A stretch of DNA of 64,000 nt from Sandaracinaceae bacterium (lineage in GTDB: Bacteria > Myxococcota_A > Polyangia > Polyangiales > Sandaracinaceae): the NCBI GenBank assembly GCA_045106715.1, contig JBGCFC010000009.1, positions 192,001 to 256,000 of the forward strand, written 5' to 3'. This document shows positions 1-64,000 of this stretch, piece after piece. A model generated the notes under the pieces. That model ran no database searches. It was not told where the DNA came from and worked only from the letters and a program-made list of their open reading frames with translations. Positions within the stretch are counted from its first letter, which is position 1; every line of letters starts with the position of its first letter. The position numbers were made by a program, and so were the translations under genes.

Positions 1-1038
1 CTGTTCTTTTGGGAGGCGGCGCGTCCCGCGCGGCTGCGCTTCGTGCCAGGGGCGCTGGTCGCCGTGGTGCTGGCCACGGCGGTCGCCCAGCTCGGAGACT
101 TCTCGGTCGCTTACGTCGAGCTGCCCGCATCGGCCGCCGCGTTGCTCAACGTGCCCTCGCTGTCTTCGTTCTCGCTCCTGCTCGACGGCCCCTTTGTCAC
201 GGCCACCCTGGCGCTCGCGGCGGTGGCCGCGGTGGAGAGCCTGCTGAGCGCGTCGGCGACCGACCAGCTGCACGACGACGAGCGCACCGACTACGACCGC
301 GAGCTGAAGGCGCTGGGTGTGGGCAACCTCGTCTGCGGCGCGCTGGGCGCCCTGCCGCTGACGGGGGTGATCGTGCGCTCCTCTGCCAACGCCGAGGCCG
401 GCGCGCGCACGCGGCTCTCGACCATCCTGCACGGCATCTGGCTCGCGGCGTTCCTGGTGTTGGCGCCCTGGATGCTGGCGTGGCTTCCGATCCCGGCGCT
501 CGCCGGGCTGCTGATCTTCATCGGTCTCAAGCTCATGAAGCCGGACAAGGTCAAGAAGCTCATGAAGGCGGAGCGGGGTGAGATCTGGGTCTACGCCACG
601 ACCCTCTTGGGCATCCTCCTGGTCGGACTTCTGTGGGGCCTCGCGCTGGGGTTCGCGGTGTCGTTGATTCGCCTGCTCTACACCTTCAGTCACCTCGAGG
701 TGGAGACGCGGCAGCAGGGTAGCCGCCACGACGTGAACCTGCGCGGCGCGGCGACGTTCATCGGTCTGCCCAAGCTCGCCGAGGCGCTCGAGGGACTGCC
801 GAGCGACTGCGAGGCGCACATCCACGTGGGCGGCCTCATGTACGTCGACCACGCTTGCCACGTGCTGCTGCGTGAGCAGGAGAAGCGCCTCGAGCGCGGT
901 GGCGGACAGCTCATCACGGAGTGGGACGACGTCGCGGAGCTTCGCGCCGCGCGGCCGGGGCTTCGTTGGTTGCCGGAGGCGCGACTTCCCAAGGCGCTGA
1001 CGCGCTCCGAGACGTTGACCCGCTCCGAGGCGTTGTGA
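1..1038 (+). CDS. SulP-family anion (sulfate/bicarbonate) permease, C-terminal part with STAS domain (5' end outside window)
   Basis: Frame 1 is open from base 1. Hydrophobic TM segments are followed by a cytoplasmic STAS-like domain (VIVRSSANAEAGARTRLST... then charged C-terminus). Stop at 1036-1038. Confidence 0.65.
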   Translation: MFFWEAARPARLRFVPGALVAVVLATAVAQLGDFSVAYVELPASAAALLNVPSLSSFSLLLDGPFVTATLALAAVAAVESLLSASATDQLHDDERTDYDRELKALGVGNLVCGALGALPLTGVIVRSSANAEAGARTRLSTILHGIWLAAFLVLAPWMLAWLPIPALAGLLIFIGLKLMKPDKVKKLMKAERGEIWVYATTLLGILLVGLLWGLALGFAVSLIRLLYTFSHLEVETRQQGSRHDVNLRGAATFIGLPKLAEALEGLPSDCEAHIHVGGLMYVDHACHVLLREQEKRLERGGGQLITEWDDVAELRAARPGLRWLPEARLPKALTRSETLTRSEAL

Positions 1039-1865
1039 ACGCCGCCACCAGGACGCGCTTTGTGTGCTGCGTCCTCGGGGTGTGGGCCAGTGGGTGCGGA
1101 CTCATTCAGCCCGTCAGTGACCGCGCTCCGATCGGCGCGACCTACCACGCGTCCAGCGGCGGCGAAGCAGATTGGGCGCCGGGCACGTCGAGCTGCTTGT
1201 TGGTGTTCCTGCCCGGAATCGGGGACCGCGCCGAGTCCTTCGACCGCGAGGGATTCGTCGAGGAGGCGCAGCGGGCGGACGTGGGCTGTGACCTCGCCCT
1301 CGTGGACGCGCACTTCACCTATTACCTCTACCAGAACGTGGTCCGACGGGTGGCCAACGATGTGCTCGTGGACGCCCGCGCGCGCTACGACAACATCTGG
1401 CTGGTGGGCATCTCGATCGGCGGTTACGGCGCGATGCTCACCGCGCGTGCGCACCCCGAGCTCGTGGACGGAGTGATCTTGCTCGCGCCGATGATCGGCG
1501 TGCCGCCGCGGGAGGACAACGCGACGGAGGAGGTCTTGGCGGCCGGAGGGCTTCGCGCGTGGCCAGGCGTCGAGGGCGAGATCCCACGTCCTCGGCATCT
1601 GCTCCGGGAGCCGCGGATCGTCTGGGACTGGCTGCACGACACGGTCGTCAACCCGGGTGCGCGAGGGCGCCTCGTCTTGGGTTACGGCACCGAGGACCGT
1701 CGGGTTCCGAGCTACGCCCTGCTCGGGGACGCGCTGCCCCGAGACGCGGTCTACCGGACGTCGGGCGCGCACGACTGGCCGACGTGGCGGGCGCTGTGGG
1801 CGCAGATGGTAAGGACGCGCCCGTGGGCGCCGCAGACGACGGGCGCCGCGAAGCGAGCGCCGTGA
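1035..1865 (+). CDS. alpha/beta-hydrolase fold lipoprotein (esterase/lipase-like)
   Basis: GTG start overlaps the upstream stop. Lipobox is VLGVWASGCG and the nucleophile elbow is GISIGG. A paralog (DLVAVDAHF..IWLVGISMGG..GTEDR) lies at 57502-58311. Confidence 0.65.
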   Translation: MNAATRTRFVCCVLGVWASGCGLIQPVSDRAPIGATYHASSGGEADWAPGTSSCLLVFLPGIGDRAESFDREGFVEEAQRADVGCDLALVDAHFTYYLYQNVVRRVANDVLVDARARYDNIWLVGISIGGYGAMLTARAHPELVDGVILLAPMIGVPPREDNATEEVLAAGGLRAWPGVEGEIPRPRHLLREPRIVWDWLHDTVVNPGARGRLVLGYGTEDRRVPSYALLGDALPRDAVYRTSGAHDWPTWRALWAQMVRTRPWAPQTTGAAKRAP

Positions 1866-4800
1866 TCAGCGCTGCGTGAGCGCGCCCTCGAGCGGCCCGC
1901 CGCTGGACGGCAAGAGCAGCACGTGGTCCACCTCCAGCACCACCTCGGGGGGCAGTCGGAGGGAGATCGCCTCCCGCACGCGGGCGTCCACGCGCACCTC
2001 GGACCACTCCCCGTCGACCTCCGCGTCCGTGCTGAGCTCGCCATCGACGAGCAGCGAGATCGAGGACGCGTGGCCCTGGTCGACCCGGCGGATCCGGAGC
2101 CTGAGGTCGGCGCGCTCCGAGAGCGCGGCCGGCACCGCGACCGGAATGCGCACGACGTCGCCTTCGGTCCGGCATGTGGTCTGACCCAGGTAGACCCATT
2201 CGTGGTCCGGGTCGCGGGCGCGGCACCCGACAAAACCCTCGCGGGCCACATCGGGGCCGAGATCGGCGCCTCCCACCTCGGTTCCGATCGCGCCCAGCCG
2301 CACGAGAGACTCCGACGCGCTCGGCAGATCCTCCGCGACGACCAGGGTGATCAGCTGCGGAACGGTGTCGCGAGCGCCGAGCTGCCCGAACGCCCGCGCG
2401 ATCGCGTCTCGCACGCTGCTCTGCACGGAGGATTCGAGCTGCGCCTGAAGCGGAGGAAGCGCCCTCCGGTCGCCCACCCGGCCCAGCGCGATCGCGGCGC
2501 GTCGGCGGAGCCGAGGGTCGTCGAGCATCCCGATCAGCGGCGTGACCGAACGCGGGTCGCCGAGCGAGCCCAACAGGTGCACCGCGTCGCGTCGCACGCG
2601 ATGCGGGTGCCCGCCCTCGAGCGCTTCGATCAAGGTTGGCACGGCCTCGGGGTCGCCAAGCCAACCTCGTGACAGTCCCACCCTGAGCCAGCGCGGGTCG
2701 CTCTCGGGGAGCTGCGCCGTCAGGCGCTGGAGCGGGACGGCCGCGCGCGTGTCCCGCAGACGACCGAGCGCGATCGCCGCCTCGGTTGCGACCTCGGTCT
2801 CGCGGTCGTCGAGGGCCTCGGCGAGCTCCTCGGGAGGCGTCCGAGCCAGGACTCCGAGAAGCGTCGCGGCCTCGGCCCGAAGCGCAGGTTCGGCTTCGAC
2901 GTCCGCCAAGAGCGTGAGCAGAACGGGTACGGCCGAGCGGTCCGCAGCGCGGCCCTGGTGGAGCGCGACGAGGTAGGGGTCGAGACCCTCTGCCAGGCCG
3001 TCGAGCCAAGCGCGGACCTCGGCGTCGAGCTCCTCGACCACCTCGGGGGAGGCGTCGGCGAGGTTGTGCCGCTCGCGTGGATCGGCCTCGAGATCAAACA
3101 GCTCATAGGTGCCGTAGCGCACGTCGAGCACGAGCTTGTGCGGCCAGCGGACGGCCATGTGCCGCGAGCCCGCGGTGGCGAACGTCGGCCCCAGGTCCAT
3201 CTCCTGCCCGGTCAATGCGGGGCGCAGATCGTTGCCCTCCATGCTGGGGGCGGGCGGCTGGCCGACCAGACCGAGCAGCGTCGGGGTCAGGTCCACCGTG
3301 GAGACGGGCGTGGTCACCCGCCTCCCCTCGCCGTTCGGCAGGCGGATGAGCAGCGGCACGCGGATCTGCTCTTGGTACACGGTGGAGCCGTGGAAGACGC
3401 CGCCGTGGTCCCGAAACTCTTCGCCGTGGTCCGCCGTCACCGCGAGAATCACCGGCCGACTCAGGCGTGCCTCGACGCCCGCGAGCAGCCGCTCGAGCGC
3501 GCGGTCGACCGCCCGAATCTCAGAGTCGTAGCGTGCGACGTCCGACGTCCCGAGCGACGTGTCGCGGTAGGGCTCGTGCACATCGAAGTAGTGGACCCAG
3601 AACAAAGACGGCGGCTCTCCCGCGGCCGCCACGGCGTCGACCTCGGCGAGCGCTTCGTCCGTTTTGACCTCGGCGCCGCGCTCGCCGTGCGCACGGTGGC
3701 GAAACCCGAACCCGCTGTCGCGGAGCCCGCGCAGGCGCTCGCCGTCCGTGTGGAAGATGCCCTCGGTGTAGATGGCCGTGGAGTGATAGCCGACCTCGTC
3801 GAGCTCCCCCGCGAGGGTGGCGCTCGGGACGTCCAAGCCGCGCTGGGTGCGCTGCAGCACGTAGGAGGAGGTCATCAGCGAGCTGATGGAGTAGCTCGAG
3901 TGGGGGGCTGGCGCGCTCGCTTGTTCGAAGACGATCGACTCCGCGGCGAGGCGGTCGAGGGTCGGGGAGACCGCGCGCTCGCGGTAGCCGTAGAGGCCGA
4001 GATGATCGGCGCGCAGCGCGTCGATGGTGACGAGCAGGATGTGCGCTCCTTCGAACATCAGGCCCTCGGTGACCGCGGCCGACAGGCGTCGTGCGCGACT
4101 ACGTCGAAGCTGGGTCCTCCGGGCCTGCGCGATGGAGTCCGCCCGGGCTCGCGGCCCACGCGCGCGGAGGGGACCGAGCACTTGCATGACCCCGCGACTG
4201 GAAGGGGAGCGAGGAGACAGGACGGCCAGGTGGACCGTCTGGTTGTCGCCGAGGGTCATCACGTTCAGCGCCAGCGCGCCAAGCAGCCCGAGCATGGCCG
4301 GGACCGCGACCCGCCACGATCCCGTCGGGGAGGGCAGCGACCAGGCGGCGGCCAAGACGAACGCCCCCCAGGCGACGAACCCGGTGGCGGCGTGGAGGTA
4401 GGCGTAGAGCCCTGGCAGCACCATGCGATCGGCGACGAGCAGCGCGGCGCCGACGACCAGGAGCCCGAATGACGCGGGCCGACGCCGCGATGGGTCCAGC
4501 GTGGCGACGCGGCGAAGGACATGCGTTGCGCCCGCCGAGAGGAAGAGCAGCACGACCGCGACGAGCGCGACGCCCATGAACCGATAGGGAAGACGACGCG
4601 CGCTGCCACCTGTGAAGAGCAGCCACGCGATCGCGCTGAGCGGCAGCGCGAACAGCCCAACGTAGGCCCACGTAGGCGACCGGAGGCGTTCGGCGCGCGC
4701 GGCGAACACCGCGAGCGCGCCACCGGCAAGCGCGCCGATCGGGACCAGAAGAAACAGCAGCCGAACGCACAGCGCGACCCGGTGCTCCGCGACTGAGGCG

Positions 4801-4898
4801 GCGCCCATCGCGAAGTCCGAAAAGGTGATGGGCAATGCGCCGACGGCACCGGCGAGCGCTCCCCGTACTGCCTCGCTCGCTCCGCCCTGCCCGCGCAT
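1866..4898 (-). CDS. polytopic membrane protein with sulfatase-family (alkaline-phosphatase superfamily, PF00884-like) domain and C-terminal HEAT/PBS-lyase-type repeats
   Basis: Large minus ORF. The part upstream of ~4900 overlaps the nitroreductase and is R-rich, so the start is placed at an internal ATG (4898, alternative 4808). There are several TM helices. Sulfatase N-domain motifs LLVTIDALRADHLGLYGY and VTADHGEEF are present. The C-terminus has repeated AVPxLIxxLxDxxxxVRxxAxxALGxLGD units (HEAT-like). Confidence 0.6.
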   Translation of the reverse strand: MRGQGGASEAVRGALAGAVGALPITFSDFAMGAASVAEHRVALCVRLLFLLVPIGALAGGALAVFAARAERLRSPTWAYVGLFALPLSAIAWLLFTGGSARRLPYRFMGVALVAVVLLFLSAGATHVLRRVATLDPSRRRPASFGLLVVGAALLVADRMVLPGLYAYLHAATGFVAWGAFVLAAAWSLPSPTGSWRVAVPAMLGLLGALALNVMTLGDNQTVHLAVLSPRSPSSRGVMQVLGPLRARGPRARADSIAQARRTQLRRSRARRLSAAVTEGLMFEGAHILLVTIDALRADHLGLYGYRERAVSPTLDRLAAESIVFEQASAPAPHSSYSISSLMTSSYVLQRTQRGLDVPSATLAGELDEVGYHSTAIYTEGIFHTDGERLRGLRDSGFGFRHRAHGERGAEVKTDEALAEVDAVAAAGEPPSLFWVHYFDVHEPYRDTSLGTSDVARYDSEIRAVDRALERLLAGVEARLSRPVILAVTADHGEEFRDHGGVFHGSTVYQEQIRVPLLIRLPNGEGRRVTTPVSTVDLTPTLLGLVGQPPAPSMEGNDLRPALTGQEMDLGPTFATAGSRHMAVRWPHKLVLDVRYGTYELFDLEADPRERHNLADASPEVVEELDAEVRAWLDGLAEGLDPYLVALHQGRAADRSAVPVLLTLLADVEAEPALRAEAATLLGVLARTPPEELAEALDDRETEVATEAAIALGRLRDTRAAVPLQRLTAQLPESDPRWLRVGLSRGWLGDPEAVPTLIEALEGGHPHRVRRDAVHLLGSLGDPRSVTPLIGMLDDPRLRRRAAIALGRVGDRRALPPLQAQLESSVQSSVRDAIARAFGQLGARDTVPQLITLVVAEDLPSASESLVRLGAIGTEVGGADLGPDVAREGFVGCRARDPDHEWVYLGQTTCRTEGDVVRIPVAVPAALSERADLRLRIRRVDQGHASSISLLVDGELSTDAEVDGEWSEVRVDARVREAISLRLPPEVVLEVDHVLLLPSSGGPLEGALTQR

Positions 4899-5003
4899 CC
4901 GCGGCAAGAATGCCCGGAGGCGGCGAGAATGCAACGGGAGCGTGAGGCGACCCGTGACGTCGGCCTCCCGAGGCCCCGCTGGCGTGCCGGCGCGGTCGCG
5001 AGC

Positions 5004-5678
5004 ATGGTCCGCGTCATGGACGTCGAGCAGGCGCTGCAGGAGCGGCGGAGTGTGCGCGGGTTTCTCCCCGAGCCGGTGAAGGCCGAGGTGTTGGAGCGCG
5101 TCTTCGCGCAGGCCCAGCGCGCGCCCAGCTGGTGCAACATCCAGCCGTGGCGGGTGTGGGTGGCGTCGGGCGCCACGCGGGACCGTCTGGTGGCCTCGTA
5201 CATCGAGGCGGCGAAGTCGGGGATGCCGGAGCCGGAGCTCGCGTGGCCGGGCGCGTACCCCGAGCCCTACGGGGCCCACCGCAAGGCATGCGGGATCGCG
5301 CTCTACGGGGCGATGGGCGTGACGCGCGAAGACAAGGCGGGGAGGTACGCGGCGTGGATGCGGAACTACGAGGCGTTCGACGCGCCGCACGTCGCGATCG
5401 TCGGCTTCGATACCCGCATCGGCATCTACGCGGGGCTCGACGTGGGGTGCTGGCTTCAGTCGCTCCTCCTCGCCGCCTGGAGCGAGGGCATCGCCAGCTG
5501 CGCCATGGCGAGCCTCGCCGCCTACCCCGGTCCGGCGCGCGCGGTGCTGAACATCCCCGAAGACGTGAGCCTCGCGTTCGGGTTGGCGCTCGGCTTCGAA
5601 GACACGAGCGTCGCCGCCAACGCCTGCCGAACCGAGCGCGCGCCCCTCGGCGACAACGTCACCTTCGTCTCCGAGTGA
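5004..5678 (+). CDS. nitroreductase family protein (NfsB/NfnB-like, FMN-dependent)
   Basis: Motifs RRSVRGF, CNIQPWRVWV and a C-terminal GxxxGF pattern. Start chosen at internal Met (MVRVMD); the upstream part of the ORF is R-rich. Confidence 0.8.
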   Translation: MVRVMDVEQALQERRSVRGFLPEPVKAEVLERVFAQAQRAPSWCNIQPWRVWVASGATRDRLVASYIEAAKSGMPEPELAWPGAYPEPYGAHRKACGIALYGAMGVTREDKAGRYAAWMRNYEAFDAPHVAIVGFDTRIGIYAGLDVGCWLQSLLLAAWSEGIASCAMASLAAYPGPARAVLNIPEDVSLAFGLALGFEDTSVAANACRTERAPLGDNVTFVSE

Positions 5679-5713
5679 CGGTCGCGGGTTCCACGCCCTT
5701 GTGACCCGGGCCC

Positions 5714-7663
5714 GTGGCATGCTGCGAGGGCGTGGTTTCCTCCGGTCAGCAGCTTGGCTCGTACGAGGTCGTGGCGCGCCTCGGTCGGGGCGGCATGGCG
5801 TCGCTCTTTCTCGGAAGGCGCTCGGGCCCGGCGGACTTCAGTCGATTCGTCGCCCTTAAAGTCGTGCACGAGGAGCTCGCCCACGACGTCAAGCTCATCG
5901 AAATGCTCCTGGATGAGGCGCGCATGGCCGTGCACGTCCAGCACCCCAACGTCGTGCGGGTGGAGGAACTCGGCGAGGCGGACGGCCGGCCCTACCTCGT
6001 CATGGAGTACGTGGACGGGGTGACCTTGTCCGCCGTGCTCGCGGGCTTGGTTCAGCGCCGGGAGCTGTTGCCGGTCGCGACCGCCGTTCACCTCGCCGCT
6101 GAGGTCGCGGCGGGGTTGCACGCGGCGCACGACGCGACCGACGAGCGCGGCCGTCCGCTCGGCATGGTGCATCGGGACGTCAGCCCCCAAAACGTGATGA
6201 TCAGCGCCCACGGGCACGTGAAGGTCATCGACTTTGGCGTCGCCAAGGCGAAGGGCCGGCTGACGCAGACCGCGCACGGGGCCATCAAGGGCAAGCTCGC
6301 GTACATGGCGCCGGAGCAGGTGGGCGGCGAGCCGGTGGACCGCCGCACGGACGTCTTTGCGCTCGGCATCCTGCTTTGGGAGATGCTGACCCGCCGTCGC
6401 CTGTTCTTCTCCCGCGACAGCGCCAAGACGATCGCGTGGATCCGTGAGGCGCAGGTCATCCCGCCGCGCGAGCACCGGCCGGAGATCCCGCCGGAGCTGG
6501 AGACGATCGTGATGCGCGCGCTCTCTCGAAACCCGGAGGACCGCTACGCCACCGCCGCCGGCATGAGACGCGCTCTGATGACCAGCGCCGCATTTGCGTC
6601 CATCGAGCCGGCCGAGCTCGCGTCCATGGTGCGCGTCGCTGCGCGAGACCAGCTCAAGCAGGCCCGGCCCACGATGTCGCCGTCCCTGATGGAGAAGACG
6701 CTCGTCTCGCATCCAGACCGGCCGCTCCCGCTATCGGTGGACGCCCTCGTGCAGGCGATCCGCGAAGGTCTCACCAACCAGGACGAGGCGACGTTCGGCG
6801 CGGTGGATGTGCTCTTGTTCGCGTTTGGAAGGCCGGACGCGGTCGAGGCGGTGCTGGGCGCGGAGCGAGGTCGCATCGCCGACGGAGTCCGTGCGCGGAT
6901 CGCCGCCCACCGGGGCGACTTGTCCGAAGAGCTGAGGCTGCGCGAGTCCGTCCGCGGACTCATGCGCGAAGACGAGCAGGCCGACGCGCAGCACTACGCC
7001 CACGCGACGCTCGACTGCGCATCCGTCTTGGTGAAGCTCGGTGCGTATGCCCGGGCGGAGCAGCAGCTGCGCAAGGCGCTCGGAGGAGGGCTGCGGGCCA
7101 CGCCACGAACCGCGGAGGCGTGGCTGTTGCTCGCCCGCACCCGGGTCGGTCAGGGACGGTTTGGACAAGCCGAGGATGACTTCGAGAGGGCGGCCGACGA
7201 GGCCGAACGAAGCGGCGTCGGCGAAGTGGTCCTGCACGTCGCGGTGGCGCGCGCCGCGTCGGCGTTCCTCTCCGGGCGGCGCGTTCTGGCGCGCGCAGAA
7301 GCGGAGCGAGCGCAGGATCTGGCCCGGCTCGCCGACCACACCGTGTGGCGGGTGCGCGCGTTCATCGAAGTCTCGCGTGCGTCGCTGGCGACGCGCGATA
7401 CGAAGGCCGCCGTCAAGGCCGCCCAAGAGGTGGAGCGGCTGGGTCGCCGTCAGGGGTTGAAGCTCGACACGCCGGAGATCGCGCCGGTCTTGGCGCTGGC
7501 GGCGGAGCTCGACGGCCGCCGTGACGACGCGGAGGTGATGCGTCGCTCTGCACGCGCGGCGCTGCTCGAGCGGGCCGCGAAGATCTCGGATCCCGAGTGG
7601 CGCGCCCGCTTCCTTGCGGACATCCCGGCGCATGCCGAGCTGATGCGCGACACGCACCCCTGA
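5714..7663 (+). CDS. Ser/Thr protein kinase (Hanks-type) with C-terminal TPR-like/helical domain
   Basis: Gly-rich loop LGRGGMASLF, VALK, HRDVSPQN, DFG, APE. GTG start. Long Ala/Arg-rich helical C-terminus. Confidence 0.85.
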   Translation: MACCEGVVSSGQQLGSYEVVARLGRGGMASLFLGRRSGPADFSRFVALKVVHEELAHDVKLIEMLLDEARMAVHVQHPNVVRVEELGEADGRPYLVMEYVDGVTLSAVLAGLVQRRELLPVATAVHLAAEVAAGLHAAHDATDERGRPLGMVHRDVSPQNVMISAHGHVKVIDFGVAKAKGRLTQTAHGAIKGKLAYMAPEQVGGEPVDRRTDVFALGILLWEMLTRRRLFFSRDSAKTIAWIREAQVIPPREHRPEIPPELETIVMRALSRNPEDRYATAAGMRRALMTSAAFASIEPAELASMVRVAARDQLKQARPTMSPSLMEKTLVSHPDRPLPLSVDALVQAIREGLTNQDEATFGAVDVLLFAFGRPDAVEAVLGAERGRIADGVRARIAAHRGDLSEELRLRESVRGLMREDEQADAQHYAHATLDCASVLVKLGAYARAEQQLRKALGGGLRATPRTAEAWLLLARTRVGQGRFGQAEDDFERAADEAERSGVGEVVLHVAVARAASAFLSGRRVLARAEAERAQDLARLADHTVWRVRAFIEVSRASLATRDTKAAVKAAQEVERLGRRQGLKLDTPEIAPVLALAAELDGRRDDAEVMRRSARAALLERAAKISDPEWRARFLADIPAHAELMRDTHP

Positions 7664-7736
7664 GGGCAGACGGGCGTGGTTCCCGATACGGCGTCACGAT
7701 GAGGCAACTTTGCGATCACGCGACGGTCGCACCGCC

Positions 7737-8543
7737 ATGCGGCGGTGCTGGTGGTTCATGATGGCCTCGACGTGTCTGGCGTGCGCGCCCACCCGTCTGC
7801 CGGTCGTCTCGGCCCGCCAGCCGGCCGCTGTGGCGCCCTCCACGCTTGCGGCCCCCTCGGTGCCAGCGGCCTTCTCTGCTCCGGGCGCCTTCGCTCGGGA
7901 GCTCCACCTCCAGTGCCGTGCCTTCGACGCGTCCTGCTCGAGCAGCGTCGGCATGCTGGCCCGCGCGGCGGAACCCGAGGCGCAGCGCTGCACGGTTTCG
8001 CTCATCGCCCCCGACCGGGTCATCACCGCCAGCCATTGTCTGCGCCCCGAGGAGCGGGTCGCGGGAGCGTCGTGCACCGGAGAATGGGTCGCCTTTCCTG
8101 GCGAAGGCGGCGCGCCGATGGAGTGGGTGGCGTGCGCCGAGGTAGAGCGCGCCAACGCCGTCGATGAGACCAGCGTGATGCGAAACGACGTCGCCGTGTT
8201 GCGGTTGGCGCGTGCGGTGGTGCGGCCCGTGTTGGAGGTCGACCCGAGGCCACCGGAGGAGGGCAGCGTCGTGACCGTGGTCGCCGTGCAACCGCACCCG
8301 ATCTACGGGAGCCAGCACGAGATCGAGGGCCGACGCTGCCGGGTGGCCACACAACAGAGTGCCTCGGAGGTGTTCGGCGACGCGGCGCGCGCGGTCGGCT
8401 GGCTGATGGACTGCCCCTCGCAGCCGGGCAACTCGGGCTCTCCGGTGCTCGACGCACGGGGACGCATCCGTGCGCTCATGCACGGCGGCTCGGCCCCGCT
8501 TCACGGCGTGGGGGTCACGTCCGGCCTTGGTCTCCTTCGCTGA
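7737..8543 (+). CDS. secreted trypsin-like serine peptidase (S1 family), lipobox signal
   Basis: Signal MRRCWWFMMASTCLAC. Catalytic His motif ITASHC, Asp region NDVAVLRL, Ser motif GNSGSPV. Confidence 0.7.
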   Translation: MRRCWWFMMASTCLACAPTRLPVVSARQPAAVAPSTLAAPSVPAAFSAPGAFARELHLQCRAFDASCSSSVGMLARAAEPEAQRCTVSLIAPDRVITASHCLRPEERVAGASCTGEWVAFPGEGGAPMEWVACAEVERANAVDETSVMRNDVAVLRLARAVVRPVLEVDPRPPEEGSVVTVVAVQPHPIYGSQHEIEGRRCRVATQQSASEVFGDAARAVGWLMDCPSQPGNSGSPVLDARGRIRALMHGGSAPLHGVGVTSGLGLLR

Positions 8544-8547
8544 CGTC

Positions 8548-9129
8548 TCAGCTCGCGCCGACGGGGCTGGCGGCGGCGGGAGGCGTGGGCAGCTCGCAGC
8601 GATCGATCTCGCTGCACGCGTCGTCGACGCACGCGCACCGGCGCTGTTGGATCTGGCCTCCCAGGCGCCAGACGCGCACGCGGTTCTGCTGACTCGAGCC
8701 GTTGCCGGAGACGGTGTACTGGGTGTCGCAGTGCCGTGCTTCGCAGGTGGACTCGAACTCGACGGTGAGCCCCCGTGCCGCGCTCGCCCGCTGGAGGTCG
8801 GTTTCCATGGCGCGCACGGCGTGGTCAGCGGACAGCCCCTCGCTCCGGCTCGGGCTCAGGTCGAGGATGGTCAAGGAGAAGTCCGGCGACGGGCCGTCGA
8901 TGCCGACGGCGACCATCTCCATCCGACCGTCCGGATCGCTCGCTCGCGCCGCGGCTTGCAAACGCTCGAGTCCGCGCGCGGGTACGGGGTCCCAGGCCGA
9001 AGGCAAGTTGGCGCGGATGCCGCCGATGCGGAGGAAGCGTCGCGGCACCTCCGGCTCCGGTGGGGGCTCGGCGTTTGTCGAACATGCGAGCAAGAGCATC
9101 ACCAGCAGCGCGCCGACCGCACGTCCCAT
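8548..9129 (-). CDS. hypothetical lipoprotein
   Basis: Internal ATG with GAGAGG RBS just downstream of the acyl-CoA dehydrogenase stop. Lipobox LLLACST. The upstream 130 codons of the ORF are R-rich and overlap the ACAD, so they are excluded. Confidence 0.5.
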   Translation of the reverse strand: MGRAVGALLVMLLLACSTNAEPPPEPEVPRRFLRIGGIRANLPSAWDPVPARGLERLQAAARASDPDGRMEMVAVGIDGPSPDFSLTILDLSPSRSEGLSADHAVRAMETDLQRASAARGLTVEFESTCEARHCDTQYTVSGNGSSQQNRVRVWRLGGQIQQRRCACVDDACSEIDRCELPTPPAAASPVGAS

Positions 9130-9137
9130 GCAACCTC

Positions 9138-10892
9138 TCAGAACCACGCGTCCTCCATGTCCAAGTACGACCGCTCCGCGCTCTCGCATCGGGCGACCAA
9201 CGGCGCCACGCGCGGGAGCTCGGTGGCGAACCAGTAGCGGGCGCCTTGCCGAAGGCCCCGCGCGAGATCCGAGTCTGGCGCGTTCCTCTGCGCGGCATTG
9301 TCCAGCTTCACGTGCATCCAGCCCACGACCAGCACGGAGAACAGCTCGAGGAAGTCGGCGCTGTGGCCGAGCATGCCCTCGAGGTCGCCGGTGAGTCCGC
9401 GTTGGCCGAGCGTCGCGACGAGCGCGCCGACGCGGTTGAGGGCGTCGGTCAGCGCTTCGGCTTCCATCTCGAGATCGAAGGCCGCGAGGTCCGCGGTGAC
9501 CGCCTGCGCCAGGCCCATCCACGCCGCGCCGCCTTTGGCGACGACCTTGCGCCCCAGCAGATCCAGGCTCTGGATGCCCGTCGTGCCCTCATGGATGCTG
9601 TTGAGCTTCTGGTCCCGCATCCACGCTTCGGGCCGGTACTCGCTGGAGTAGCCGTAGCCGCCGTGGATCTGCACGGACAGCACGTTGGACTCGAACCCGT
9701 GCTCCGCGGGGAAGCTCTTCGTCACGGGCGTGAGCAAGTCCAGCATGAGCTGCGCCGCGTGGTCGCCCCCCCCGGCGAGGTCCGCGTAGCGAGCGGTGAC
9801 CGCGGCGAGGCACAGGCTACCGTCGACGATGGCCTTCTGACGGAGGAGCATGCGCCGTACGTCGGGGTGGGAGATCAGCGAGACGGGTGGGCTGTCGGTG
9901 TCGCGCACGCCAAGAGGCCGCCCTTGGGTGCGTTCCCGCGCGTACGCGAGCGACTCGTGGTAGGCGACGGAGGCGGTGGCGATGGCATTGACGCCGACCA
10001 TCAGCCGGGCCTCGTTCATCATCTGAAACATGCAGCGCAGCCCGCGGTGCGGCTCGCCGACGAGCCAGCCCACGCAGTCGCCCTCGCTGCCGAACGCGAG
10101 GGCCAGGCTCGGGAGCGCACGCCAGCCGATCTTGTGGATCATGCCGCTGACCGCAACGTCGTTGTCGACCAGTCCGTCGTCGGTCGGGCGCCGCTTCGGC
10201 ACCGCGAACAGGCTGATCCCGCGTGTGCCGGCGGGGGCGCCTTCGATGCGTGCGAGCACCAGATGCACGATGTTCTCCGCCGCGTCGTGGTCTCCCCCGC
10301 TGATGAAGATCTTCGCGCCGTCGATCCGGTAGGTGCCGTCGTCGTGCGGGGTCGCTTTGGTGGTCAGGTCGCCGAGGCTGCTGCCCGCCTGCGGCTCGGT
10401 CAACGCCATCGTTCCCGTCCAGCGGCCGTCGTACATCGGCTCCATGAAGAGACGTTTCACCCTCTCATCACCGAAGGCCTCGATGAGGTGCGCCGCCCCC
10501 GCCGTGAGCCCGAGCACACCCGTCGCGGACAGGTTCCCGGCCATCAGGTAGGCGTGGGCCAACGACGCGACCGTATGCGGGAGCTGGGCGCCCCCGACCG
10601 CCTCAGGGCGCGTGGCGGAGACGATGCCGAGCTCCGTGAGCTGGGCGATCGCGCGCTTCATCTCGGGATGCAGCAGGACCCGGCCGTCCTCGAACGTCGG
10701 GCCTTCGCGGTCGGTGATGCTGTAGGTGGGCAGCAGCACTTCACGGGCGACGCGTCGGCACGCGCCGAGATAGAGGTCGAACGTCTCACGGGTGTGCTCC
10801 GCGTATCGCGGCAGCGAGAGCAGCCCGTCGACGTCGACGACATGCGAGAGGAGGAGGTCGACCACACGGTCGTCGATCAGCGGATTCGACAC
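9138..10892 (-). CDS. acyl-CoA dehydrogenase (long AidB/FadE-like type)
   Basis: ACAD N, middle and C domains, e.g. TEPQAGSSLGD, GxKIFISGGDHD, QIHGGYGY. Confidence 0.9.
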   Translation of the reverse strand: MSNPLIDDRVVDLLLSHVVDVDGLLSLPRYAEHTRETFDLYLGACRRVAREVLLPTYSITDREGPTFEDGRVLLHPEMKRAIAQLTELGIVSATRPEAVGGAQLPHTVASLAHAYLMAGNLSATGVLGLTAGAAHLIEAFGDERVKRLFMEPMYDGRWTGTMALTEPQAGSSLGDLTTKATPHDDGTYRIDGAKIFISGGDHDAAENIVHLVLARIEGAPAGTRGISLFAVPKRRPTDDGLVDNDVAVSGMIHKIGWRALPSLALAFGSEGDCVGWLVGEPHRGLRCMFQMMNEARLMVGVNAIATASVAYHESLAYARERTQGRPLGVRDTDSPPVSLISHPDVRRMLLRQKAIVDGSLCLAAVTARYADLAGGGDHAAQLMLDLLTPVTKSFPAEHGFESNVLSVQIHGGYGYSSEYRPEAWMRDQKLNSIHEGTTGIQSLDLLGRKVVAKGGAAWMGLAQAVTADLAAFDLEMEAEALTDALNRVGALVATLGQRGLTGDLEGMLGHSADFLELFSVLVVGWMHVKLDNAAQRNAPDSDLARGLRQGARYWFATELPRVAPLVARCESAERSYLDMEDAWF

Positions 10893-10976
10893 GCGCGCAC
10901 CTTACTAAAACGAGATTCTCACCGCGACCGTCGTGCGAGCCGTTTCACCCAGCCGCCGGTTTGCTACGCTTGGCCA

Positions 10977-11432
10977 ATGCGCTTGTCTTCCTGCTCTTCG
11001 TGTGACGCCTTCCTCCCTCCGACCGCTTCGGCCTGTCCGCACTGTGCTCACGTTGCGGCGATCCAGAAGCCAGCAAAGAAGGCGGCTCGCCCGCTGCGTG
11101 GCCTCATGGCGATCGGCGCCGGTGGCCTGCTCTCGATGACGCTGTCGGCGTGTTACGGCGCAGTTGTGGATCCGTCGTTCGACTCCGGGCCGTTCCCGGA
11201 GATCGACGCCGGCAACGACTCTGGCCTGGTGATCGACTCAGGCGGCCCCACCCCCACGGACTCAGGCGTGGAAGACGCGGGCTCGGAAGACGCGGGGGCC
11301 GACAGCGGTGCCGCGGACGGCGGTGCGGAGACGGATGGCGGCGCGGAGGCGGACGGCGGCGCGGACGGCGGCGCTGAAGCGGACGGCGGCGCTGAAGCGG
11401 ACGGCGGCACCGGCGACGATGCTGGCGCGTGA
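10977..11432 (+). CDS. small zinc-ribbon / membrane-anchor protein with C-terminal Gly/Asp/Ala-rich hexapeptide repeats (candidate rSAM substrate)
   Basis: ATG at 10977, in frame with the long ORF 8775-11432 whose upstream part is antisense to the ACAD. N-terminus is CSSC...CPHC, followed by a hydrophobic segment with LSAC, then (D/A)GGAE(A/T)DGG repeats. The stop overlaps the GTG start of the rSAM gene (GTGA). Confidence 0.55.
   Translation: MRLSSCSSCDAFLPPTASACPHCAHVAAIQKPAKKAARPLRGLMAIGAGGLLSMTLSACYGAVVDPSFDSGPFPEIDAGNDSGLVIDSGGPTPTDSGVEDAGSEDAGADSGAADGGAETDGGAEADGGADGGAEADGGAEADGGTGDDAGA
11320..11420 (+). repeat. imperfect 18-bp tandem repeats (gcggacggcggcgctgaa) encoding AEADGG units
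   Basis: Direct reading of the sequence shows about 4-5 units. Confidence 0.6.
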
Positions 11433-12709
11433 CGCAGGCATCTGAGGATCGGGAGCGCGGCGGACGCCGTCGCCTTCCGGTGCTCGCAGGCAACCTCCAC
11501 CCCCGCTACGTCGTTTGGGAGCTCACGCTCCTGTGCGACCACGCGTGCACGCACTGCGGTTCACGCGCCGGGGTGGCGCGTGAACACGAGCTGTCGACGA
11601 GGGAGGCGCTCGCAGTCGTCGAGGAACTCGCCGCGCTCGGCGCCGGCGAGGTGGTGCTCATCGGCGGTGAGGCGTACCTGCACCCGGGCTTCCTGGAGGT
11701 GGTGTCCGCGCTGCGCGAGGCGTCCATCACGCCGGTGATGACCACTGGCGGCCGCGGGGTCGACGCTGCGCTGGCGCGCCGGATGGCCGAAGCGGGCATG
11801 CAGCGCGTGGGGGTGAGTGTCGACGGGCTCCGCGAGACCCACGACCAGATGCGCGCCCGGAAGGGCTCCTTCGACGACGCGCTTCGTTGCATCGAGGTCT
11901 GCCGAGAGGCCGGCCTGAAGGTGACCGCCAACACCAACCTCAACCGCCTCAACGAGGCGGACTTCGAAGCGCTCTACGAGGTGTTGCGCGACGCGGGCGC
12001 ACGGGGCTGGCAGGTCCAGCTGACGGCGCCGCTCGGGCGCGCGGCGGACCGCCCCGAGATGCTGCTTCAGCCCTACGACCTGCCCGCGTTGTTTCCGCGC
12101 ATCGCGGCGATCAAGCAGCGTGGCTTGCGCGAGGGGATGCTGTTGATGCCGGGAAACAACCTCGGCTACTTTGGTCCCGAGGAGGGCCTCCTGCGGTCTC
12201 AGCGCCCGAGCCACAACGACCACTTCGGCGGCTGCCAGGCGGGTCGCTACGTGATGGGCATCGAGAGCGACGGCGCCGTGAAGGGCTGTCCCTCCCTCCA
12301 GACCAAGAGCTATGTCGGTGGAAACGTCGCGGACGGTCTGGCCGCGGTTTGGAACGACGCGCCCAAGCTCGCCTTCGCGCGCGAGCGCACCGTCGAGGAC
12401 CTTTGGGGGTTCTGCCGAGAGTGCCCCTACGCGAGCACGTGTCTCGGCGGGTGCACGTTTACGGCGCACAGCTTCTTCGGGCGCCCGGGCAACCAACCCT
12501 ACTGCCACTACCGCGCGCTCGAGCACGGCCGCCGGGGGCTAAGAGAGAGGCTCGTGCCCAAGGACGCCGCCGACGGGCAGCCGTTCGACCACGGCCTGTT
12601 CGACATCGTCGTTGAGCCGGCGGGCGCCCCTGAGCCGGCCCGCCCCGAACGGCACACGCTGGTTCAACTGACGCGCCCTCACACGAGGCGCGGCGCGCCG
12701 CCTTCGTGA
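11429..12709 (+). CDS. radical SAM / SPASM-domain protein (peptide-modifying maturase class)
   Basis: Radical SAM cluster motif CDHACTHC (Cx3Cx2C). C-terminal SPASM cysteines GGCQAG...GCPS...CRECPYASTCLGGC (Cx2Cx5Cx3C). Confidence 0.85.
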   Translation: MTQASEDRERGGRRRLPVLAGNLHPRYVVWELTLLCDHACTHCGSRAGVAREHELSTREALAVVEELAALGAGEVVLIGGEAYLHPGFLEVVSALREASITPVMTTGGRGVDAALARRMAEAGMQRVGVSVDGLRETHDQMRARKGSFDDALRCIEVCREAGLKVTANTNLNRLNEADFEALYEVLRDAGARGWQVQLTAPLGRAADRPEMLLQPYDLPALFPRIAAIKQRGLREGMLLMPGNNLGYFGPEEGLLRSQRPSHNDHFGGCQAGRYVMGIESDGAVKGCPSLQTKSYVGGNVADGLAAVWNDAPKLAFARERTVEDLWGFCRECPYASTCLGGCTFTAHSFFGRPGNQPYCHYRALEHGRRGLRERLVPKDAADGQPFDHGLFDIVVEPAGAPEPARPERHTLVQLTRPHTRRGAPPS

Positions 12710-12759
12710 GTTCGATGTCCGCTTGAAATGTCTCTGGGTCTGGCGCAGTCCATCAGCAC

Positions 12760-15468
12760 GTGTCCGTCCCGCTTTCGCTGCGCATCCCCAATCCTCCGGC
12801 CGATTTTGTCGGCCGTGACGACCTCCTGGCGCGGGTTTCGAGCGCGCTCCGGGACGGACCGGCGGTGGTGTTGGTGGGGCAGGGGGGGATCGGAAAGACC
12901 GCGCTCGCGCTCTCCGCGGCGAAGACGCTCCCGCCCGGAGGACTCTTCGTGCGCCTCCCAGAGGGGACGCCGGAGCCCTTCGGTCCGCTCCTTCGCGCGC
13001 TCTCCGAGGTGAGCGGCCAGCCTGGCGGGCAAGGCCTCGCGGGGGTGGCGCATCCGGATGAGAAGTTGGCCCGTGCGATCGATCTCGCCGACGCCCTGGT
13101 GCCGCTCTTGGTGGTCGACGATGCGCACGCGTCTGGCGTTCCGGCGCTCTCCCATCTCGTGAACGGCGTCATCGACTACGCGCAGCGCGCCCGCTGGCTG
13201 TTCACCAGCCGAGAGGAACTCCCTCAACTGTCGCCTACGCGCCAGCTGACGGTGGACCGCCTCCCCTCCGAGTCTCTCTCGGACCTGGCTGCGCGCTGGG
13301 CCCCGGAGCTCGAGTCCGCCGAGCGTGCCCGCGCGCTGCGCCGGGCGGAGGGCTCGCCGTTCCGCTTGATGTCCGTGCTGCGCGGCGAGCTCCCGGACCG
13401 CGCCGAAGACCCGGCGGTCGAGGAGGGGCGGCAGCTCTTGGCGTTGCTGCGCCGGCCCGTTCGGGCCGACCAGATCGGTCTCCTCCCCCGCGTGTGGGAG
13501 GCCTTGGAGGAGCGTGGCTTGCTCGTCCGGCGCGGCCCACGGGTCTCGATGCACGATGCCGCGCGACCCCGACATCGGGACTTGGATCTGCTCCGCTCGG
13601 ATGTGGTCTCCCACCTGCTGGAGCGGATCGGAGGCGACCCCGACGCGACGCTCGAGCAGATCCGCCTCCGGCTTCTCCGTGACGAGCCCCACGAGGCCGC
13701 CGCCTGTCTCGAGGCGGAGGGCCCGCGCCTGATCGAAGAGGGTTTCACCCCGGAGCTCGCGACACTCGTGCCGCCCGACGCGGACGGGCCCCTGCAGGGC
13801 TGGGGACTGCGCATCGCAGCCGAGCACGGCGAGGACCTGCACCGGCTCTCGGCGCCGGGGGCGGGCGCCGACTTGGCCACCGAGGCGGCTTGGCTGGAGG
13901 TCCGCTATACGCTCGAAGACCGCGCACCGACGGTCGCCCTTGCAGACGCGGTCGCAGCTCGGGGACGCGCTGAAGGCGCGCTCGAGGTGGCCTGCCGGGC
14001 GGATCTGATCGGCGCGTCGACCGCCATGATGCTCGGCGACTTCGACCGGGCCACCACGATTCTCGCGGCCGCCCGCCCGGTGACACCCGCGCACAGCCTC
14101 CAGGTCACCGCGGTCGAAGCGATGATCGCCGCGCTGCATGGAGACGCCGCCGGAGCCGAGGCGCGCCTGCGCCGGGTCGAGGCCCGGATCGACGAGACGG
14201 CGGGCAACGACCGCGGCTCGCTGCTCTACAACCTCGCGCTTGTGTTTCACATGCTCAAGCGACCGCTGGACGCGGCCCGTCTGCTCGAGCGCGCCATCCC
14301 CGACGACGAGCTCACGACGACGGCGGTGCTCGGGCGCCGCATGCTCGAAATGGACGCCCATCTCGCGGTGCTGGCGGGCAACCTTCCACGCGCCGAGCGG
14401 CGCTTGAAGCGGATGAAGCGCTTCGTGCCGCCGGGCCTACCGACCGATGGACGCGCCACGCTCGTGGCGGCGCACCTCGATCTTCTGAAAGGACGGCTTC
14501 CGCGCGCGAAGCGGCAGCTCGAGCGGGCGCTGGCGGTGGCGGAGGGCTACGGCGGCGTGGAGGACCTCGCGTTTGGGCGGGCCATGCTCGCGCAGCTGTG
14601 TTGGCGAGAAGACCGCCCGCCCGATCCCCTCCCAAAGAGCGCGGGGGTCTCGGCCGCGATCGCCGCTGGCTGGAACGCGTTGGCCGTGCTTTCGCATGAG
14701 GGGAGCGGCCGGATGCCCGACGGTGTGGCGTCCGACGAGCGTGCGGACATCGCGCGCCTGCACAGCGCGATCGAGGCCTGGCTGACCGAGGGCAAAGCCG
14801 CCCGAGCACACGGGTTGCCCGGTCTCGTCGAGCGCGAGACCGCGGCGCCCCATGCTCTGGTTTGGGCGGCTTGGGCGGCGGAAGTACGTATCGCCGCGGG
14901 GGGCGCGTTCGCGGTCGATGGTGCGCTCGCGCTCGCCCGTTCCATGGGCGCGTCCGAGTTCGAGAGCGCGCTCGAGACGCTCGCCCTCGTCGAGGCCGAA
15001 GACGTGGCGGCCGTGATCGCCCACGCGCGGTCCGGGGTGAGCCTCGCTCGCTCCCTGGTGGGCGGCGGCGCCTCCGGCCAGCTGCGGGCCTCGCTGCTCG
15101 CCCGGCTGCGCGCGCACCTCGGCTGGGGTGCCGCGGTCGGCGCTCTCGACCCCAGCGGGCTCGTCGTCGACGAGGGGCGTGGTCGGGTCTACGCGGCCGG
15201 CGGTGAGGTGAGGTTCCGGAGCGGAGCCAAGCCGCTCTCGTTGCTCGGTGCGCTCGCGGCGACCCCAAAGGGCGCCAGCAAAGAGGCGCTCAACCAACGT
15301 GTCTGGGGCACGGAGGAATACCACCCGCTCCGCCACGACAACCGTCTGCGGGTCGCCGCCCGCAAGCTCCGTAAGCGCGTCGAGCCGCTGCTCGAGAGCC
15401 CGCTGCTCGACACGCTCGAGGACGGCTACGTGCTGACGCGGCCTGTCCGGTGGCTCTCGCCCCGCTGA
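12760..15468 (+). CDS. STAND-class P-loop NTPase regulator with C-terminal OmpR/PhoB-type winged-helix DNA-binding domain
   Basis: Walker A GQGGIGKT and hhhhDD Walker B (LLVVDDAH). Long helical/TPR-like middle. C-terminus LNQRVWGTEEY...DNRLRVAARKLRKRV resembles trans_reg_C. Confidence 0.7.
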   Translation: MSVPLSLRIPNPPADFVGRDDLLARVSSALRDGPAVVLVGQGGIGKTALALSAAKTLPPGGLFVRLPEGTPEPFGPLLRALSEVSGQPGGQGLAGVAHPDEKLARAIDLADALVPLLVVDDAHASGVPALSHLVNGVIDYAQRARWLFTSREELPQLSPTRQLTVDRLPSESLSDLAARWAPELESAERARALRRAEGSPFRLMSVLRGELPDRAEDPAVEEGRQLLALLRRPVRADQIGLLPRVWEALEERGLLVRRGPRVSMHDAARPRHRDLDLLRSDVVSHLLERIGGDPDATLEQIRLRLLRDEPHEAAACLEAEGPRLIEEGFTPELATLVPPDADGPLQGWGLRIAAEHGEDLHRLSAPGAGADLATEAAWLEVRYTLEDRAPTVALADAVAARGRAEGALEVACRADLIGASTAMMLGDFDRATTILAAARPVTPAHSLQVTAVEAMIAALHGDAAGAEARLRRVEARIDETAGNDRGSLLYNLALVFHMLKRPLDAARLLERAIPDDELTTTAVLGRRMLEMDAHLAVLAGNLPRAERRLKRMKRFVPPGLPTDGRATLVAAHLDLLKGRLPRAKRQLERALAVAEGYGGVEDLAFGRAMLAQLCWREDRPPDPLPKSAGVSAAIAAGWNALAVLSHEGSGRMPDGVASDERADIARLHSAIEAWLTEGKAARAHGLPGLVERETAAPHALVWAAWAAEVRIAAGGAFAVDGALALARSMGASEFESALETLALVEAEDVAAVIAHARSGVSLARSLVGGGASGQLRASLLARLRAHLGWGAAVGALDPSGLVVDEGRGRVYAAGGEVRFRSGAKPLSLLGALAATPKGASKEALNQRVWGTEEYHPLRHDNRLRVAARKLRKRVEPLLESPLLDTLEDGYVLTRPVRWLSPR

Positions 15469-15472
15469 CTCC

Positions 15473-17419
15473 TCACGCCGAAGTGCGGAACGGGCCGGTG
15501 GGCGTGTGCGACGGGCGCTTGGGCTTGCGCGGGTTCTTGCCGAAGCTCGTCGAGATCACCGCGCCGAGACCGGCGAGTGCTGCGCCCGTGACCAACACGG
15601 AGCCGACGAACGGGATGAGACCGACCAAGAACAGCACACCGACACCGACCGCCAGCTGCGCCACGGGTCGCTCCTTGAGACCGGGCAGCGGGAGGACTGT
15701 GCCAAGCCAGTAGGCGCCTGTCCCCCAACCCAGCACATAGCCGCTCGCCAGCAACGCGCCGATCACCATCGCGCCGGGGATGCCGATGATCGTCAGCGTG
15801 AACACGAGCGCGAGGGCGCCGCCGCCCAAGGCTCCGAACAGACCGCCGAACGTGCTCCGCACCGGCCGCGCCGCGAGCTCGTCCCGCAGCGTGGAGAAGC
15901 GGTCGCGGCCCGCGCCGAGCATCAGAAGACCGAACAGGAACAGCAGCGCGTTCCACAGCGCCCAGCGATAGACGCCCGATTCCTCGCCGTCACGGTGGCC
16001 GACATGAACATCCCCAGTGTGGCCGGTGCCCACGATCTGGCCGTACAGCACGGCCGATTCGTGCACTTCGATGCTGCCGCCCATCGCGTTGAGGTCGCCG
16101 TGCACCCGCGCGGCGGGGCCGAGCTCGATGTCGCCGCCCATCGTCGTCACGTTGCCGACCACCTCGCCGTCGACCGAGGCGTCGCCGCCCATCGTGACGA
16201 TGTCGCCGTACGCGTGACCGAGCACCTGCGCATCTCCGCCCATCGTGTAGACGCCGCGCACCCGCTGCTCGCGCCCGACGTCGGCATCATCGCCGAGCGT
16301 GACGAGGTCGTTGAACACGTTGTTCTGCGCGCTCGCCAAGGCCGGCGGCGGGGTCGGGGGCATCGGTGGGATCGGCGGGGGGGCCGGGGCCCACGGGATG
16401 GCGTCAGTCGCGGGCGCGCGCGGCGAGGCCCGGACAGGGGCGCTGGACGGATCCCACGGGATGGTCCGAATCGCGGGCGCTCGCGGCGGAAAGCGGACAG
16501 GGGCGGTCAGGGTCTCCGGCGTCACTGCGTCGGTCGGGGGCTCTTCCGGGACGGTGTCGTCCGCCTGCCCCTGCGACACCGGGTCGGGGCGAATGGTGAG
16601 CAGCGACGCGCCGGGGCGCACCACGACATCGCGCTCGCCCAGCAGCGCCTCGATCACCTCGTCGATGGGCGCGCCAGACAGGTGCATCGTCACCGGTGTG
16701 TCGTCTTCGAGCTCCATCACGACGCCGAGCCCCGCCGAGGCGGCCGCCTGACGCAGCGCCTCGGACGTGGGCTGACGCTCAACCGCGATCTCCACCTGGG
16801 GCATCGGATCGGGCCAGCTTCCGTCGACGCGGTAGGCCTGCGAGACGTTGGGGAGCGCGACGACCATCAACAGCAGCGCTCCCGCCGCACCGGTGACGAG
16901 CGAGCCGCTGCCGTGGCGCAGCAGGAGCCGCGTCGGCACGGCCAAGACCAAGGACGCGATGAGGCCGAGGATGGCCAGCCCGATCCAGCCGCCCGGCAGG
17001 CTCGACTCCACGATGCGGTCGGCGGCACGCGCGAGGGTCAGCACCTGGCTGCCGGCCGTGCCCAGCCCGGAGACCCCCAGCCCGGGGGCGCTCATCACCG
17101 CGAGGCCGGCCGCGAGCAGACCGCCGATCCCCGCGCCCATCCAGAGGCTCCGTCGGCTCGGTGCGGCCGTCGCGAGCGCCGCTTCCGCCGGGGCCAGCTC
17201 CATCGCCCGGGCGATCATCTGGTCGAGATCGTCGATCGGCGGCATGGCCCGCTTGAGCCCGAGCACCGCGTCGGCGGCGCTCTCCACCTCTTCCGCCACC
17301 CGCGCCGCGCAGACCGCGCAGCTGTCCAAATGACCCAGCTGGGCCTCGCTGACGAGCTCCTCTCGCCCGGTGGCGAGCGCCTCCAGCGCCACGACGTCGA
17401 GATGCGGCATCTCGGTCAT
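15473..17419 (-). CDS. zinc-dependent anti-sigma factor (HxxxCxxC) with TM segments, Pro-rich linker and bactofilin-like (polymer-forming) repeat domain
   Basis: The ATG overlaps the sigma stop (ATGA). N-terminus HLDSCAVCAARV. Repeats TMGGDAQVLGHAYGDIVTMGGDASVDGEVVGNVTTMGGDIEL... Multiple TM helices at the C-terminus. Confidence 0.7.
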   Translation of the reverse strand: MTEMPHLDVVALEALATGREELVSEAQLGHLDSCAVCAARVAEEVESAADAVLGLKRAMPPIDDLDQMIARAMELAPAEAALATAAPSRRSLWMGAGIGGLLAAGLAVMSAPGLGVSGLGTAGSQVLTLARAADRIVESSLPGGWIGLAILGLIASLVLAVPTRLLLRHGSGSLVTGAAGALLLMVVALPNVSQAYRVDGSWPDPMPQVEIAVERQPTSEALRQAAASAGLGVVMELEDDTPVTMHLSGAPIDEVIEALLGERDVVVRPGASLLTIRPDPVSQGQADDTVPEEPPTDAVTPETLTAPVRFPPRAPAIRTIPWDPSSAPVRASPRAPATDAIPWAPAPPPIPPMPPTPPPALASAQNNVFNDLVTLGDDADVGREQRVRGVYTMGGDAQVLGHAYGDIVTMGGDASVDGEVVGNVTTMGGDIELGPAARVHGDLNAMGGSIEVHESAVLYGQIVGTGHTGDVHVGHRDGEESGVYRWALWNALLFLFGLLMLGAGRDRFSTLRDELAARPVRSTFGGLFGALGGGALALVFTLTIIGIPGAMVIGALLASGYVLGWGTGAYWLGTVLPLPGLKERPVAQLAVGVGVLFLVGLIPFVGSVLVTGAALAGLGAVISTSFGKNPRKPKRPSHTPTGPFRTSA

Positions 17420-18054
17420 GCCGAGGCCTCGCTGAGCGCCTTGCGCAGGCGCTTCCGCCCCCGATGGAGCCACGTCATCACGGTACCCATGGGCACCTCG
17501 AGAGTGCTCGCGATCTCCTCGTACGTCGAGCCATGCACGTGATAGAGCACGACCGCGAGGCGCATTTTCTCCGGCAAGGTCTCCAGCGCGGCGGACAGAC
17601 GCTCCGTTTCGATGCGCGCAAGGGCGACCCGCTCGGGGGTGGGCGCGTCGCTCGGGACCCACTCGGTCGCCTCGTCGCCGTCGCTGCTGAAGGTGCGTCG
17701 CTCCAGCCCGCGGCGACGCAGGCGGTCGCGGCAGAGATTGCGGGTGACCGTGAGCGCCCAGGTCTTGAAGCTGCCCTTGTCCGGGTCGAATTTGCGGATG
17801 GACGTGACGATCCGCTCCAGCGACTCCTGGGTGGCGTCGTGGGCGTCGTCCCGCCCGGCGACATACCGGCAGACGTCGTGGATGGCGCGCGCGTGCTCCC
17901 GGAGCAACGCCTCGAGGGCGTTCCGGTCACCGTCGCTCGCTCGCTGTTCCAGTGACGCCTCGATGCCGATCCTCCGCTCGACCTGGGCCGTGCCGGCGAC
18001 GGAGTATGCCGGTCCGAGCGGCAGAGAGAGGGAACGAATGAGAGGCATCAGCAT
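17416..18054 (-). CDS. ECF (group IV) sigma-70 factor
   Basis: Sigma-70 region 2 (FKTWALTVTRNLCRDRLRRR) and region 4 (LAVVLYHVHGSTYEEIASTLEVPMGTVMTWLHRGRKRLR). Confidence 0.85.
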   Translation of the reverse strand: MLMPLIRSLSLPLGPAYSVAGTAQVERRIGIEASLEQRASDGDRNALEALLREHARAIHDVCRYVAGRDDAHDATQESLERIVTSIRKFDPDKGSFKTWALTVTRNLCRDRLRRRGLERRTFSSDGDEATEWVPSDAPTPERVALARIETERLSAALETLPEKMRLAVVLYHVHGSTYEEIASTLEVPMGTVMTWLHRGRKRLRKALSEASA

Positions 18055-18084
18055 GCGCGGAGGTCCTTACGGGGCCTCGGGGGC

Positions 18085-18462
18085 GTGTATTTCGCGGCAT
18101 TCCAAGAAAAGTTCGGTCCCGGTCGGATCCCCAGGTTGGACGGTCCGTGCTACGCCCTCCGCGTGGACGAGAACGAGAACGAGATCGAGACCGAAGAGGT
18201 CCCTCCCTATGTGCGATTCCTCGCGGCCGCCATCGAGCGTGCGGTGGCCGACCTCACGACGCGCGAACGGATCGAACTCGAAGAGGAGCACCGCCTCCCG
18301 CTGATCTCGGAGCTGATCGCGAAAGCGGCCCAGGCCGAGACGCCCAAGCGCATGATCAAGGCGGTTGTCCGGGGGCTCGTGAACTCGGAGCACGTCGAGG
18401 AGATCTACGCCTCGGACGACGAACTCAAGGACGCCCTGAAAAAGCACCTCGAAGTGGATTGA
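18085..18462 (+). CDS. hypothetical small acidic protein
   Basis: Protein-like composition (Lys/Glu-rich, few Arg), unlike the antisense ORF. Start uncertain. Confidence 0.4.
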   Translation: MYFAAFQEKFGPGRIPRLDGPCYALRVDENENEIETEEVPPYVRFLAAAIERAVADLTTRERIELEEEHRLPLISELIAKAAQAETPKRMIKAVVRGLVNSEHVEEIYASDDELKDALKKHLEVD

Positions 18463-18489
18463 CGCGCTGGGTTCGGCAATCCGCGTCGG

Positions 18490-19245
18490 TCAGCTCGTCG
18501 AGCAAGTGCCGGAGGTAGGCATCCCGCACGTCTCCGTGCACTCACTGCACCCGAAGCTGGCGCCGGTGAAACATCGGGTGCCGCCCATCGCCCGCGGCAC
18601 ACAGATGCCTTGGCCGCCGGTCTCGCAGCTGCCACCTGCGCACTGCTCGGGCATTCCGTCGGGGGTGCCGGGGCAGTCGGCGTCTTCGTAGCAGCACCGT
18701 GGGGAAGGGGAGGGGCTGAGCTCGCAGCTGCCCGCGCCGGCGTCGAGCGGTGGCTCCGTCGGGGATGGGAGGGCGCGCGTCCAGCGGCGGGGCTCCGTCG
18801 GGCATCGGCGGAGGTGCGCCATCTCGGGGCGGGGCTCCGTCGGGCATTCCTGCGTCGGACCCGGCATCCAAGGATGCGTCCATGCTGGGCGGTCCGTCGG
18901 CTGAGGTCGCCCAATCGCAGCTGAAGCCATCGTCGCTGGCGAAGGCGCGGCTCGTCACCAGGACGGACCCCGAGGCGGGCACACCACATCGACGCCGGGG
19001 CACCGGGTCTCCGGAGTGGCGTCGTCGTTTCTCGCGATCGCCGTGCTCGTGTCGCAGCTCGACTGTGTTCCGTCGCAGATCTCGAGCACCGGATCGCCAG
19101 AGCACGCGCCCAGGTCTTCGGATGCCGCGCACGCCACCCGCAAGGTCTCGCCGGGGGTGCAGTCCACGACTTCGTCCTCACGGTGCGTGCCGGAGCAGCC
19201 GACCGAGAAGACCAGAACCAGCGACAGGAGGGCGTAAAAAGGCAT
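18490..19245 (-). pseudogene. Cys-rich secreted lipoprotein, apparently disrupted by two frameshifts (or sequencing indels)
   Basis: Lipobox N-terminus MPFYALLSLVLVFSVGCSG plus a Cys-rich segment in one frame, ending at TGA 18955-18957. The D/A/G/P-rich linker (SRAFASDDGFSCDW...MPDGAPPLDA) is only coding-like in a second frame. The Cys-rich C-terminal domain (CCYEDADCPG...CSECTETCG) is back in the first frame. The alternative frames at each segment are R-rich. Confidence 0.4.
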
Positions 19246-19391
19246 CCCCTGAGCCCTAGCACGCACCGCTCCCCAGAGGGTTTCCGGGTGGGATACTCTC
19301 CCCGCGGCAGACAAGCGCCAAGGTGCGGGCGCCTGACGAGGTCGTAGCGGGCGCGCGGGGATCGCGCCGCGCAGACGGACGGGGAACTCGG

Positions 19392-22300
19392 ATGAGATCA
19401 CGCGTGAGGGGAAGCTGGGCGCTCGGGGCCGTCCTGACGGGGGCGGTGCTGGCCGCGTGCGGCGGGGGGGTCGAGGAGGTCGACGACACCGTCGCCACCA
19501 TCACGCCCATCCGTGGCCGGGCTGAGATCGGTGAGACGACTGCCGCCGTGGTCGCGCGCGCGACATCCGGGGAGACCGTGCGGACCGACGCCGAAGGGCT
19601 GTCCCGTTTGGTGCTCGACCCCGGACCGCACCTCCTGCTTGACCACAACACCGCTGTGGAGCTCGGCGGGAGCGGCTCCGTCATGCTCAGCGAGGGGCGC
19701 GTGTTCGTGGAGGTCGACGCGGGCGAGTCGCTCTCGCTTTCGAGCGCGGGCGGCTCGGTGCGGGCGTCCGGAGCCGCATTCGACGTGCGGCGCGAGGCGG
19801 ACAGCACCGTGTACTACGTGGTCCGCGGCGAGGTCAGCTACACGCATGTCGCCAGCGGGACGCGCGGGATCCTCGGCGCGGGGCAGCGGCTCGAGTTGGG
19901 GGAAGAGCCCGCGATCACGCCTGCCACGCTCTGGCGGGACTGGACCGGCGGCTTGGCCCGTCCAGGACCCGGAGGGGACGGTGGTCCGGCTGGCGTCGGC
20001 GCGCTCGAGGCGCGGGTTCCCGGGGAGACCGGACAGGCGCGGTGGCCGCTCGTCATCCGGCGGCTCGACGTACGCGTGAGCATCGATCGCGACCTGGCGA
20101 TCACCGAGGTCGACCAGGTCTTCTTCAATCCGGCCAGCGAGACGGTCGAGGGGCTCTACCGGATCCGCGTGCCCGAGGGTGCGGTGCTCCAGCGCTTCGC
20201 TGTCGATCGCGCTGATCGCATGGTCGATGGCTACGTACGGGAGCGCGCCATGGCCCGCGCCGCCTACGACCGACAGGTCTACCGAGGCTCCACCGAGGAC
20301 CCCGCCCTGCTGGAGTGGGACGCCCCTGGTCGCTACCGCGCGCGCATCTACCCGATCGGCGCCGGCGAGACGCGTCGGATCGTCATCCGGTACGCCGAGT
20401 GGCTTCGCCCCCCCGCGGGCGGCGAGGCGCGGATGTACCGTTACCCGATGGGCGGTGGGGCGCGCGCGCCTCACATCCAGGAGCTGTCTCTGAGTGTCGA
20501 TGTCGAGGCCTCGGGCGCCCAGCGCGTGCGGGCGGGCATGGGCGCGCTCGTCGAAGAGGGCGCGGTGCGCATCCGGCGGAGCGACTTCCGCCCCCGCGCC
20601 GACTTCTGGTTGGAGCTGGTCGGCACCGACGCCCAGCAAGCGCGCGCCTGGACCGCGCCCCACCGTCCTCCCCCACGCGCGCCCGACGCCGCGGAGGTGC
20701 CCAACGAGGCCGACGAGCGCGACTACTTCTACCTCCCGCTCATCTTGCCCACGACGCTGGCGGACGACGCGACGGATGAGCCGCTCGACCTGGTGATCTT
20801 GGCGGACGTCTCGGCCGGGACGGACCGCTCGCATCTCGAGCTCGGCCGTTCGGTGGTCGAGTCGATCGCCGCGCACCTCGACGAAGAGGACCGCGTGACC
20901 GTGGTGAGCGCGGACCTGACGATCCGGAGCGTCATCGAAGGCGAAGAGGCGGCGCTCGGCGCGGCGACGGCGGGCCGCGTGGAGGCGTTGCTCGACGGGC
21001 TGGCGAGGGTGCCGGCCGGGGGCGCGACGGACCTCGGTCAGGCGATCGCGGCGGCGGCCGAGACGCTGGACCCGACGCGCCGCGGTGCGGTGGTCTATGT
21101 CGGTGACGGGACCCCCACGGTGGGTGAGCTGCGGGCCGAGGGCTTGCTCGAGGCGCTCGGCCGCTTGCCCGATCCGGTCCGGCTGTACGCGGTGGCGGTA
21201 GGCAGCGAGGCCAACCTGGGCTTGCTCGAGACCGTCACCCGTGGGGGCGGTTTGGCGCTCCGCGTGGAGGAGCGGGCCGAGGCGGCGGACGCAGCGATGG
21301 CGGTGCTCGCGCACGTGGAGCGACCGGTGGCGCATCAGGTCACGGTGGCGCTCGGTGACGGGCTCGACAACGCGTTCCCGCGGCGTCCGATGGACGCGGT
21401 GCTGGGCGACGTGTTCCCCGTCGTAGCGCGGGTGCGCGGCGAGGTCCCGACCGAGGTCACGGTCCGGGGCATGGTCCGCGGCACGCCGTTCGAGGAGGTC
21501 ATCGCGCTCGAGTCGCAGACGACCAACGAGACCACTGACCTGCGGCTCCGCTGGGCAGGCGAGCGGCTCCGGCAGCTCCTCCTGGAGGGCGCGGGCCGCG
21601 AAGAGGTGGCCGAGCTGGGCACGCGCTACGGGCTGATTACCCCGTTCACGAGTTACTACGTGCCGAGCCGCAGCGAGCTCGAGCGCATGGGCCCGACCGC
21701 GCTCAACCTGATCGACCAGCCGGACATCCGGGTGGGTATGCAGCGACGCGTCCAGCCGAGCTCCATCGCGGCGGCGGTCTTGATGGCGCCGCTGAGCTTG
21801 GCGGGGTGCAGCTACGAAGCCGGCAGCTCGGCGGAGAGTGAAGCCCCCGAGTGGCTCGACGAGTCCGTCGTCGCAGGCGACCGGAACGAGGGCGCGATGG
21901 GCGAAGACGACAGCCGGCGGTCGAACAACCGCTACGGCATCGAGGGCCCAGGCGAGCCAGAGCCCGAGGAGGAGTCGGAAGCGGCTCCGGATCCGGCCAT
22001 GGTCGGGCAGCTCGGCGCGCTCGGCTACGCAGCGCCGACAACACCCGCGGCCGCAGCTGAGACGGGCGAGGCGGGGCCCATGGACGCGTTGACCGGGGCC
22101 GAAATCGGGGAGAACTCCGGCTTCGGCGGACTCGGCCTGCGCGGCACCGGGCGCGGCGGGGGCGGCACCGGGGAAGGCACCATCGGCCTTGGCAACCTGG
22201 GCACCATCGGGCACGGCGCCGGCGGCGGCTCGCAGCGCGCCCGGGCAGACAGCAACAGCGCCTTCGGAGACTCCGAAGACAACGACCAAGCGGCCAGTAC

Positions 22301-24128
22301 AGGCTCGGGGTACGGACGCGGAGCGGGCGGCCTGCAGGGTCGGAGCGCGGCGATCCCGCGCATTCGCACCGGGACCGCGGAGGTGCGCGGCAGCCTCGCT
22401 CGCGAGGTCATCCGGCGGGTGATCCGCCGGCACATCAACGAGGTCCGGTTCTGCTACGAGCAGGAGCTCAACGCGCGACCGGACCTCACAGGCAGGGTGT
22501 CCGTCCGATTCACCATCGGCCCGACGGGCGCGGTGCAGGACTCCTCGGTGAGCAGCTCGACGCTCAGCAACGCACGGGTCGAGCAGTGCATCGCGCAGGC
22601 GTTGCGCCGCTGGCGCTTCCCCGCGCCGCCCGGTGGTGGGGTCGTCGTGGTGACGTATCCGTTCGTGTTGTCGTCCGCAGGCGGCAGCGGCGCGCGCTCG
22701 GCTCCGACGCCACCGTCTCCGACACCCCCGACGCAGCCGACGGTCGTGACGACGGTCGTGACGCGCACGGGATCGCGCGACGGACACGCGCGCCGCCAGT
22801 GCAGCGACGCGGCGTACCTCCCGCTCTCCGACCGCGAGTCGCTCTGGACGGAGCGTCTCGGAGCCGAGAACAACGCGGCCGCGTGGGTGCGGCTCTACCG
22901 CGACGCCATCCGCGCGTGCGAAGCCCGCACGTGGCGGGATCGCCGCGCGTTCCTGGGACGCATCCTCGGCCGTGCCGGAGGGGTCGAATCCATGACCCAG
23001 GTGCACCGGCTGATGCAGAACCCGGCGGAGCGCACGTTCCTCCGCGGACGGATCCTTCGGCGGGTCCGCACCCCTGAGCAGCTGCGCACGGTGCGCGCGG
23101 CTTTCGGGCTCGGGACCGGTGTCGACTGGGAGCTCGTCGCGCAGATCCTCGACCGGGCCCGCACCGACGCGGCGAAGGTCCGCGCGCTGCGTCGCCTCAC
23201 CATGCAGCACCCCGACAGCTTCGAGCTCAAGCTCCGCCTGCTGGGCATCCTCGAGCGCACGGGCAACACCGCGGAAGCCAAGCGACTCGCGGATCGCATG
23301 CGGGCAGACCCGCTCGCCGACCCGGGCGTGCGCACCGCGATCGGCGAGATGTACCTTCGGCTGAACCGCGAAGACGAGGCCCGGCGCGTGTTCAGCGAGA
23401 TCGTGGAGTTCGCCCCGCTCGACGAGCTGGCGCGTCGCCGCCTCGGGGACCTCTACCGTGCACACGGCTGGTACGAAGACGCCTATCGGCAATACCTCAC
23501 GTTGGCCGAGATTCGCCCCGACGACCCGACGGTGCTCTTGCTGCAGGCGCAGGCCGCGGCGGGAGCGGGGCGGGTCGACGAGGCGCTTCGCCTCGAGCGT
23601 CGCCTCATGCAGACGGCGCAGCCGGGCGCGGCCGTCGGGGTGGCCCGGAGTGCGCTGCTCTGGTCTTCGGTACGTTATGCGCGGCTCAAGCAGGCAGCCC
23701 GGGAGAGCGGTGACGACGCACGCCTCGAGGCCTTGTCGCGGCGGATGCGGCGGAGCGGACTGCTCCGGGAGTCCGGCGCGCTGCGGATCACGCTCGTGTG
23801 GTCGCATCCGGACGCGCAGCTCGCGTTGTTCGCAGCCCACCCCGGCCTCGCCCTGACGCGCCCGCCGGATCTGTCTCCCGAGCTCGGCCTCGAGGCGTTC
23901 CATCTCGAGGAGCAAGAGGCGGGCACCTACCAGTTCGAGGTGCGTCAGATGCGCGCCGAGGACGACCTGACCGAGGTGGACGCGCAGCTCGTCGTCGTCT
24001 GGAACGAAGGCGAATCCGACGAGCGCGTTGAGCTCGTGGACCTCCGCTTCGACCCCGAACACACCAGTTACACCTGGGACCTCACCGGCACGACCCTCGA
24101 TTCGACGACCCCGGGAGGGGCACAGTGA
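19392..24128 (+). CDS. giant lipoprotein: FecR-like domain, VIT domain, vWA domain, Gly-rich linker, AgmX/PglI-type TonB-C-like domain, C-terminal TPR repeats
   Basis: Lipobox LAACGGG. FecR-like strand pattern. VIT-like WPLVIRRLDVRVSIDRDLAITEVDQVFFN. vWA LVILADVS...YVGDGTPT. TonB_C-like RGSLAREVIRRVIRRHINEVRFCYEQEL...VTYPFVL. TPR-like C-terminus. Antisense ORF rejected. Confidence 0.8.
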   Translation: MRSRVRGSWALGAVLTGAVLAACGGGVEEVDDTVATITPIRGRAEIGETTAAVVARATSGETVRTDAEGLSRLVLDPGPHLLLDHNTAVELGGSGSVMLSEGRVFVEVDAGESLSLSSAGGSVRASGAAFDVRREADSTVYYVVRGEVSYTHVASGTRGILGAGQRLELGEEPAITPATLWRDWTGGLARPGPGGDGGPAGVGALEARVPGETGQARWPLVIRRLDVRVSIDRDLAITEVDQVFFNPASETVEGLYRIRVPEGAVLQRFAVDRADRMVDGYVRERAMARAAYDRQVYRGSTEDPALLEWDAPGRYRARIYPIGAGETRRIVIRYAEWLRPPAGGEARMYRYPMGGGARAPHIQELSLSVDVEASGAQRVRAGMGALVEEGAVRIRRSDFRPRADFWLELVGTDAQQARAWTAPHRPPPRAPDAAEVPNEADERDYFYLPLILPTTLADDATDEPLDLVILADVSAGTDRSHLELGRSVVESIAAHLDEEDRVTVVSADLTIRSVIEGEEAALGAATAGRVEALLDGLARVPAGGATDLGQAIAAAAETLDPTRRGAVVYVGDGTPTVGELRAEGLLEALGRLPDPVRLYAVAVGSEANLGLLETVTRGGGLALRVEERAEAADAAMAVLAHVERPVAHQVTVALGDGLDNAFPRRPMDAVLGDVFPVVARVRGEVPTEVTVRGMVRGTPFEEVIALESQTTNETTDLRLRWAGERLRQLLLEGAGREEVAELGTRYGLITPFTSYYVPSRSELERMGPTALNLIDQPDIRVGMQRRVQPSSIAAAVLMAPLSLAGCSYEAGSSAESEAPEWLDESVVAGDRNEGAMGEDDSRRSNNRYGIEGPGEPEPEEESEAAPDPAMVGQLGALGYAAPTTPAAAAETGEAGPMDALTGAEIGENSGFGGLGLRGTGRGGGGTGEGTIGLGNLGTIGHGAGGGSQRARADSNSAFGDSEDNDQAASTGSGYGRGAGGLQGRSAAIPRIRTGTAEVRGSLAREVIRRVIRRHINEVRFCYEQELNARPDLTGRVSVRFTIGPTGAVQDSSVSSSTLSNARVEQCIAQALRRWRFPAPPGGGVVVVTYPFVLSSAGGSGARSAPTPPSPTPPTQPTVVTTVVTRTGSRDGHARRQCSDAAYLPLSDRESLWTERLGAENNAAAWVRLYRDAIRACEARTWRDRRAFLGRILGRAGGVESMTQVHRLMQNPAERTFLRGRILRRVRTPEQLRTVRAAFGLGTGVDWELVAQILDRARTDAAKVRALRRLTMQHPDSFELKLRLLGILERTGNTAEAKRLADRMRADPLADPGVRTAIGEMYLRLNREDEARRVFSEIVEFAPLDELARRRLGDLYRAHGWYEDAYRQYLTLAEIRPDDPTVLLLQAQAAAGAGRVDEALRLERRLMQTAQPGAAVGVARSALLWSSVRYARLKQAARESGDDARLEALSRRMRRSGLLRESGALRITLVWSHPDAQLALFAAHPGLALTRPPDLSPELGLEAFHLEEQEAGTYQFEVRQMRAEDDLTEVDAQLVVVWNEGESDERVELVDLRFDPEHTSYTWDLTGTTLDSTTPGGAQ

Positions 24129-27100
24129 ACCACCTCAAGACCACGCTGATCCTGTGCCTGTTGACCGCCCTCGCCGGCTGCGGTTCGGACCACGACCCCT
24201 CTCCCACCGTGGCCACCGCCGAGGTCATCCGCGGCGGGTTCACTGTCGAAGTCGGCGACGACGCCACCCAGGTCATCGCCACCGCGCGTGTCGAGAACGA
24301 GGCCGAAGTGGCGACCGCGGACGACGGACGCGGGGTCGTGCAGCTCGACTCGGGCGCGTGGATCCTCTTCGACCGCGGGACCACAGGAAGCGTCCGGCTC
24401 GCCGAGCTGACGCTCGGTTCAGGGCGCGTCTGGGTCGACGCCTCGAGCGCCGAGGAGACGACCATCACGACGAGCCACGGCTCGGTCAGCGCGGCCAATG
24501 CGACGTTCGCCGTCGAGCTGGTGGACGGCGCAGCGTCCGTGTACTGCGGCTCGGGCGAGGTGACCTTCCGCAGCGAGGGCGGCTCCGATCGCCTCGCGCA
24601 GGGGGAGCGTGTGCGGTTGGCCGGGTCCACCGCGCCGGACGTCGAGCCGGCCGATCTGTGGGACGACTGGACAGGAGGTTTGGCCGACCCGGGCCGCTCC
24701 CGTGCGCGCCGCGCGACATATCTCGGCGTGCTCGCCGGGCGCCGCACCGACCAGATGGGCGAGGCGCGCACGCCGCTGCCGATCCGAAACCACGAGGTCA
24801 ACGTCACCGTGCACGGAGACCTGGCGGTCACCGAGGTCACGCAGACCTTCTTCAACGCGCGCAGCGACACGCTCGAAGGCGAGTGGTCGATCCGTCTCCC
24901 GCGCGGCGCCATCGTGCAGGGCTTCGCGCTCGATCAGGGCGGCGGGTTCGTGGACGGGGTCGTCAACGCGACGAGCGTCGGCGACGGCTACCAGCTCTCT
25001 TGGATGGGCGTGAACACCAACGGCGCCCGCCTCACGTACGACGGCCCCGACCGCCTGCGGGCGCGTGTGTTCCCGGTCAGCCCCGGCGGAACCGTGCGCG
25101 TGCGACTTCGCTACACCGAGTGGCTCGACCGGCGAGACGACAGTCGGACGTATGTCTATCCGATGCGCGTGGAGGCCGAGCCGCCGCTTCTCGGCGAGTT
25201 CATCCTGACGGTCAACACGTCCGGCAGCGCCATCGGCGGGATGCGCGCCGGCATGGGCGCCACGACCGAGGACGGCCAGGTCGTGCTTCGCCGCAGCGAC
25301 TTTCGGCCGCGCGCCGACTTCTACCTCGATCTCTTCGACGAGGAGGCGCCCCCGAACGATGTGGTCCAGGCGTACGTGATCAGCGCGCCCAACGAGAGCG
25401 GGCCCGGGGCGGCCGAGGGCTCGGAGAGTTACGTGCTGTTCGACTTGCCGACGGAGTCGTTGGTCGAAGACGAAGGCGACGGGACACCGCCGCTCGAGCT
25501 GGTGTTGCTGCTGGACGTCTCGGGCGAGACCGACCCGGAGGACCTCGAGATCGCGCGCGCCGTGATCGAGGCGGTGCTCCGGCAGGTCACACCCACCGAC
25601 CGGGTGGCGATCCGGCTGGCGGACGTGCACGCCTACGCGCCTGAAGGCGCCCCCGAGGGTCTGGTCGAGGCGACCGAGGAGAACCGCGAGGCGCTGCTCG
25701 AGTCGATCGCACGCGTGCATCTCGGCGGCGCGACGGATCTCGGCCGCAGCCTCCGCGAGGCGGGCCAGCTCGTGGCGGGACGTCCGCGTGCGGCGGTCCT
25801 GTACCTCGGCGACGGACTGCCGACGACGGGTGACCTCGACGCGACCGCGCTGCGCGCCACGCTCGCGACGCTGGACGCGCCGCCGCGCTACTTCGGCCTG
25901 GCGGTGGGCGACGGATCCAACGAGGGCCTGCTCAAGCGCCTCTTCGACGGGGAAGCGCAGACGGTGAGCGAGCGCACGGAGGCCGCCCGCGCGGTCATGC
26001 ATGTCTTGGCGGAGGCGGCCGAGCCCACTCTGCGGGGGGTCGAAGTGGACCTCGGCGAGAACGTCGAGCGCATCTACCCACGCCCACCGATCCTCGTGCA
26101 GAACGGCGCGCACCTCAGGCTGGTGGGCCGGTTGGTCGGGGAGCTCCCGACGACGGTCACGCTCCGCGGGGTGCACGACGGTGAGGCGTTCGAAGAAGAG
26201 CTCACGGTCAACCGAGGCAGCGTGCAGGACAACGGAGACATCCGGCGCCGTTGGGCGGTGAACCGGCTCGCCGAGCTGATCGACGAGGACGCGGGCCGCG
26301 AAGCGATGGTCGACCTCGGGCTGCGCTTCTCGCTCGTCTCGCCCTGGACGTCACTCGTCGTCGGCGGCATGCAGGGGGGCTCGATCGCGCCCGTCACGGG
26401 CTTCGACCACGACCCGCTCGGGATCGCCTGGGGCGTGGGCGGCGGCAATCCGACGGTGGCGGCGAGCACGTTCACGGACGACGTCTCCGGCTGGCGTCGA
26501 CGACTGCGTCGCCAGCGGCCCGAACCGGCCATCGCCCCCGAGACCACCTGGGTCTCGCGGGTGAGCGCCGAGGACCCGCCGGCCTCGCGTGAGTCGGGCT
26601 TCGGTTCGGACGGCGGCCTCGCGCGCGCGGCCGTCACCCGTGCGCTTCGGGAGGGTGAGCGAGGACCGCGTGGCTGCTACGAGCGGCGCTCCATCGTGCG
26701 CCCCGACCTGGCAGGCAACATGACCATCGAGGTGGAGGTCGGCGGCGACGGCGCGCCTCGCGGGGTGAACATCGTGTCGTCCTCGCTCGGCGACGATGAC
26801 GTCTCCCGCTGCGTGCAGACGGAAATCCGCGGCCTACGCTTCCCGAGCACCGGCGGTGGCAGCACCGTCACGGTGACCCACACGCTCGACTTCCAGATGC
26901 CCGAGCGTGAGTTCGGCACGCGCCGGCAGTGCTCGGAGGCGTCCCGGCAGGGCCTCGAGGTGCGCCGCGGGCTTTGGTCCGAGCGGCTCGCCCAGAACCC
27001 GGGCGTCGGCGGTGCGCTGACGGTGTGGCGCGGCGCGCGCAACCAGTGCGAGCTGTCGAACTGGCGGGCCCGACGCACGCTGCTGCACATGATGCTGTCG

Positions 27101-28267
27101 CACTCCGGCGGTGTCCGGGGGGGCGTTGCGCTCTACCGCGCCTTCAGTGGTTCCGCGTCCATCGCGAGCTACCTCCGCCGCATCATCCTCCGCCGTGTGC
27201 GCAGCCCTGCCGACGTGACCGCGGTGCGCGCAGGCCTCGGCCTCGACGTGCCCGTCGACTGGAGCCTGTTCTCCCGACTCTGGAAGAACAACGACGACGC
27301 CGAGTACCGCCTCGCGCTCGTCCGGCGCTGGCTCGAGGTCGTGCCCGAGGAGATGGACCTCCGTCTGCGTCTGCTGTCCCTCCTCGAGGAGACCGACAAC
27401 CTCCCCGAAGCGCGGCGGCTCGCCCGGGAGTTGCGCGCCGAGCCGCTGGCCGACGCGCGTGTGCGCACGGCGGTCGGCGAGTTCTGGCTCCGGCAGGAGA
27501 ACATCACCGAAGCGCGCCGCGTGTTCAGCGAGCTGGTCGAGCGCACCCCGCTCGATCCATGGGCACGTCGTCGGCTCGGCGACCTCTACCGCGCGCACGG
27601 CTGGTCTGACGATGCGTACCGCGAGTACCGGACGTTGGCGCGCCTTCGGCCGGGCGACGGTGGCGTGTTGCTTCTGTTGGCGCGAGCGGCGGCCGACGCG
27701 GAGCGGGTCGACGAGGCCCTGCGCCTCGAACAGCGCCTGAGCGAGTCCACCGACCCGGGTGTGCACGAGGGCGTCGCGGGCTACGCACGGCTGTGGACGA
27801 CGGTTCGCCTCGCTCGCCTCAAGCTCGACGACCCAGACGGGGACATGCTGGCGGCCATCCGTCGGCGCGAGCGGGAGTCCGGCGCGTTGCGCGACCCGCC
27901 CGCCGTGTTCGCGGCGCTCACCTGGCGGCACCCCGATGACTACCCGGAGATCGTCGTCCGCTATCCGAGCACCGACGAGGACATCGGCTGGGAGCCCGTG
28001 GAGCTGGGCGGCCGTGACCACGGGATCTTCGCCGTGCGCATCCGGGAGCGCGAGGAAGGCGAGACGCTGTTCGAGGTTCGCCGGCTGGAGCGCGACGAGC
28101 TGCGCGACCTCGAGTGTGAGCTGCTCGTCATCACCGGCCTCGGCACCCCCGAGGAGAGCATCGAGCGCTTCCCGCTGACGTTGACGCGCGACCAAGTGCG
28201 GCGCCGTTTCCAGCTCGGGGACGGCATCGAAGAGGTGAGCATCCCCGCCAGTGAACGCGGCCTCTGA
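24125..28267 (+). CDS. paralogous giant lipoprotein (FecR-like, VIT, vWA, TonB-C-like, TPR)
   Basis: The GTG start overlaps the upstream stop (GTGA). Lipobox LTALAGCGS. Same domain order and recognisable identity to the preceding gene, e.g. LPIRNHEVNVTVHGDLAVTEVTQTFFN and RRLGDLYRAHGW. Confidence 0.8.
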   Translation: MNHLKTTLILCLLTALAGCGSDHDPSPTVATAEVIRGGFTVEVGDDATQVIATARVENEAEVATADDGRGVVQLDSGAWILFDRGTTGSVRLAELTLGSGRVWVDASSAEETTITTSHGSVSAANATFAVELVDGAASVYCGSGEVTFRSEGGSDRLAQGERVRLAGSTAPDVEPADLWDDWTGGLADPGRSRARRATYLGVLAGRRTDQMGEARTPLPIRNHEVNVTVHGDLAVTEVTQTFFNARSDTLEGEWSIRLPRGAIVQGFALDQGGGFVDGVVNATSVGDGYQLSWMGVNTNGARLTYDGPDRLRARVFPVSPGGTVRVRLRYTEWLDRRDDSRTYVYPMRVEAEPPLLGEFILTVNTSGSAIGGMRAGMGATTEDGQVVLRRSDFRPRADFYLDLFDEEAPPNDVVQAYVISAPNESGPGAAEGSESYVLFDLPTESLVEDEGDGTPPLELVLLLDVSGETDPEDLEIARAVIEAVLRQVTPTDRVAIRLADVHAYAPEGAPEGLVEATEENREALLESIARVHLGGATDLGRSLREAGQLVAGRPRAAVLYLGDGLPTTGDLDATALRATLATLDAPPRYFGLAVGDGSNEGLLKRLFDGEAQTVSERTEAARAVMHVLAEAAEPTLRGVEVDLGENVERIYPRPPILVQNGAHLRLVGRLVGELPTTVTLRGVHDGEAFEEELTVNRGSVQDNGDIRRRWAVNRLAELIDEDAGREAMVDLGLRFSLVSPWTSLVVGGMQGGSIAPVTGFDHDPLGIAWGVGGGNPTVAASTFTDDVSGWRRRLRRQRPEPAIAPETTWVSRVSAEDPPASRESGFGSDGGLARAAVTRALREGERGPRGCYERRSIVRPDLAGNMTIEVEVGGDGAPRGVNIVSSSLGDDDVSRCVQTEIRGLRFPSTGGGSTVTVTHTLDFQMPEREFGTRRQCSEASRQGLEVRRGLWSERLAQNPGVGGALTVWRGARNQCELSNWRARRTLLHMMLSHSGGVRGGVALYRAFSGSASIASYLRRIILRRVRSPADVTAVRAGLGLDVPVDWSLFSRLWKNNDDAEYRLALVRRWLEVVPEEMDLRLRLLSLLEETDNLPEARRLARELRAEPLADARVRTAVGEFWLRQENITEARRVFSELVERTPLDPWARRRLGDLYRAHGWSDDAYREYRTLARLRPGDGGVLLLLARAAADAERVDEALRLEQRLSESTDPGVHEGVAGYARLWTTVRLARLKLDDPDGDMLAAIRRRERESGALRDPPAVFAALTWRHPDDYPEIVVRYPSTDEDIGWEPVELGGRDHGIFAVRIREREEGETLFEVRRLERDELRDLECELLVITGLGTPEESIERFPLTLTRDQVRRRFQLGDGIEEVSIPASERGL

Positions 28268-28287
28268 CGCCGGGCCCTGATGGGGGG

Positions 28288-28986
28288 CTACCAGGCGCCC
28301 AGCGCCATCACGTCTTGGCGTGAGTCGTCCTCGAGGAAGTCCTGGTCGGCGAACGTCAGGGCATCGGAGAGTCCCAGCGAGACATAAACCTCGCGCTCCG
28401 CGTCCGAGCGGATGCCGATCAGGCGCTCGCGGACGTCCGCCTTCTCGAGCAGCACGTTGACGGCCCGCACCAAGCCGCGGACCGTCACCATGGGGACGTC
28501 GCTGCGGCGCTGCTCCGCCTCCTTGATGCTGTACTGGTCGGTGTCGGTCTCTTCGTCGTAGTCATCCAGCACCGCGGCGAAGTGTTCTCCCGTCTGCACC
28601 ACGAGCGGTCCGTCGTCACCGCCGCCGATGCGCGTCAGCGCGGCCTGTCCGATCTCCGGCGCCAGTCGGGCGAGACGTTCGACCAGGCCGGCGGCGGTCG
28701 CTGGTTCGCCGACCTTCTGCACAAAGAACCGATCCGCCTCGATTCGACGCTTGGCGTCCTCGTTCGCGCCCGCGGCCGCGTAGTACATCTCGAGCAGGTC
28801 GACCCGTCGAGCCTCCGCTGACTCGGCGTCGCCGACCTCCGATGCGATGCGCACCATCTCCTGGTCGTCGAGCTCCGCGAGCCGCCCGGCTCCGGTCAAT
28901 GCCTCGAGGAACGCGAGGTCGCCGGGATCGAGCAGTTGTTCGGCGAGTCGGCGGCCCGTGCCGGGGGGGGATTCGTCGGCGCTCAC
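28288..28986 (-). CDS. hypothetical acidic protein
   Basis: Coding-like composition. GTG start chosen to avoid the R-rich N-terminal extension. Confidence 0.45.
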   Translation of the reverse strand: MSADESPPGTGRRLAEQLLDPGDLAFLEALTGAGRLAELDDQEMVRIASEVGDAESAEARRVDLLEMYYAAAGANEDAKRRIEADRFFVQKVGEPATAAGLVERLARLAPEIGQAALTRIGGGDDGPLVVQTGEHFAAVLDDYDEETDTDQYSIKEAEQRRSDVPMVTVRGLVRAVNVLLEKADVRERLIGIRSDAEREVYVSLGLSDALTFADQDFLEDDSRQDVMALGAW

Positions 28987-29032
28987 GTGATGTTTCCCAT
29001 CGTTGGCGGTCTCAATCAGCGCGAACGGACTC

Positions 29033-29758
29033 TCATCCGTGGGGCAGCCCCTGCGCCCCCCGCTGCACCCACGTGACGATGACCTCCGCGGCACGGTTGA
29101 CCGCGGCGCGCTGAAACTGTGCCCAGTCGTGGGCCCCGGTGGAGCCCACGATGTTGCTCACGCCCAGGACGGACGTGAACGGAATGTCGGCGGCCTTGCA
29201 GGCCATCGCAACCGAGAAGGCCTCCAGGTTCTCGGCCTCGCAGCCGGTGCCCGAGTGAACGGAGGCCGCGACGTTGTCGTCCACGGTCTGCGCGAGAGTG
29301 CACCCGAGCGGCGCCTGGAAGATGCGCCCACCCACGCTCGCGAGGCCCGCAGACAGGAGCGGGTTGCACTCTGCGGTCGTGACCATCGGGCCGGGCCACT
29401 GGCTGCGTCGGGCTTGCACGGCGTGGCTGAGGAGCGTCAGCCGGGTCGAGACCAAGATGTCGTGCGGGCGGTACTGAGGCAGCCCGGGGTAGACCCCGCA
29501 GGAGCCGATCAGGATCACCGCGCGCGGGTTCACCGCGAGGATCCCGCGGGCGGTCGCGGGTCCGGCCGCCGCCATTCCGAGGCCCACCGCCTTGCCGCGG
29601 ACGTGGAGGCCGCGGATCGTGCCGATCAGCTTTTCTGTGAGATACGGTCGCAGCCCAGCCATCTCGGGGGCGTGGGCGGCGACGATCAGCAGGTCGGTCC
29701 GGGGTTCGGGCTGCATGCGCGGTGCGGCAAGAGTACCCAACCGCTCGCCGAACCTCAT
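29033..29758 (-). CDS. PNP_UDP_1 nucleoside phosphorylase/hydrolase-family protein (possible futalosine hydrolase MqnB or MTA nucleosidase-like)
   Basis: LLIVAAHAPEMAGL near the N-terminus and GSCG..G, a typical Rossmann-like phosphorylase fold pattern. Start uncertain (29716 or 29758). Confidence 0.5.
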   Translation of the reverse strand: MRFGERLGTLAAPRMQPEPRTDLLIVAAHAPEMAGLRPYLTEKLIGTIRGLHVRGKAVGLGMAAAGPATARGILAVNPRAVILIGSCGVYPGLPQYRPHDILVSTRLTLLSHAVQARRSQWPGPMVTTAECNPLLSAGLASVGGRIFQAPLGCTLAQTVDDNVAASVHSGTGCEAENLEAFSVAMACKAADIPFTSVLGVSNIVGSTGAHDWAQFQRAAVNRAAEVIVTWVQRGAQGLPHG

Positions 29759-29841
29759 CTGTTCTCTTTCGGGAGGGCGCAGACATCCGCCGCCGATCCA
29801 AGCGAGAGCGTCGTTCCGCAACCTGCTAAGGTCAGCCGACC

Positions 29842-30891
29842 GTGACCGAGGGTGACCCCGAATCCGAGCCGAGCGCCGGCCGAGTGTTCCGCTGGGACCT
29901 CGACAAGACCTACCTGCGCACCGAGTTCGACACCGTTCGCGACTTGCTGAAGCTCGCTTTCGAGTCGGCCAAAGAGAAGCGCACGGTGCCCGGCGCGGCG
30001 TCGCTCCTGCGGGAGATCCGCCGGACCGATCCGCTCGGCATCTACATCGTGTCGGGCAGCCCTGAGCAGCTGCGCAAAGTGCTCGAAGCGAAGCTTCGCC
30101 TCGATGGCATCCGGTGGGACTCGTTCACGCTCAAACCGCAGCTCTCGAACATCGTGCGCGGCAAGTTCCGGTTCGTGAAAGACCAGGTCGCCTACAAGCT
30201 CGGCGCGCTGCTCGAGACGCGGATCGAGATGCCGGCCGCGGTCGACGAATATCTCTTCGGTGACGACGCAGAGGCGGACGCCTTCATCTACTCCATCTAC
30301 TCCGACATGTGCGCGGGAAGGGTCGACAACGAGGTCCTGATGGGCGTGCTCCGCGAAGCGGGCGTCTACGAGGACGATCTGCCGCGCCTGGTGCGCCTGG
30401 CCAGCCGGCTTCCGCGACACGATGGCGGCCGCCGGATCTTCATTCACCTCGACCGGATCAGCAGCCCCGACGGGTTCGAGGAGTTCGGCCGTCGGGTGTG
30501 CCCGTTCTACAACTATCTGCAGCCCGCGCTCGTCTTGCTCGACGATGGCGCGCTGACGCCGCTCGCGGTGATCCGGGTCGCGGCCGAGCTCGTCATTCAC
30601 CACGCCTTCACGGCAGACGCGCTGGTCGCGAGCTTTGTCGACCTCGTCAACCGGGGTCAGCTGCGCGCCGCGGTCGCCCAGGATCTCGTTCATGCGGTCG
30701 ACACCCTGCAAGAGAACCACTTCGCGACGACCTATCCGGTGATCCGCGCCTTTGGCGATCAGCTGCACGAAGCGGCCGAGGGGCTCGTCGACGCGGAGTC
30801 CGAGCCCGAGCGGGAGATCGACTACGTGGCGCTGTTCGCTCGCGACAAAGCGCGCGCACACTCGGCCAAGCAACGGTTGCGCAAGCGTTGA
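29842..30891 (+). CDS. HAD-superfamily phosphatase-like protein (App1/DUF2183-like)
   Basis: DxDxT motif FRWDLDKTY and a later GDDAEADAF motif. Confidence 0.5.
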   Translation: MTEGDPESEPSAGRVFRWDLDKTYLRTEFDTVRDLLKLAFESAKEKRTVPGAASLLREIRRTDPLGIYIVSGSPEQLRKVLEAKLRLDGIRWDSFTLKPQLSNIVRGKFRFVKDQVAYKLGALLETRIEMPAAVDEYLFGDDAEADAFIYSIYSDMCAGRVDNEVLMGVLREAGVYEDDLPRLVRLASRLPRHDGGRRIFIHLDRISSPDGFEEFGRRVCPFYNYLQPALVLLDDGALTPLAVIRVAAELVIHHAFTADALVASFVDLVNRGQLRAAVAQDLVHAVDTLQENHFATTYPVIRAFGDQLHEAAEGLVDAESEPEREIDYVALFARDKARAHSAKQRLRKR

Positions 30892-31152
30892 GCCGATCCC
30901 CGCGTGACCACTTCGCCCAGCGCGCGTACCTGAATCGATGGCCGGCGCGGTGCACCTTTTCACATGAACGGGATCGGATCCGCCGGATGGCTTGGCGGTC
31001 CATGGGGCTGACGCTAGGGTAGGGCGAGGGGAACGAACGACTCGATGCACGTCGCTGATGCGAGCCACTCCACGCACGGAGCGTGGGCTGGGCAGGCCGC
31101 CGGAACACGGAACGGGCGCACACGTCCGCTTTGCCGGTCGTGGATCGTCCTG

Positions 31153-32403
31153 ATGGCGGTGGGCTGGCTGACGATCGGCTCGCTGATGGTGGGCTGCGGC
31201 GCCAAGACGGGCCTCGATGTTCCCGACACCGGCCTCGACGCGGGACCGGACGCGGGGTTCGATGCCGGCCTCGACGCAGACATCCCCTGTTTCGAGGTGC
31301 CGCTCGACGGCGACGTCATCCAGGTCCCGCTTGAACTGGAGGCCGAGCTCGCCCGGGCTGACGTCCTCTTTTTGGTCGACACGACGCTGTCGATGGACGA
31401 GGAGATCGGCCAGATTCAGTCGACCCTGCGCGATGAGATCGTGCCCGGCATCGACTCGGCGATCCCCGACTCCACCCTCGGCGTGGCTTCGTTCGGCGAC
31501 TTCCCGGAGGGCAACTGCGGCGACCGTGGGGATTCGCCGTTCCAGCTCGTGCTCCCGCAGACGAACGAGGTCAACCGCGTGCAGGCGGCGGTGGACTCGC
31601 TCGAGCTGGGCAACGGCCTCGACCGTCCGGAGTCCCAGACCGAGGCGCTCTACCAAGTGGCGACCGGCGAGGGCATCGGCTCGTATGTGCCGCCGTCCTT
31701 CGGCTGTCCGGGGGGCGGTGCGGGCTACCCCTGCTTCCGGGACGACGCGCTGCCGATCGTGCTGATGTTCACCGACGCCCCGTGGCACAACGGCCCGGGC
31801 GGTACCAACTCGTACGCGACGACGAGCTGTGGGATCAGTCCCCCGCCACACACCTACGCGCAGGCGTTGGCGGAGCTGGACGCGCAGTCCATCCGCGTGA
31901 TCGGGCTCTACTCAGGCACGGGCATGGGGCTGGGCGATCTGAACGCGATCGCCACCGACACCAACGCGCTGACCGAGACGGGCGCGCCGCTGGTGTTCAA
32001 CATCGGGCAGGGCGGCGGCGGGCTCAGCTCCTCGGTCGTCCAAGCCATCGAGACGCTCGCGGACGTGATCGAGTTCGACGTCGACACGGTGCTCGAAGAC
32101 CCCGATCCAGGCGATGGTATCGACCCACGTGACTTCGTGGCGGCGGTGGTCCCGGTCCGTGCCGACCCGATGGACCGCATCGAACGCATCGATGTGGACT
32201 CGGGCACCTTCATCGGCGTCCGCGCTGGCACCGTCGTGTTCTTCGAGCTGCAGATCCGGGCCGGCTCCGTCGTGCCCGGACGCGAACCGCGGCGAGTCCG
32301 GCTGGAGATCATCTTTCGGGGTGACCGCCGCACGCGTCTGGGCAGCCGGGTGATCGAGCTGGTGATCCCCTCCGAAGACGGTCGAGGCTGCGAGGGGCTC
32401 TGA
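31153..32403 (+). CDS. vWA-domain lipoprotein (paralog 1 of 3)
   Basis: Lipobox LMVGCGAK, DAGPDAGFDAGLDAD linker, CFEVP, MIDAS-like VLFLVDTTLSMDEE, C-terminal GCEGL. Confidence 0.7.
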   Translation: MAVGWLTIGSLMVGCGAKTGLDVPDTGLDAGPDAGFDAGLDADIPCFEVPLDGDVIQVPLELEAELARADVLFLVDTTLSMDEEIGQIQSTLRDEIVPGIDSAIPDSTLGVASFGDFPEGNCGDRGDSPFQLVLPQTNEVNRVQAAVDSLELGNGLDRPESQTEALYQVATGEGIGSYVPPSFGCPGGGAGYPCFRDDALPIVLMFTDAPWHNGPGGTNSYATTSCGISPPPHTYAQALAELDAQSIRVIGLYSGTGMGLGDLNAIATDTNALTETGAPLVFNIGQGGGGLSSSVVQAIETLADVIEFDVDTVLEDPDPGDGIDPRDFVAAVVPVRADPMDRIERIDVDSGTFIGVRAGTVVFFELQIRAGSVVPGREPRRVRLEIIFRGDRRTRLGSRVIELVIPSEDGRGCEGL

Positions 32404-33701
32404 TGCCACTGCCGGCGGGCTTCTTTCGGCGCGCGCTCGTGTGCCTTGGGCTCTCGTGCCTTGGGCTCTCGGTGTTGGCCGGGTGCGGCTCGCGCACGGG
32501 CCTCGAGACGCCGGACGCAGGCCCGGACGCGGGCACGGATGCGGGCCCAGACGCGGGGCCGCCGCCTCCGCCGTGCATCGAGGTGCCTCCTGAAGAGGGG
32601 CTGGTCACGGCCCAGCTGGACGTGCCGGCGTCGCTCGCGGTGGTCGACATCATGTTCCTCGTCGACGCCACCGGGTCGATGCGGGACGAGATTGACGCCG
32701 TGCGGGCCGGCCTGCGCGACCTGGTCGTGCCGGGCGTCCGACGCGCCATCCCGGACGCCGCGTTTGGGCTCGCCTTCTTCGGCGAGTTCCCTGTGGCGCC
32801 CCACGGCCGTGACGGCAACCTGCCGTACGAGTTGCGATCCCCGATCACCACCGAGGTGACGCGTGTGGAGGCTGCGTTCGACGAGACGCCCAACTGGGGC
32901 AACCTGGACGACCCGGAGGCGGCGATCGAAGGGCTCTACCAAGTGGCGACGGGGGACGGCTACGGGAGCGCGGGCACGCCTGGGTTCGTGCCTCAGACGC
33001 TCGGCTGCCCCGGTGGCGGGACGGGGGGCGCGTGTTTCCGCGACGACGCGCTGCCGATCGTGATGCTGATCACCGACAGCCCGATGCACAACGGTCCGCC
33101 CGACGTGGCGCCGGATGCCCCCTATGCATTCACGCCGGCACCGGCCACGTACGAGGAGGCCATCGCGGCGGCCAACGCGCTCGATCTGCTGGTGGTCACG
33201 CTTGGGGCGAGCGACCCGATCCGCCGGCCGCCGCACGACCACCTCCGCGCGCTCTCGCGGGACACCAACTCGGTCGACGCGGATGGACAACCGCTCTGGT
33301 TCGACATCGGCGGTGGCGGCGACCGCATCGGCCGCGAGATCGTCTCCGCCGTACAGTTCGTGGCCTCGGCGGTGCCGCTCACCGTCGACGCCGTGCTCGA
33401 GGACATCCCGGGCGACGGCGTGGACGCGGACCTCGTCATCCGAGGGGTTCGCGCCGCATCTGCAGACCCGCCCGGCAACGTCGAGGCGATCGAGGGCGAC
33501 ACCTTCCGCGGCGTCGTTCCGGGAACGCGCCTGACGTTCGACGTGCTGGTCGACGCGAGCGAGCTGCCGCCCTCGACGGAGCGCCGGGTCTTTCCGGCGC
33601 GCATCGTCTTTCGTGCGGCGGGCCGCAGCCGGCTCGACGTTCGCGAGATCCAGATCGTGGTCCCCGGCGCGGACGGACTCGGATGCGAGGAGGAGCTGTG
33701 A
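32403..33701 (+). CDS. vWA-domain lipoprotein (paralog 2 of 3)
   Basis: The ATG overlaps the upstream stop (TGATG). Lipobox LSVLAGCGS, DAGPDAGTDAGPDAGPPPPPCIEVP, IMFLVDATGSMRDE, C-terminal GCEEEL. Confidence 0.7.
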   Translation: MPLPAGFFRRALVCLGLSCLGLSVLAGCGSRTGLETPDAGPDAGTDAGPDAGPPPPPCIEVPPEEGLVTAQLDVPASLAVVDIMFLVDATGSMRDEIDAVRAGLRDLVVPGVRRAIPDAAFGLAFFGEFPVAPHGRDGNLPYELRSPITTEVTRVEAAFDETPNWGNLDDPEAAIEGLYQVATGDGYGSAGTPGFVPQTLGCPGGGTGGACFRDDALPIVMLITDSPMHNGPPDVAPDAPYAFTPAPATYEEAIAAANALDLLVVTLGASDPIRRPPHDHLRALSRDTNSVDADGQPLWFDIGGGGDRIGREIVSAVQFVASAVPLTVDAVLEDIPGDGVDADLVIRGVRAASADPPGNVEAIEGDTFRGVVPGTRLTFDVLVDASELPPSTERRVFPARIVFRAAGRSRLDVREIQIVVPGADGLGCEEEL

Positions 33702-34984
33702 GCGTGCGACCCGGCCTGTGCGGCGTAATCGTGGCCTTGTTGCTCGTGGGCTGCGGCGCGAAGAGCTCCTTGTCGGTGCCCCGGCGCGCGATGGACGGGG
33801 GTCGCGACGCTGGGCCTCAGGACAGCGGCCCACCCCCCGTGGATTCCGGTCCGGACGGCGGTCCGCCCGCGGACGACTGCATCGAGGTCCCCTTCGAGCG
33901 TCCGCCGAGCGACCTCGAGGTCTCGTTCGTCACGCAGATCTCCAACGCTGACGTCTTCTTCCTCGTCGACGTCACCGGCAGCATGGGCCAGGAGATCCTC
34001 GCCATCCGCACGCAGCTCCGCGACGTCATCGTCCCCGGTCTGGCTGCCGAGCTCCCGGAAGCCCGCTTCAGCGTGGGGCACTTCGCCGATTTCCCACTGC
34101 CGCGGTTCAACTACGGAGACGCGACCGACGAGCTGTTCGTGATGCTGCAGCGCTCGACCACCGACACCAGCGCCATTCAGACTGCGGTCGACAGCCTCCC
34201 CCTCCAGGGCGGTCGAGATGGCCCCGAAGCCCTGACCGAGGCGCTCTACCTGACCGCCTCGGGGGAGGGGTTCTCGCGCTACGCGGCCCTCCGGAGCTGC
34301 CCGGACGGCACCGTGGGGCAGCCCTGCTTCCCGGCGCTCGGTTCTCGCATCGTGATCGCCTTCACGGACGCTTCGACCCACAACGGCCCGGGCGGCAGCG
34401 AGTCGTATCAGGAGGGCACCGTCGAGCCGATCCCCCACACGTACGACCAGACCATCCGCGCGCTCAACGGCATCGGCGCCAAGGTGCTCGGGCTCTACTC
34501 GGGTCCCGTCGACTCGTCTGACCGTGACGACATCGAGGCCTTCGCGAGGGACACCGGCGCGGTGCGGCCCGACGGCACGCCGATCGTGTTGGACATCGGA
34601 CAGGACGGCGAGCTCCTCGGCCCCTCGGTGGTCGAGGCCGTGCGCACCCTGGTCGACGAGGTGCCGATCGACGTGGACGCCTTGGTGGAGGACGTGAACG
34701 GGGACAGCGTCGACGCCACACAGTTCGTGAGCGCCATCGTCGCCGAGCGCGCCGCACCCCCCCGCGGCGCCACGCTCGCCGACAACCGCTTCGTCAACGT
34801 CGCCCCGGGCACCCGCCTCACCTTCCGCATCGAGCTCGTCAACGACATTCTCCCGCCGACCGATCGCCCGCAGGTGTTCCGGCTACGGGTGATCTTGCTC
34901 GCCGACGGTTCGAGCCGGCTTCTCGAGCGCACCGTGGCGGTGGTCATCCCCGCGCTCGGCGGGCGCGGCTGCGGCGCCATCTGA
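33698..34984 (+). CDS. vWA-domain lipoprotein (paralog 3 of 3)
   Basis: The GTG start overlaps the upstream stop. Lipobox LLLVGCGAK, DSGPPPVDSGPDGGPPADDCIEVP, VFFLVDVTGSMGQE, C-terminal GCGAI. Confidence 0.7.
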   Translation: MSVRPGLCGVIVALLLVGCGAKSSLSVPRRAMDGGRDAGPQDSGPPPVDSGPDGGPPADDCIEVPFERPPSDLEVSFVTQISNADVFFLVDVTGSMGQEILAIRTQLRDVIVPGLAAELPEARFSVGHFADFPLPRFNYGDATDELFVMLQRSTTDTSAIQTAVDSLPLQGGRDGPEALTEALYLTASGEGFSRYAALRSCPDGTVGQPCFPALGSRIVIAFTDASTHNGPGGSESYQEGTVEPIPHTYDQTIRALNGIGAKVLGLYSGPVDSSDRDDIEAFARDTGAVRPDGTPIVLDIGQDGELLGPSVVEAVRTLVDEVPIDVDALVEDVNGDSVDATQFVSAIVAERAAPPRGATLADNRFVNVAPGTRLTFRIELVNDILPPTDRPQVFRLRVILLADGSSRLLERTVAVVIPALGGRGCGAI

Positions 34985-34989
34985 ATCGC

Positions 34990-35643
34990 ATGGCCCGCGA
35001 CCCGGAGAAGACCCGCGCCCGCATCTTGGAGGTGGCCCTCGGCCAGTTTCGGGAGCGTGGCTACAGCAAGACGACGATGCGCGGCATCGCCAAGGAAGCG
35101 GGGCTGTCGCTGGGGGCGGCCTACCACTACTTCGAGGGCAAGCAGGACATCGTCTACGCGTACTACGCGCAGCAGCAGGACGCGCACGACGCGGCCGTGA
35201 GCGAGGCGCTGACCGACGACCTCTCGCTCCGCGAGCGGCTCGGCGTCGTCATGCATCAGGCCCTCGCGACCCGCACGGGGGACCGCCGGCTCATGCGCGA
35301 GCTGGCGCCCCTCGTCATCGGCGTGGAGGACAAGACCAACGCGTTCAGCGCGCGGACCGAGCGTGTCCGGGAAGCGTCGCTGTCCCTGTTTCGCACGGCG
35401 CTCGACGACCCTTCGGTGCCCGACGATCTGCGCGAGCCCGCGGCGCTGTCGTTCTGGGCGCTGCAGATGGGCACGATGCTGTACTTCGCGCACGACGACT
35501 CGCCCGATCAAGCGAAGACCCGCGCGCTGGTCGATGGGGCGCTCGACCTCAGCGTGATGGTCCTGACAATGCTCGGGGCGCCGCCGTTCTTCGCCATACG
35601 AGGGCAGCTGAACAAGGTCCTGACCGACGCCGGGCTGCTGTGA
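34990..35643 (+). CDS. TetR/AcrR-family transcriptional regulator
   Basis: N-terminal HTH RARILEVALGQFRERGYSKTTMRGIAKEAGLSLGAAYHYF. Confidence 0.85.
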   Translation: MARDPEKTRARILEVALGQFRERGYSKTTMRGIAKEAGLSLGAAYHYFEGKQDIVYAYYAQQQDAHDAAVSEALTDDLSLRERLGVVMHQALATRTGDRRLMRELAPLVIGVEDKTNAFSARTERVREASLSLFRTALDDPSVPDDLREPAALSFWALQMGTMLYFAHDDSPDQAKTRALVDGALDLSVMVLTMLGAPPFFAIRGQLNKVLTDAGLL

Positions 35644-35656
35644 AGGCGCCATGCTG

Positions 35657-35682
35657 CTCGGGCCGCCGCCGCGGGTTTTTTG
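35657..35682 (+). terminator. possible intrinsic terminator after the TetR gene
   Basis: A GC-rich segment containing CCGCGG is immediately followed by a T6 run 14 nt after the stop. Stem pairing is imperfect. Confidence 0.3.
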
Positions 35683-35717
35683 ACCGCTGAAACGTCTCTC
35701 CGTGATGTTCGCCCTCG

Positions 35718-36692
35718 ATGGCGGCATCGGCAGAACGACGGGAGCTACGAGACGCGGTCCTGGACCGGCGCTACCGGTTGGGGTGCGCGCTCGGCATTGG
35801 CGGCACCAGCGTGGTCTTCGAGGCAGAGCGCCTCTCGGACGGAACGCCGGTGGTCGTGAAAGTGCTGCGCGACGCGTATGTGCACAACGCCGAACTCGCG
35901 CGCCGACTGCGCCGCGAGGGGGAGGTGGCGCGACGCGTCGTGCACCCCGGCATCGTGCCCGCCCTCGATGAGGGGCAGCTCGAGGATGGCTCGCCGTACC
36001 TGGTGCTCGAGCGGCTCGAAGGGGAGTGCATCGCGCGCTTCTTGCGCCGCAACGGCCCCATGAAGGCGCAGCATGTGGGCGTCGTCGCCTTCCGCGCCGC
36101 GGCGATCCTCCACGCCGTTCACGTCGCGGGGTATGTGCACCGCGACATCAAGCCCGAGCACATCGTGCTCGCCAAGACCCCCGACGGCCGCCTCGATGTC
36201 CGCCTCTTGGACTTCGGCGTGTGCGCCTCGGCCACGTCCTCCGAAGAAGAACGCGAAGCCGAGCGAGGCCGCGTGTACGGAACGCCCGCCTACGTCTCGC
36301 CCGAGCAGGCGGCTGGCGTGCCCGACGTCGATGGCCGCGCGGACGTGTTCTCGCTCGGCATCGCGATGTTCGAGATGCTCACGGGTCGCGCTCCGTTTGT
36401 CGGCTCGAACGTCGCCAACCTGCTCCGCCGCATCATCCGCGAAGACGCCCCGCGCGTCGGACTCATGCTGCCCGACCTCGACCTTCGCTACGACGCGCTC
36501 GTCGCGCGGGCCATGGCGCGCCGCATCGACGACCGCTTCCCCAGCGCGCGTTCCTTGGCTCGCGCTTCCTTGCCGCTCCTGGGAGACCGCCGCGAGGTCG
36601 AGCGCGAGCTCGCCGACCGCGTCAAGCATCGCCCGCCGAAGGCGGAGCTCATCGAGACGCGCCCCGATCCGAGCCAGCGGGCCGTCGCGTGA
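35718..36692 (+). CDS. Ser/Thr protein kinase (Hanks-type)
   Basis: LGIGGTSVVF, VVVKVL, HRDIKPEH, DFG, GTPAYVSPE. Confidence 0.85.
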   Translation: MAASAERRELRDAVLDRRYRLGCALGIGGTSVVFEAERLSDGTPVVVKVLRDAYVHNAELARRLRREGEVARRVVHPGIVPALDEGQLEDGSPYLVLERLEGECIARFLRRNGPMKAQHVGVVAFRAAAILHAVHVAGYVHRDIKPEHIVLAKTPDGRLDVRLLDFGVCASATSSEEEREAERGRVYGTPAYVSPEQAAGVPDVDGRADVFSLGIAMFEMLTGRAPFVGSNVANLLRRIIREDAPRVGLMLPDLDLRYDALVARAMARRIDDRFPSARSLARASLPLLGDRREVERELADRVKHRPPKAELIETRPDPSQRAVA

Positions 36693-37162
36693 AGATCCTC
36701 ATCGTGCGGCACGGAGAAGCCGTGGGTGCGCACGTCGCGGGCGGTGACGAGAACCGCTACCTCACGCCGAACGGGCGCGCGACGTCCGACCGCGTGGCCG
36801 CGGCGCTCGACCAGCTGGGCCACACGCCCACCCACATCTACACGAGCCCGCTCGTGCGCGCGGTCCAGACCGCGGAGCGCTTCGCGCACGCCGCGTCGCA
36901 CCCGGGACCGGTCGTCACGCATCGCCCACTCGTGCCCGGCGGCCCCACCGCGCAGGCGCTCGCGGTGCTCGAGGCCCACGGTGACACGGACACGATCGCA
37001 CTGGTCAGCCACGAGCCCACGGTCAGCACGCTCAGCGCGTTCCTGACCCAGTCGAGGCCCCTCGGCTTTCCCACTAGCGGGGTGGCCGTGCTGGACGGCA
37101 ATGCCCACGGCGCCCGCTTGATCGGGCGGTTCGATCCAATCTCGCTGTCCTTCTCCACATAG
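36689..37162 (+). CDS. histidine-phosphatase superfamily protein (SixA-like phosphohistidine phosphatase)
   Basis: The GTG start overlaps the kinase stop. RHG motif in ILIVRHGEA and a later SHEP motif (LVSHEPT). Confidence 0.7.
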   Translation: MKILIVRHGEAVGAHVAGGDENRYLTPNGRATSDRVAAALDQLGHTPTHIYTSPLVRAVQTAERFAHAASHPGPVVTHRPLVPGGPTAQALAVLEAHGDTDTIALVSHEPTVSTLSAFLTQSRPLGFPTSGVAVLDGNAHGARLIGRFDPISLSFST

Positions 37163-37174
37163 GTGTACGAATTT

Positions 37175-37196
37175 TGCGCACTTTCTGTTGTGCGCA
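37175..37196. promoter_or_regulatory. perfect inverted repeat TGCGCAC-N8-GTGCGCA, 70 nt upstream of the CAP-domain gene
   Basis: Read directly: 7-bp arms with an 8-nt spacer in the 104-nt intergenic region. Candidate operator or hairpin. Confidence 0.3.
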
Positions 37197-37265
37197 CGAA
37201 TCGGATCCTCGATGCTGAAGGCGTCGTGGCCCCTTCCCCCACCGCGACGTCGAGGAGGATCCGTC

Positions 37266-37751
37266 ATGAACCGCACTCCCATTCTGCTTCTCACCGGCGC
37301 ACTGATGTCCGTTGGAACCGGTTGCGCGAGTGACACGGCGGGCGCGTCCTGCACTCCCGCCGAGAGCGAAGTCTGCCAGGTGTTCGCCATCGTCAACGAC
37401 GAGCGAAGCGCCCAGGGCCGCGAGCCTCTGGGCTGGGACGACAACCTTGGGCTCGCCGCGCAGCGCCACGCTGAGGACATGGTCGACCAGGGCTACTTCA
37501 GTCACGACTCCCTCGATGGGCGGAGCTTCGTCGACCGGATCAACGAGACCGACTACGACGCGTCGCCGCGCGGAGAGAACATCGCCGCCGGGCAGCAGAC
37601 GCCCGCCGCCGTGATGAACTCCTGGATGAACTCGGAAGGGCACCGCCGGAACATCCTCGCGGAGGGCTCGAACGAGATCGGCATCGGCCTGGAGGGCCGT
37701 CACTGGGTGCAGGTCTTTGGCCACCGTCGCCCAGCGCCGATGACCGAGTAG
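37266..37751 (+). CDS. CAP/SCP/PR-1-domain secreted lipoprotein
   Basis: Strong RBS GAGGAGGA. Lipobox MSVGTGCAS. CAP motifs (HAEDMVDQGYFSH, GENIAAG, SWMNSEGHRRNIL). Confidence 0.7.
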   Translation: MNRTPILLLTGALMSVGTGCASDTAGASCTPAESEVCQVFAIVNDERSAQGREPLGWDDNLGLAAQRHAEDMVDQGYFSHDSLDGRSFVDRINETDYDASPRGENIAAGQQTPAAVMNSWMNSEGHRRNILAEGSNEIGIGLEGRHWVQVFGHRRPAPMTE

Positions 37752-37803
37752 AGTCGAGCGTGCCGGCTCGTGACGCTCACGCGGGCGTGGTAGACGCCAG
37801 CCC

Positions 37804-38976
37804 ATGAAGGGCAGAAAGCGCGCGCTCGCGCAGATGGGGGGCCGTGTGCGATGCGGTGGCGACCCGGAGGTCGCGGCGGTGCTCTCTCGCGCCTGGCGTC
37901 GGGCGAGCGAAGACGACGGGGACCAGGTCACGCACGGCTTTCACACCTGGCCGGCCCGCATGCACTTCGCCATCGCGCGCACCGTGTTGATGGCCTTCGA
38001 CAGCGCCACCGTGCTCGATCCGTTTTCCGGCGGAGCGACCGTGCCCATCGAGGCCATGCTCGCGGGGCGACGGTGCATCGGGGTGGACTTGGATCCACTC
38101 GCGGCGCTGCTCGGGGACGTCAAGACGCAGAAGCGCACTCCCGAGGAGATCGGCCGCTTCCTCGGGACGGCCAGCACCGTGGCCGACGCCTCCGAGACGC
38201 GTGTGCGTGAGCGGGTGCCGATCTTCGCCGATCTGCCGGCCGAGGAGCGGCAGTGGTACGCGCCGCATGTTCTGAAGGAGCTCGGTGGGTTGCTGGCGGA
38301 GATCCGCGCGGTCGAGGACCGCCGCGACCGTCGTGCGCTCGGCATGGTGTTCAGCTCGATCGTGGTGAAGGTCTCCAAGCAGCGCTCGGACACGTCGCAG
38401 GAGGAGGCGCCGACCCGCATTCGCAAGGGGCTCTCGACGGAGATCTTCCTCCGTAAGGCACAGGAGCTGGGGGCCCGCTGGTCGGAGCTGGCCGAGGCGG
38501 CGAAGGGCCCCGCGCCGACCTTCCACACGGGTGACGCGCGCGCGCTTCGCAAGGTCATCGGGCGGCGCTCCGTCGACCTGATCCTGACGTCGCCCCCGTA
38601 CGGCGGGACCTATGACTACGCGACGCACCACGCTCGTCGCGCCGCGTGGCTCGGGCTGAACGCGACGGGGTTGAAGCGGTCCGAGATCGGCGCGCGTCGG
38701 CGGCTCTCGCGTCGCACGGGGCGCGAGACCTGGGACGCGGAAGTCGCGGCGATGCTCGCGTCGATGGCCGACGTGCTCGATCGCGAGGGCCGCATCGTGC
38801 TGGTGATGGGAGACGGTGAGGTCGCGCGCCGCCGGGTGGAGCTGATGCCTCAGCTGGGGCGGCTTGCACCTCGGGCCGGGCTCGATCTCATCGCTTCAGC
38901 GTCGCAGCCCCGTCGGAACTGGGGCGGCAGCGGCGACCGTGAAGAGCACCTCGTGGTCCTCGCGCGTTCGCGCTGA
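37804..38976 (+). CDS. class I SAM-dependent methyltransferase with (S)PPY motif (UPF0020/RlmL-like or N6-adenine/N4-cytosine-type, gamma motif order)
   Basis: Motif I VLDPFSGGATVPIEA. Motif IV DLILTSPPYGGTYDY, about 185 aa later. Confidence 0.55.
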   Translation: MKGRKRALAQMGGRVRCGGDPEVAAVLSRAWRRASEDDGDQVTHGFHTWPARMHFAIARTVLMAFDSATVLDPFSGGATVPIEAMLAGRRCIGVDLDPLAALLGDVKTQKRTPEEIGRFLGTASTVADASETRVRERVPIFADLPAEERQWYAPHVLKELGGLLAEIRAVEDRRDRRALGMVFSSIVVKVSKQRSDTSQEEAPTRIRKGLSTEIFLRKAQELGARWSELAEAAKGPAPTFHTGDARALRKVIGRRSVDLILTSPPYGGTYDYATHHARRAAWLGLNATGLKRSEIGARRRLSRRTGRETWDAEVAAMLASMADVLDREGRIVLVMGDGEVARRRVELMPQLGRLAPRAGLDLIASASQPRRNWGGSGDREEHLVVLARSR

Positions 38977-38997
38977 CCGGTCCCGCTTGACCCGCCG

Positions 38998-39843
38998 CTA
39001 CGGGCTTGGCGGCTCCCGCCGGTTCACCGGCAGATCGAAGAACGTCCGGAGCTGGTGGGAGGCCTCGGTGCGCGCCCCGTCCGCGTCCCGGGCGACGAGC
39101 GGAGCCGCTTCCTCGAGAGGTCCGGGCTCGCGGCTGAACGTCCACACGGTGAACAGCGGCCCCTTCTTGGACTGCCGCGGGACGACGTCGAGCTTGCGCC
39201 GCGCGTGCAGCCCCGCCTTCACTCCTCCCTCGAGCGCGCGCTTGGGGGTCTTGGCGCCGCAGCACACGACGAAGCGTCCGTCCGGGGCGAGCAGGGGGGC
39301 AGCGGCCGCGAGATAGTCCTCGACCCCTCCGCGCATCTCGAGCCGCGCGTAGGTCCGCTGATCGTCCGTCGACGGCGAGCCCTTGCCTGGCGGCAGGTAC
39401 GGCGGCGTTCCGGTGACGAGGTCGAAGGGCCCGTCGAGTGTGGTGAGCAGATCGGGGTCCCGCAGATCCCCATGCACCAGTCGCACGTCGGTGAGCCCGT
39501 TGCGCTCCAGGTTTCTCTCCGCGAGGTGATGGCTGATCGCCTGCGCTTCGATGGCCGAGACCGCGGCGCCCGGCCCGAGCTTGTAGCGCACCATCAAAAG
39601 GACGGAGCCGATTCCGCACCCGATGTCGGCGTAGCGCTTTGCGTCGGGCCGCGCGTGTGCGGCTTCGTAGGCCGTCGCTACGTCGTCCAGCGAATACCGG
39701 TGCCCTCGTCGACGCTGAAGGATCCGCCAGGTGCCGGCGATCGCGTCGTCGGTCAGCTCTCCCAGCTCGATCGGTGTCGGGGGGCTCAGCGGACCACCGC
39801 GAGCGCCCCGTCCACCTTGCCAATGAAGAGCGGCATGCTCCAC
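38998..39843 (-). CDS. methyltransferase small-domain protein, TrmN6/YfiC-like (tRNA adenine-N6 MTase-like)
   Basis: HRYSLDDV, motif I DIGCGIGSVLLMV, motif IV FDLVTGTPPY. The start is uncertain: there is no ATG/GTG between the upstream stop and the conserved region, so the start probably overlaps the upstream gene. The alternative-frame ORF 38888-39823 is R-rich and rejected. Confidence 0.55.
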   Translation of the reverse strand: MEHAALHWQGGRGARGGPLSPPTPIELGELTDDAIAGTWRILQRRRGHRYSLDDVATAYEAAHARPDAKRYADIGCGIGSVLLMVRYKLGPGAAVSAIEAQAISHHLAERNLERNGLTDVRLVHGDLRDPDLLTTLDGPFDLVTGTPPYLPPGKGSPSTDDQRTYARLEMRGGVEDYLAAAAPLLAPDGRFVVCCGAKTPKRALEGGVKAGLHARRKLDVVPRQSKKGPLFTVWTFSREPGPLEEAAPLVARDADGARTEASHQLRTFFDLPVNRREPPSP

Positions 39844-40706
39844 GTGACGCCGTCGATCGCCTCCGCCTGCCGCAGGAAGGGCTTGCCGCCGAAGGAGCGC
39901 GCCTCCAGCAGCCGCCCTCCGCAGCATGGGCGCAGATCGAGGTCGGTCTCGTCGAACGTGGCCAACGCGAAATCGTCCGGCTCGCTGATCTTCGGCCAGC
40001 CTTGCTTCATGCGGTCGGTCGCGTCGGCGGGGTCGATCTCGTAACAGGGACCCACCTCTTGGTAGTTGACGCGTGATGCGTCGATGAGGGGCTGGACCTG
40101 GTTGGCCGACAGGGCGTCATGGATGCCACGGAGGAAGTCCAGGATGTCGACCAGCGTGCCCGGATCCTGCTCGAGGTCGAAGGCCTCTGCAGACTCCCAC
40201 GCCCACGTCCCCCATGGATGGTTCAAGGACCCTCGCTCACTGACGGTGTGCGGAAACACGAGGGGGTTGCCCTCTTCTTCGGTTCGCGGAACCGGCGGCG
40301 GCTCCCAGTCCAGGACGAACAGCTCGCGCTCGTCTCCAGGCTCCACCATCTCGCCCACGATGCCTTCGCAGAGCGCTACGCGGAGGACTGGCCCGTCCAG
40401 GTCGTGCTCCGCCGTGTTGTCAGAGAGGTCTTCGTCCGGGGCGACCAGCTCTTGCGGCTCCTCGACCTCCTCGCCGGCTGCGCGCCGCTCCCGGCGTTCA
40501 CGCTCCTCATTGTGGGGCTCGCACAGGGCGCCGCCGTCGACGCGAACGCTGAGCACGTTCTCGCCTTGCAGCACCCACTCGCTCACGGGGCGCACCAACA
40601 CCGCTTGGTAGTCCGGCACGAAGGCCACCATCGGCGCTCCGTTCAGGAGGAGTTCTCCCGAGTAGCCGCGAATCGTCACGTTCAGGTAGTAGCAGGGGGT
40701 TGTCAT
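39786..40706 (-). CDS. hypothetical acidic protein (306 aa)
   Basis: Coding-like composition and a long ORF. No recognisable motifs. Confidence 0.45.
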   Translation of the reverse strand: MTTPCYYLNVTIRGYSGELLLNGAPMVAFVPDYQAVLVRPVSEWVLQGENVLSVRVDGGALCEPHNEERERRERRAAGEEVEEPQELVAPDEDLSDNTAEHDLDGPVLRVALCEGIVGEMVEPGDERELFVLDWEPPPVPRTEEEGNPLVFPHTVSERGSLNHPWGTWAWESAEAFDLEQDPGTLVDILDFLRGIHDALSANQVQPLIDASRVNYQEVGPCYEIDPADATDRMKQGWPKISEPDDFALATFDETDLDLRPCCGGRLLEARSFGGKPFLRQAEAIDGVTWSMPLFIGKVDGALAVVR

Positions 40707-40805
40707 GGCTATGGGTCTCCGCGCGGGGGCGGCGGTTCATGAGAAGGACTGAGACTCGCTCGAAACCTTGAGGATTTTGGAGGCGTGAGGTTCTTCAACG
40801 GCCTG

Positions 40806-42818
40806 TTAGAGACGACCGGTGCGCGCGAGCTTGCGGCGTTGGCCGCGCGTCAGCTGCGAACGAATGGGGCGATTGGCTCCGGGAGTGGGCTTCTGCTGCG
40901 TGTCGCCACCAGGGAACACCCCGCTCATCCACTTCTTCTCTTCCGGGCTCCACTCCCACTTCCGCTCGAAGCTCCCGAACGGCCACGCGCTCGCCCGGAT
41001 CGAGGGCTCCACCTTTTTGCGGTCGACCTGCCAGTCGATGCGCACCGGACCGTCCGAGACCTTGAGCTGCGCAGCGAAGTCGAAGCCAGCCGTGATCTTG
41101 CCCTCTGCCGTGGCCCACTCGTTTCCGAGAACCGCCCGGATCCCGAGTTCGCCCTTCATCTCGCTGGTCACGGGTTCCTCAAAGTGAAGACCATCGACGT
41201 CGGAGTCGAGGTTGAAGTTCGCCTTCGCGTCCACGGACACGACACCGAAGACCTTGATCTCGACGGTGGACCAGCGCGCCTTGAGCGAGATGCCAAAGCT
41301 CAGGTCGAACACCACCTTGAAGAAGGTCATGCCGATCGAGAGCTTCCACCAGTCGTAGACGGTGTGGTCTTCCCACTCCTTGTGCGCCCACTCGAAGTCC
41401 AGGTTCCCGGCGAACAACTCGACGGAGAACACGAACTTCCAGCCGATCTGCGGCTGGAAGTCCTTGATGAAGTTGGCGACGCTGTTGATGGTGCGCTTGA
41501 TGTTGACGAGCTGGTTGACCAGCTTGCCGATCTGCCCGTCCATTGGGAGGGCTTCCCCGTCGCGGCTGAACGTGAGACTGGCTCTCACCTGCTCGGGGAC
41601 GGTTTGCATCGGGGCGCGTTCCACGATGGGTCGATCGAGGGGGTCTGATGCGTTCGAGTCGGCGTCGATGACCCTCTCGACATCCTCTCGCAGATGGCCG
41701 TCCTGCGTCTGCAGCCCGTAGGTGTCCGTGCTGCTCCGACCGATCACGTCACCTGCGCCGTCAACACGTCGCACCTCTTCTCGGCCCTCGGTGACCGCTT
41801 CACCCCGCCACGCCGACCCGCTCGAGTTCTCCGTGTACCGGTTGAGCGCGCGAACATCCGGGGCGTCGCCCTCTTCCTGGAGACGCATGCCGCCGCCGCG
41901 GGTGCTCGCGGACGTCGACAGCGCAGGGATCGACAGAGAGAGCTTGTAGACCTCCTTCGGGTAGACGCGGACTTTGACCTGACGACGGCCGTGCCCGGGG
42001 TCCCCACTCGGTAGGCGCCCGCACGCGCCGATGTCGACGGTGTAGACGTTCTGCTTGCTGTTGGTGAAGTAGAAGCGCTTCAGGTACTTGTCGAGGGCCT
42101 CGTTGCCGGAGTTGCCGCTGGTCGCGTCCGGGGCCAGCGCCTTGAACTTCACCGCCGTCTCGCCGCGCTTCTCGAGCACGACAGCGCCCGCCTTCGTAAC
42201 CTTGACGTGCGGATGCGACTTGCCGCAGTGGTAACCGGGCCCGCCCTCCAGCTCGATCGTGATTTCGTCGGCGTCTTCGTCCTTGTAGCCTGCGACGACC
42301 TCGAGTTCCTTGGTGCCCGCGCGCTCCGGCCTTGGTGTGGGAAGGTTGTTCTTGTCGGAACCGGCTTCCTTCCAGAAGCGAATGTCCGTCAGGGTCCGCT
42401 TCCCGTCCTCCGGGGCCGACGGCATGTGCTGGCACTTGAGCACCACGATTTCGAAGTCGCATGGGAGGTTGGCGTCCTCTTGGACGACCTCTTCTTCGTC
42501 GGTGCGAGGCCGTGACGCGCCGCCGCCGGCCTTGCGGGTGCGGACCAGGGCGACGCGGCCTTGCATGCAGGCGTCAGTCAGGCAGTCGACGATGGCTGAG
42601 TCGCTGACGTCCGCGCTCGGGTGCAGCGGCACCTCGAAGAGCGCGTCCTCGAACGCCATGCGACGAAGCTGATCCCCCTGCGGACCGGGCTCACTGAGGA
42701 GCCGGCCCAGCACGGCGCGGACCTCGTCCTCGTCTTGAAGAAAGCTGCCGCCCGCGGCCTCAGCGGGGTCGACGAGCGCATGCCCGTCGCCATAGATGTC
42801 ATCCAGGTTGATCGCCAT
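40806..42818 (-). CDS. large hypothetical protein (about 670 aa); no signal peptide; Trp/Lys/Phe-rich beta-strand-like C-terminal half
   Basis: The start is placed at MAINLDDIYGDG (the upstream 13 codons are less likely). The C-terminal half has an alternating hydrophobic/polar pattern (KFVFSVELFAGNLDFEWAHKEW...VEIKVFGVVSVDAKANFNLD). Local GC is about 53-60% over 41.2-41.6 kb, against about 70% in the flanks. Confidence 0.55.
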   Translation of the reverse strand: MAINLDDIYGDGHALVDPAEAAGGSFLQDEDEVRAVLGRLLSEPGPQGDQLRRMAFEDALFEVPLHPSADVSDSAIVDCLTDACMQGRVALVRTRKAGGGASRPRTDEEEVVQEDANLPCDFEIVVLKCQHMPSAPEDGKRTLTDIRFWKEAGSDKNNLPTPRPERAGTKELEVVAGYKDEDADEITIELEGGPGYHCGKSHPHVKVTKAGAVVLEKRGETAVKFKALAPDATSGNSGNEALDKYLKRFYFTNSKQNVYTVDIGACGRLPSGDPGHGRRQVKVRVYPKEVYKLSLSIPALSTSASTRGGGMRLQEEGDAPDVRALNRYTENSSGSAWRGEAVTEGREEVRRVDGAGDVIGRSSTDTYGLQTQDGHLREDVERVIDADSNASDPLDRPIVERAPMQTVPEQVRASLTFSRDGEALPMDGQIGKLVNQLVNIKRTINSVANFIKDFQPQIGWKFVFSVELFAGNLDFEWAHKEWEDHTVYDWWKLSIGMTFFKVVFDLSFGISLKARWSTVEIKVFGVVSVDAKANFNLDSDVDGLHFEEPVTSEMKGELGIRAVLGNEWATAEGKITAGFDFAAQLKVSDGPVRIDWQVDRKKVEPSIRASAWPFGSFERKWEWSPEEKKWMSGVFPGGDTQQKPTPGANRPIRSQLTRGQRRKLARTGRL

Positions 42819-42919
42819 CCCTCGCTCCTCGGAGCAGAAGGTAGCACGCGAAAACAAGGGCGGCGTGGGTCAAGGCCCGGCACGCCACCGGACTAGGACG
42901 CGGCGCCGAAGGGCGTGCG

Positions 42920-44938
42920 TCAGCCCCCGCGAAGCTGGTCGAGGAACGCCTTGCCGATCGCGGCCGACTCATCGGCGTCCATCGGAGCGTCGCCGTCCGG
43001 CCGGTCGTAGCTGTCGATCCGATCCTCGGGCAGGCCCTCCAGAAAGCGCGTCGGGACTTGCGGCGTGACCTTGCCGCGCAGCAGCTTGCGGCGGGCCCGG
43101 CACAGGTAGAGACGCTCGCGCGCGCGGGTCACGCCCACATAGAAGAGCCGCCGCTCCTCTTCGACATCGCTCGGCGCCGCCTCGGTCACCTTGGGGTCGG
43201 TCGTGCGGCTGTGCGGGAGCTGGCCTTCGTTGAGGCCGATCAGGAACACGTAGTCGAACTCGAGCCCCTTGCTCGCGTGCAGGCTCGAGAGCGTGACGCG
43301 GTCTCCGGTGGACTCTTCCTCGCTGTCGACGTTGAGGGTCATGCGCGTGAGGAACTGCGCGATGGTCGGACGCTCGGCGCCGGGCTTCGCCTCGTAGCGT
43401 TGGATTGCGCGGAGCACGTACTCGATGTTGCCCCAGCGCTTCTGCACGGACGGGTTCTTGTCCTCCTTGAGCGTGCGCTCGATGCCGACCTCCGAGAAGA
43501 GCTTTCGAGCGGTGCCGGAGAGGTCGACCTTCTCCTTGAAGCCCAGCCGTGCCTTCTCGATGGCCTCGGTGAAGCGGGCGGCGCCGCGCAGCGCGGCGTC
43601 CGGGATGTCGGGCACCTCCGCGAGGTTCGCGATGGCGCTCCCGAAGGTGCGGTCGCGCGCCAAACACCACTGGGTGATGCGCGCGATGGTCTTGTCGCCG
43701 ATGCCGCGCGTCGGGTAGTTCACCACCCGGCGGAGCGAGAGCTCGTCGGCCGGATTCACGACGACGCGCATGTATGCGACGGCGTCCTTGACCTCCTTGC
43801 GGTCGAACAGTTGGGTGCCGCCGAAGAGCCGATACGGGATGCCCTCGACACGGAGCTCCTCTTCGATGGCGCGGGCTTGCAGGTTCGAGCGGTACAGCAC
43901 CGCGCACTGGCCCGGGCGGACGCCCTCCTTCTTGAGGAACCGCACCTCTCGCGCGACGAACTTCGCTTCGTCCTGGGCGTCGGGCAGCACCGACAGCCGC
44001 ACGTTGTCACCCGGGCCACGCTCGGCCCGGAGGACCTTCTCGTGGCGCTTGCGCTTGCTGAGCGCAATGGCGGCGTTCGCGACTTCGACGATCGGAGCGC
44101 GGCTCCGGTAGTTGGACTCGAGCGTGACCACCTTGGCGCCAGCGAAGTGCGACTCGAAGTCGAGGATGTTGCGTACGTCCGCGCCCCGCCACGCGTAGAT
44201 GGACTGGTCGTCGTCGCCCACGACACACACGTTTCGCTGCTCGTTGGTCAACAGCCGGACCAGCTCGAGCTGGATCTGGTTGGTGTCCTGGAACTCGTCC
44301 ACGAGCAGGTAGCGGAACTTTCGCCGCCACTTCCCGCGCAGGTCCTCCCGTTTCTGCAGCACCGTCACGGGCGCGAGCACGAGGTCGTCGAAGTCCACCG
44401 CGCACATGTTTCGAAGGGCGGCCTGGTAGTGGGGGTACACCGCGCGTGCGGCGGCGTCGTACTCGAAGTCCGTCTCGGGGATGTCCTCGGGGAGCAGGCC
44501 TTTGTTCTTCCACAGAGAGATCCGCGAGTGCACCGAGGAGAGGTCGAGCTGCCGGTCTCCGATGCCTTCGCGCTTGACGATCTCGCGCACGACGCCCATC
44601 GCGTCGCCCTGGTCGAAGATGACGAACTTCGCGGGGTAGCCGAGCGCCTTGTGCTCCTGGCTCAGGAAACGAACCCCGAAGCTGTGGAACGTGCTCAGCC
44701 AGAGGCGCTCGGCGCGCGAGCGGCCGACGAGCGGCATCATCCGCTCGCCCATTTCGGCGGCCGCCTTGTTCGTGAAGCTGACCGCGAGGATGGACGTGGG
44801 CGACGTACCTTGGCCCACGAGCCGCGCGATGCGATGGGTGATCACGCGCGTCTTGCCGCTGCCGGCCCCGGCGAGCACCAGGAGCGGGCCGTCGCCGTGC
44901 TCGACCGCGGCGCGTTGTGCGGGGTTGAGGCCGGTCAC
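42920..44938 (-). CDS. uvrD: ATP-dependent DNA helicase, UvrD/PcrA/Rep family
   Basis: Walker A AGAGSGKT and UvrD motifs (VDEFQDTN, GDDDQSIYAWRGA, TLHASKGLEFDYVF). Confidence 0.9.
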   Translation of the reverse strand: MTGLNPAQRAAVEHGDGPLLVLAGAGSGKTRVITHRIARLVGQGTSPTSILAVSFTNKAAAEMGERMMPLVGRSRAERLWLSTFHSFGVRFLSQEHKALGYPAKFVIFDQGDAMGVVREIVKREGIGDRQLDLSSVHSRISLWKNKGLLPEDIPETDFEYDAAARAVYPHYQAALRNMCAVDFDDLVLAPVTVLQKREDLRGKWRRKFRYLLVDEFQDTNQIQLELVRLLTNEQRNVCVVGDDDQSIYAWRGADVRNILDFESHFAGAKVVTLESNYRSRAPIVEVANAAIALSKRKRHEKVLRAERGPGDNVRLSVLPDAQDEAKFVAREVRFLKKEGVRPGQCAVLYRSNLQARAIEEELRVEGIPYRLFGGTQLFDRKEVKDAVAYMRVVVNPADELSLRRVVNYPTRGIGDKTIARITQWCLARDRTFGSAIANLAEVPDIPDAALRGAARFTEAIEKARLGFKEKVDLSGTARKLFSEVGIERTLKEDKNPSVQKRWGNIEYVLRAIQRYEAKPGAERPTIAQFLTRMTLNVDSEEESTGDRVTLSSLHASKGLEFDYVFLIGLNEGQLPHSRTTDPKVTEAAPSDVEEERRLFYVGVTRARERLYLCRARRKLLRGKVTPQVPTRFLEGLPEDRIDSYDRPDGDAPMDADESAAIGKAFLDQLRGG

Positions 44939-45051
44939 GACAGAGCAGGGCTACTCCGCCGCCCGGCCGGGTTCAAGTATCACCGATGGATCGTCAGCAA
45001 CCTGCCTTGCGCCGGGGGTTGGGATACCCTGTGGCGCCAGGAGGTCTCGCG

Positions 45052-46812
45052 ATGAAGGTCTGCCCGTCGTGCGGGCTCAAATACTCGGATGACAACGACC
45101 GCTGCTTCATCGACAAGATGGAGCTTGAGGACGTGCCGGATCCGCACATCGGCAAAGTCCTCAAGGGCCGTTACCGCATCGAGGAGCCGCTCGGCGAGGG
45201 CGGCATGGCGGTCGTGTACCGCGCGCAGAACACGTTGGTCGAGCGTCCGGTCGCGATCAAGATCATGAACGCCAACCTCGCGTCCGACGTGGGGCTCAAG
45301 GAGCGATTCCGACGCGAGGCCAAGAACGCGGCCTCGGTGGCGCACCCCAACATCATCGACATCCACGACCACGGCGAGACGGAAGACGGCACGCCGTTTC
45401 TGGTCATGGAGGTGCTCGACGGGCAGCCGCTCGACGACATCATTCTCCAAGGGCCGATGGCGGCCGAGATGGTCGCGGTGATCGGTGTGCAGGTCGCCAA
45501 GGGGCTCGCTCGCGCGCACGACTTCGATGTCATCCACCGGGACCTGAAGCCGGAGAACATCTTCATCACGTACGCGAGCGACGGAAGCTTGTCCGTGCCC
45601 AAGTTGCTGGACTTCGGCATCGCACGCTCGATGCACGACTCGCGGCTGACCAACGCGGGTGAGATCTTCGGCACGCCGCAATACATGGCGCCGGAGCGCG
45701 TCACCTCCATCGACGCGGGCGCCCCGGCCGACCTCTACGCGCTCGGGGTCATCTTCTTCGAGATGGTCACCGGGCGGCTCCCTTTCGAGTCCGACGACCT
45801 GCCCGGCTTTTTCATCAAGCATCTGCAGGACGCGCCCCCGCGCCCCCGCGACCTCGTGCCGAGGATCCCGGCTGCGCTCGAGGCGCTCATCCTTGCGCTG
45901 CTCTCGAAGAAGCCCGAGGAGCGACCCGTCGACGCGCACGCGGTAGTGAAGCTCCTCGAGCCGTTGGTGCCAGAGGGCGCGCTGCCCGCACCAACCTCCA
46001 CGGCGCGCAAGGCCAGCGTGCGCCCCCCCGCGTCGGCCCCGACCTTGCCGCCGACGACGCTCGAGCGATGGGCCGGACGCACGGCGCTCTTCGATGAAAT
46101 GCTCCGGCGGGCGTACCCGCAGGGCAACGCGCCGCACGAGCAGGCCCGCGCGCTGGGCGAGATCCGGGAGATCCTGTCGCGCATCAACGATCTCCGGAGC
46201 GCCGGCCTGAAGTACCAGCGGGAGCTGGAGCAGATGGAAGCGGCCGTCCAGGAGACGCGGGAGCGACTTGGTCACGCCGTGCACACGCTGGCGGAGGACC
46301 TGTCCAAGGCCCGCGAGACGCTCCGGGACGCGCAGCGTGAGGTCGCGCCGTACTTCAGCGCGGAGGAGACCGCCCGCGAGACGTACAAGGGTGCGCACGA
46401 GAAGTGGCTTTTCCTCGGTGGGGGGCGGCTGCTCGAGGAGCCCAACGAGCCGGCTGTCCAGGCTGCACGCGACACCGCAGAGACGCTCGACCGCTGGGTA
46501 TTGTCGCGCAACGCGGCTGCCCAAGCCCACCGCTGGGTCGAGTCGAAGGAGCGTGAGGTCTCGGATCTCGAGTTCCAGGTCAGCGCGCTGCGGGCGCAGC
46601 TCGATCGCGTCGAGTCGGAGAACGAAGACAGCCGGGCCGCCAACGAAGAGGGCCTGCGCATCAACGGCGAAGAGCTGGCGAGCCTCGAGGCCCGGCTCAC
46701 CGAGTTGGGGTCCACGTTCGTCGAGCCGCTTCGTCCGATGCGGCAGCTGAACGACTTGTTCCATCGACTGCAGCAGCAAGGCACGCCGGCGGTCGGGATC
46801 GTTCGGCCGTGA
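45052..46812 (+). CDS. Ser/Thr protein kinase with N-terminal zinc-ribbon and C-terminal coiled-coil region
   Basis: N-terminus MKVCPSCGLKYSDDNDRC. LGEGGMAVVY, AIKIM, HRDLKPEN, DFG, GTPQYMAPE. Confidence 0.8.
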   Translation: MKVCPSCGLKYSDDNDRCFIDKMELEDVPDPHIGKVLKGRYRIEEPLGEGGMAVVYRAQNTLVERPVAIKIMNANLASDVGLKERFRREAKNAASVAHPNIIDIHDHGETEDGTPFLVMEVLDGQPLDDIILQGPMAAEMVAVIGVQVAKGLARAHDFDVIHRDLKPENIFITYASDGSLSVPKLLDFGIARSMHDSRLTNAGEIFGTPQYMAPERVTSIDAGAPADLYALGVIFFEMVTGRLPFESDDLPGFFIKHLQDAPPRPRDLVPRIPAALEALILALLSKKPEERPVDAHAVVKLLEPLVPEGALPAPTSTARKASVRPPASAPTLPPTTLERWAGRTALFDEMLRRAYPQGNAPHEQARALGEIREILSRINDLRSAGLKYQRELEQMEAAVQETRERLGHAVHTLAEDLSKARETLRDAQREVAPYFSAEETARETYKGAHEKWLFLGGGRLLEEPNEPAVQAARDTAETLDRWVLSRNAAAQAHRWVESKEREVSDLEFQVSALRAQLDRVESENEDSRAANEEGLRINGEELASLEARLTELGSTFVEPLRPMRQLNDLFHRLQQQGTPAVGIVRP

Positions 46813-47354
46813 GCCATGCTGTCCCGACGGCAGCCTGTCCCCGCTGTGGTGGTGACCTCGAGACCGTCAGCGGGGCGCCCCTCGTCCTGGGCTGCCGTCC
46901 GTGTGAGAGCGCCTTCTTCGACAACGCGGCGAGCCAGACCCTGGTCGATGACCGTGTACCCGCGGCGCTGAGGCAGACCTATGCGCTGGTGTCCGGTCTC
47001 GCGCCCCAGAGAGCGTCGGACACCACGAGCTCGGCGTACCGCACTCCGGACGCCCCGGACGCCCCGTGTCCGATATGCCGGCACACGATGATGCCGATCC
47101 AGTCGCACGGCGTGAGTCTCGACGTTTGCCTCGCGCACGGCACCTGGCTGGACCGCGGAGAGGCCGATCTGCTGCGAAAAGCGCACGCGTTCGCCAGGGC
47201 GAGCGACGAGGCCCGAGAGGCGCAGATCTCGAGCCGGCGCGAAGCGTCGATTCGCGAGGTGGCGGAGAACGAGCTTCGGGCGAACCAGTACACGCACCTC
47301 CCCGAGTACGAGCGGAGCTTTTACGCATGGCTCCGGGAGATCTGGAACGCCTGA
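46809..47354 (+). CDS. double zinc-ribbon protein (zf-TFIIB-like CPxCx...CxxCxGxWLDxGE units)
   Basis: The GTG start overlaps the kinase stop. Units CPRCGGDL...CRPCESAFFD and CPICRHTM...CLAHGTWLDRGEADLL. Confidence 0.6.
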   Translation: MSHAVPTAACPRCGGDLETVSGAPLVLGCRPCESAFFDNAASQTLVDDRVPAALRQTYALVSGLAPQRASDTTSSAYRTPDAPDAPCPICRHTMMPIQSHGVSLDVCLAHGTWLDRGEADLLRKAHAFARASDEAREAQISSRREASIREVAENELRANQYTHLPEYERSFYAWLREIWNA

Positions 47355-47393
47355 CGCGATGGCGGCGGCGCTGCGATTGGCTACCGTGTCGCC

Positions 47394-49160
47394 ATGCGAG
47401 AGGAAGCCGCGCCGCCGCGTTCTGAGGAACCCGCACCCCGCAAGACGGGGGTATGGATCGCGGCGCTGGGGTTCGTCTATCTTGTCCTCTCTTTCGTCCC
47501 CGCGCCCGGCGTCTCGGGGGAGGCGTTGCAGACCACCGTCGACACGGGGCTGCTCTCGTTTCTCAACCTGACGCCCGCGGTCCGGTTGCTCAGCGCGGGG
47601 GTGCTGCTGATCGTCCCCGTGCATCTGCTGTTGATGCTGGCCGGGCGTCTGGATCGGGCTCCTCTTCGTGTGGCGGCGGCCGCGGTCTGCCTGCTGGCTG
47701 TCGCGCTCGAGGCGCTCAGCCACGCCTTCATTCTCGAGTCGATGAACTCGGTGTCGATCGGTGATGTGGTGTCGAACCCCGGGTGGGGGTTCCGCCTGAT
47801 GCTGCTCGTCTCGCGGTTGGCGGCGGCTTCGGTGGTGCTCTTTGTGCTCGGGGGCATCGACCGAACCCGAGGGGCGAGCGGCGCGCTGGTGCTCAATGTG
47901 TTCCACGCCCTGTCGGTGGCGGTCGGCGGCGCGTACTTCGCTGGCGAGCGCGTGGTGGACGGGCAGACCTCCGTGCTCGAGGGGCTCCTGATCTTGCTGA
48001 CTCCGCTGTCGGTCTTCGTGGTGGTGCTGGCGCTCTTGCTTCGCCCGCAGCGATGGCCCGTGAAGCTGGTCGGCCAGGTCGCGCTTCGCGGTGGATGGGA
48101 TGCCGCAGGGGTGGTGACGCTCGCCAGCCTTCCGGTGGCCATGCTCGGCAGTGCGATGGCCGCCGTGTCCAATACGTCGGTGGGCTTGGCAACCCTCGGC
48201 GCGGTGTTTCAGGCGCTGTTCACTGCCGGCGTGCTGTTCCTCCTCTTTCGTCGCCAAGCGGAGGCTGGGCGGCGGCCGTGGGGCCTGTTCGCGGTTAGTG
48301 CCGTGAGTGTGCTGGCCGCCGTTCCTCTCTGGGGTGCCGGTCTGCTCTCGTCGTCGTCGGGCCTCGAGCGGCTGATGTCGGGCGGCCCGCTCGAGGGCGA
48401 GGCCTCGTTTGTGTTGGTGCTGGGCGCCGAGGATGCGTTCGTCGAGGGGGACGGCGAGGCGATGGTCGAGCGGCTCGAGAGCCTCGGCGCGGAAGCGGAC
48501 GTGGTGTTGGAGTCGCCCGAACAGATCAGGCTCGCTGTGACATCGACGGACCCACAGAGCGTGGTGGGGTTGCTGCAGCCCCGTGAACTCTCCTTCCACT
48601 TCGCGATGAGCTTCCCGGAGAACCCGTACGAGGGCGACGCGCGGCTCGATCCCGTCATCGCGTTCATGCTGCGCGAGGACCCCCCAAGGCAGGTGCGCGC
48701 ATGGGACGCGTCCTGTGACGTGGCGACCGAACACATGGCGACCCCGCCGCCGGGCGCGTGCGTATGGCGGCTGGAGCGTGGCGACGTCGAGGGCGAGTGC
48801 ACCCTTCACTGTGTCGAATCGGCGCCCGTTCTCGTAAACGCGGACGTCGCCGAGGTGTCGTTGCGGGTCGACCCCTACAGCCAGATGCCGGTGGTGGCGC
48901 TCGTGTTGGCTCCCGACGCGTCCGCGCGGTTCGGCGAGGCCACGGCCGCGCGCGTGCAGGGGGTGCTGGCGATGGTGGTCGATGGAGAGGTGCTGAGCGC
49001 GCCGATGGTGCAAGCCCCGGTCACGGGAGGCCATGTTCAGATCACGATGGGTGGCTACCGATCGTACGAAGAGCTCCTCCAGGAGGCCGAGTCGGTGGCG
49101 GGCTCGCTCGGTCAAGACGGAATCTCATGGGGCCGGTTCGTGCTGCTCGAGGTCCGCTGA
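47394..49160 (+). CDS. polytopic membrane protein with SecY-like N-terminal region and SecD-P1-head-like C-terminal domain
   Basis: The N-terminus VWIAALGFVYLVLSFVPAPGVSGEAL resembles SecY TM1 with its IPIPGI motif. The C-terminus VALVLAPDASARFGEATAARVQGVLAMVVDGEVLSAPMVQAPVTGGHVQITMGGY resembles the SecD periplasmic domain (LAIVLDGKVISAPVIQ.AITGG..QISG). Confidence 0.5.
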   Translation: MREEAAPPRSEEPAPRKTGVWIAALGFVYLVLSFVPAPGVSGEALQTTVDTGLLSFLNLTPAVRLLSAGVLLIVPVHLLLMLAGRLDRAPLRVAAAAVCLLAVALEALSHAFILESMNSVSIGDVVSNPGWGFRLMLLVSRLAAASVVLFVLGGIDRTRGASGALVLNVFHALSVAVGGAYFAGERVVDGQTSVLEGLLILLTPLSVFVVVLALLLRPQRWPVKLVGQVALRGGWDAAGVVTLASLPVAMLGSAMAAVSNTSVGLATLGAVFQALFTAGVLFLLFRRQAEAGRRPWGLFAVSAVSVLAAVPLWGAGLLSSSSGLERLMSGGPLEGEASFVLVLGAEDAFVEGDGEAMVERLESLGAEADVVLESPEQIRLAVTSTDPQSVVGLLQPRELSFHFAMSFPENPYEGDARLDPVIAFMLREDPPRQVRAWDASCDVATEHMATPPPGACVWRLERGDVEGECTLHCVESAPVLVNADVAEVSLRVDPYSQMPVVALVLAPDASARFGEATAARVQGVLAMVVDGEVLSAPMVQAPVTGGHVQITMGGYRSYEELLQEAESVAGSLGQDGISWGRFVLLEVR

Positions 49161-49197
49161 CCGGGCGCGTCGCGGCGGGCCTGCTATCACTGACGGC

Positions 49198-49488
49198 GTG
49201 AGCCACATCGACATTCGCCGCCATCACGGGCTCGGCGTCGCTGGAGCGCGCGAGTGCATCGTTCAGATCGAGCGTGAGCTGGAGAGCCGGTTCGGTGCTG
49301 GGTTGGACTGGTCGACGGAGCGCACCGCGTCGGTCCGCGGTCGCGGGGTGACAGGCACGGTCGACGTGGACGACGAGGACGTGCGCATCCGGATGACCGT
49401 CGGGCTCCTGTTCCGGCCTCTCGTGCGCCGCATCGGGGTCGAGGTCGAGAAGGCGCTGGACCGCGCGTTTCCCGCTCCACCCGCCTGA
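49198..49488 (+). CDS. polyhydroxyalkanoic acid system-family small protein (PHA_gran_rgn-like)
   Basis: IDIRRHHGLG....W......RGVTGTVDV....VRIRMTVGLLFRP. GTG start inside a longer R-rich ORF. Confidence 0.5.
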   Translation: MSHIDIRRHHGLGVAGARECIVQIERELESRFGAGLDWSTERTASVRGRGVTGTVDVDDEDVRIRMTVGLLFRPLVRRIGVEVEKALDRAFPAPPA

Positions 49489-49491
49489 CGC

Positions 49492-50097
49492 TCAACGTAC
49501 GCGAAGGCCAGCGCTGCGGAGCGCTTCTCGCAACCCGTCGGCGCCTTCGAACCGGACGGCGCGCATGCCGACGGCGCGGGCGGCCTCGCAGTTGGACTCT
49601 CGATCGTCGACGAACAGACAGGCCGAGGGAGGCAGACCCAGCGCGCGCGCGGGCCCGAGGTAGGCCTCTGGGTCCGGCTTGCGGACGCCGGTGTCGCAGG
49701 AGACGAAGGTCCATTTCAGGAAGCGCGACAGCCCGACGCGCGCCTCGATGCGGTGGTACCAGCTCGGGTAGTTGCTCAGCGCGTGCATGGGTACGCCGGC
49801 GTCGCGGAGTTCTTCGAGCAGCGGCTCGATTCCATCGAGCAGCCGGTACGCCCCGAACACCGCCGCCTGGAATCCGGCTTGGTCGTAGCTCCGGCCGTCC
49901 CGAAAGAACGCGTCGAGGAACGCGGGCTCCTCCATCTCGCCGCGCTCGAAGCGCACCCACGCGTCGGGGTGCTTGCAGGAGAGCAACTCGTGCAGCTCCA
50001 TCCCGAAGAACGCGGGCATCTCGATGTGGAACGGGTCGTAGACGAGCGTGCCCATCACATCGAGCAGGAGCGCTTGCACGGGGACGTCGTGGGTCAT
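49492..50097 (-). CDS. HAD-family hydrolase
   Basis: Motif I LLDVMGTLV and motif IV FVDDRESNCEAARAVGM. Confidence 0.7.
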   Translation of the reverse strand: MTHDVPVQALLLDVMGTLVYDPFHIEMPAFFGMELHELLSCKHPDAWVRFERGEMEEPAFLDAFFRDGRSYDQAGFQAAVFGAYRLLDGIEPLLEELRDAGVPMHALSNYPSWYHRIEARVGLSRFLKWTFVSCDTGVRKPDPEAYLGPARALGLPPSACLFVDDRESNCEAARAVGMRAVRFEGADGLREALRSAGLRVR

Positions 50098-50177
50098 CGA
50101 GTCGAGATGTGGGGTGCCATGCGGACGCGCGCAAACGCGGGCTGGTCCCCGTGCCGGCCCCGCGCCAAGCTCCGATC

Positions 50178-50903
50178 ATGAGCGGCGCTCCTTCGAAGAC
50201 CAAGACCTGGGTGGTGCTCGTGACCCTGCTCGGCTTGTCGGCGGTAATGGCGTACCTGTTCACGCCGGCCGGGGAAGCCACCTGGGGCGAGCCGGAGACG
50301 GCGGATGAGGGACCGGCGCCCCACTCCGGGGCTTCTGGCGGCGGCGGCAGCACGATCGGGCCCTCGTCTGCCCTGAGCGAGGGTGCTGTCTCTCCGGACC
50401 CGGGTGCGGAATCGCGACGTGACCCGATCCCCTTGGTCGGCGACGCGGGAGCCGCGCGCAGGCGGAGTGCCGCGGGGCAGAGCAACGCGGGGCCAGGCAA
50501 CGCGGAACAGGGAAACACGGGGCCGGGCAACACAGCGATCGGCGGCACCCAGATCGGCGAGGCGGCTCCTCCAGCCGAACAAGCGCCGCGGGAGCCGGCC
50601 CCGCTGCCGGTTCAGCTCGAGGAGATGACCCCGGAGCGCGAACACCACCGCGCCGTCATCTTCCGGGATGTACTCACGCGACGGCTCGAGGACACGCGTG
50701 CGGCCGCGGCCGCTGCGCGTGCGGAGGGCAACCCCAACCGCGCCGCGCGTCTCGAGCGCCAGGCCGAACGGCTCGCCCAAGAGCTTCCACGCGTCGACGA
50801 CGTGGAACAGGCACGGACGGGCGAACCGGAGACGGACGCGCCGGACACGGACGCGCCGGACTGGTGGAGCGAAGAGATGGCCACTCCCGCCCGGCAGTGG
50901 TAG
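50178..50903 (+). CDS. membrane-anchored low-complexity (Gly/Ala/Pro/Asn-rich) hypothetical protein
   Basis: Single N-terminal TM helix KTWVVLVTLLGLSAVMAYLF. Repetitive NAGPGNAEQGNTGPGN. Acidic C-terminus. Confidence 0.45.
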   Translation: MSGAPSKTKTWVVLVTLLGLSAVMAYLFTPAGEATWGEPETADEGPAPHSGASGGGGSTIGPSSALSEGAVSPDPGAESRRDPIPLVGDAGAARRRSAAGQSNAGPGNAEQGNTGPGNTAIGGTQIGEAAPPAEQAPREPAPLPVQLEEMTPEREHHRAVIFRDVLTRRLEDTRAAAAAARAEGNPNRAARLERQAERLAQELPRVDDVEQARTGEPETDAPDTDAPDWWSEEMATPARQW

Positions 50904-50947
50904 CCGACCGACTTGCCCGACACACGCGAGCGGGGTAGGGCGGCCCG

Positions 50948-52114
50948 ATGTCCAACAAGTCCACCCGCATCGAGACCCTCGCCATTCACGCCGGCCAGGA
51001 GCCTGACCCGGTCAGCGGCGCGGTGATGACCCCCATCGTACTCGCGAGCACCTTCGCGCAGTCGAGCCCGGGTGTGCACAAGGGCTGGGAGTACGCCCGC
51101 ACCGGAAACCCCACGCGCGACACGCTCGAGCGCTGCCTCGCGGGGCTCGAGGGGGGCAGCCACGGGCTGTGCTTCGCGTCGGGGTGCGCGGCGATGACGA
51201 CGCTCCTGCACACGCTGTCCCCCGGTGACCACATCGTCGCGAGCGATGACGTTTACGGCGGGAGCTACCGCATCCTCGACAAGGTCATGGGCCCTCTCGG
51301 CATGGAGACGACGCAGGTCGACATGACCGACCCGGAGAACGTCGCCAAGGCGATCCGTCCCGAGACGAAGATGCTCTGGGTCGAGACCCCGACGAACCCG
51401 ATGCTCAAGCTCGTGGACATCGAGGCCGTCGCCGCCATCGGCAAGGCCAAGGGCGTCTGCGTCGTGGTCGACAACACCTTCGCCACCCCCTACCTCCAGC
51501 GCCCCCTCAGCCTCGGCGCCGACGTGGTCCTGCATTCGACGACCAAGTACCTGAACGGCCACAGCGATGTGGTCGGCGGCGCGCTCATCACCTCCGACGA
51601 TGCGCTCGCCGAGCGGCTCCGCTTCCTTCAGAACGCCGTCGGCGCGGTGGGGTCCGCGTTCGACAGCTACATGATCTTGCGCGGCATCAAGACGCTGCAC
51701 GTCCGGATGGACCGCCACTGCCGTAGCGCCATGAACCTCGCGACCTGGCTCGAGGCGCAGGACGGCGTGGAGAAGGTCATCTACCCGGGGCTCGAGAGCC
51801 ACCCGCAGAAGGCCATCTGCGACAAGCAGATGCGCGGTCCGGGTGGGATGATCAGCTTCGTCATCGAGGGCGGCCTGCCCGCGGCCAAGGCGTTCCTGTC
51901 CACGGTGTCGGTGTTCGTGTGTGCGGAGAGCCTCGGCGGCGTCGAAGCGCTCATCGAGCACCCCGCGATCATGACGCACGGTGCGGTGCCGGCCGCGCAG
52001 CGTGCCGAGCTGGGGATCGACGACGGACTCATCCGCATCTCCGTCGGCCTCGAGGCGGAAGACGACCTCCGGGAGGATCTCGCGGCGGCGTTGGCGGCGG
52101 CCGCGGCGGTCTGA
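50948..52114 (+). CDS. PLP-dependent cystathionine gamma-synthase/beta-lyase family enzyme (Cys/Met metabolism)
   Basis: ETLAIHAGQ, Cys/Met_Meta_PP motifs, PLP lysine region HSTTKYLNGHSDVVGG. Confidence 0.9.
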   Translation: MSNKSTRIETLAIHAGQEPDPVSGAVMTPIVLASTFAQSSPGVHKGWEYARTGNPTRDTLERCLAGLEGGSHGLCFASGCAAMTTLLHTLSPGDHIVASDDVYGGSYRILDKVMGPLGMETTQVDMTDPENVAKAIRPETKMLWVETPTNPMLKLVDIEAVAAIGKAKGVCVVVDNTFATPYLQRPLSLGADVVLHSTTKYLNGHSDVVGGALITSDDALAERLRFLQNAVGAVGSAFDSYMILRGIKTLHVRMDRHCRSAMNLATWLEAQDGVEKVIYPGLESHPQKAICDKQMRGPGGMISFVIEGGLPAAKAFLSTVSVFVCAESLGGVEALIEHPAIMTHGAVPAAQRAELGIDDGLIRISVGLEAEDDLREDLAAALAAAAAV

Positions 52115-52183
52115 ACGGTCCAAACGCTCCAGGGGTTGGACGTGTCCGGCCCCGCGTTGTTAGCCTTCGTTCAGGAGATTTCC

Positions 52184-52813
52184 ATGCGCAGACTGCTTGC
52201 CTTCACCGTCCTCCCCTTGGCCCTCTTCGGATGCGGCGACCCCGACGCCGGGAAGCTGTTCGCCGACATGCAGTACGGCACGGCTTGTCCCAGCTCCAAC
52301 CACTGCGAAGGGCCCGAGGACCGCGACATCTGCGGGATCAACGGCGGCATGGTCTGTGAGGGCTTCGAAGGCGTGACACGCGCCAGCTGCACCGTCGTGG
52401 AAGACGGGGCGGGCAACTACCTGCTCGACTTCAGCGTGGATCAGGGCCTGGGCTACTCGCTGACAGTGAGCCAGGCGATGGTGCCGATGACCGGCGGCTT
52501 CGCGGTCGGCACCAACTGCAGCGTCAGCGTCAGCGAAGGCGTGAACCGCTACAGCGCGAGCTGCATCCAGCAGGACCCGATCGGGTCGACCATGGAGGGG
52601 ACCGCGACCCCCGGGTGCCGCCTCAGTGAGGTCACCTTCCAAGACGACGAAGGCAACCCGACCATCTCGGGGCGCATCGAGTGCCGCGACATGCCCAACC
52701 AGGCCAACCGCGACCTCCAGCTGGACGTCAACGCGGTCGGCAGCAGCCCCACCAACCGTGCGGATCCGGGCCGCTTCCGCCTGGTCAACTGCCAGGGTCT
52801 CGAGTTCGAGTAG
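52184..52813 (+). CDS. Cys-rich hypothetical lipoprotein
   Basis: Signal MRRLLAFTVLPLALFGCGD. Confidence 0.55.
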   Translation: MRRLLAFTVLPLALFGCGDPDAGKLFADMQYGTACPSSNHCEGPEDRDICGINGGMVCEGFEGVTRASCTVVEDGAGNYLLDFSVDQGLGYSLTVSQAMVPMTGGFAVGTNCSVSVSEGVNRYSASCIQQDPIGSTMEGTATPGCRLSEVTFQDDEGNPTISGRIECRDMPNQANRDLQLDVNAVGSSPTNRADPGRFRLVNCQGLEFE

Positions 52814-52837
52814 CCCCGGGCCTCGCTCACCAGTGAA

Positions 52838-52880
52838 GGAAGCCGCGGAGAGTCTCTTCGCGGCTTTCTTCTCGTTGTGG
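52838..52880 (+). terminator. intrinsic terminator (hairpin AAGCCGCG...CGCGGCTT followed by TTTCTTCTCGTTGT)
   Basis: An 8-13 bp GC stem is read directly, 25 nt after the lipoprotein stop, with a T-rich tail. It lies between convergent genes. Confidence 0.45.
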
Positions 52881-52911
52881 GCTGCAACGCGACGCGCGGC
52901 GTGCCCAACGT

Positions 52912-54450
52912 TCAGGCCTTGATGGGCCGCTGCACGTGTTCTTTGCCGTCGTATCGGATGAGCGCGGGCTTGCCCTCGACGATGGTGTGCACCTCGACCG
53001 GCCGCCGCCAGACGCGGACGAGCGCGTTGAGCACCTCGCGGGCGTAGTCGAGCTTGAGGTCTACGCCCATGTGGTCGTGGGTCAGAAGGAGCTCGCCACG
53101 GTTCTCGTGGTTCTTGTCGACGACGTGGATGAACGGCTGACCGGCGTTCGTGAGGCTGAACAGGAGCTTCTCCTTGACCTCCTTGAACTGCCGGCTCTCG
53201 ATCTCGTAGCGGTCGTTGCGCTGGTTGAACCCGAACGTGTAGAGCTTCTGCGCGGCGACGAAGTCGGGCGTGAGGAACTCGTCGATGAACGTGACGTCGT
53301 TGTAGAGCTTGCGGACCTCGAAGATCTTTTTGCGACCCAGGCCCGTCCGGCGGTCCCAGCTGCGGCGCGCCTCGAGCGAGTCGCAGTCCTCCCACTCTTT
53401 GCCGAACTGCCCGCGATCCCAGCGCTCCTCGATGTGGCGGTACAGCTCGACGCCGAGCTTGTACGGGTTCAGCCGGCCGCTGCCGCTCTCCAACACCGAT
53501 GCGTTGCGCTCGGCGTAGTCGATGATCTCGGAGTCGTCGCAGACCCGCTCGGTCATCATCTTGGAGTGCCAGTACGAGGCCCAGCCCTCGTTCATGATCT
53601 TGGTCTGCATCTGGGGCCAGAAGTAGTACGCCTCCCGTCGCACCACCGCGAGGATGTCCCGCTCCCAGCGCTCGAGCGGAGCGTGGTCGAGCAAGAAGCC
53701 GAGCACATCCCGGTCGGGGTGCTCCGGGATCCGGGTCGCCTTCTCTCGCTCCTTCTCCATCTTCTCCCGCTCGGCGTCGAGGAACTCCTGCGGGTTGATG
53801 AAGTCCTCCATGTACGGGTGGTCGACGCGCAGGCGCGCGACCTCGAGCGGATCCCCGTCGCCTTCATCCTCGTCGCGGCGTGACTTGGGCGGCACAAACG
53901 GCTTCTGCGGGTCGATGAGGTTCTCGAGCGACAGGCAGCTGTCGATGAAGGTCTCCACGCGGTCGATGCCAACCCGGTCGGCCCAGCGTCGAACGATCGC
54001 GCCGTGGTTGGCCATCGTGTCGATCCACTTCCGGATCGCCCCGCCCGTCCGGGGATCGCGGCCCTGGTTCGTCGCCTGAAACGTGAAGTTGTTCTTGAAG
54101 AAGTCCACGTGCGCGTACACGTGCGTCATCACCAGCTTCTGATCGACGAGGCTGTTGCCCTCGAGCAGGTACGCGATGGCTGGGTTGTTGTTGATGACCA
54201 TCTCGTAGATCTTCGACAGGCCATACTCGGCGCTCTTCGAGAGCTGCTCGTACTCCATCCCGAAGCGCCAGTGCGGGTAGCGCACCGGGAAGCCGCCGTA
54301 CGCGGCCAGCTCGTTCATCTGGTCGTATGCGACGACCTCGAAGAGCGTTGGGAACACGTCGAGCCCGTAGTCGCTCGCGACCTTCGAGACGTCTTCCTGG
54401 ATGTCGCGGAGGTACCGTGGGAGCTGTCGGTCGAACTTGTATCCGGCCAT
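52912..54450 (-). CDS. spoVR: SpoVR-family protein
   Basis: Full-length SpoVR-like sequence ([20 protein letters not shown]..., [12 protein letters not shown]). Confidence 0.9.
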
Positions 54451-54452
54451 GG

Positions 54453-55568
54453 CTACTTCCCCCGCCCGAGGAATTCCTTGATCGACTCGACGATGGCGTC
54501 CCGGTCACGGATCTCGCTCGTCGTGATGCGCTCGTCGTCTCCGAGGTGCTCGCGCAGATCTTTGATGAACTGCCCCGAACCGTACGGGCTCTCGACCTGC
54601 CCGTAGCAGAACACGTTCGAGGCGGGCAGCAGCGTGTTCTTCATCAGCTCGATGCAGAGCAGCGTGTCGTCGACGCTCCAGTTGTCACCATCGGAGAAGT
54701 GGAACGGGTAGATGTTCCACTCCGACGGCGGGTAGTCCTGCTCGATGATCTGCGCTGCCAGCTTGTAGGCGCTGGAGATCATCGTGCCGCCGGACTCGCG
54801 CGTCCGGAAGAACGTGTCTCGGTCGACCTCGCGCGCGACTGCGTCGTGGATGATGAAGCGCGTCTCGACGCCCTTGTATTGGCGCTGGAGCCACGCGTCG
54901 ATCCAGAAGGACTCGATGCGCACGATCTCCTTCTGCTCGTCCCCCATCGAGCCGGAGACGTCCATCATGTAGAGGATCACCGCGTTGGCCACGGGCTCCT
55001 CGTCGGTCTTCCAGGAGCGGTAGCGCATGTCATCGCGGTGCGGGATGACGATGGGGTTGTCCGGGTTGTACCGGCCCATCGTGATCTGTCGCTTGAGGGC
55101 CGCTTTGTAGGTGCGCTTGAAGTGCCGGAGTGAGTTCGGACCGACCCGACGGATGCCGACGTAGCGGTCCTTCTGGTCGATGATCTTGCTCTTGCCCTTC
55201 TGCTCGATGTTCGGCAGCGCGAGCTCCTCGCCGAGGATCTCCGCCAGCTCGTCGAGCGTGACGTCGACCTCCAGGGCGTGCTGGCCCGCGTCCTTGCCGG
55301 CTTCTCCCTGGCCGCCCGGACCGTCGCCCTCGCCTTCGCCGCCGAGCGAGTCGCCCTCGTCACCCTCACCCTGCCCGACGCCGCCCTGTTGCTTGTCGCC
55401 GTAGCGGAACTTCGGGATGTCGATCTGGGGGATCGGGATGGACACGACGTCCTTGCCCTGTTTCCCCATCAGCTCGCCCTGGGAGATGTACTTCCGCAGG
55501 TTCTTGCGGATGCGTCCGCGAACGATCTGCTTGAAGCGGCCGTGGTCCTGATCGATGCGGAGGCTCAC
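54453..55568 (-). CDS. yeaH: YeaH/YhbH-family protein (DUF444, vWA-like)
   Basis: KFRYGD, a Gly/Glu-rich low-complexity insert, [10 protein letters not shown]. Located 3 nt upstream of spoVR. Confidence 0.9.
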
Positions 55569-55608
55569 CCCTGGAGTCTACCAGGGCCCGGCGCGCCTCG
55601 CCGGTCTG

Positions 55609-56628
55609 CTACGGCGCGTAGGCGAAGCTGCCGACCGCGACGGAGATGTCTCCTTCGCAGGTGCGCCTGATCGATCCCGAGGCGGTCCCATCGGCGTCGA
55701 CCTGCGCGTTGAAGCCAAAGCCGCTCGGGAGGATGGTGCACGGCGGGACGTAAGACCCGTCGAGGCCGTCGTTCGGCGCACTCGCGACGGTGGTCCAGGC
55801 GTCGACGAATCCGAAGTTGTTGCGCCGCAAGTACGTGTGGAACGCCTCGTCGAACGCGCCGTCTGCTGTGATGAACTCCACGACCGCTTCGATGTCCAAG
55901 GCCGGCTGCGTCGGCGACGGGATGCGGCAGACGAGGAAGCCATCGTCGTAGGTCAGCCGAACCCGGATTTCGCTGTCCGGCAGGGTCTCCGGTGAGAACT
56001 CACGCGCGCGATCGTAGGGAAAGGCCGCGGTGAAGTCGTCGATGGGGATCGTGTCGAGCACCGTGCGAGGCGTGAACGTGCTGTCCTCCCCGCACGGCGT
56101 GTCCAGCGACTCGAGCAGGATGGCGCCTTCCTCGGCCAGCTCGCTGTCTCGACGGGTGCAGGCCAGGCCGCTCGCGGCGCAGACACACTCGTTCACCCCG
56201 TCGGTCGACGCGAAGCGTGCTCCGTAGCCGTAGTCGACTCCGTCGTAGGTGCATCCGGGGCCGACCCCCGCGCACACCCGGCTCGTGCACAGCGAGCTGC
56301 CGTCGGCCATGCAATCGCAGAAGTTGCAGTTGTCGCCGAGGCTGTAGCGCTCGCCCGCCGCGTGGTCCTCGAGGCAGCTCGTTGCTGCGTCGGCTCCCGC
56401 GTCCGTGAGTCCCGAATCGTCGGGACCGGCATCGTCGGGACCGGCATCGTTGGGACCGGCATCTCCGGCGTCGCTGAGCGCCGCGTCCATCGGGCCCCCG
56501 TCCACGGGACCGGAATCGACCGCGCCCGCGTCGCGGACCTGCGCATCGGGGGAGCCCGCGTCGGAGCGGACTTCGCCCCCGCAGGCAACGAGAAACAGAG
56601 CGAGCGTGAGGCTGTTAAGGCGAAGCAT
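55609..56628 (-). CDS. Cys-rich lipoprotein with DAGPD-type acidic linker
   Basis: Lipobox LFLVACGG. DAGxxDxGP repeats. Cys-rich middle domain. Confidence 0.6.
   Translation of the reverse strand: MLRLNSLTLALFLVACGGEVRSDAGSPDAQVRDAGAVDSGPVDGGPMDAALSDAGDAGPNDAGPDDAGPDDSGLTDAGADAATSCLEDHAAGERYSLGDNCNFCDCMADGSSLCTSRVCAGVGPGCTYDGVDYGYGARFASTDGVNECVCAASGLACTRRDSELAEEGAILLESLDTPCGEDSTFTPRTVLDTIPIDDFTAAFPYDRAREFSPETLPDSEIRVRLTYDDGFLVCRIPSPTQPALDIEAVVEFITADGAFDEAFHTYLRRNNFGFVDAWTTVASAPNDGLDGSYVPPCTILPSGFGFNAQVDADGTASGSIRRTCEGDISVAVGSFAYAP
56418..56462. repeat. 15-bp direct tandem repeat x3 (cgtcgggaccggcat), encoding the DAGPD linker of the lipoprotein
   Basis: Read directly. Confidence 0.6.
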
Positions 56629-56734
56629 CGGCCCAGCGTCCCAAACGCACCCGCCACGCGCCAGCCGGCGCGGACGCCTGAGAGGGATCGGAGGGGGCCT
56701 CGGTCTGTCCGAGGGACGTGGTCGGAGCTCCGGC

Positions 56735-57454
56735 CTACCGAACCTCGACCTTGTGCCTGATGCGCGCGGGATCGTCGGCGAGTCGAGGGTCGGCGGCCCG
56801 TCCCACGCCTTCTGGTACCCACAGGCAGTCGAGGTGCATCGCCAGCAGCCAGTTGATGTGGTCGGCCTCCGCCGGTCCGGTCAGCGACCGTACGAGCGAG
56901 GCGGTGTTGCCTTCACGCAGCCGCGCGCGGGAGACCCAACGGGGGAGCGAACCGCGTTCGTCGTGCCGCTTGACGTCCAGCTCGACGATGTCGCTCGCGT
57001 CCATCGTTCGAGATTGGCCCATGAAGAGCGGCTCGCGGACGGTGAGGCGTGTCCCCTCGAGTCGGAGCACGGTGTCCGCATTCCAGCGGATCACAGCCCA
57101 GAACAGGCCGACGGCCGCGATCAAAAAGAAGACGATCGCGGCGACTGTGTTCTGGGAGACCGTCATCACCCCGGGAATCACCATGAGCGCCCCGACCAGT
57201 CCGGGAAAGGCCCTCCATCGGCTTCGGCGCCACCGAATGATCAGCGGTCCGCGTTCCCCGGCCTCTCGATATCCCATGGTCTTGCGCATCGGCATCTGGA
57301 CCCACATCTGGACCGGCATCGGGCGTTGAGGCGTGACCTCGGGGAGTCGGCGGCCGCACGTCTCGCAACGCGTGGTCGGCATGTCCACGCGACACGTGGC
57401 GCACCGGAACGGCGAGGACTCTCGGTCGGGTTTGGAGTGCTTTGACAAGTCCAA
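56735..57454 (-). CDS. zinc-ribbon (CxxC...CxxC) protein with two TM helices
   Basis: FRCATCRVDMPTTRCETCG followed by hydrophobic segments. There is no ATG upstream of the ribbon (TTG or GTG start likely). Further upstream the ORF overlaps the hydrolase gene and is R-rich. Confidence 0.4.
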   Translation of the reverse strand: MDLSKHSKPDRESSPFRCATCRVDMPTTRCETCGRRLPEVTPQRPMPVQMWVQMPMRKTMGYREAGERGPLIIRWRRSRWRAFPGLVGALMVIPGVMTVSQNTVAAIVFFLIAAVGLFWAVIRWNADTVLRLEGTRLTVREPLFMGQSRTMDASDIVELDVKRHDERGSLPRWVSRARLREGNTASLVRSLTGPAEADHINWLLAMHLDCLWVPEGVGRAADPRLADDPARIRHKVEVR

Positions 57455-57501
57455 CGTCAACCCTCGGCAGGCGGGTTCCCGGATTCGGCAATCCAGAGTT
57501 G

Positions 57502-58311
57502 TCAGTTCGCCGCGAACGACGGCGTGCCCATGCCCGGATCCCATGGCGGATTGCGCAGAAGGTTCCGCCAGAGGACGCGCCAGGTGTTCCAGTTGTGGCC
57601 GCCCGCCGTGGTACCCGAGCGGTTCTCCGGGAGCACGGCGGCCAGCAGCCCGACGCCAGGACGCAGGCGGTCTTCGGTCCCGACGGCGATGTACAGATCG
57701 GGGCGGTTCTCGGGCGCGTTGGCGTACCCCTGAAGCCAGATCCAGAGCGCGTCGTCGAACCCCTCTTCGCTGTTCATGTCGACGTCGTCCGCGTCGGGGG
57801 CGTCCCATTCGGCCAGTCCGCCCGCTTCGTCGATGGAGCGCACGAGGTTGTCGTCACCGAGGAACGGCGCGAGCAGCACCACCCCGCGGATCCGGCCCTC
57901 GTTGACCTGGGTGACGAGCAGCGATCCCATGCCGCCCATCGAGATGCCGACGAGCCAGATCTCGTCGTAGCCGCGGGCCTCGGCGACCCGCAGCACGTCT
58001 TCCGTCACCCGCTGACGCAGCGTGCCGCCCCGGTAGTAGCCGAAGTGCGCGTCCACCGCGACGAGGTCGCAGCGCGTGGACGCGGCCTGTGCGTCGGCGA
58101 AGAACCCGTGGTTCACGTAGTCGTCGGGCGTGTCGAGCATGCCCGGCATGAACATGATGAGGCACTGCCGGCGCTGGTACGGGTCCATGCGCCCCTCGAG
58201 CGCGAGCATCGGCTCGGTCGTGGCGCGGATGAAGTAGGCGCCGTAGTTGCAGCTCGTGGCGGCGAGACCGAGGGCCAACGCGAGGAGCAGGAGGGGCAGG
58301 CGGAAGCGCAT
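57502..58311 (-). CDS. alpha/beta-hydrolase fold lipoprotein (paralog of 1035-1865)
   Basis: Signal and lipobox LGLAATSC. GISMGG. Shared blocks with the first copy. Confidence 0.7.
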   Translation of the reverse strand: MRFRLPLLLLALALGLAATSCNYGAYFIRATTEPMLALEGRMDPYQRRQCLIMFMPGMLDTPDDYVNHGFFADAQAASTRCDLVAVDAHFGYYRGGTLRQRVTEDVLRVAEARGYDEIWLVGISMGGMGSLLVTQVNEGRIRGVVLLAPFLGDDNLVRSIDEAGGLAEWDAPDADDVDMNSEEGFDDALWIWLQGYANAPENRPDLYIAVGTEDRLRPGVGLLAAVLPENRSGTTAGGHNWNTWRVLWRNLLRNPPWDPGMGTPSFAAN

Positions 58312-58362
58312 GGCCGGAGCCTAGGGCGAGCGGCTCTTCCGTGCATTCCGAACTTGCGCAGG

Positions 58363-58650
58363 CTACCAACCGTCTCCGATCTCCGTCACGAACGGCCCGT
58401 CCTGGTTGCCGGTGACCGCCATGCCATGGCCCGACATGCGCTGCGCCTGCCTCTTTGCGGCGTCAAGGGCGTCGACGAGGTCTTCGGGCGTCCACTCCGG
58501 GTCGAGGTACTCCCGGTCTCTTTCGCCGGGCTGCTGCTCGAAGTCATACTCAAACTCCGCCTCCGTGACCACCATCGCGGCTCCGTTGGCGTCCACCACC
58601 CTCTCGTTCGTGAGGTCGCGCGCGGGCAGGTTGAGCTCGACGTCTCTCGG
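58363..58650 (-). CDS. small hypothetical protein (C-terminal part coding-like; start unclear)
   Basis: The C-terminal 90 aa are acidic and protein-like (EFEYDFEQQPGERDREYLDPEW...). The N-terminal extension of the ORF is P/R-rich. Confidence 0.3.
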   Translation of the reverse strand, partial: PRDVELNLPARDLTNERVVDANGAAMVVTEAEFEYDFEQQPGERDREYLDPEWTPEDLVDALDAAKRQAQRMSGHGMAVTGNQDGPFVTEIGDGW

Positions 58651-59308
58651 CGTAGCAGGCGTCGGGGCTCCGCGCGTTCGCTCGCCCTTCGATCCGGTCG
58701 TGGTCGTTCGTGGCCGGCATTTGCGGCTCCACCGCGCCGGCGATGGGGGCGGTTGATCATCGCTGGGTGGCGGTGCCGCACGCTCGCCCATTGATCCACG
58801 AAGACGGTCGGGGATGCCGTGCACGCGAGAGCCTCGCCCTGGTGGCCGGGGGGACCACCATGCCGCGGCTGTGCCCGGCTCGTGCCCCGTCGACGTGCAC
58901 ATGCGGGAGTTCAGGTGGAAGTCCGGGGGGGCGTTGTCGAGCACGGTCGGGGACACACGCTCCGAAGCCCCAGCCGCGGAGACCGACGAGGACGCCACCG
59001 GGACCATCGCGCCGCCTACGGGGGTCATGCAGACATCGGTTCCGGTCGACACGATGGGGGTGTGGTCGGTCTCGCGGGTGCGATCTCTCCGCTCATGCCG
59101 TCTCCTCCCAGCCACCTGAGAAGGGGCGCGCGAACTTGGGCGAGGGGCGGATGGGCAAGGATAGGGTGTGTCCAACACCACGCAGGTTGCGTTCCAAACC
59201 CCATCTAAGACGCTGTGGGCGATCGAGGAATACGCCTCCTGCGCATATGGGGTCTACCTGTCCCCTCCCAGCAGCCACCGCACGGCGCTCGAGGCACGAT
59301 CGGCGGGC

Positions 59309-59953
59309 TCAGATCAAGCGCCACTCCTTGGCGCGCAGGGCGGCTTGAGTGCGGTCGGAAACACCCAGCTTCTCGAAGATATGGGTGAGATGGTTCTTCA
59401 CGGTTCCCTCCGCGATGAACAACGCCCTGGCGATCTCACGGTTCGTGGCGCTGCGGCAGAGGAGTGCGAGCACCTCCCGTTCCCGGGGAGACAGTGCGAG
59501 CGCCCCGGGAGGCGGAGCTGGCGCCTCCCGTCGGAGCTCGGCGAGCACGGCTCGCGTCGCGCTCGGGGCCAGGGTCGGCTCCCCCCTGGCGGCAGACCGA
59601 ACGGCGTCGACCAGGGTGTCGGCGTCGCAGTCCTTGAGCAGATAGCCGAGCGCCCCCGCGCGCACCGCCTCGACGACCGAGTCGTCGTCTTCGAACGTGG
59701 TGAGCGCGATCACCCGAATCCCCGGCGCGTTTGTGTTGAGCTGCCGAATTGCCGTGACGCCATCGACGCGAGGCATCGCCAGGTCCATGAGCACGACGTC
59801 CGCGTCGAGCTCCGCCGCCATGCGGACCCCCTCCCCCCCATCGTGGGCTTGGCCCACGACCTCGACTTCGTCGTAGGCATCGAGCAACGCGCGCATCCCT
59901 TCGCAGAAGAGGGCCTGATCGTCGACCAACAGCACACGGATCGGCGGGGTCAT
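59309..59953 (-). CDS. NarL/FixJ-family response regulator (REC + LuxR HTH)
   Basis: VLLVDDQ, a phospho-acceptor Asp in VVLMDLAMP, and a LuxR HTH (REREVLALLCRSATNREIARALFIAEGTVKNHL). Confidence 0.9.
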   Translation of the reverse strand: MTPPIRVLLVDDQALFCEGMRALLDAYDEVEVVGQAHDGGEGVRMAAELDADVVLMDLAMPRVDGVTAIRQLNTNAPGIRVIALTTFEDDDSVVEAVRAGALGYLLKDCDADTLVDAVRSAARGEPTLAPSATRAVLAELRREAPAPPPGALALSPREREVLALLCRSATNREIARALFIAEGTVKNHLTHIFEKLGVSDRTQAALRAKEWRLI

Positions 59954-61176
59954 CCGGCCACCTCCACGCGCAGCTCAAAACCCCTTTGAGGCATGTTGAC
60001 GACGTTCAGCACGCCGCCGATCTCAGCGACACGCTCACGCAGACCGTCGAGCCCGCTCCCAGAGACCGCGCCTTCGACGCCCTGCCCGTCATCCCGGACC
60101 CTCAACGTGACGCAATCGTCGAAGCGGAGGAGGAGCTGAACGAACGTGGCTCCCGCGTGGCGTCTCGCGTTGGTTAGACCCTCCTGGGCGACGCGGTAGA
60201 GAGTCAGCTCTGTGGCTTCGTCGAGGGGCCGGGGGGTCCCCTCGATGTCGAGATGGACGTCGAGAGCGGTCGCGTGACTCGCCAGCCGCGTGAGTGCCTC
60301 GTCGAGCGGACGCCGTTCACGTCTCAGAAGAGACAGCGAGCTCCTGAGCTCTTGCAGACCTTCGTGGGTCAGTTCGCGCGCTTTTTCCACCAGTGCACGT
60401 GCCCGCGCCGGATCCGCGTCGAGCTGCTTGTCGGCGGCGGCGAGGTTGACGTGCACCACGGTGAGGTAGTGGCCGAGCACATCGTGAACCTCGCGCGCGA
60501 CTCGGTTGCGCTCACGCGTCGCCGCCAGCTCCGCCGTAGTGTCCGCCTGTGCAGCCAGCCGTGCGTTCGCTTCGGCGAGGTCTGCAGCGAGACGGCTCAC
60601 GGTGTGGCGGCTGTCGTACTGACGCGCGACCAGCTCACTGAAGCCGACTACGAATGCGCCTATGGTGACGTAGCCGACCGCAACACCGAGGGCGGTCTCG
60701 GGAGAGAACCAGGCGACACACGCGAGCGAAGCCAACGAGATCCCGACGACAACGATGGCGGCTGTGACGCGGGAACGAAACAGCAATATCGCTTGGCTGA
60801 CCAGAGCGAACACCAGGATCCCGAGCCGACCCTGGCTCACCGCAACTGCGCACAGGGCGAGGGGGATCTGGACCGCGAAGTAGAGGGGCACGGCGTCTTG
60901 CCGACCGCTACGCATCATCCAAGCCAGCCACGGCACCTGCGTTAGCAGGTGCGCAAGCGCGATCATCGACGCAACGAGGGGGGCCGTCGACGCCATCCAC
61001 CGCTCGGCGTCGAACACGGCGTACTGCCCGACGGCCCCGACGACCAGCGCCGTGGTAACGAGGGTCGAGACGGGGATGGAGATCCGTCGCAGCCCTGCGT
61101 TATGGGTCTCGTTCCCTTTGGACACGGCCGTGATCTTACGTGGCCGGCTCGCGACCATCCAGCGGCCGCGGGTCAC
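59950..61176 (-). CDS. sensor histidine kinase (HisKA_3/DesK-NarX type) with N-terminal TM sensor region
   Basis: H-box ERNRVAREVHDVLGH, HATPase motifs, several N-terminal TM helices. The stop overlaps the RR start. Confidence 0.85.
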   Translation of the reverse strand: MTRGRWMVASRPRKITAVSKGNETHNAGLRRISIPVSTLVTTALVVGAVGQYAVFDAERWMASTAPLVASMIALAHLLTQVPWLAWMMRSGRQDAVPLYFAVQIPLALCAVAVSQGRLGILVFALVSQAILLFRSRVTAAIVVVGISLASLACVAWFSPETALGVAVGYVTIGAFVVGFSELVARQYDSRHTVSRLAADLAEANARLAAQADTTAELAATRERNRVAREVHDVLGHYLTVVHVNLAAADKQLDADPARARALVEKARELTHEGLQELRSSLSLLRRERRPLDEALTRLASHATALDVHLDIEGTPRPLDEATELTLYRVAQEGLTNARRHAGATFVQLLLRFDDCVTLRVRDDGQGVEGAVSGSGLDGLRERVAEIGGVLNVVNMPQRGFELRVEVAG

Positions 61177-61282
61177 GAAAAAACGTGACCTCGAACGTGA
61201 CCTACGGCCTCTGACCCGAGGATGGGTCGGCGTCTACATGAGTCTCGACCGTGCTGATTGCGGCGAGGAGGAGTGGACGACG

Positions 61283-62683
61283 ATGAACGTGAACCGAAGG
61301 ACGCCCCTGGGGGCCGGGACGCTGGCCCTGTTTCTGGCGGCTTGCGCGCCCCCCGCCGCGCGGTACGAGCCCGCGCCAGACGAACTCGCCTCGAGGACTG
61401 CGCTGCCCGCCATTCCGAGCGACGTCACTCGCCCCCTCGACCGCGTGATTTGGGTCATGAGCGTCGACCTGCGAGTGCTCGACGAAACCCTCGTGTGGCT
61501 TCGAGACACGGTTCCGCCCTCACCCGTGCGCGATCGTGCATTGGGGGCGGCGGTGCTCCTGGCGGCGTTCGAGCTCGACCGGTCCGATCTCGCCGAGGAA
61601 GGAATCGCCGCGTTCGACAGAGCCATCGGTGCGTTCCCCGAAGATGCCCGGCTACCGGTGTGGCGAGCGACGCTCGCGTTCGTCGCGGCCTACCGCGATG
61701 GGAACCGAGACGCCGTGGATGCTGCCTACGACGCGCTACGGCAAAGCAGTGAGCGATATGCTGGCTTCTCGGTGTTCGGTTTCACCCTGGCCGTGGCGTC
61801 CGACCGAGACGCGGACCCCGCGCTCGTCGACGAAGCGCTGGAGCGGTACGCGGCGATGAACGAGGCATTCATGGAGATGCAGTTCGACGGCGATCCACGC
61901 ACCGCGGAACGCGTTTCTCGCCTCGGAGACTGGAGCCACGCGACCTACAACATGGCTGGGACGGCTGCCCTCATCGGGGATATGCACGCCAGGGCGGGCA
62001 ACGTCGACGCCGCTGCGTCGAGCTACTACCAGTCCCTGCACACCAACACTGCGTATCGATGGCCGTTTCGCGACGCGGTACGTGCGCGGCTCGAGGACGC
62101 GGCAGGGGTCAGCGAACGCCTGGCGCAGTCGCCTCCGGATGAGACGATGCTCGGGGTCCACTTCGTGGGTGCGACCGGCGTGGATGAGCCGATTCGCGAC
62201 GCTCGTTTCGGAGGGCGTATCGGCAACGGCTCCTGCACGCTCTGCCACACGCGCCTCGATGTGTTCGACGCCGATGTGTTCGACGCCGATGTGCAGCCGG
62301 TTGCCGAGGTGGGGTGGGTCCGCGGCACGTACCGGGCGCCCGAGGGTGTGGACAACCCCATGCCGGTGTTCTTCGCTCTGCCGGAGGACTCGACTTCGCC
62401 GCCGGGCGGCTTTCTCGTCGGACGCGTGGCGTGGACGGGGGAGTCTCCGGCGGCGCCGTCGCGCCCGGGAGACGCGGTCGAGTACCTCGTGCCGACGATC
62501 CCGGGACGCTGGTTCATCGCAGCCCAGGTGCTCGATGGCGAAGGCGTCCGACTCCAGGGCTACACCGCTCGCGAGCTGGGAATGCAGCGGTTCCTCGACG
62601 TCAGGGCGGGCGAGGTGACGGACATTACGGACTCGCCGCCGATGGAGCTGGTGGCCCCCGAGCCCGAATCCATGCCTCGCTAG
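61283..62683 (+). CDS. hypothetical lipoprotein with helical (TPR-like) N-terminal half; contains an in-frame 15-bp tandem duplication
   Basis: Lipobox [11 protein letters not shown]. Start at an internal Met; the upstream part of the ORF is antisense to the HK. Confidence 0.55.
62258..62293 (+). repeat. 15-bp perfect tandem duplication (gatgtgttcgacgcc x2, plus a partial third unit), encoding [10 protein letters not shown]
   Basis: Read directly. Confidence 0.6.
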
Positions 62684-62756
62684 TGCCTCGGTCCGGAGGT
62701 TCGACCCGGACAAGCGCACGCCGGACCGAATGGAGGACCGGCGGTATTCGCCCACG

Positions 62757-62797
62757 AGAAACGCCCCGCGTCGCCGAGGCGATGCGGGGCGTTCATC
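62757..62797 (-). terminator. candidate intrinsic terminator of prkA (10-bp perfect stem AACGCCCCGC / GCGGGGCGTT; T-containing tail on the minus strand)
   Basis: The hairpin is read directly about 20 nt downstream of the prkA stop, between convergent genes. Confidence 0.4.
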
Positions 62798-62811
62798 AAC
62801 GGGCCACTGGC

Positions 62812-64000
<1,189 letters not shown>

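Follow-up and report, generated by a model that had tools for sequence, protein, structure and literature searches.

A radical SAM/SPASM enzyme and a lipoprotein-like zinc-ribbon protein of Myxococcota as a candidate splicease-substrate pair

We wanted to know what is modified by a radical SAM/SPASM enzyme encoded in the genome of a Sandaracinaceae bacterium. The window, which is the whole stretch of 64,000 nucleotides that was analyzed, contains a gene for a 151-aa protein and, directly after it on the same strand, the gene for the 426-aa enzyme (Table 1). The initial annotation proposed a candidate peptide-modification system of RiPP-like or GRRM-like type, with the Gly/Asp-rich repeats of the small protein as the region in which to look for modification. 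The locus thus raises two questions, namely whether the small protein is the substrate and, if so, which of its residues are changed.

The translation confirmed the described architecture of the small protein, that is an N-terminal ribbon (C6-x2-C9...C20-x2-C23), one hydrophobic segment and a tail of D/G/A repeats. The overlap of its TGA stop with the GTG of the enzyme gene was also found, in the tetranucleotide GTGA. This GTG is the earliest start codon of its frame, and use of the next start would remove a conserved RRRL. The tandem DNA repeats had been described as 18-bp units. Tandem Repeats Finder detected this period (5.6 copies), with copies that are imperfect (72% match), and additionally periods of 30 (2 copies, 90% match) and 48 (2 copies, 85% match). 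The divergent intergenic region is the presumed promoter of the small ORF; a consensus scan of 10600-13000 returned no sigma-70-type consensus.

Table 1. Coordinates of the gene pair, its parts and its surroundings in the window.
Feature	Position	Strand	Basis or remark
Sulfatase-domain protein gene	1866-5720	minus	Pfam Sulfatase domain; about 5 kb from the pair
Acyl-CoA dehydrogenase gene	9138-10892	minus	Other flank of the 84-bp divergent region
Divergent intergenic region, 84 bp	10893-10976		Sequence and flanking ORFs; between acyl-CoA dehydrogenase gene and small ORF; presumed promoter region
Small partner gene, 151 aa, proposed substrate	10977-11432	+	Translation, codon-position G+C, orthologues beside radical SAM gene
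Zinc ribbon, residues 6-23, C-x2-C-x10-C-x2-C	10992-11045	+	Four Cys invariant; weak Pfam zf-ChsH2 match
Basic linker, residues 24-41, net charge +5	11046-11099	+	Resembles a signal-peptide n-region
Uncharged hydrophobic stretch, residues 42-58 (GLMAIGAGGLLSMTLSA)	11100-11150	+	Ends in lipobox-like L-S-A before Cys59
Cys59-Tyr60-Gly61, X-Y-G motif, proposed splice site	11151-11159	+	Cys59 also the +1 Cys of the lipobox-like motif
Acidic lineage-specific tail, residues 62-151, net charge -24	11160-11429	+	Differs among orthologues; predicted outside the cytoplasm
Imperfect tandem DNA repeats encoding ADGGAE(A/T)DGG	11312-11408	+	Tandem Repeats Finder, periods 18, 30, 48
GTGA overlap, small-ORF TGA stop and radical SAM GTG start	11429-11432	+	Consistent with translational coupling
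Radical SAM/SPASM gene, 426 aa, proposed third-clade tyramine splicease	11429-12709	+	NCBIfam matches, identity, AlphaFold2 model
Radical SAM [4Fe-4S] cluster motif C36-x3-C40-x2-C43	11534-11557	+	Invariant alignment columns
SPASM region, seven auxiliary-cluster cysteines	12233-12505	+	C269, C287, C329, C332, C338, C342, C359

The third-position G+C of the small ORF was highest in the proposed frame (0.78 vs 0.73 and 0.64 in the others), with a signal weaker than that of the neighbouring genes (0.86-0.91). Conservation of the protein across many genomes is the decisive evidence that this ORF codes. When the whole 151-aa protein was the query, a single relative was recovered, 56% identical; such a search is limited by the word index and by the low-complexity tail. 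The protein's own sequence was absent from the matches, a hint that gene calling in the source assembly may have passed over this ORF. Wider relatives were obtained with a profile built on the N-terminal 60-70 residues, which detected 497 of them, and an index-free search gave 1071 representatives at E <= 1e-3.

Further, we assessed how often the two genes occur together. By motif scanning of both strands, 70 of 82 related loci had a zinc-ribbon/ACYG protein beside the enzyme gene (45 co-directional upstream, 24 divergent upstream, 1 downstream). Profile rescanning of the 12 motif-negative loci revealed 5 more clear partners, two of them truncated by contig ends. The partner is therefore adjacent in about 75/82 loci from Polyangia and Myxococcia, sampled among Sandaracinaceae, Nannocystaceae, Polyangiaceae, Kofleriaceae, Archangium, Vitiosangium and other Myxococcota. 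For one locus the source was a low-GC assembly that carries the label Spirochaetota. Among 42 co-directional pairs, 21 had the 4-nt overlap of the window copy together with a start codon in frame. No third gene was conserved beside the pair in the loci examined, be it a Y protein, a sulfatase or an alternative substrate gene. This also concerns the gene at 12760-15468, downstream of the pair, which the initial annotation had noted as a STAND NTPase regulator: its matches to AAA_16, AAA_22, TPR_12 and Trans_reg_C all lie below the Pfam cutoffs, it was not syntenic in the other genomes' loci examined, and we rejected it as a part of the system. The pair is thus a conserved enzyme-partner set of the type that modifies peptides or proteins, as had been supposed, and it is kept in hundreds of Myxococcota species.

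The enzyme matched Pfam Radical_SAM and SPASM. The Cx3Cx2C motif and the full SPASM cysteine array named in the initial annotation (C36/C40/C43 and seven further cysteines) were invariant in 24 orthologues, 60-76% identical to the window enzyme, and this is the cysteine pattern of spliceases. The nearest NCBIfam family was TIGR04103 (447.9 bits over a full-length alignment, below the cutoff of 725), followed by TIGR03913 (394.7 bits, below the cutoff of 591.75); the third-best family reached 141 bits. All 24 orthologues matched only TIGR04103 and TIGR03913 at E < 1e-50. We provisionally take TIGR04103 to be the PlpX family, from a review's InterPro number and the architecture of a Nostoc locus. 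The members compared from the two sister clades were annotated plasmid-borne homologues, which stand in for PlpX and RhaX. The window enzyme was 47% identical to the Nostoc protein (NCBI name from TIGR04103) and 46% to the Burkholderia protein (NCBI name from TIGR03913). These two are 47% identical to each other, and the window enzyme is as close to either of them as they are to one another. Since neither of the two named families is reached at its curated cutoff, the enzyme belongs to a sister clade whose reaction could differ. Separate AlphaFold2 models of the two proteins confirmed the expected folds and have no bearing on the reaction; among solved structures, the enzyme model was closest to SkfB, PqqE, SuiB and anSME.

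These data allowed us to consider whether the enzyme is an anSME for the sulfatase-domain protein, whose gene lies about 5 kb from the pair. Pfam does find a Sulfatase domain in that protein, and the structures closest to the enzyme model include anSME. However, no anSME family was found among the best NCBIfam matches of the enzyme, no C/S-x-P/A-x-R motif occurs at the start of the sulfatase domain, and the sulfatase gene is not conserved beside the enzyme in other loci. We rejected this reading and give it practically no weight. The family matches likewise place the enzyme outside the other non-peptide radical SAM families.

We then compared the partner proteins. The conserved portion covers the first approximately 61 residues: the four ribbon cysteines, the basic linker, a hydrophobic stretch of 13-23 uncharged residues (median 17) and T-L-(M/S)-A-C-Y-G at its end. 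Only the ribbon cysteines and T-L-x-A-C-Y-G were invariant in alignments of 36 and 46 sequences (T55 and A58 fully, L56 nearly so). C-Y-G was kept in all 120 matches listed by the word-indexed search and in every short match among the best 150 of the 1071 representatives found by the index-free search. Three Myxococcaceae loci vary the first residue, with SNCGSQMA-L-YG or SSCGPALMA-A-YG; Tyr-Gly is kept, and a lipobox-like Cys is separately kept 6-7 residues upstream. The AlphaFold2 model of the small protein had a mean pLDDT of about 83 for residues 1-20, with two short strands, and predicted a helix at residues 42-59. The only Pfam match of the partner was the weak zinc-ribbon match (zf-ChsH2), and no NCBIfam model matched it at E <= 0.01. 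The T-L-(M/S)-A-C-Y-G motif had been missed by the initial annotation. By its X-Y-G core it links the pair, at the level of sequence, to tyramine-splicing enzymes.

The tail behaved differently from this conserved portion. Its length (16-92 residues), sequence and type vary among orthologues: some tails carry a MopE-type metal-binding motif (PF11617), others a beta-rich domain, Myxococcus-type Cys-rich repeats or other low-complexity sequence. Orthologous tails also contain domains of the kind seen in secreted proteins of myxobacteria. The net charge of the tail has a family median of -6 (window copy -24), and that of the linker a median of +3 (window copy +5). A GRRM-like enzyme would be expected to modify the repeats of the tail, and ADGGAE(A/T)DGG repeats do occur in the window copy, as do D/G/A/S/T-rich tails in several orthologues. 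Nevertheless, members with repeat-free tails of 16-20 residues are still paired with the enzyme, the partner has no NCBIfam match, and the GRRM radical SAM model is absent from the 25 best NCBIfam families of the enzyme (25th, 53.6 bits). We therefore rejected the GRRM-like assignment, to which we attach very little credence, and we regard the Gly/Asp-rich repeats as a lineage-specific tail and not as the target.

Tyramine is excised at XYG motifs by PlpX-type radical SAM/SPASM enzymes (PMC11414181; PMC11626197; PMC9811515). PlpX has been placed in an uncharacterised SPASM subclass that accompanies Nif11/NHLP precursors (PMC11002830), and PlpX-like enzymes with YG-rich neighbours occur in 189 genera, with 27 pairs confirmed (PMC10849128). 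We looked at the partners of both sister clades. In the Nostoc locus a Nif11 precursor ending in ...SIALYGLPPELF, in which X-Y-G is LYG, is followed by the enzyme and then by a 71-aa protein. The Burkholderia enzyme is preceded by DUF1842/DUF1843 proteins with ...AAMYGVAIQ..., ...MPMYGVGLQ... and ...VTPYGVAIH... (MYG/PYG), and in Aureibacter one of three DUF1842/DUF1843 copies contains X-Y-G. This motif was the only feature common to the partners across the three related enzyme clades. Both TIGR03913-type enzymes examined (Burkholderia and Aureibacter) have a C-terminally fused zinc ribbon. The Burkholderia C-terminus (KLKMCRNCDGYVHAGEQTCPHCGGD) matched the partner-ribbon profile with 24.1 bits (conditional E 3.6e-9), and the Aureibacter enzyme gave a weaker match.

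On this basis we consider it probable that the pair is a binary module of a splicease and its substrate. Most likely the enzyme rewrites the backbone of its partner by tyramine splicing at the invariant Cys-Tyr-Gly, and not at the Gly/Asp-rich tail. We infer this reaction because of the approximately 47% identity and the shared three-residue motif. Our best reading of the sequences is that the enzyme represents a third, unnamed splicease clade, which would act on a lipoprotein-like substrate. Cys as X of XYG was not documented in the splicease literature searched. A search of the newer splicease literature, which did not include Scott et al. 2022 (Chem 8:2659), reportedly the key survey of splicease types, gave nothing on myxobacteria. 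Nothing relevant was returned by a literature search on the GDL motif, TIGR03913/TIGR04103, SPASM with lipobox, and radical SAM with zinc ribbon in Myxococc.

The same motif could be modified by another radical SAM/SPASM reaction, without excision of tyramine. The product would then be a thioether at Cys59, a Cys-Tyr or Tyr carbon-carbon crosslink, or an oxidized Cys. Thioether formation or other chemistry at Cys would also agree with a Cys that is near-universal: nearly every member has Cys59, Cys and Tyr are targets of many SPASM enzymes, the nearest solved structures are SkfB, PqqE, SuiB and anSME, and the enzyme remains below the cutoffs of both splicease-type families. Yet the variants that replace Cys by Leu or Ala keep Tyr-Gly, the partners of the three enzyme clades share X-Y-G only, and the lipobox-like context independently explains the invariance of the Cys. 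We judge such a reaction to be unlikely.

The small protein might also not be a substrate at all. It would then be a membrane-anchored partner whose ribbon tethers or regulates an enzyme acting on another molecule. The ribbon can act as an accessory module, as TIGR03913-type relatives carry it on the enzyme itself; the pair is tightly linked, and no other gene is conserved alongside. The lone YG of so short a conserved motif could, moreover, have a structural role. This explanation, however, leaves the invariant A-C-Y-G unaccounted for, as well as the retention of YG when the Cys moves. Adjacent XYG proteins are the expected substrates in both sister clades (PMC11414181; PMC11626197), and no gene for an alternative substrate is conserved nearby. 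We find a non-substrate role quite improbable.

Under tyramine splicing at Cys-Tyr-Gly, the steps might be as follows. The GTGA overlap would let both proteins be made together, and the enzyme would act on the new small protein in the cytoplasm, before export. Modification before export is needed by this model, since co-translational entry into the membrane would bring the motif to the periplasmic face, beyond the reach of a cytoplasmic enzyme. We propose that the N-terminal zinc ribbon, predicted to be cytoplasmic, is a docking or activating element, because a similar ribbon is C-terminally fused in TIGR03913-type enzymes and because of the published placements of activators. The splicease activator can be located on the substrate leader, on a separate Y protein or on the enzyme, the activating element works when fused to the substrate or to the enzyme C-terminus, and binary systems without a Y protein exist (PMC11414181). 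By homology and motif, the enzyme would excise a tyramine equivalent (C8H9NO) from Tyr60 of Cys59-Tyr60-Gly61.

Judged by charge, length of the uncharged stretch and motif, the features of bacterial lipoproteins were found in the partner sequence, namely a positively charged n-region, a short hydrophobic h-region and a lipobox L-[ASM]-[GA]-C. Together, the basic linker, the 17 uncharged residues and L-S-A-C resemble the signal peptide of a lipoprotein, so that export of the modified protein is probable, and lipidation and cleavage at Cys59 may follow. The N-terminus, anchored in the membrane, would then have a ketoamide on or beside it, and the variable acidic tail would lie beyond the cell membrane. 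As ketoamides are inhibitors of serine and cysteine proteases, our guess is that the product is a membrane-tethered protease inhibitor or another electrophilic trap. More specifically, and only tentatively, we suggest that the splice site is the +1 Cys of a lipoprotein signal peptide. A clade-wide two-gene module, rather than a sporadic natural-product cluster, would then yield a membrane-tethered electrophile (e.g. a protease inhibitor or covalent trap), and the ribbon, lying in the discarded signal-peptide region, would serve as the leader.

To our knowledge, tyramine splicing is one of few cellular routes to beta-amino acids and ketoamides in ribosomal products, and it has so far been studied mainly in RiPP-like peptides. 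If splicing is true here, an exported lipoprotein-like substrate with the splice site at its lipobox Cys would point to a conserved physiological use on a membrane protein, that is, a lipoprotein with a spliced backbone and a physiological function in much of a phylum. The zinc ribbon would be a candidate recognition or activation element. Current annotations read only 'radical SAM protein' and 'hypothetical protein', and a family definition would improve the annotation of many genomes.

Finally, we compared the pair with known systems. TIGR04133 ('rSAM_w_lipo') is also a radical SAM/SPASM family and pairs, by its TIGRFAMs description, with a small lipoprotein, but the enzyme match was weak (136 bits, cutoff 425). 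The anSME enzymes share the radical SAM/SPASM architecture, are structural neighbours of the enzyme model and modify a short motif in a protein destined for export. They differ in that motif (C/S-x-P-x-R), in their formylglycine chemistry and in their absence from the best family matches.

Type I spliceotide systems (PlpX/PlpY/PlpA, PcpXYA; TIGR04103, 'nif11-class peptide radical SAM maturase 3') resemble the pair in their radical SAM/SPASM enzyme, with TIGR04103 as the best match, in the substrate gene immediately upstream and in the context of X-Y-G (flanked by small/hydrophobic residues, following Pro). In contrast to them, the enzyme here does not reach the 725 bits that delimit the PlpX clade, and the pair has neither a Y protein (the PqqD-like activator required only in type I) nor a Nif11/NHLP leader. 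At the start of its substrate are a zinc ribbon and a segment resembling a signal peptide, Cys takes the place of X, and the pair occurs in many Myxococcota and not within a multi-gene natural-product cluster. The binary type II spliceotides (RhaX/RhaA, RcsX/RcsA, Rheinheimera) consist, as here, of two genes without a Y protein. By its published description, the activating element of RhaA is a leader alpha-helix, whereas the pair here has a zinc ribbon as its conserved N-terminal element, and a hydrophobic stretch of signal-peptide type forms the predicted helix ahead of the proposed splice site.

The TIGR03913 systems ('GDL motif peptide-associated radical SAM/SPASM maturase', with DUF1842/DUF1843 partners) are found in Burkholderia, Azospirillum, Ralstonia and Aureibacter. 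They correspond to the second-best family of the enzyme, have X-Y-G partners in Burkholderia and contain a very similar zinc ribbon. The enzyme here scores below their 591.75-bit cutoff, and its partner is predicted to be exported and has neither a GDL motif after CYG nor a DUF1842/DUF1843 match. With both splicease-type families the pair shares an adjacent gene for an X-Tyr-Gly protein, as CYG is invariant and the partner lies beside the enzyme. The ribbon is found at the enzyme C-terminus in TIGR03913-type systems and at the substrate N-terminus here, and this would be a natural parallel to the engineered leader-enzyme fusions.

The initial annotation had described the small ORF (here called the partner) and the radical SAM/SPASM enzyme gene accurately, since the ORF features, the repeats, the overlap of the partner stop codon with the enzyme GTG and both cysteine sets were all recovered by translation, repeat and domain analysis. 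In this window of about 70% G+C, the support from third-codon-position G+C for the frame assigned to the small ORF was only moderate (0.78). A database search with its translation returned a single 56%-identical relative and not the sequence itself. Unlike the partner, the adjacent enzyme is on record from NCBI, and it is identical to a protein of a Sandaracinaceae metagenome-assembled genome. These records suggest that gene calling in the source assembly missed the small ORF. We take it to be a gene on the strength of its conservation.

Features of the pair and of other genes in the window
Feature	Position	Strand	Details
Partner ORF	10977-11432	+	151 aa, translation MRLSSCSSCDAFLPPTASACPHCAHVAAIQKPAKKAARPLRGLMAIGAGGLLSMTLSACYGAVVDPS...ADGGAETDGGAEADGGADGGAEADGGAEADGGTGDDAGA
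Zinc ribbon	partner residues 6-23		C-x2-C...C-x2-C, from translation
Basic linker of partner			net charge +5
Uncharged stretch	partner residues 42-58		17 residues
Acidic tail of partner			net charge -24
Tandem DNA repeats	11312-11408		imperfect, periods 18, 30 and 48; encode last third of tail
Enzyme ORF	11429-12709	+	426 aa; C-x3-C-x2-C and seven SPASM cysteines
Candidate promoter	10893-10976		claimed in the initial annotation
Ser/Thr protein kinase, then trypsin-like peptidase	5714-7663, 7710-8543	+, +	kinase with TPR repeats; few kb upstream of the pair
ECF-type sigma factor (Sigma70_r2/r4), then 729-aa protein	15473-17662 and 17416-18066	-, -	729-aa protein probably an anti-sigma factor: no Pfam match, Cys-x2-Cys near likely start, hydrophobic segments, Pro-rich region, repeated 'MGGD' motifs
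Giant paralogues, adjacent and overlapping	19323-24128, 24125-28267	+, +	1601 and 1380 aa; both with FecR, VIT and TPR domains, TonB_C in the first

Orthologues of the enzyme (60-76% identical) were found in Sandaracinaceae, Nannocystaceae (including Plesiocystis pacifica), Polyangiaceae, Kofleriaceae, Archangium, Vitiosangium and others. Relatives of the enzyme were represented by 447 stretches with clade-specific peptide patterns in a collection of one genome per species, and 80 loci were fetched. Gene-context look-ups placed a small gene directly upstream of the enzyme gene, often sharing 4 nt with it as in the window, and encoding a MopE-type metal-binding motif in some lineages. Co-occurrence across Myxococcota, which the initial annotation had proposed as a check, was confirmed. 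A motif scan of both strands at 82 loci placed a zinc-ribbon...ACYG protein beside the enzyme gene in 70 (45 upstream and co-directional, 24 upstream and divergent, 1 downstream), and a profile rescan recovered the partner in 5 of the 12 motif-negative loci, 2 of these 5 being cut by contig ends. In 21 of 42 co-directional pairs the two genes overlap by [A/G/T]TGA and the start codon is in frame. We consider it very probable that the enzyme and the small protein are an enzyme-substrate pair of some kind. The downstream AAA_16/TPR/Trans_reg_C-type gene (12760-15468) was rejected as a part of the system, as it is not conserved beside the pair in the loci examined.

Low-GC, Lys/Asn-rich versions of the pair occur outside Myxococcota-labelled assemblies: at locus L088 (6001-7499; GCA_039028475.1, labelled Spirochaetota) a 96-aa partner with TLMACYG precedes a 393-aa rSAM/SPASM gene, and protein P0283 is another case. 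Plesiocystis pacifica SIR-1 has a second rSAM/SPASM gene (417 aa; locus L002, 1604-2857, -) about 3 kb from the pair and adjoining a TfoX_N gene. In Archangium a Peptidase_M19 (membrane dipeptidase) gene lies directly 3' of the enzyme gene (L087 4777-6534, -; L082 5292-6503, +) and might encode a lineage-specific processing enzyme.

Alignments of 36 and, separately, 46 partners revealed that the four ribbon cysteines, T55, A58, C59, Y60 and G61 are invariant and L56 nearly so, giving the motif T-L-(M/S)-A-C-Y-G. Past Gly61 the sequences diverge completely. The tails are 16 to 92 residues long, and each carries either MopE-type motifs, a beta-rich domain, Cys-rich repeats of the Myxococcus type, or Pro-rich or D/G/A/S/T-rich low-complexity sequence. 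This divergence in sequence, type and length argues that the Gly/Asp repeats are a lineage-specific tail. The GRRM-like modification of the repeats proposed in the initial annotation was therefore not upheld, and we regard it as very improbable. A word-indexed profile search returned 497 partner relatives, none of which bears a name beyond 'hypothetical protein'. When 1.84 billion representatives were searched without an index, 1071 matched at E <= 1e-3, 408 of them at E <= 1e-10, and ACYG was present in all short proteins of the best 150 of the 1071 matches. Long matches to the partner profile were unrelated proteins; 14 large proteins (734-2283 aa) carry 7-12 zinc-ribbon copies that match the ribbon part of the profile.

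Neither protein of the pair reached any NCBIfam cutoff. The enzyme was closest to TIGR04103, nif11-class peptide radical SAM maturase 3 (447.9 bits, cutoff 725), and TIGR03913, GDL motif peptide-associated radical SAM/SPASM maturase (394.7 bits, cutoff 591.75), with TIGR04545, heme b synthase, next (141 bits, cutoff 500). All 24 of 24 orthologues behaved alike. We recovered annotated TIGR04103 and TIGR03913 members by tblastn against plasmids. The window enzyme shares 47% identity with the TIGR04103 member from Nostoc and 46% with the TIGR03913 member from Burkholderia, and a comparison between the Nostoc and Burkholderia members gives 47%; therefore the myxobacterial enzymes form a third clade, about equidistant from both families. 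The AlphaFold2 model of the enzyme (pLDDT 79, pTM 0.82) was nearest to SkfB, PqqE, SuiB, BlsE and anSME, and no solved structure was closer. That the enzyme is an anSME serving the sulfatase-domain protein at 1866-5720 (-) has hardly any chance of being correct, as the Pfam Sulfatase domain of this 1284-aa protein, which also has HEAT repeats, has no C/S-x-P-x-R formylglycine motif at its start. This protein may belong elsewhere in the alkaline-phosphatase superfamily.

The Nostoc locus encodes a Nif11 precursor ending in ...GGRGSIALYGLPPELF, then the enzyme, then a 71-aa protein, an arrangement that agrees with published type I systems (PlpA/PlpX/PlpY). The Burkholderia enzyme is preceded by DUF1842/DUF1843 proteins with ...AAMYGVAIQSAAASGDL..., ...MPMYGVGLQEARASGDL... 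and ...VTPYGVAIHQAIADGDL.... X-Tyr-Gly (XYG) is all that the Nostoc, Burkholderia and myxobacterial partners have in common. PlpX-type rSAM/SPASM 'spliceases' remove a tyramine equivalent (C8H9NO, 135.06 Da) at XYG (PMC11414181; PMC11626197). PlpX was once an uncharacterised SPASM subclass accompanying Nif11/NHLP precursors (PMC11002830), and in a survey PlpX-like enzymes had YG-rich neighbours in 189 genera, with 27 pairs confirmed (PMC10849128). We favour, with moderate confidence, putative tyramine excision by the window enzyme at Cys59-Tyr60-Gly61 (CYG). A different chemistry at Cys or Tyr seems rather unlikely.

In three Myxococcaceae loci (L056 3490-3942, L081 3667-3966, L069 2597-2932) the partner reads ...LSNCGSQMALYGVPC or ...ASSCGPALMAAYGVPPC. 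Here X is Leu or Ala, as in known splicease substrates, and a lipobox-like Cys is kept 6-7 residues upstream. These loci support YG as the constant element, and in most members the roles of X and of lipobox residue would coincide in one Cys.

Further, we compared 120 members. Linker net charge had a median of +3 (0 to +6), the uncharged stretch before Cys a median of 17 residues (13 to 23) and tail net charge a median of -6 (-24 to +5). The uncharged stretch ends in L-(M/S)-A-C. By its residue pattern, the partner N-terminus resembles a lipoprotein signal peptide behind an unusual zinc-ribbon extension. In the AlphaFold2 model the ribbon is confident (pLDDT about 83) and residues 42-59 form a helix, and orthologous tails contain domains typical of secreted myxobacterial proteins. 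We infer putative export, lipidation and cleavage of the partner. We regard an anchoring or regulatory role of the small protein, instead of a substrate role, as improbable. The enzyme has no signal peptide, therefore any modification would come before export. The anSME enzymes likewise modify exported sulfatases prior to export.

TIGR03913-type enzymes of Burkholderia and Aureibacter have a zinc ribbon at the C-terminus, which in Burkholderia reads KLKMCRNCDGYVHAGEQTCPHCGGD (L091 3494-3568, Burkholderia pseudomallei plasmid NZ_CP076300.1); the enzyme encoded at L092 (2974-4398) also ends in such a ribbon. A profile of the myxobacterial N-terminal ribbon (consensus kLrsCsaCdGFvPsgaaaCPhCg) matched the Burkholderia ribbon with 24.1 bits and a conditional E of 3.6e-9, thus one kind of module is attached to the enzyme in one clade and to the substrate in the other. 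As zinc ribbons occur widely and just 25 residues are matched, a role of the ribbon as putative docking or activating element is suggestive, short of proof. A ribbon placed on enzyme or substrate by clade fits published fusion experiments, where a Y protein or leader helix could activate the splicease when attached to the substrate as well as to the enzyme C-terminus (PMC11414181).

We propose that the overlap would let both proteins be made together, and that the partner ribbon would dock on the enzyme. The radical SAM reaction would remove tyramine from Tyr60. Sec-pathway export, possibly with lipoprotein processing at the same residue, would then place the variable acidic tail outside the cell membrane. 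Ketoamides are protease-inhibitor warheads (PMC11414181; PMC11626197; PMC9811515), so our guess is that the product is a membrane-tethered inhibitor. The databases searched held no family model or name for either protein. No description of the pair was found in the literature searched; there is about an even chance that the splicease-type survey of Scott et al. 2022 already lists this clade. The kind of system, a splicease with an XYG substrate, is already known. In contrast to the splicease systems in the literature examined, the substrate here combines a zinc ribbon with a lipoprotein-type signal, the X residue is a Cys that doubles as the lipobox Cys, the ribbon is on the substrate and not on the enzyme, and a bare two-gene module is spread over many Myxococcota.

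Follow-up and report, generated by a model that had tools for sequence, protein, structure and literature searches.

The 64,000-nucleotide (64-kb) stretch of Sandaracinaceae DNA analyzed here, referred to as the window, contains two giant lipoprotein genes, G1 and G2, on one strand and the genes for an ECF sigma factor and a putative anti-sigma factor on the other (Table 1); the gene order was established from open reading frame (ORF) calls and codon-position GC. The sigma and anti-sigma genes share an ATGA stop/start overlap. G1 and G2, described in the original prediction as paralogous lipoproteins with a GTGA overlap, show 38% identity across 755 aa and 39% across 553 aa; the overlap was read directly in the sequence (cagTGAacc), and the G2 GTG is preceded, at 4-11 nt, by a Shine-Dalgarno-like GGGAGGGG. 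G1 is 100% identical to P0001, a protein of a Sandaracinaceae MAG. The giants had been placed immediately downstream of the sigma pair on the opposite strand; the strand was right, but transcription of the sigma operon heads away from the giants, which are separated from it by two genes. The acidic ORF, absent from that prediction, had no match in Pfam or NCBIfam, is missing from all related loci, and is part of a window-specific insertion of ~1.3 kb between sigma and G1. The Cys-rich lipoprotein gene is indeed disrupted, as had been proposed: its GC3 phase reveals two frame changes, the middle being coding in another frame and the C-terminal part in the first frame again, with an in-frame TGA at 18955-18957.

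Table 1. Features of the sigma/giant lipoprotein locus (positions within the window)
Feature	Position	Strand	Remarks
Putative anti-sigma factor	15473-17419	-	648 aa, DUF8173 family
STN-like (secretin/TonB N-terminus) domain of anti-sigma	16586-16801	-	PF07660, 15.6 bits in window copy
ECF sigma factor	17416-18054	-	Group 4, 212 aa
GAAAT-N17-CGTA 5' of sigma gene	18068-18093	-	Candidate autoregulated ECF promoter
Acidic ORF	18085-18462	+	125 aa, strong GC3 signal
Disrupted Cys-rich lipoprotein gene	18490-19245	-	Signal peptide and lipobox (VGCSG)
Conserved leader 5' of G1	19292-19348	+	GATACTCTC ... CCAAGGT ... GGTCGTAGC
G1 giant lipoprotein	19392-24128	+	1,578 aa; ORF and GC3
G1 FecR/CJM-like beta-solenoid	19479-19922	+	Starts about 10 aa after lipidated Cys
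G1 ITIH-heavy-chain-like module	20001-21713	+	VIT, beta-sandwich, vWA, C-terminal helical/beta part (predicted)
G1 internal signal-peptide-like hydrophobic stretch	21756-21809	+	Lipobox-like LAGC end
G1 GltG-like periplasmic arm	21813-22685	+	Disordered linker and TonB-CTD-like domain (22398-22670)
G1 TPR superhelix	22803-23771	+	Preceded by invariant Cys pair (RRQCSDA...C)
G1 C-terminal beta-sandwich	23781-24107	+	Confident strands in model
SD-like run and GTGA overlap, G1/G2 junction	24114-24128	+	Sequence read directly
G2 giant lipoprotein	24125-28267	+	1,380 aa
G2 FecR-like domain	24299-24562	+	
G2 VIT domain	24785-25114	+	
G2 vWA domain	about 25490-25954	+	DVSGET
G2 divergent TonB_C domain	26624-26893	+	28% identity to GltG

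The order FecR, VIT, vWA, TonB_C (AgmX/PglI type), and TPR that had been proposed for both giants was borne out by profile searches and by a structure model of high confidence. Each begins with a signal peptide and lipobox (LAAC in G1 and LAGC in G2). In Pfam searches, FecR (PF04773) was at or above its cut-off of 24 in both (33.8 bits in G1 and 24.0 bits in G2), the VIT profile scored 69.8 and 43.0 bits, respectively, and vWA was sub-threshold only (22.4 versus 23.8). G1 residues 20-775 were modeled by AlphaFold with a pLDDT of 92.6; a structure search matched this model to the inter-alpha-trypsin-inhibitor-type heavy chain ITIH1 (6fpy; E 1e-26, ~600 columns), and Foldseek matched it to the PupR CCSSD (6ovk_R; E 7e-8) and BDI_1681 (4m0n; E 2e-6). 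Because the model matches ITIH1 and the PupR CCSSD, the vWA and FecR-fold calls are settled. As modeled, the VIT-vWA part amounts to a complete module of the ITIH-heavy-chain type, with the VIT, vWA, and C-terminal region of ITIH1 superposing on G1 at about 15% sequence identity. Four of the five canonical residues of the vWA metal-ion site (MIDAS) are kept (D, S, T, D); the G1 site reads D473-V-S-A-G-T ... GGAT-D ... G-D572-G, and DxSA[AG]T is kept in 119 of 120 homologues. Unlike in ITIH1, the fifth residue is replaced, by Ala/Gly in G1 and Glu in G2. Compared to bacterial VIT-vWA surface proteins (sortase, PEP-CTERM, and XrtN targets), the giants lack a C-terminal sorting signal and carry the module inside a much larger lipoprotein. 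Beyond the head, the internal hydrophobic stretch of G1 occupies the place of the GltG transmembrane helix; it occurs in 106 of 120 G1-type homologues, with none in G2.

Judged by sequence, G1 residues ~809-1099 are a near copy of the entire periplasmic arm, rather than the end domain alone, of GltG (PglI), an inner-membrane protein of the Agl-Glt gliding machinery of Myxococcus xanthus (paralogous to Nfs). The part of a GltG-like protein (locus L068) that follows the transmembrane helix is 65% identical to G1 over 267 aligned residues, and the TonB_C domain alone is 72% identical; the G1 linker carries the motifs PEWL and NRYGIEGP and a Gly-block. The AgmX/PglI C-terminal domain profile NF033768 (cut-off 40) scored 115.7 bits in G1 and 56.9 bits in G2, consistent with the earlier "AgmX/PglI-type TonB_C" label, which nevertheless understates the full arm present in G1. 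TonB_C (PF03544) was found in G1 only (26.2 bits), and TonB PDB chains match this C-terminal-domain-like fold of the giants (E 1e-4). For comparison, proteins from loci L050-L080 align over their full length to the GltG model (422-454 bits), and one such cluster (L054) reads gltC, a TPR giant, gltE, cglF (gltF), gltG, and a giant-TPR gene. In a domain tree, the G1 TonB_C domains group and interleave with those of GltG, and the G2 domain lies far off. The giants differ from GltG in having neither FHA domains nor a transmembrane helix, which leaves them with no connection to the AglRQS motor; their anchor is a lipid, 780 aa of FecR-like and ITIH-like sequence precede the arm and TPR/beta-sandwich parts follow it, and the GltG profile NF033760 reaches 185 bits in G1 against an equivalog cut-off of 650. 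TonB and TolA force transducers share the C-terminal-domain fold and the long linker, predicted to be disordered in G1 ahead of a confidently modeled TonB_C domain; however, no N-terminal transmembrane helix for ExbBD/TolQR coupling is present in the giants, whose TonB-C domain is internal.

TPRs were found in both giants; in G2, the TonB_C domain is followed by a helical/TPR part and a beta-sandwich. The TPR domain showed no specific similarity to the GltC, GltD, and GltE models, the G1 linker did not fold onto the TPR domain of G1 in the model, and no separate structural match was obtained for the G1 beta-sandwich. The C-terminal module, represented by 176 sequences at E<=1e-30, nearly all of them C-terminal in proteins of 1,300-1,600 aa, is confined to the giant architecture. 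The lipoboxes and the invariant Cys pairs point to a periplasmic or extracytoplasmic location of the giants.

The sigma factor of the predicted ECF sigma/anti-sigma pair was confirmed by profiles (Sigma70_r2, 64.5 bits; r4_2, 60.4 bits; TIGR02937, 114.9 bits, cut-off 42.9). Its partner matched none of the Pfam anti-sigma models and is a putative anti-sigma factor by position, HxxxCxxC motif, and transmembrane segments. The protein consists of the N-terminal HxxxCxxC, whose H, C, and C hardly vary among 33 homologues, three hydrophobic segments, a periplasmic STN-like domain starting about 12 aa after TM3, a Pro-rich linker, a weakly matched bactofilin-like beta-helix (18.4 bits), and a C-terminal multi-TM region. 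At E<=0.01, PF07660 matched 16 of the 31 members of the family (best in P0252, 30.1 bits, cut-off 28.4), and the best PDB match of the family profile was the PilQ N0 domain (4ar0; E 0.029). Of the two halves of a FecR-type sensor, the giants lack the STN-like domain and the anti-sigma family lacks the FecR/CJM domain.

The G1>G2 tandem was found in at least 25 loci of Sandaracinaceae and Polyangiaceae, further in L081, L082, L086, and L091, and in cultured Sandaracinus amylolyticus; the tandem is old, with neighborhoods that vary from clade to clade. The G2 clade is monophyletic, always has TonB_C, and always has a G1-type gene upstream, among loci that were all retrieved with queries derived from G1 or from close relatives, a search in which a G2 standing alone might have escaped notice. 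TonB_C is gone from 74 of 120 G1-type relatives and an NRYGIEGP-like motif is kept in only 20-29 of the 120; hence, the GltG-like arm is not essential to the family.

The sigma/anti-sigma pair adjoins the giants in 9 loci, which make up the whole of the window's clade, and the two stayed adjacent through an inversion. In S. amylolyticus and 16 further pair loci, a search out to about 7-10 kb from the giants revealed no ECF sigma factor. L088-L090 and L084 carry an orthologous sigma/anti-sigma pair (sigma 72-79% identical) whose available flanks hold no giants. The neighboring sigma factor is thus tied to the giants only in the window's lineage, which largely goes against synteny across relatives and leaves the idea that FecR-like lipoproteins feed an ECF pathway only partly supported, by the FecR-like fold, the anti-sigma STN-like domain, and the adjacency in the clade. 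In its most explicit form, the CJM of G1, G2, or both and the STN-like domain of the anti-sigma factor would rebuild a FecR/PupR-type sensor in trans, with ligand or load freeing the sigma factor. In PupR, the CJM and STN subdomains pack together and both are required for partner binding (PMC7186176). Yet, compared to FecR/PupR-type regulators, the giants lack a cytoplasmic anti-sigma domain, a transmembrane helix, and the STN subdomain, which in the window sits on a separate ZAS-type protein at a sub-threshold score, and the locus has no TonB-dependent transducer. The geometry is also unfavorable: no more than about 10-12 residues separate each domain from its own membrane anchor, and the +2 Lys that retains M. 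xanthus lipoproteins in the inner membrane (PMC3222651) is absent from the giants, so the giants and the STN-like domain would sit on opposite membranes and direct contact across the periplasm is doubtful. We consider split sensing improbable.

Alternatively, the giants may be output only, with the sigma factor turning on a divergent G1-G2 operon as envelope-remodeling cargo and receiving no signal from it. Sigma and G1 are directly divergent, 190-330 bp apart, in L002, L003, L010, L081, L086, and L091, and an RCC1-like propeller gene holds the divergent position in sister lineages. The G1 leader aligns in 8 of 8 loci of the clade, GGTCGGAGCAG is found upstream of G1 in this clade only, and just 5' of the leader five loci (L002, L003, L010, L081, and L086) carry an ECF-type motif, G[GA]AAC-N17-GTC[GA]G, whose spacer is not conserved. 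This motif is missing from the window, L011, and L091, and it differs from GAAAT-N17-CGTA, which has a single exact match in the window, lies at the same place 5' of sigma in L002, L003, L010, L011, and L091 (two copies in L081 and L086), and likewise has an unconserved spacer. Most of the giant family, moreover, is expressed without this sigma factor nearby, and we regard a purely output role as rather unlikely. An equally doubtful alternative is a generic envelope tether or adhesin unrelated to gliding, in which peptidoglycan or an outer-membrane protein would be the target of the TonB-C-like domains and an envelope or external ligand that of the vWA heads, the resemblance to GltG coming only from domain shuffling or gene conversion. 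The dispensability of TonB_C in most G1-type relatives, the absence of giant genes from glt clusters in the neighborhoods examined, the use of VIT-vWA as common sortase/PEP-CTERM cargo (weak TIGR03788, TIGR04477, and TIGR02921 matches), and the interleaved domain tree, compatible with recombination, favor it. Against it, the similarity spans the whole ~290-residue arm, low-complexity linker motifs included, and its 65% identity, far above the 38% between G1 and G2, suggests a shared constraint or a shared partner.

Altogether, G1 and G2 are most likely neither sigma regulators nor TonB-like energy transducers. We tentatively favor, at a little short of even confidence, a pair of envelope scaffold proteins or adhesins that dock on TPR scaffolds of the Glt type and are under lineage-specific ECF control. 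By analogy only, the M. xanthus gliding adhesins CglB and CglD are outer-membrane vWA lipoproteins, in myxobacteria that also encode Glt components, although CglB lacks VIT, TonB_C, and TPR parts. In the window's lineage, the giant operon would have come to sit divergent from the ECF sigma/ZAS-STN anti-sigma operon; the sigma factor probably controls its transcription in relatives, and in the window the 1.3-kb insertion may have removed the ECF-type promoter motif of G1. The giants would be co-translated from their coupled genes and, by the M. xanthus sorting rule, anchored in the outer membrane. Each has a FecR/CJM-like beta-solenoid directly after the lipid anchor, an ITIH-like VIT-vWA head, and then the linker, TonB-CTD-like docking domain, TPR superhelix with its Cys pair, and beta-sandwich. 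In an AlphaFold model published for the M. xanthus gliding machine, the GltG arm is predicted to wrap the TPR protein GltD and to strand-pair with GltF (PMC11761067); hence, the docking site of G1 is probably a GltD/GltF-type TPR scaffold in a trans-envelope machine of the Glt/Nfs kind, or else the TPR domain of either giant. With G2, whose own divergent TonB-C is always kept, as its presumed obligate partner, docked G1 would link a ligand-binding vWA head to the machine.

Because the G+C content of the window is approximately 70%, genes were called from codon-position GC together with open reading frames (ORFs). The two giant lipoprotein genes, G1 and G2, are joined by a GTGA overlap between the TGA of G1 and the GTG of G2, with a GGGAGGGG run directly upstream, and their products are paralogues, with identities of 38% in the N-terminal 755 aa and 39% in the C-terminal 553 aa. 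A Sandaracinaceae MAG encodes a protein with 100% identity to G1 on a 355-kb contig, and an exact look-up of G2 returned no record. G1 residue numbers follow the query window:19389-24128, which begins one codon ahead of the ATG at 19392, and Met1 accordingly counts as residue 2; residues of the anti-sigma factor are numbered from the ATG at 17419.

Genes and sequence features in window coordinates.
Feature	Coordinates	Strand	Basis or remark
Radical-SAM/SPASM gene	11429-12709	+	
STAND-like AAA/TPR/winged-helix regulator gene	12760-15468	+	ORF and codon-position GC
Anti-sigma gene	15473-17419	-	ORF and codon-position GC
ECF sigma gene	17416-18054	-	ATGA overlap with anti-sigma gene
GAAAT-N17-CGTA(GG) motif	18068-18093		Upstream of sigma
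Acidic 125-aa ORF	18085-18462	+	Strong GC3 signal
Cys-rich lipoprotein gene	18490-19245	-	Two frame changes
Conserved untranslated G1 leader	19292-19348		TAC.CTC / CCAAG[CG]T / GGTCG[GT]AGC
G1, 1,578 aa	19392-24128	+	ORF and codon-position GC
Internal LAGC stretch of G1	21756-21809		Residues 790-807
G2, 1,380 aa	24125-28267	+	ORF and codon-position GC
268-aa gene (d268), convergent	after G2, in block 28288-33701	-	
APP1-like phosphatidate phosphatase gene	29842-30891		In block 28288-33701
SpoVR and DUF444 (YeaH-like pair), UvrD-type helicase, three Ser/Thr protein kinases	52912-55577 (-), 42920-44950 (-), 5705-7663, 35706-36692, 44929-46812		Coordinates as listed together

Both giants begin with a signal peptide and a lipobox Cys (LAAC in G1, LAGC in G2) and are predicted bacterial lipoproteins on these features; a simple pattern found a lipobox-like N-terminus in 95 of 120 homologues. 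Profile searches detected FecR (PF04773) in G1 at 33.8 bits and in G2 at 24.0 bits (cut-off, 24), VIT at 69.8 and 43.0 bits, and the AgmX/PglI C-terminal domain (NF033768) at 115.7 and 56.9 bits, both above the cut-off of 40; Pfam TonB_C matched G1 only (26.2 bits), and TPRs were found in both proteins by Pfam/NCBIfam. The giants show the VIT-then-vWA order of ITIH-like proteins, although the Pfam vWA match by itself is sub-threshold (22.4 versus a cut-off of 23.8). An AlphaFold model of G1 residues 20-775, built from a 97-sequence alignment, reached a pLDDT of 92.6 and a pTM of 0.91. In Foldseek searches, residues ~205-775 matched ITIH1 (6fpy; E 1e-26, ~600 columns), and the N-terminal beta-domain, at about residues 31-178, matched the C-terminal cell-surface signalling domain of PupR (6ovk_R; E 7e-8) as well as the putative anti-sigma factor BDI_1681. 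The ITIH1 and PupR matches therefore uphold the vWA and FecR-fold assignments, and the VIT-vWA part makes up an entire ITIH-heavy-chain-like module. Altogether, profiles, model and structure searches bear out the domain order of the original prediction, including its FecR-like N-terminal beta-domain and its TonB_C domain of the AgmX/PglI type.

A complete MIDAS reads DxSxS...T...D. The metal site of G1 reads D-V-S-A-G-T ... GGAT-D ... G-D-G, with D473 and D572 among its residues. Of the five MIDAS positions, four (D, S, T, D) are invariant or nearly so across the family, and the fifth, the second Ser, is Ala/Gly in 119 of 120 G1-type proteins (DxSA[AG]T) and Glu in G2. Metal binding at this MIDAS-like site, which keeps four of five canonical residues, is putative. 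A model of the remaining half of G1 (800-1578) leaves residues 800-986 disordered, followed at 989-1097 by a confident beta-alpha-beta TonB-CTD-like domain. Beyond another, short disordered linker, residues 1139-1461 form a TPR superhelix, ahead of which lies an invariant Cys pair, and residues 1465-1573 form a C-terminal beta-sandwich. A structure search with this half returned only TPR structures.

At least 712 homologues were found, almost all in Sandaracinaceae and other Myxococcota and under generic names. For the C-terminal module, a search of 1.84 billion proteins yielded 176 representatives at E<=1e-30, and the module nearly always terminates a protein of 1,300-1,600 aa. In a species-level genome collection, a G1-type gene is followed by a G2-type gene at 25 loci, including Polyangiaceae at ~40% identity, in agreement with the tandem coupled pair originally predicted; Sandaracinus amylolyticus (CP070225) carries an abutting pair of 1,582/1,374 aa at locus L092. 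The G2 clade is monophyletic, always has TonB_C, and always follows a G1-type gene; the last statement is biased, because the loci came from G1-derived patterns, which a lone G2 could escape, and a G2 scan of metagenomes gave three close loci only. G1-type genes also occur singly. TonB_C has been lost in 74 of 120 G1-type relatives, with the low-complexity linker alone kept, and Enhygromyxa has single copies in which this domain is missing. In the literature searched, the architecture is undescribed and no family member has been studied.

Neighbourhood clustering revealed no conserved partner gene beyond the pair itself, and the accompanying sets are clade-specific: one comprises Ser/Thr kinases and PilY1/PilX-like genes, another SlyD, a cytochrome c peroxidase-like gene and a sigma-54 activator. 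In one clade (L009, L028, L031 and L042), Ser/Thr kinase genes flank the giant pair on both sides, and a HEAT-repeat protein, small lipoproteins and a DctP-like protein form a kept upstream set; in L009, L031 and L042, a PilY1-like gene and a PilX-like gene follow. A Bat/MoxR-type vWA-TPR operon was rejected, as no MoxR ATPase, DUF58 or BatA-D genes lie near any clustered locus. The JGI name "Ca-activated chloride channel" was likewise set aside, since the giants have no membrane domain and the name merely reflects the vWA COG.

The central part of G1 is closely related to GltG, an inner-membrane protein of the Myxococcus xanthus gliding machine. At 31 retrieved loci, the match to G1 is confined to residues 982-1113, at 64-74% identity, and the genes encode FHA-FHA-TMH-linker-TonB_C proteins, which the NCBIfam GltG model matches over their full length with 422-454 bits, short of its cut-off of 650. 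The Sandaracinaceae locus L054 has the order gltC-like, 1,367-aa TPR protein, gltE-like, cglF/gltF-like, gltG-like and giant TPR protein. In an unmasked local alignment, the whole post-TMH part of the GltG-like protein matched G1 ~809-1099 at 65% over 267 aligned residues, with the shared motifs PEWL, NRYGIEGP, GYGRGAGG and VRGSL..EVIRRVIRRHINEVRFCYEQELN and the Gly-rich IGENxGFGGLGLRGTGRGGGGTGEGTIGLGNLGTIGHG. The TonB_C domain of G1 is 72% identical to that of the GltG-like protein, compared to only 28% for G2, and a rough neighbour-joining tree of 103 columns places G1-type domains with GltG and G2-type domains far apart. At exactly the position of the GltG transmembrane helix, G1 has an internal hydrophobic stretch that resembles a signal peptide and closes with the lipobox-like LAGC (C807); this stretch is present in 106 of 120 G1-type homologues and absent from G2; it may be a gene-fusion fossil or a functional membrane-dipping or processing site.

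In the M. xanthus machine as modelled with AlphaFold, residues 428-543 of GltG wrap the TPR protein GltD, the GltG TonB-CTD is seated on GltD with a strand paired with GltF, and residues 371-494 have sufficient length to span peptidoglycan (PMC11761067). By analogy, G1 would use its arm, i.e., the GltG-type periplasmic linker and TonB-CTD-like domain, as GltG does, and this arm probably targets Glt/Nfs-type TPR scaffolds. Wrapping of the linker on the TPR of G1 itself was considered and rejected, given the disorder of 800-986 in the AlphaFold monomer. The giants are not orthologues of GltG or TonB. Full GltG consists of two FHA domains, a TMH and the periplasmic arm, whereas G1 matches the arm only, lacks FHA and TMH, and scores 185 bits against the GltG equivalog NF033760 (cut-off, 650). 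Unlike TonB and TolA, whose N-terminal TMH couples to an ExbBD/TolQR-type motor, the giants start with a lipoprotein signal peptide, and no genes for such a motor were found in the window parts scanned. None of the SpoVR, DUF444, UvrD-type helicase and Ser/Thr kinase genes of the window is gliding-related.

The sigma factor, on the strand opposite to the giants, is of the ECF type (group 4), with 212 aa and Sigma-70 regions 2 and 4 only (r2, 64.5 bits; r4_2, 60.4 bits; TIGR02937, 114.9 bits versus a cut-off of 42.9). The putative anti-sigma gene lies directly downstream, its ATGA overlapping the sigma stop, and the sigma-to-anti-sigma order holds in all loci examined. Its product resembles ZAS proteins in co-transcribed placement and membrane anchorage, with hydrophobic segments visible in the alignment, and bears the N-terminal motif HLDSCAVC, of which H, C and C (HxxxCxxC) are nearly invariant in 31 homologues; Pfam zf-HC2 and RsrA-type models gave no match even at E<=5. 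Across the family (33 homologues; DUF8173 in newer Pfam), this motif is followed by three hydrophobic segments, a conserved segment of ~70 residues, a Pro-rich linker, a bactofilin-like beta-helix and a multi-TM tail. The ~70-residue segment, at about residues 207-278 of the window protein, was recognised by the Pfam STN model at E<=0.01 in 16 of the 31 members (best member, 30.1 bits versus a cut-off of 28.4; window copy, 15.6), and the best PDB match of the family profile was the STN-fold N0 domain of PilQ (E 0.029).

Of 80 genome loci searched with tblastn and phmmer, the latter on GC3-filtered ORFs, only 4 (L002, L003, L010 and L011) have an ECF sigma gene close to the giants, and additional look-ups contributed L081, L082, L086/L087 and L091. 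Sigma and G1 are directly divergent in six loci; in the window, L011 and L082, 1-7 kb are inserted between them. In L003, L010, L081 and L086, d268 neighbours the anti-sigma gene, and in L003 and L010 APP1, p461 and p458 come after it; in the window, d268 is found past G2 instead. A single inversion of the whole segment [anti-sigma, sigma, G1, G2] therefore accounts for the difference. Such a sigma gene is absent from 16 other pair loci, for which 7-10 kb of sequence upstream was available. Orthologous operons without giants nearby occur in L088-L090 (sigma, 72-79% identity; anti-sigma, 44-46%), and L084 holds a more distant giant-less operon; these keep the d268/APP1 or radical-SAM context. 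Thus, the synteny holds within one sigma-linked clade and fails at the 16 other pair loci, and this patchiness indicates that sigma and the giants came to lie side by side in one lineage and have stayed together there.

The block 28288-33701 holds d268, the APP1-like gene and a tandem of overlapping paralogues (461 and 458 aa) without a Pfam family; it is kept in relatives, where it accompanies the sigma/anti-sigma operon and not the giants. The radical-SAM/SPASM gene has a 48%-identical counterpart (L084 7073-8359) beside the distant sigma/DUF8173 operon of another Sandaracinaceae MAG. Near sigma/DUF8173 operons away from giants lies an RCC1/WD40-like beta-propeller gene (L088 277-1701, L089 3168-4667, L084 1621-2808), which is directly divergent from sigma in L088 and one gene upstream of the anti-sigma gene in L089, where tblastn places a sigma match in between. 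The STAND/AAA-TPR regulator gene was rejected as a module member, having no counterpart in any related locus. Between sigma and G1, the 125-aa ORF and the Cys-rich gene form an insertion of ~1.3 kb. The former has neither a family match nor a counterpart in any related locus, and its annotated start overlaps the promoter-like motif of sigma. The latter contains an in-frame TGA at 18955-18957, its middle (~18770-18950) is coding in another frame as a DAG/PDGAPP-rich linker, and the first frame resumes in its C-terminal Cys-rich part; the gene is either a pseudogene or carries a pair of assembly indels.

GAAAT-N17-CGTA(GG), whose only exact match in the 64 kb lies upstream of sigma, also precedes sigma in every relative, with two copies in L081 and L086. 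It is found upstream of sigma only, and one promoter motif common to sigma and G1 was therefore rejected. Ahead of the conserved G1 leader, the alignment shows another ECF-type motif, G[GA]AAC-N17-GTC[GA]G, which is present in L002, L003, L010, L081 and L086 and missing upstream of G1 in the window, L011 and L091; the breakpoint of the window insertion falls at its -10 element. This motif fits sigma-dependent expression of the giants in the relatives, by this or another sigma factor. The untranslated leader itself is confined to the sigma-linked clade (L003, L011, L081, L082, L086 and L091 besides the window) and may be an RNA element or a site for protein binding. No sigma-70-type promoters or intrinsic terminators were detected around G1 or after G2.

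The original prediction, of a signalling or adhesion/motility module in which the giants may feed an ECF pathway, is partly supported. FecR/PupR sensors consist of CJM and STN subdomains packed together (PMC7186176). G1 and G2 share with them the periplasmic CJM (Pfam FecR) domain and lack both the cytoplasmic anti-sigma domain and the single N-terminal TMH; STN follows CJM in the same chain in FecR/PupR, whereas the G1 model contains no beta-alpha-beta-beta-alpha-beta STN unit and the STN-like domain resides on the separate anti-sigma factor. This distribution of the two sensor halves over neighbouring proteins is the strongest point in favour of the original prediction. Direct signalling is opposed by the patchy synteny and by anchor geometry, as the CJM-like and STN domains each lie within ~10-12 residues of their own membrane anchor (the former begins ~10 aa past the lipobox Cys). 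In M. xanthus, Lys at +2 of a lipoprotein directs it to the inner membrane and Ala at +7 to the matrix (PMC3222651). The mature giants start with CGGGVEE and CGSDHDP, without +2 Lys or +7 Ala, and are therefore predicted to be outer-membrane proteins facing an inner-membrane-proximal STN, provided that sorting rules in Polyangia, which may differ, follow those of M. xanthus.

A reversed, split arrangement of cell-surface signalling would place CJM on machine-coupled giants and STN on the anti-sigma factor, and engagement of the giants would be reported to the ECF sigma factor. The giants would be coupled mechanically or chemically to a gliding-type envelope machine by the GltG arm and vWA head, and sigma would be informed without any TonB-dependent transducer. 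FecR/PupR regulators partner with such a transducer, which has an N-terminal signalling domain; the window ORFs scanned include no gene for a TonB-dependent receptor. We regard such a split device as quite improbable. In the best-supported reading, G1 and G2 are envelope lipoproteins that form a conserved heteromeric pair, with ITIH-like heads for ligand binding and TonB-CTD/TPR tails for docking, to which putative ECF control, and possibly feedback, was added in one lineage.

The family (176 clusters at 50% identity) is now annotated only as "TonB family", "VIT domain-containing" or "Ca-activated chloride channel family", and the presence of the pair in cultured S. amylolyticus makes it testable. 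The STN-only anti-sigma family (DUF8173) beside CJM-only lipoproteins offers a concrete case for FecR sensor halves acting in trans. If the G1 arm docks on the TPR scaffold of GltG, Polyangia would gain a motor-independent, lipid-anchored link by which an integrin/ITIH-like ligand-binding head is plugged into a gliding- or sporulation-type trans-envelope machine, and the repertoire of bacterial focal-adhesion components would be widened beyond Myxococcus.
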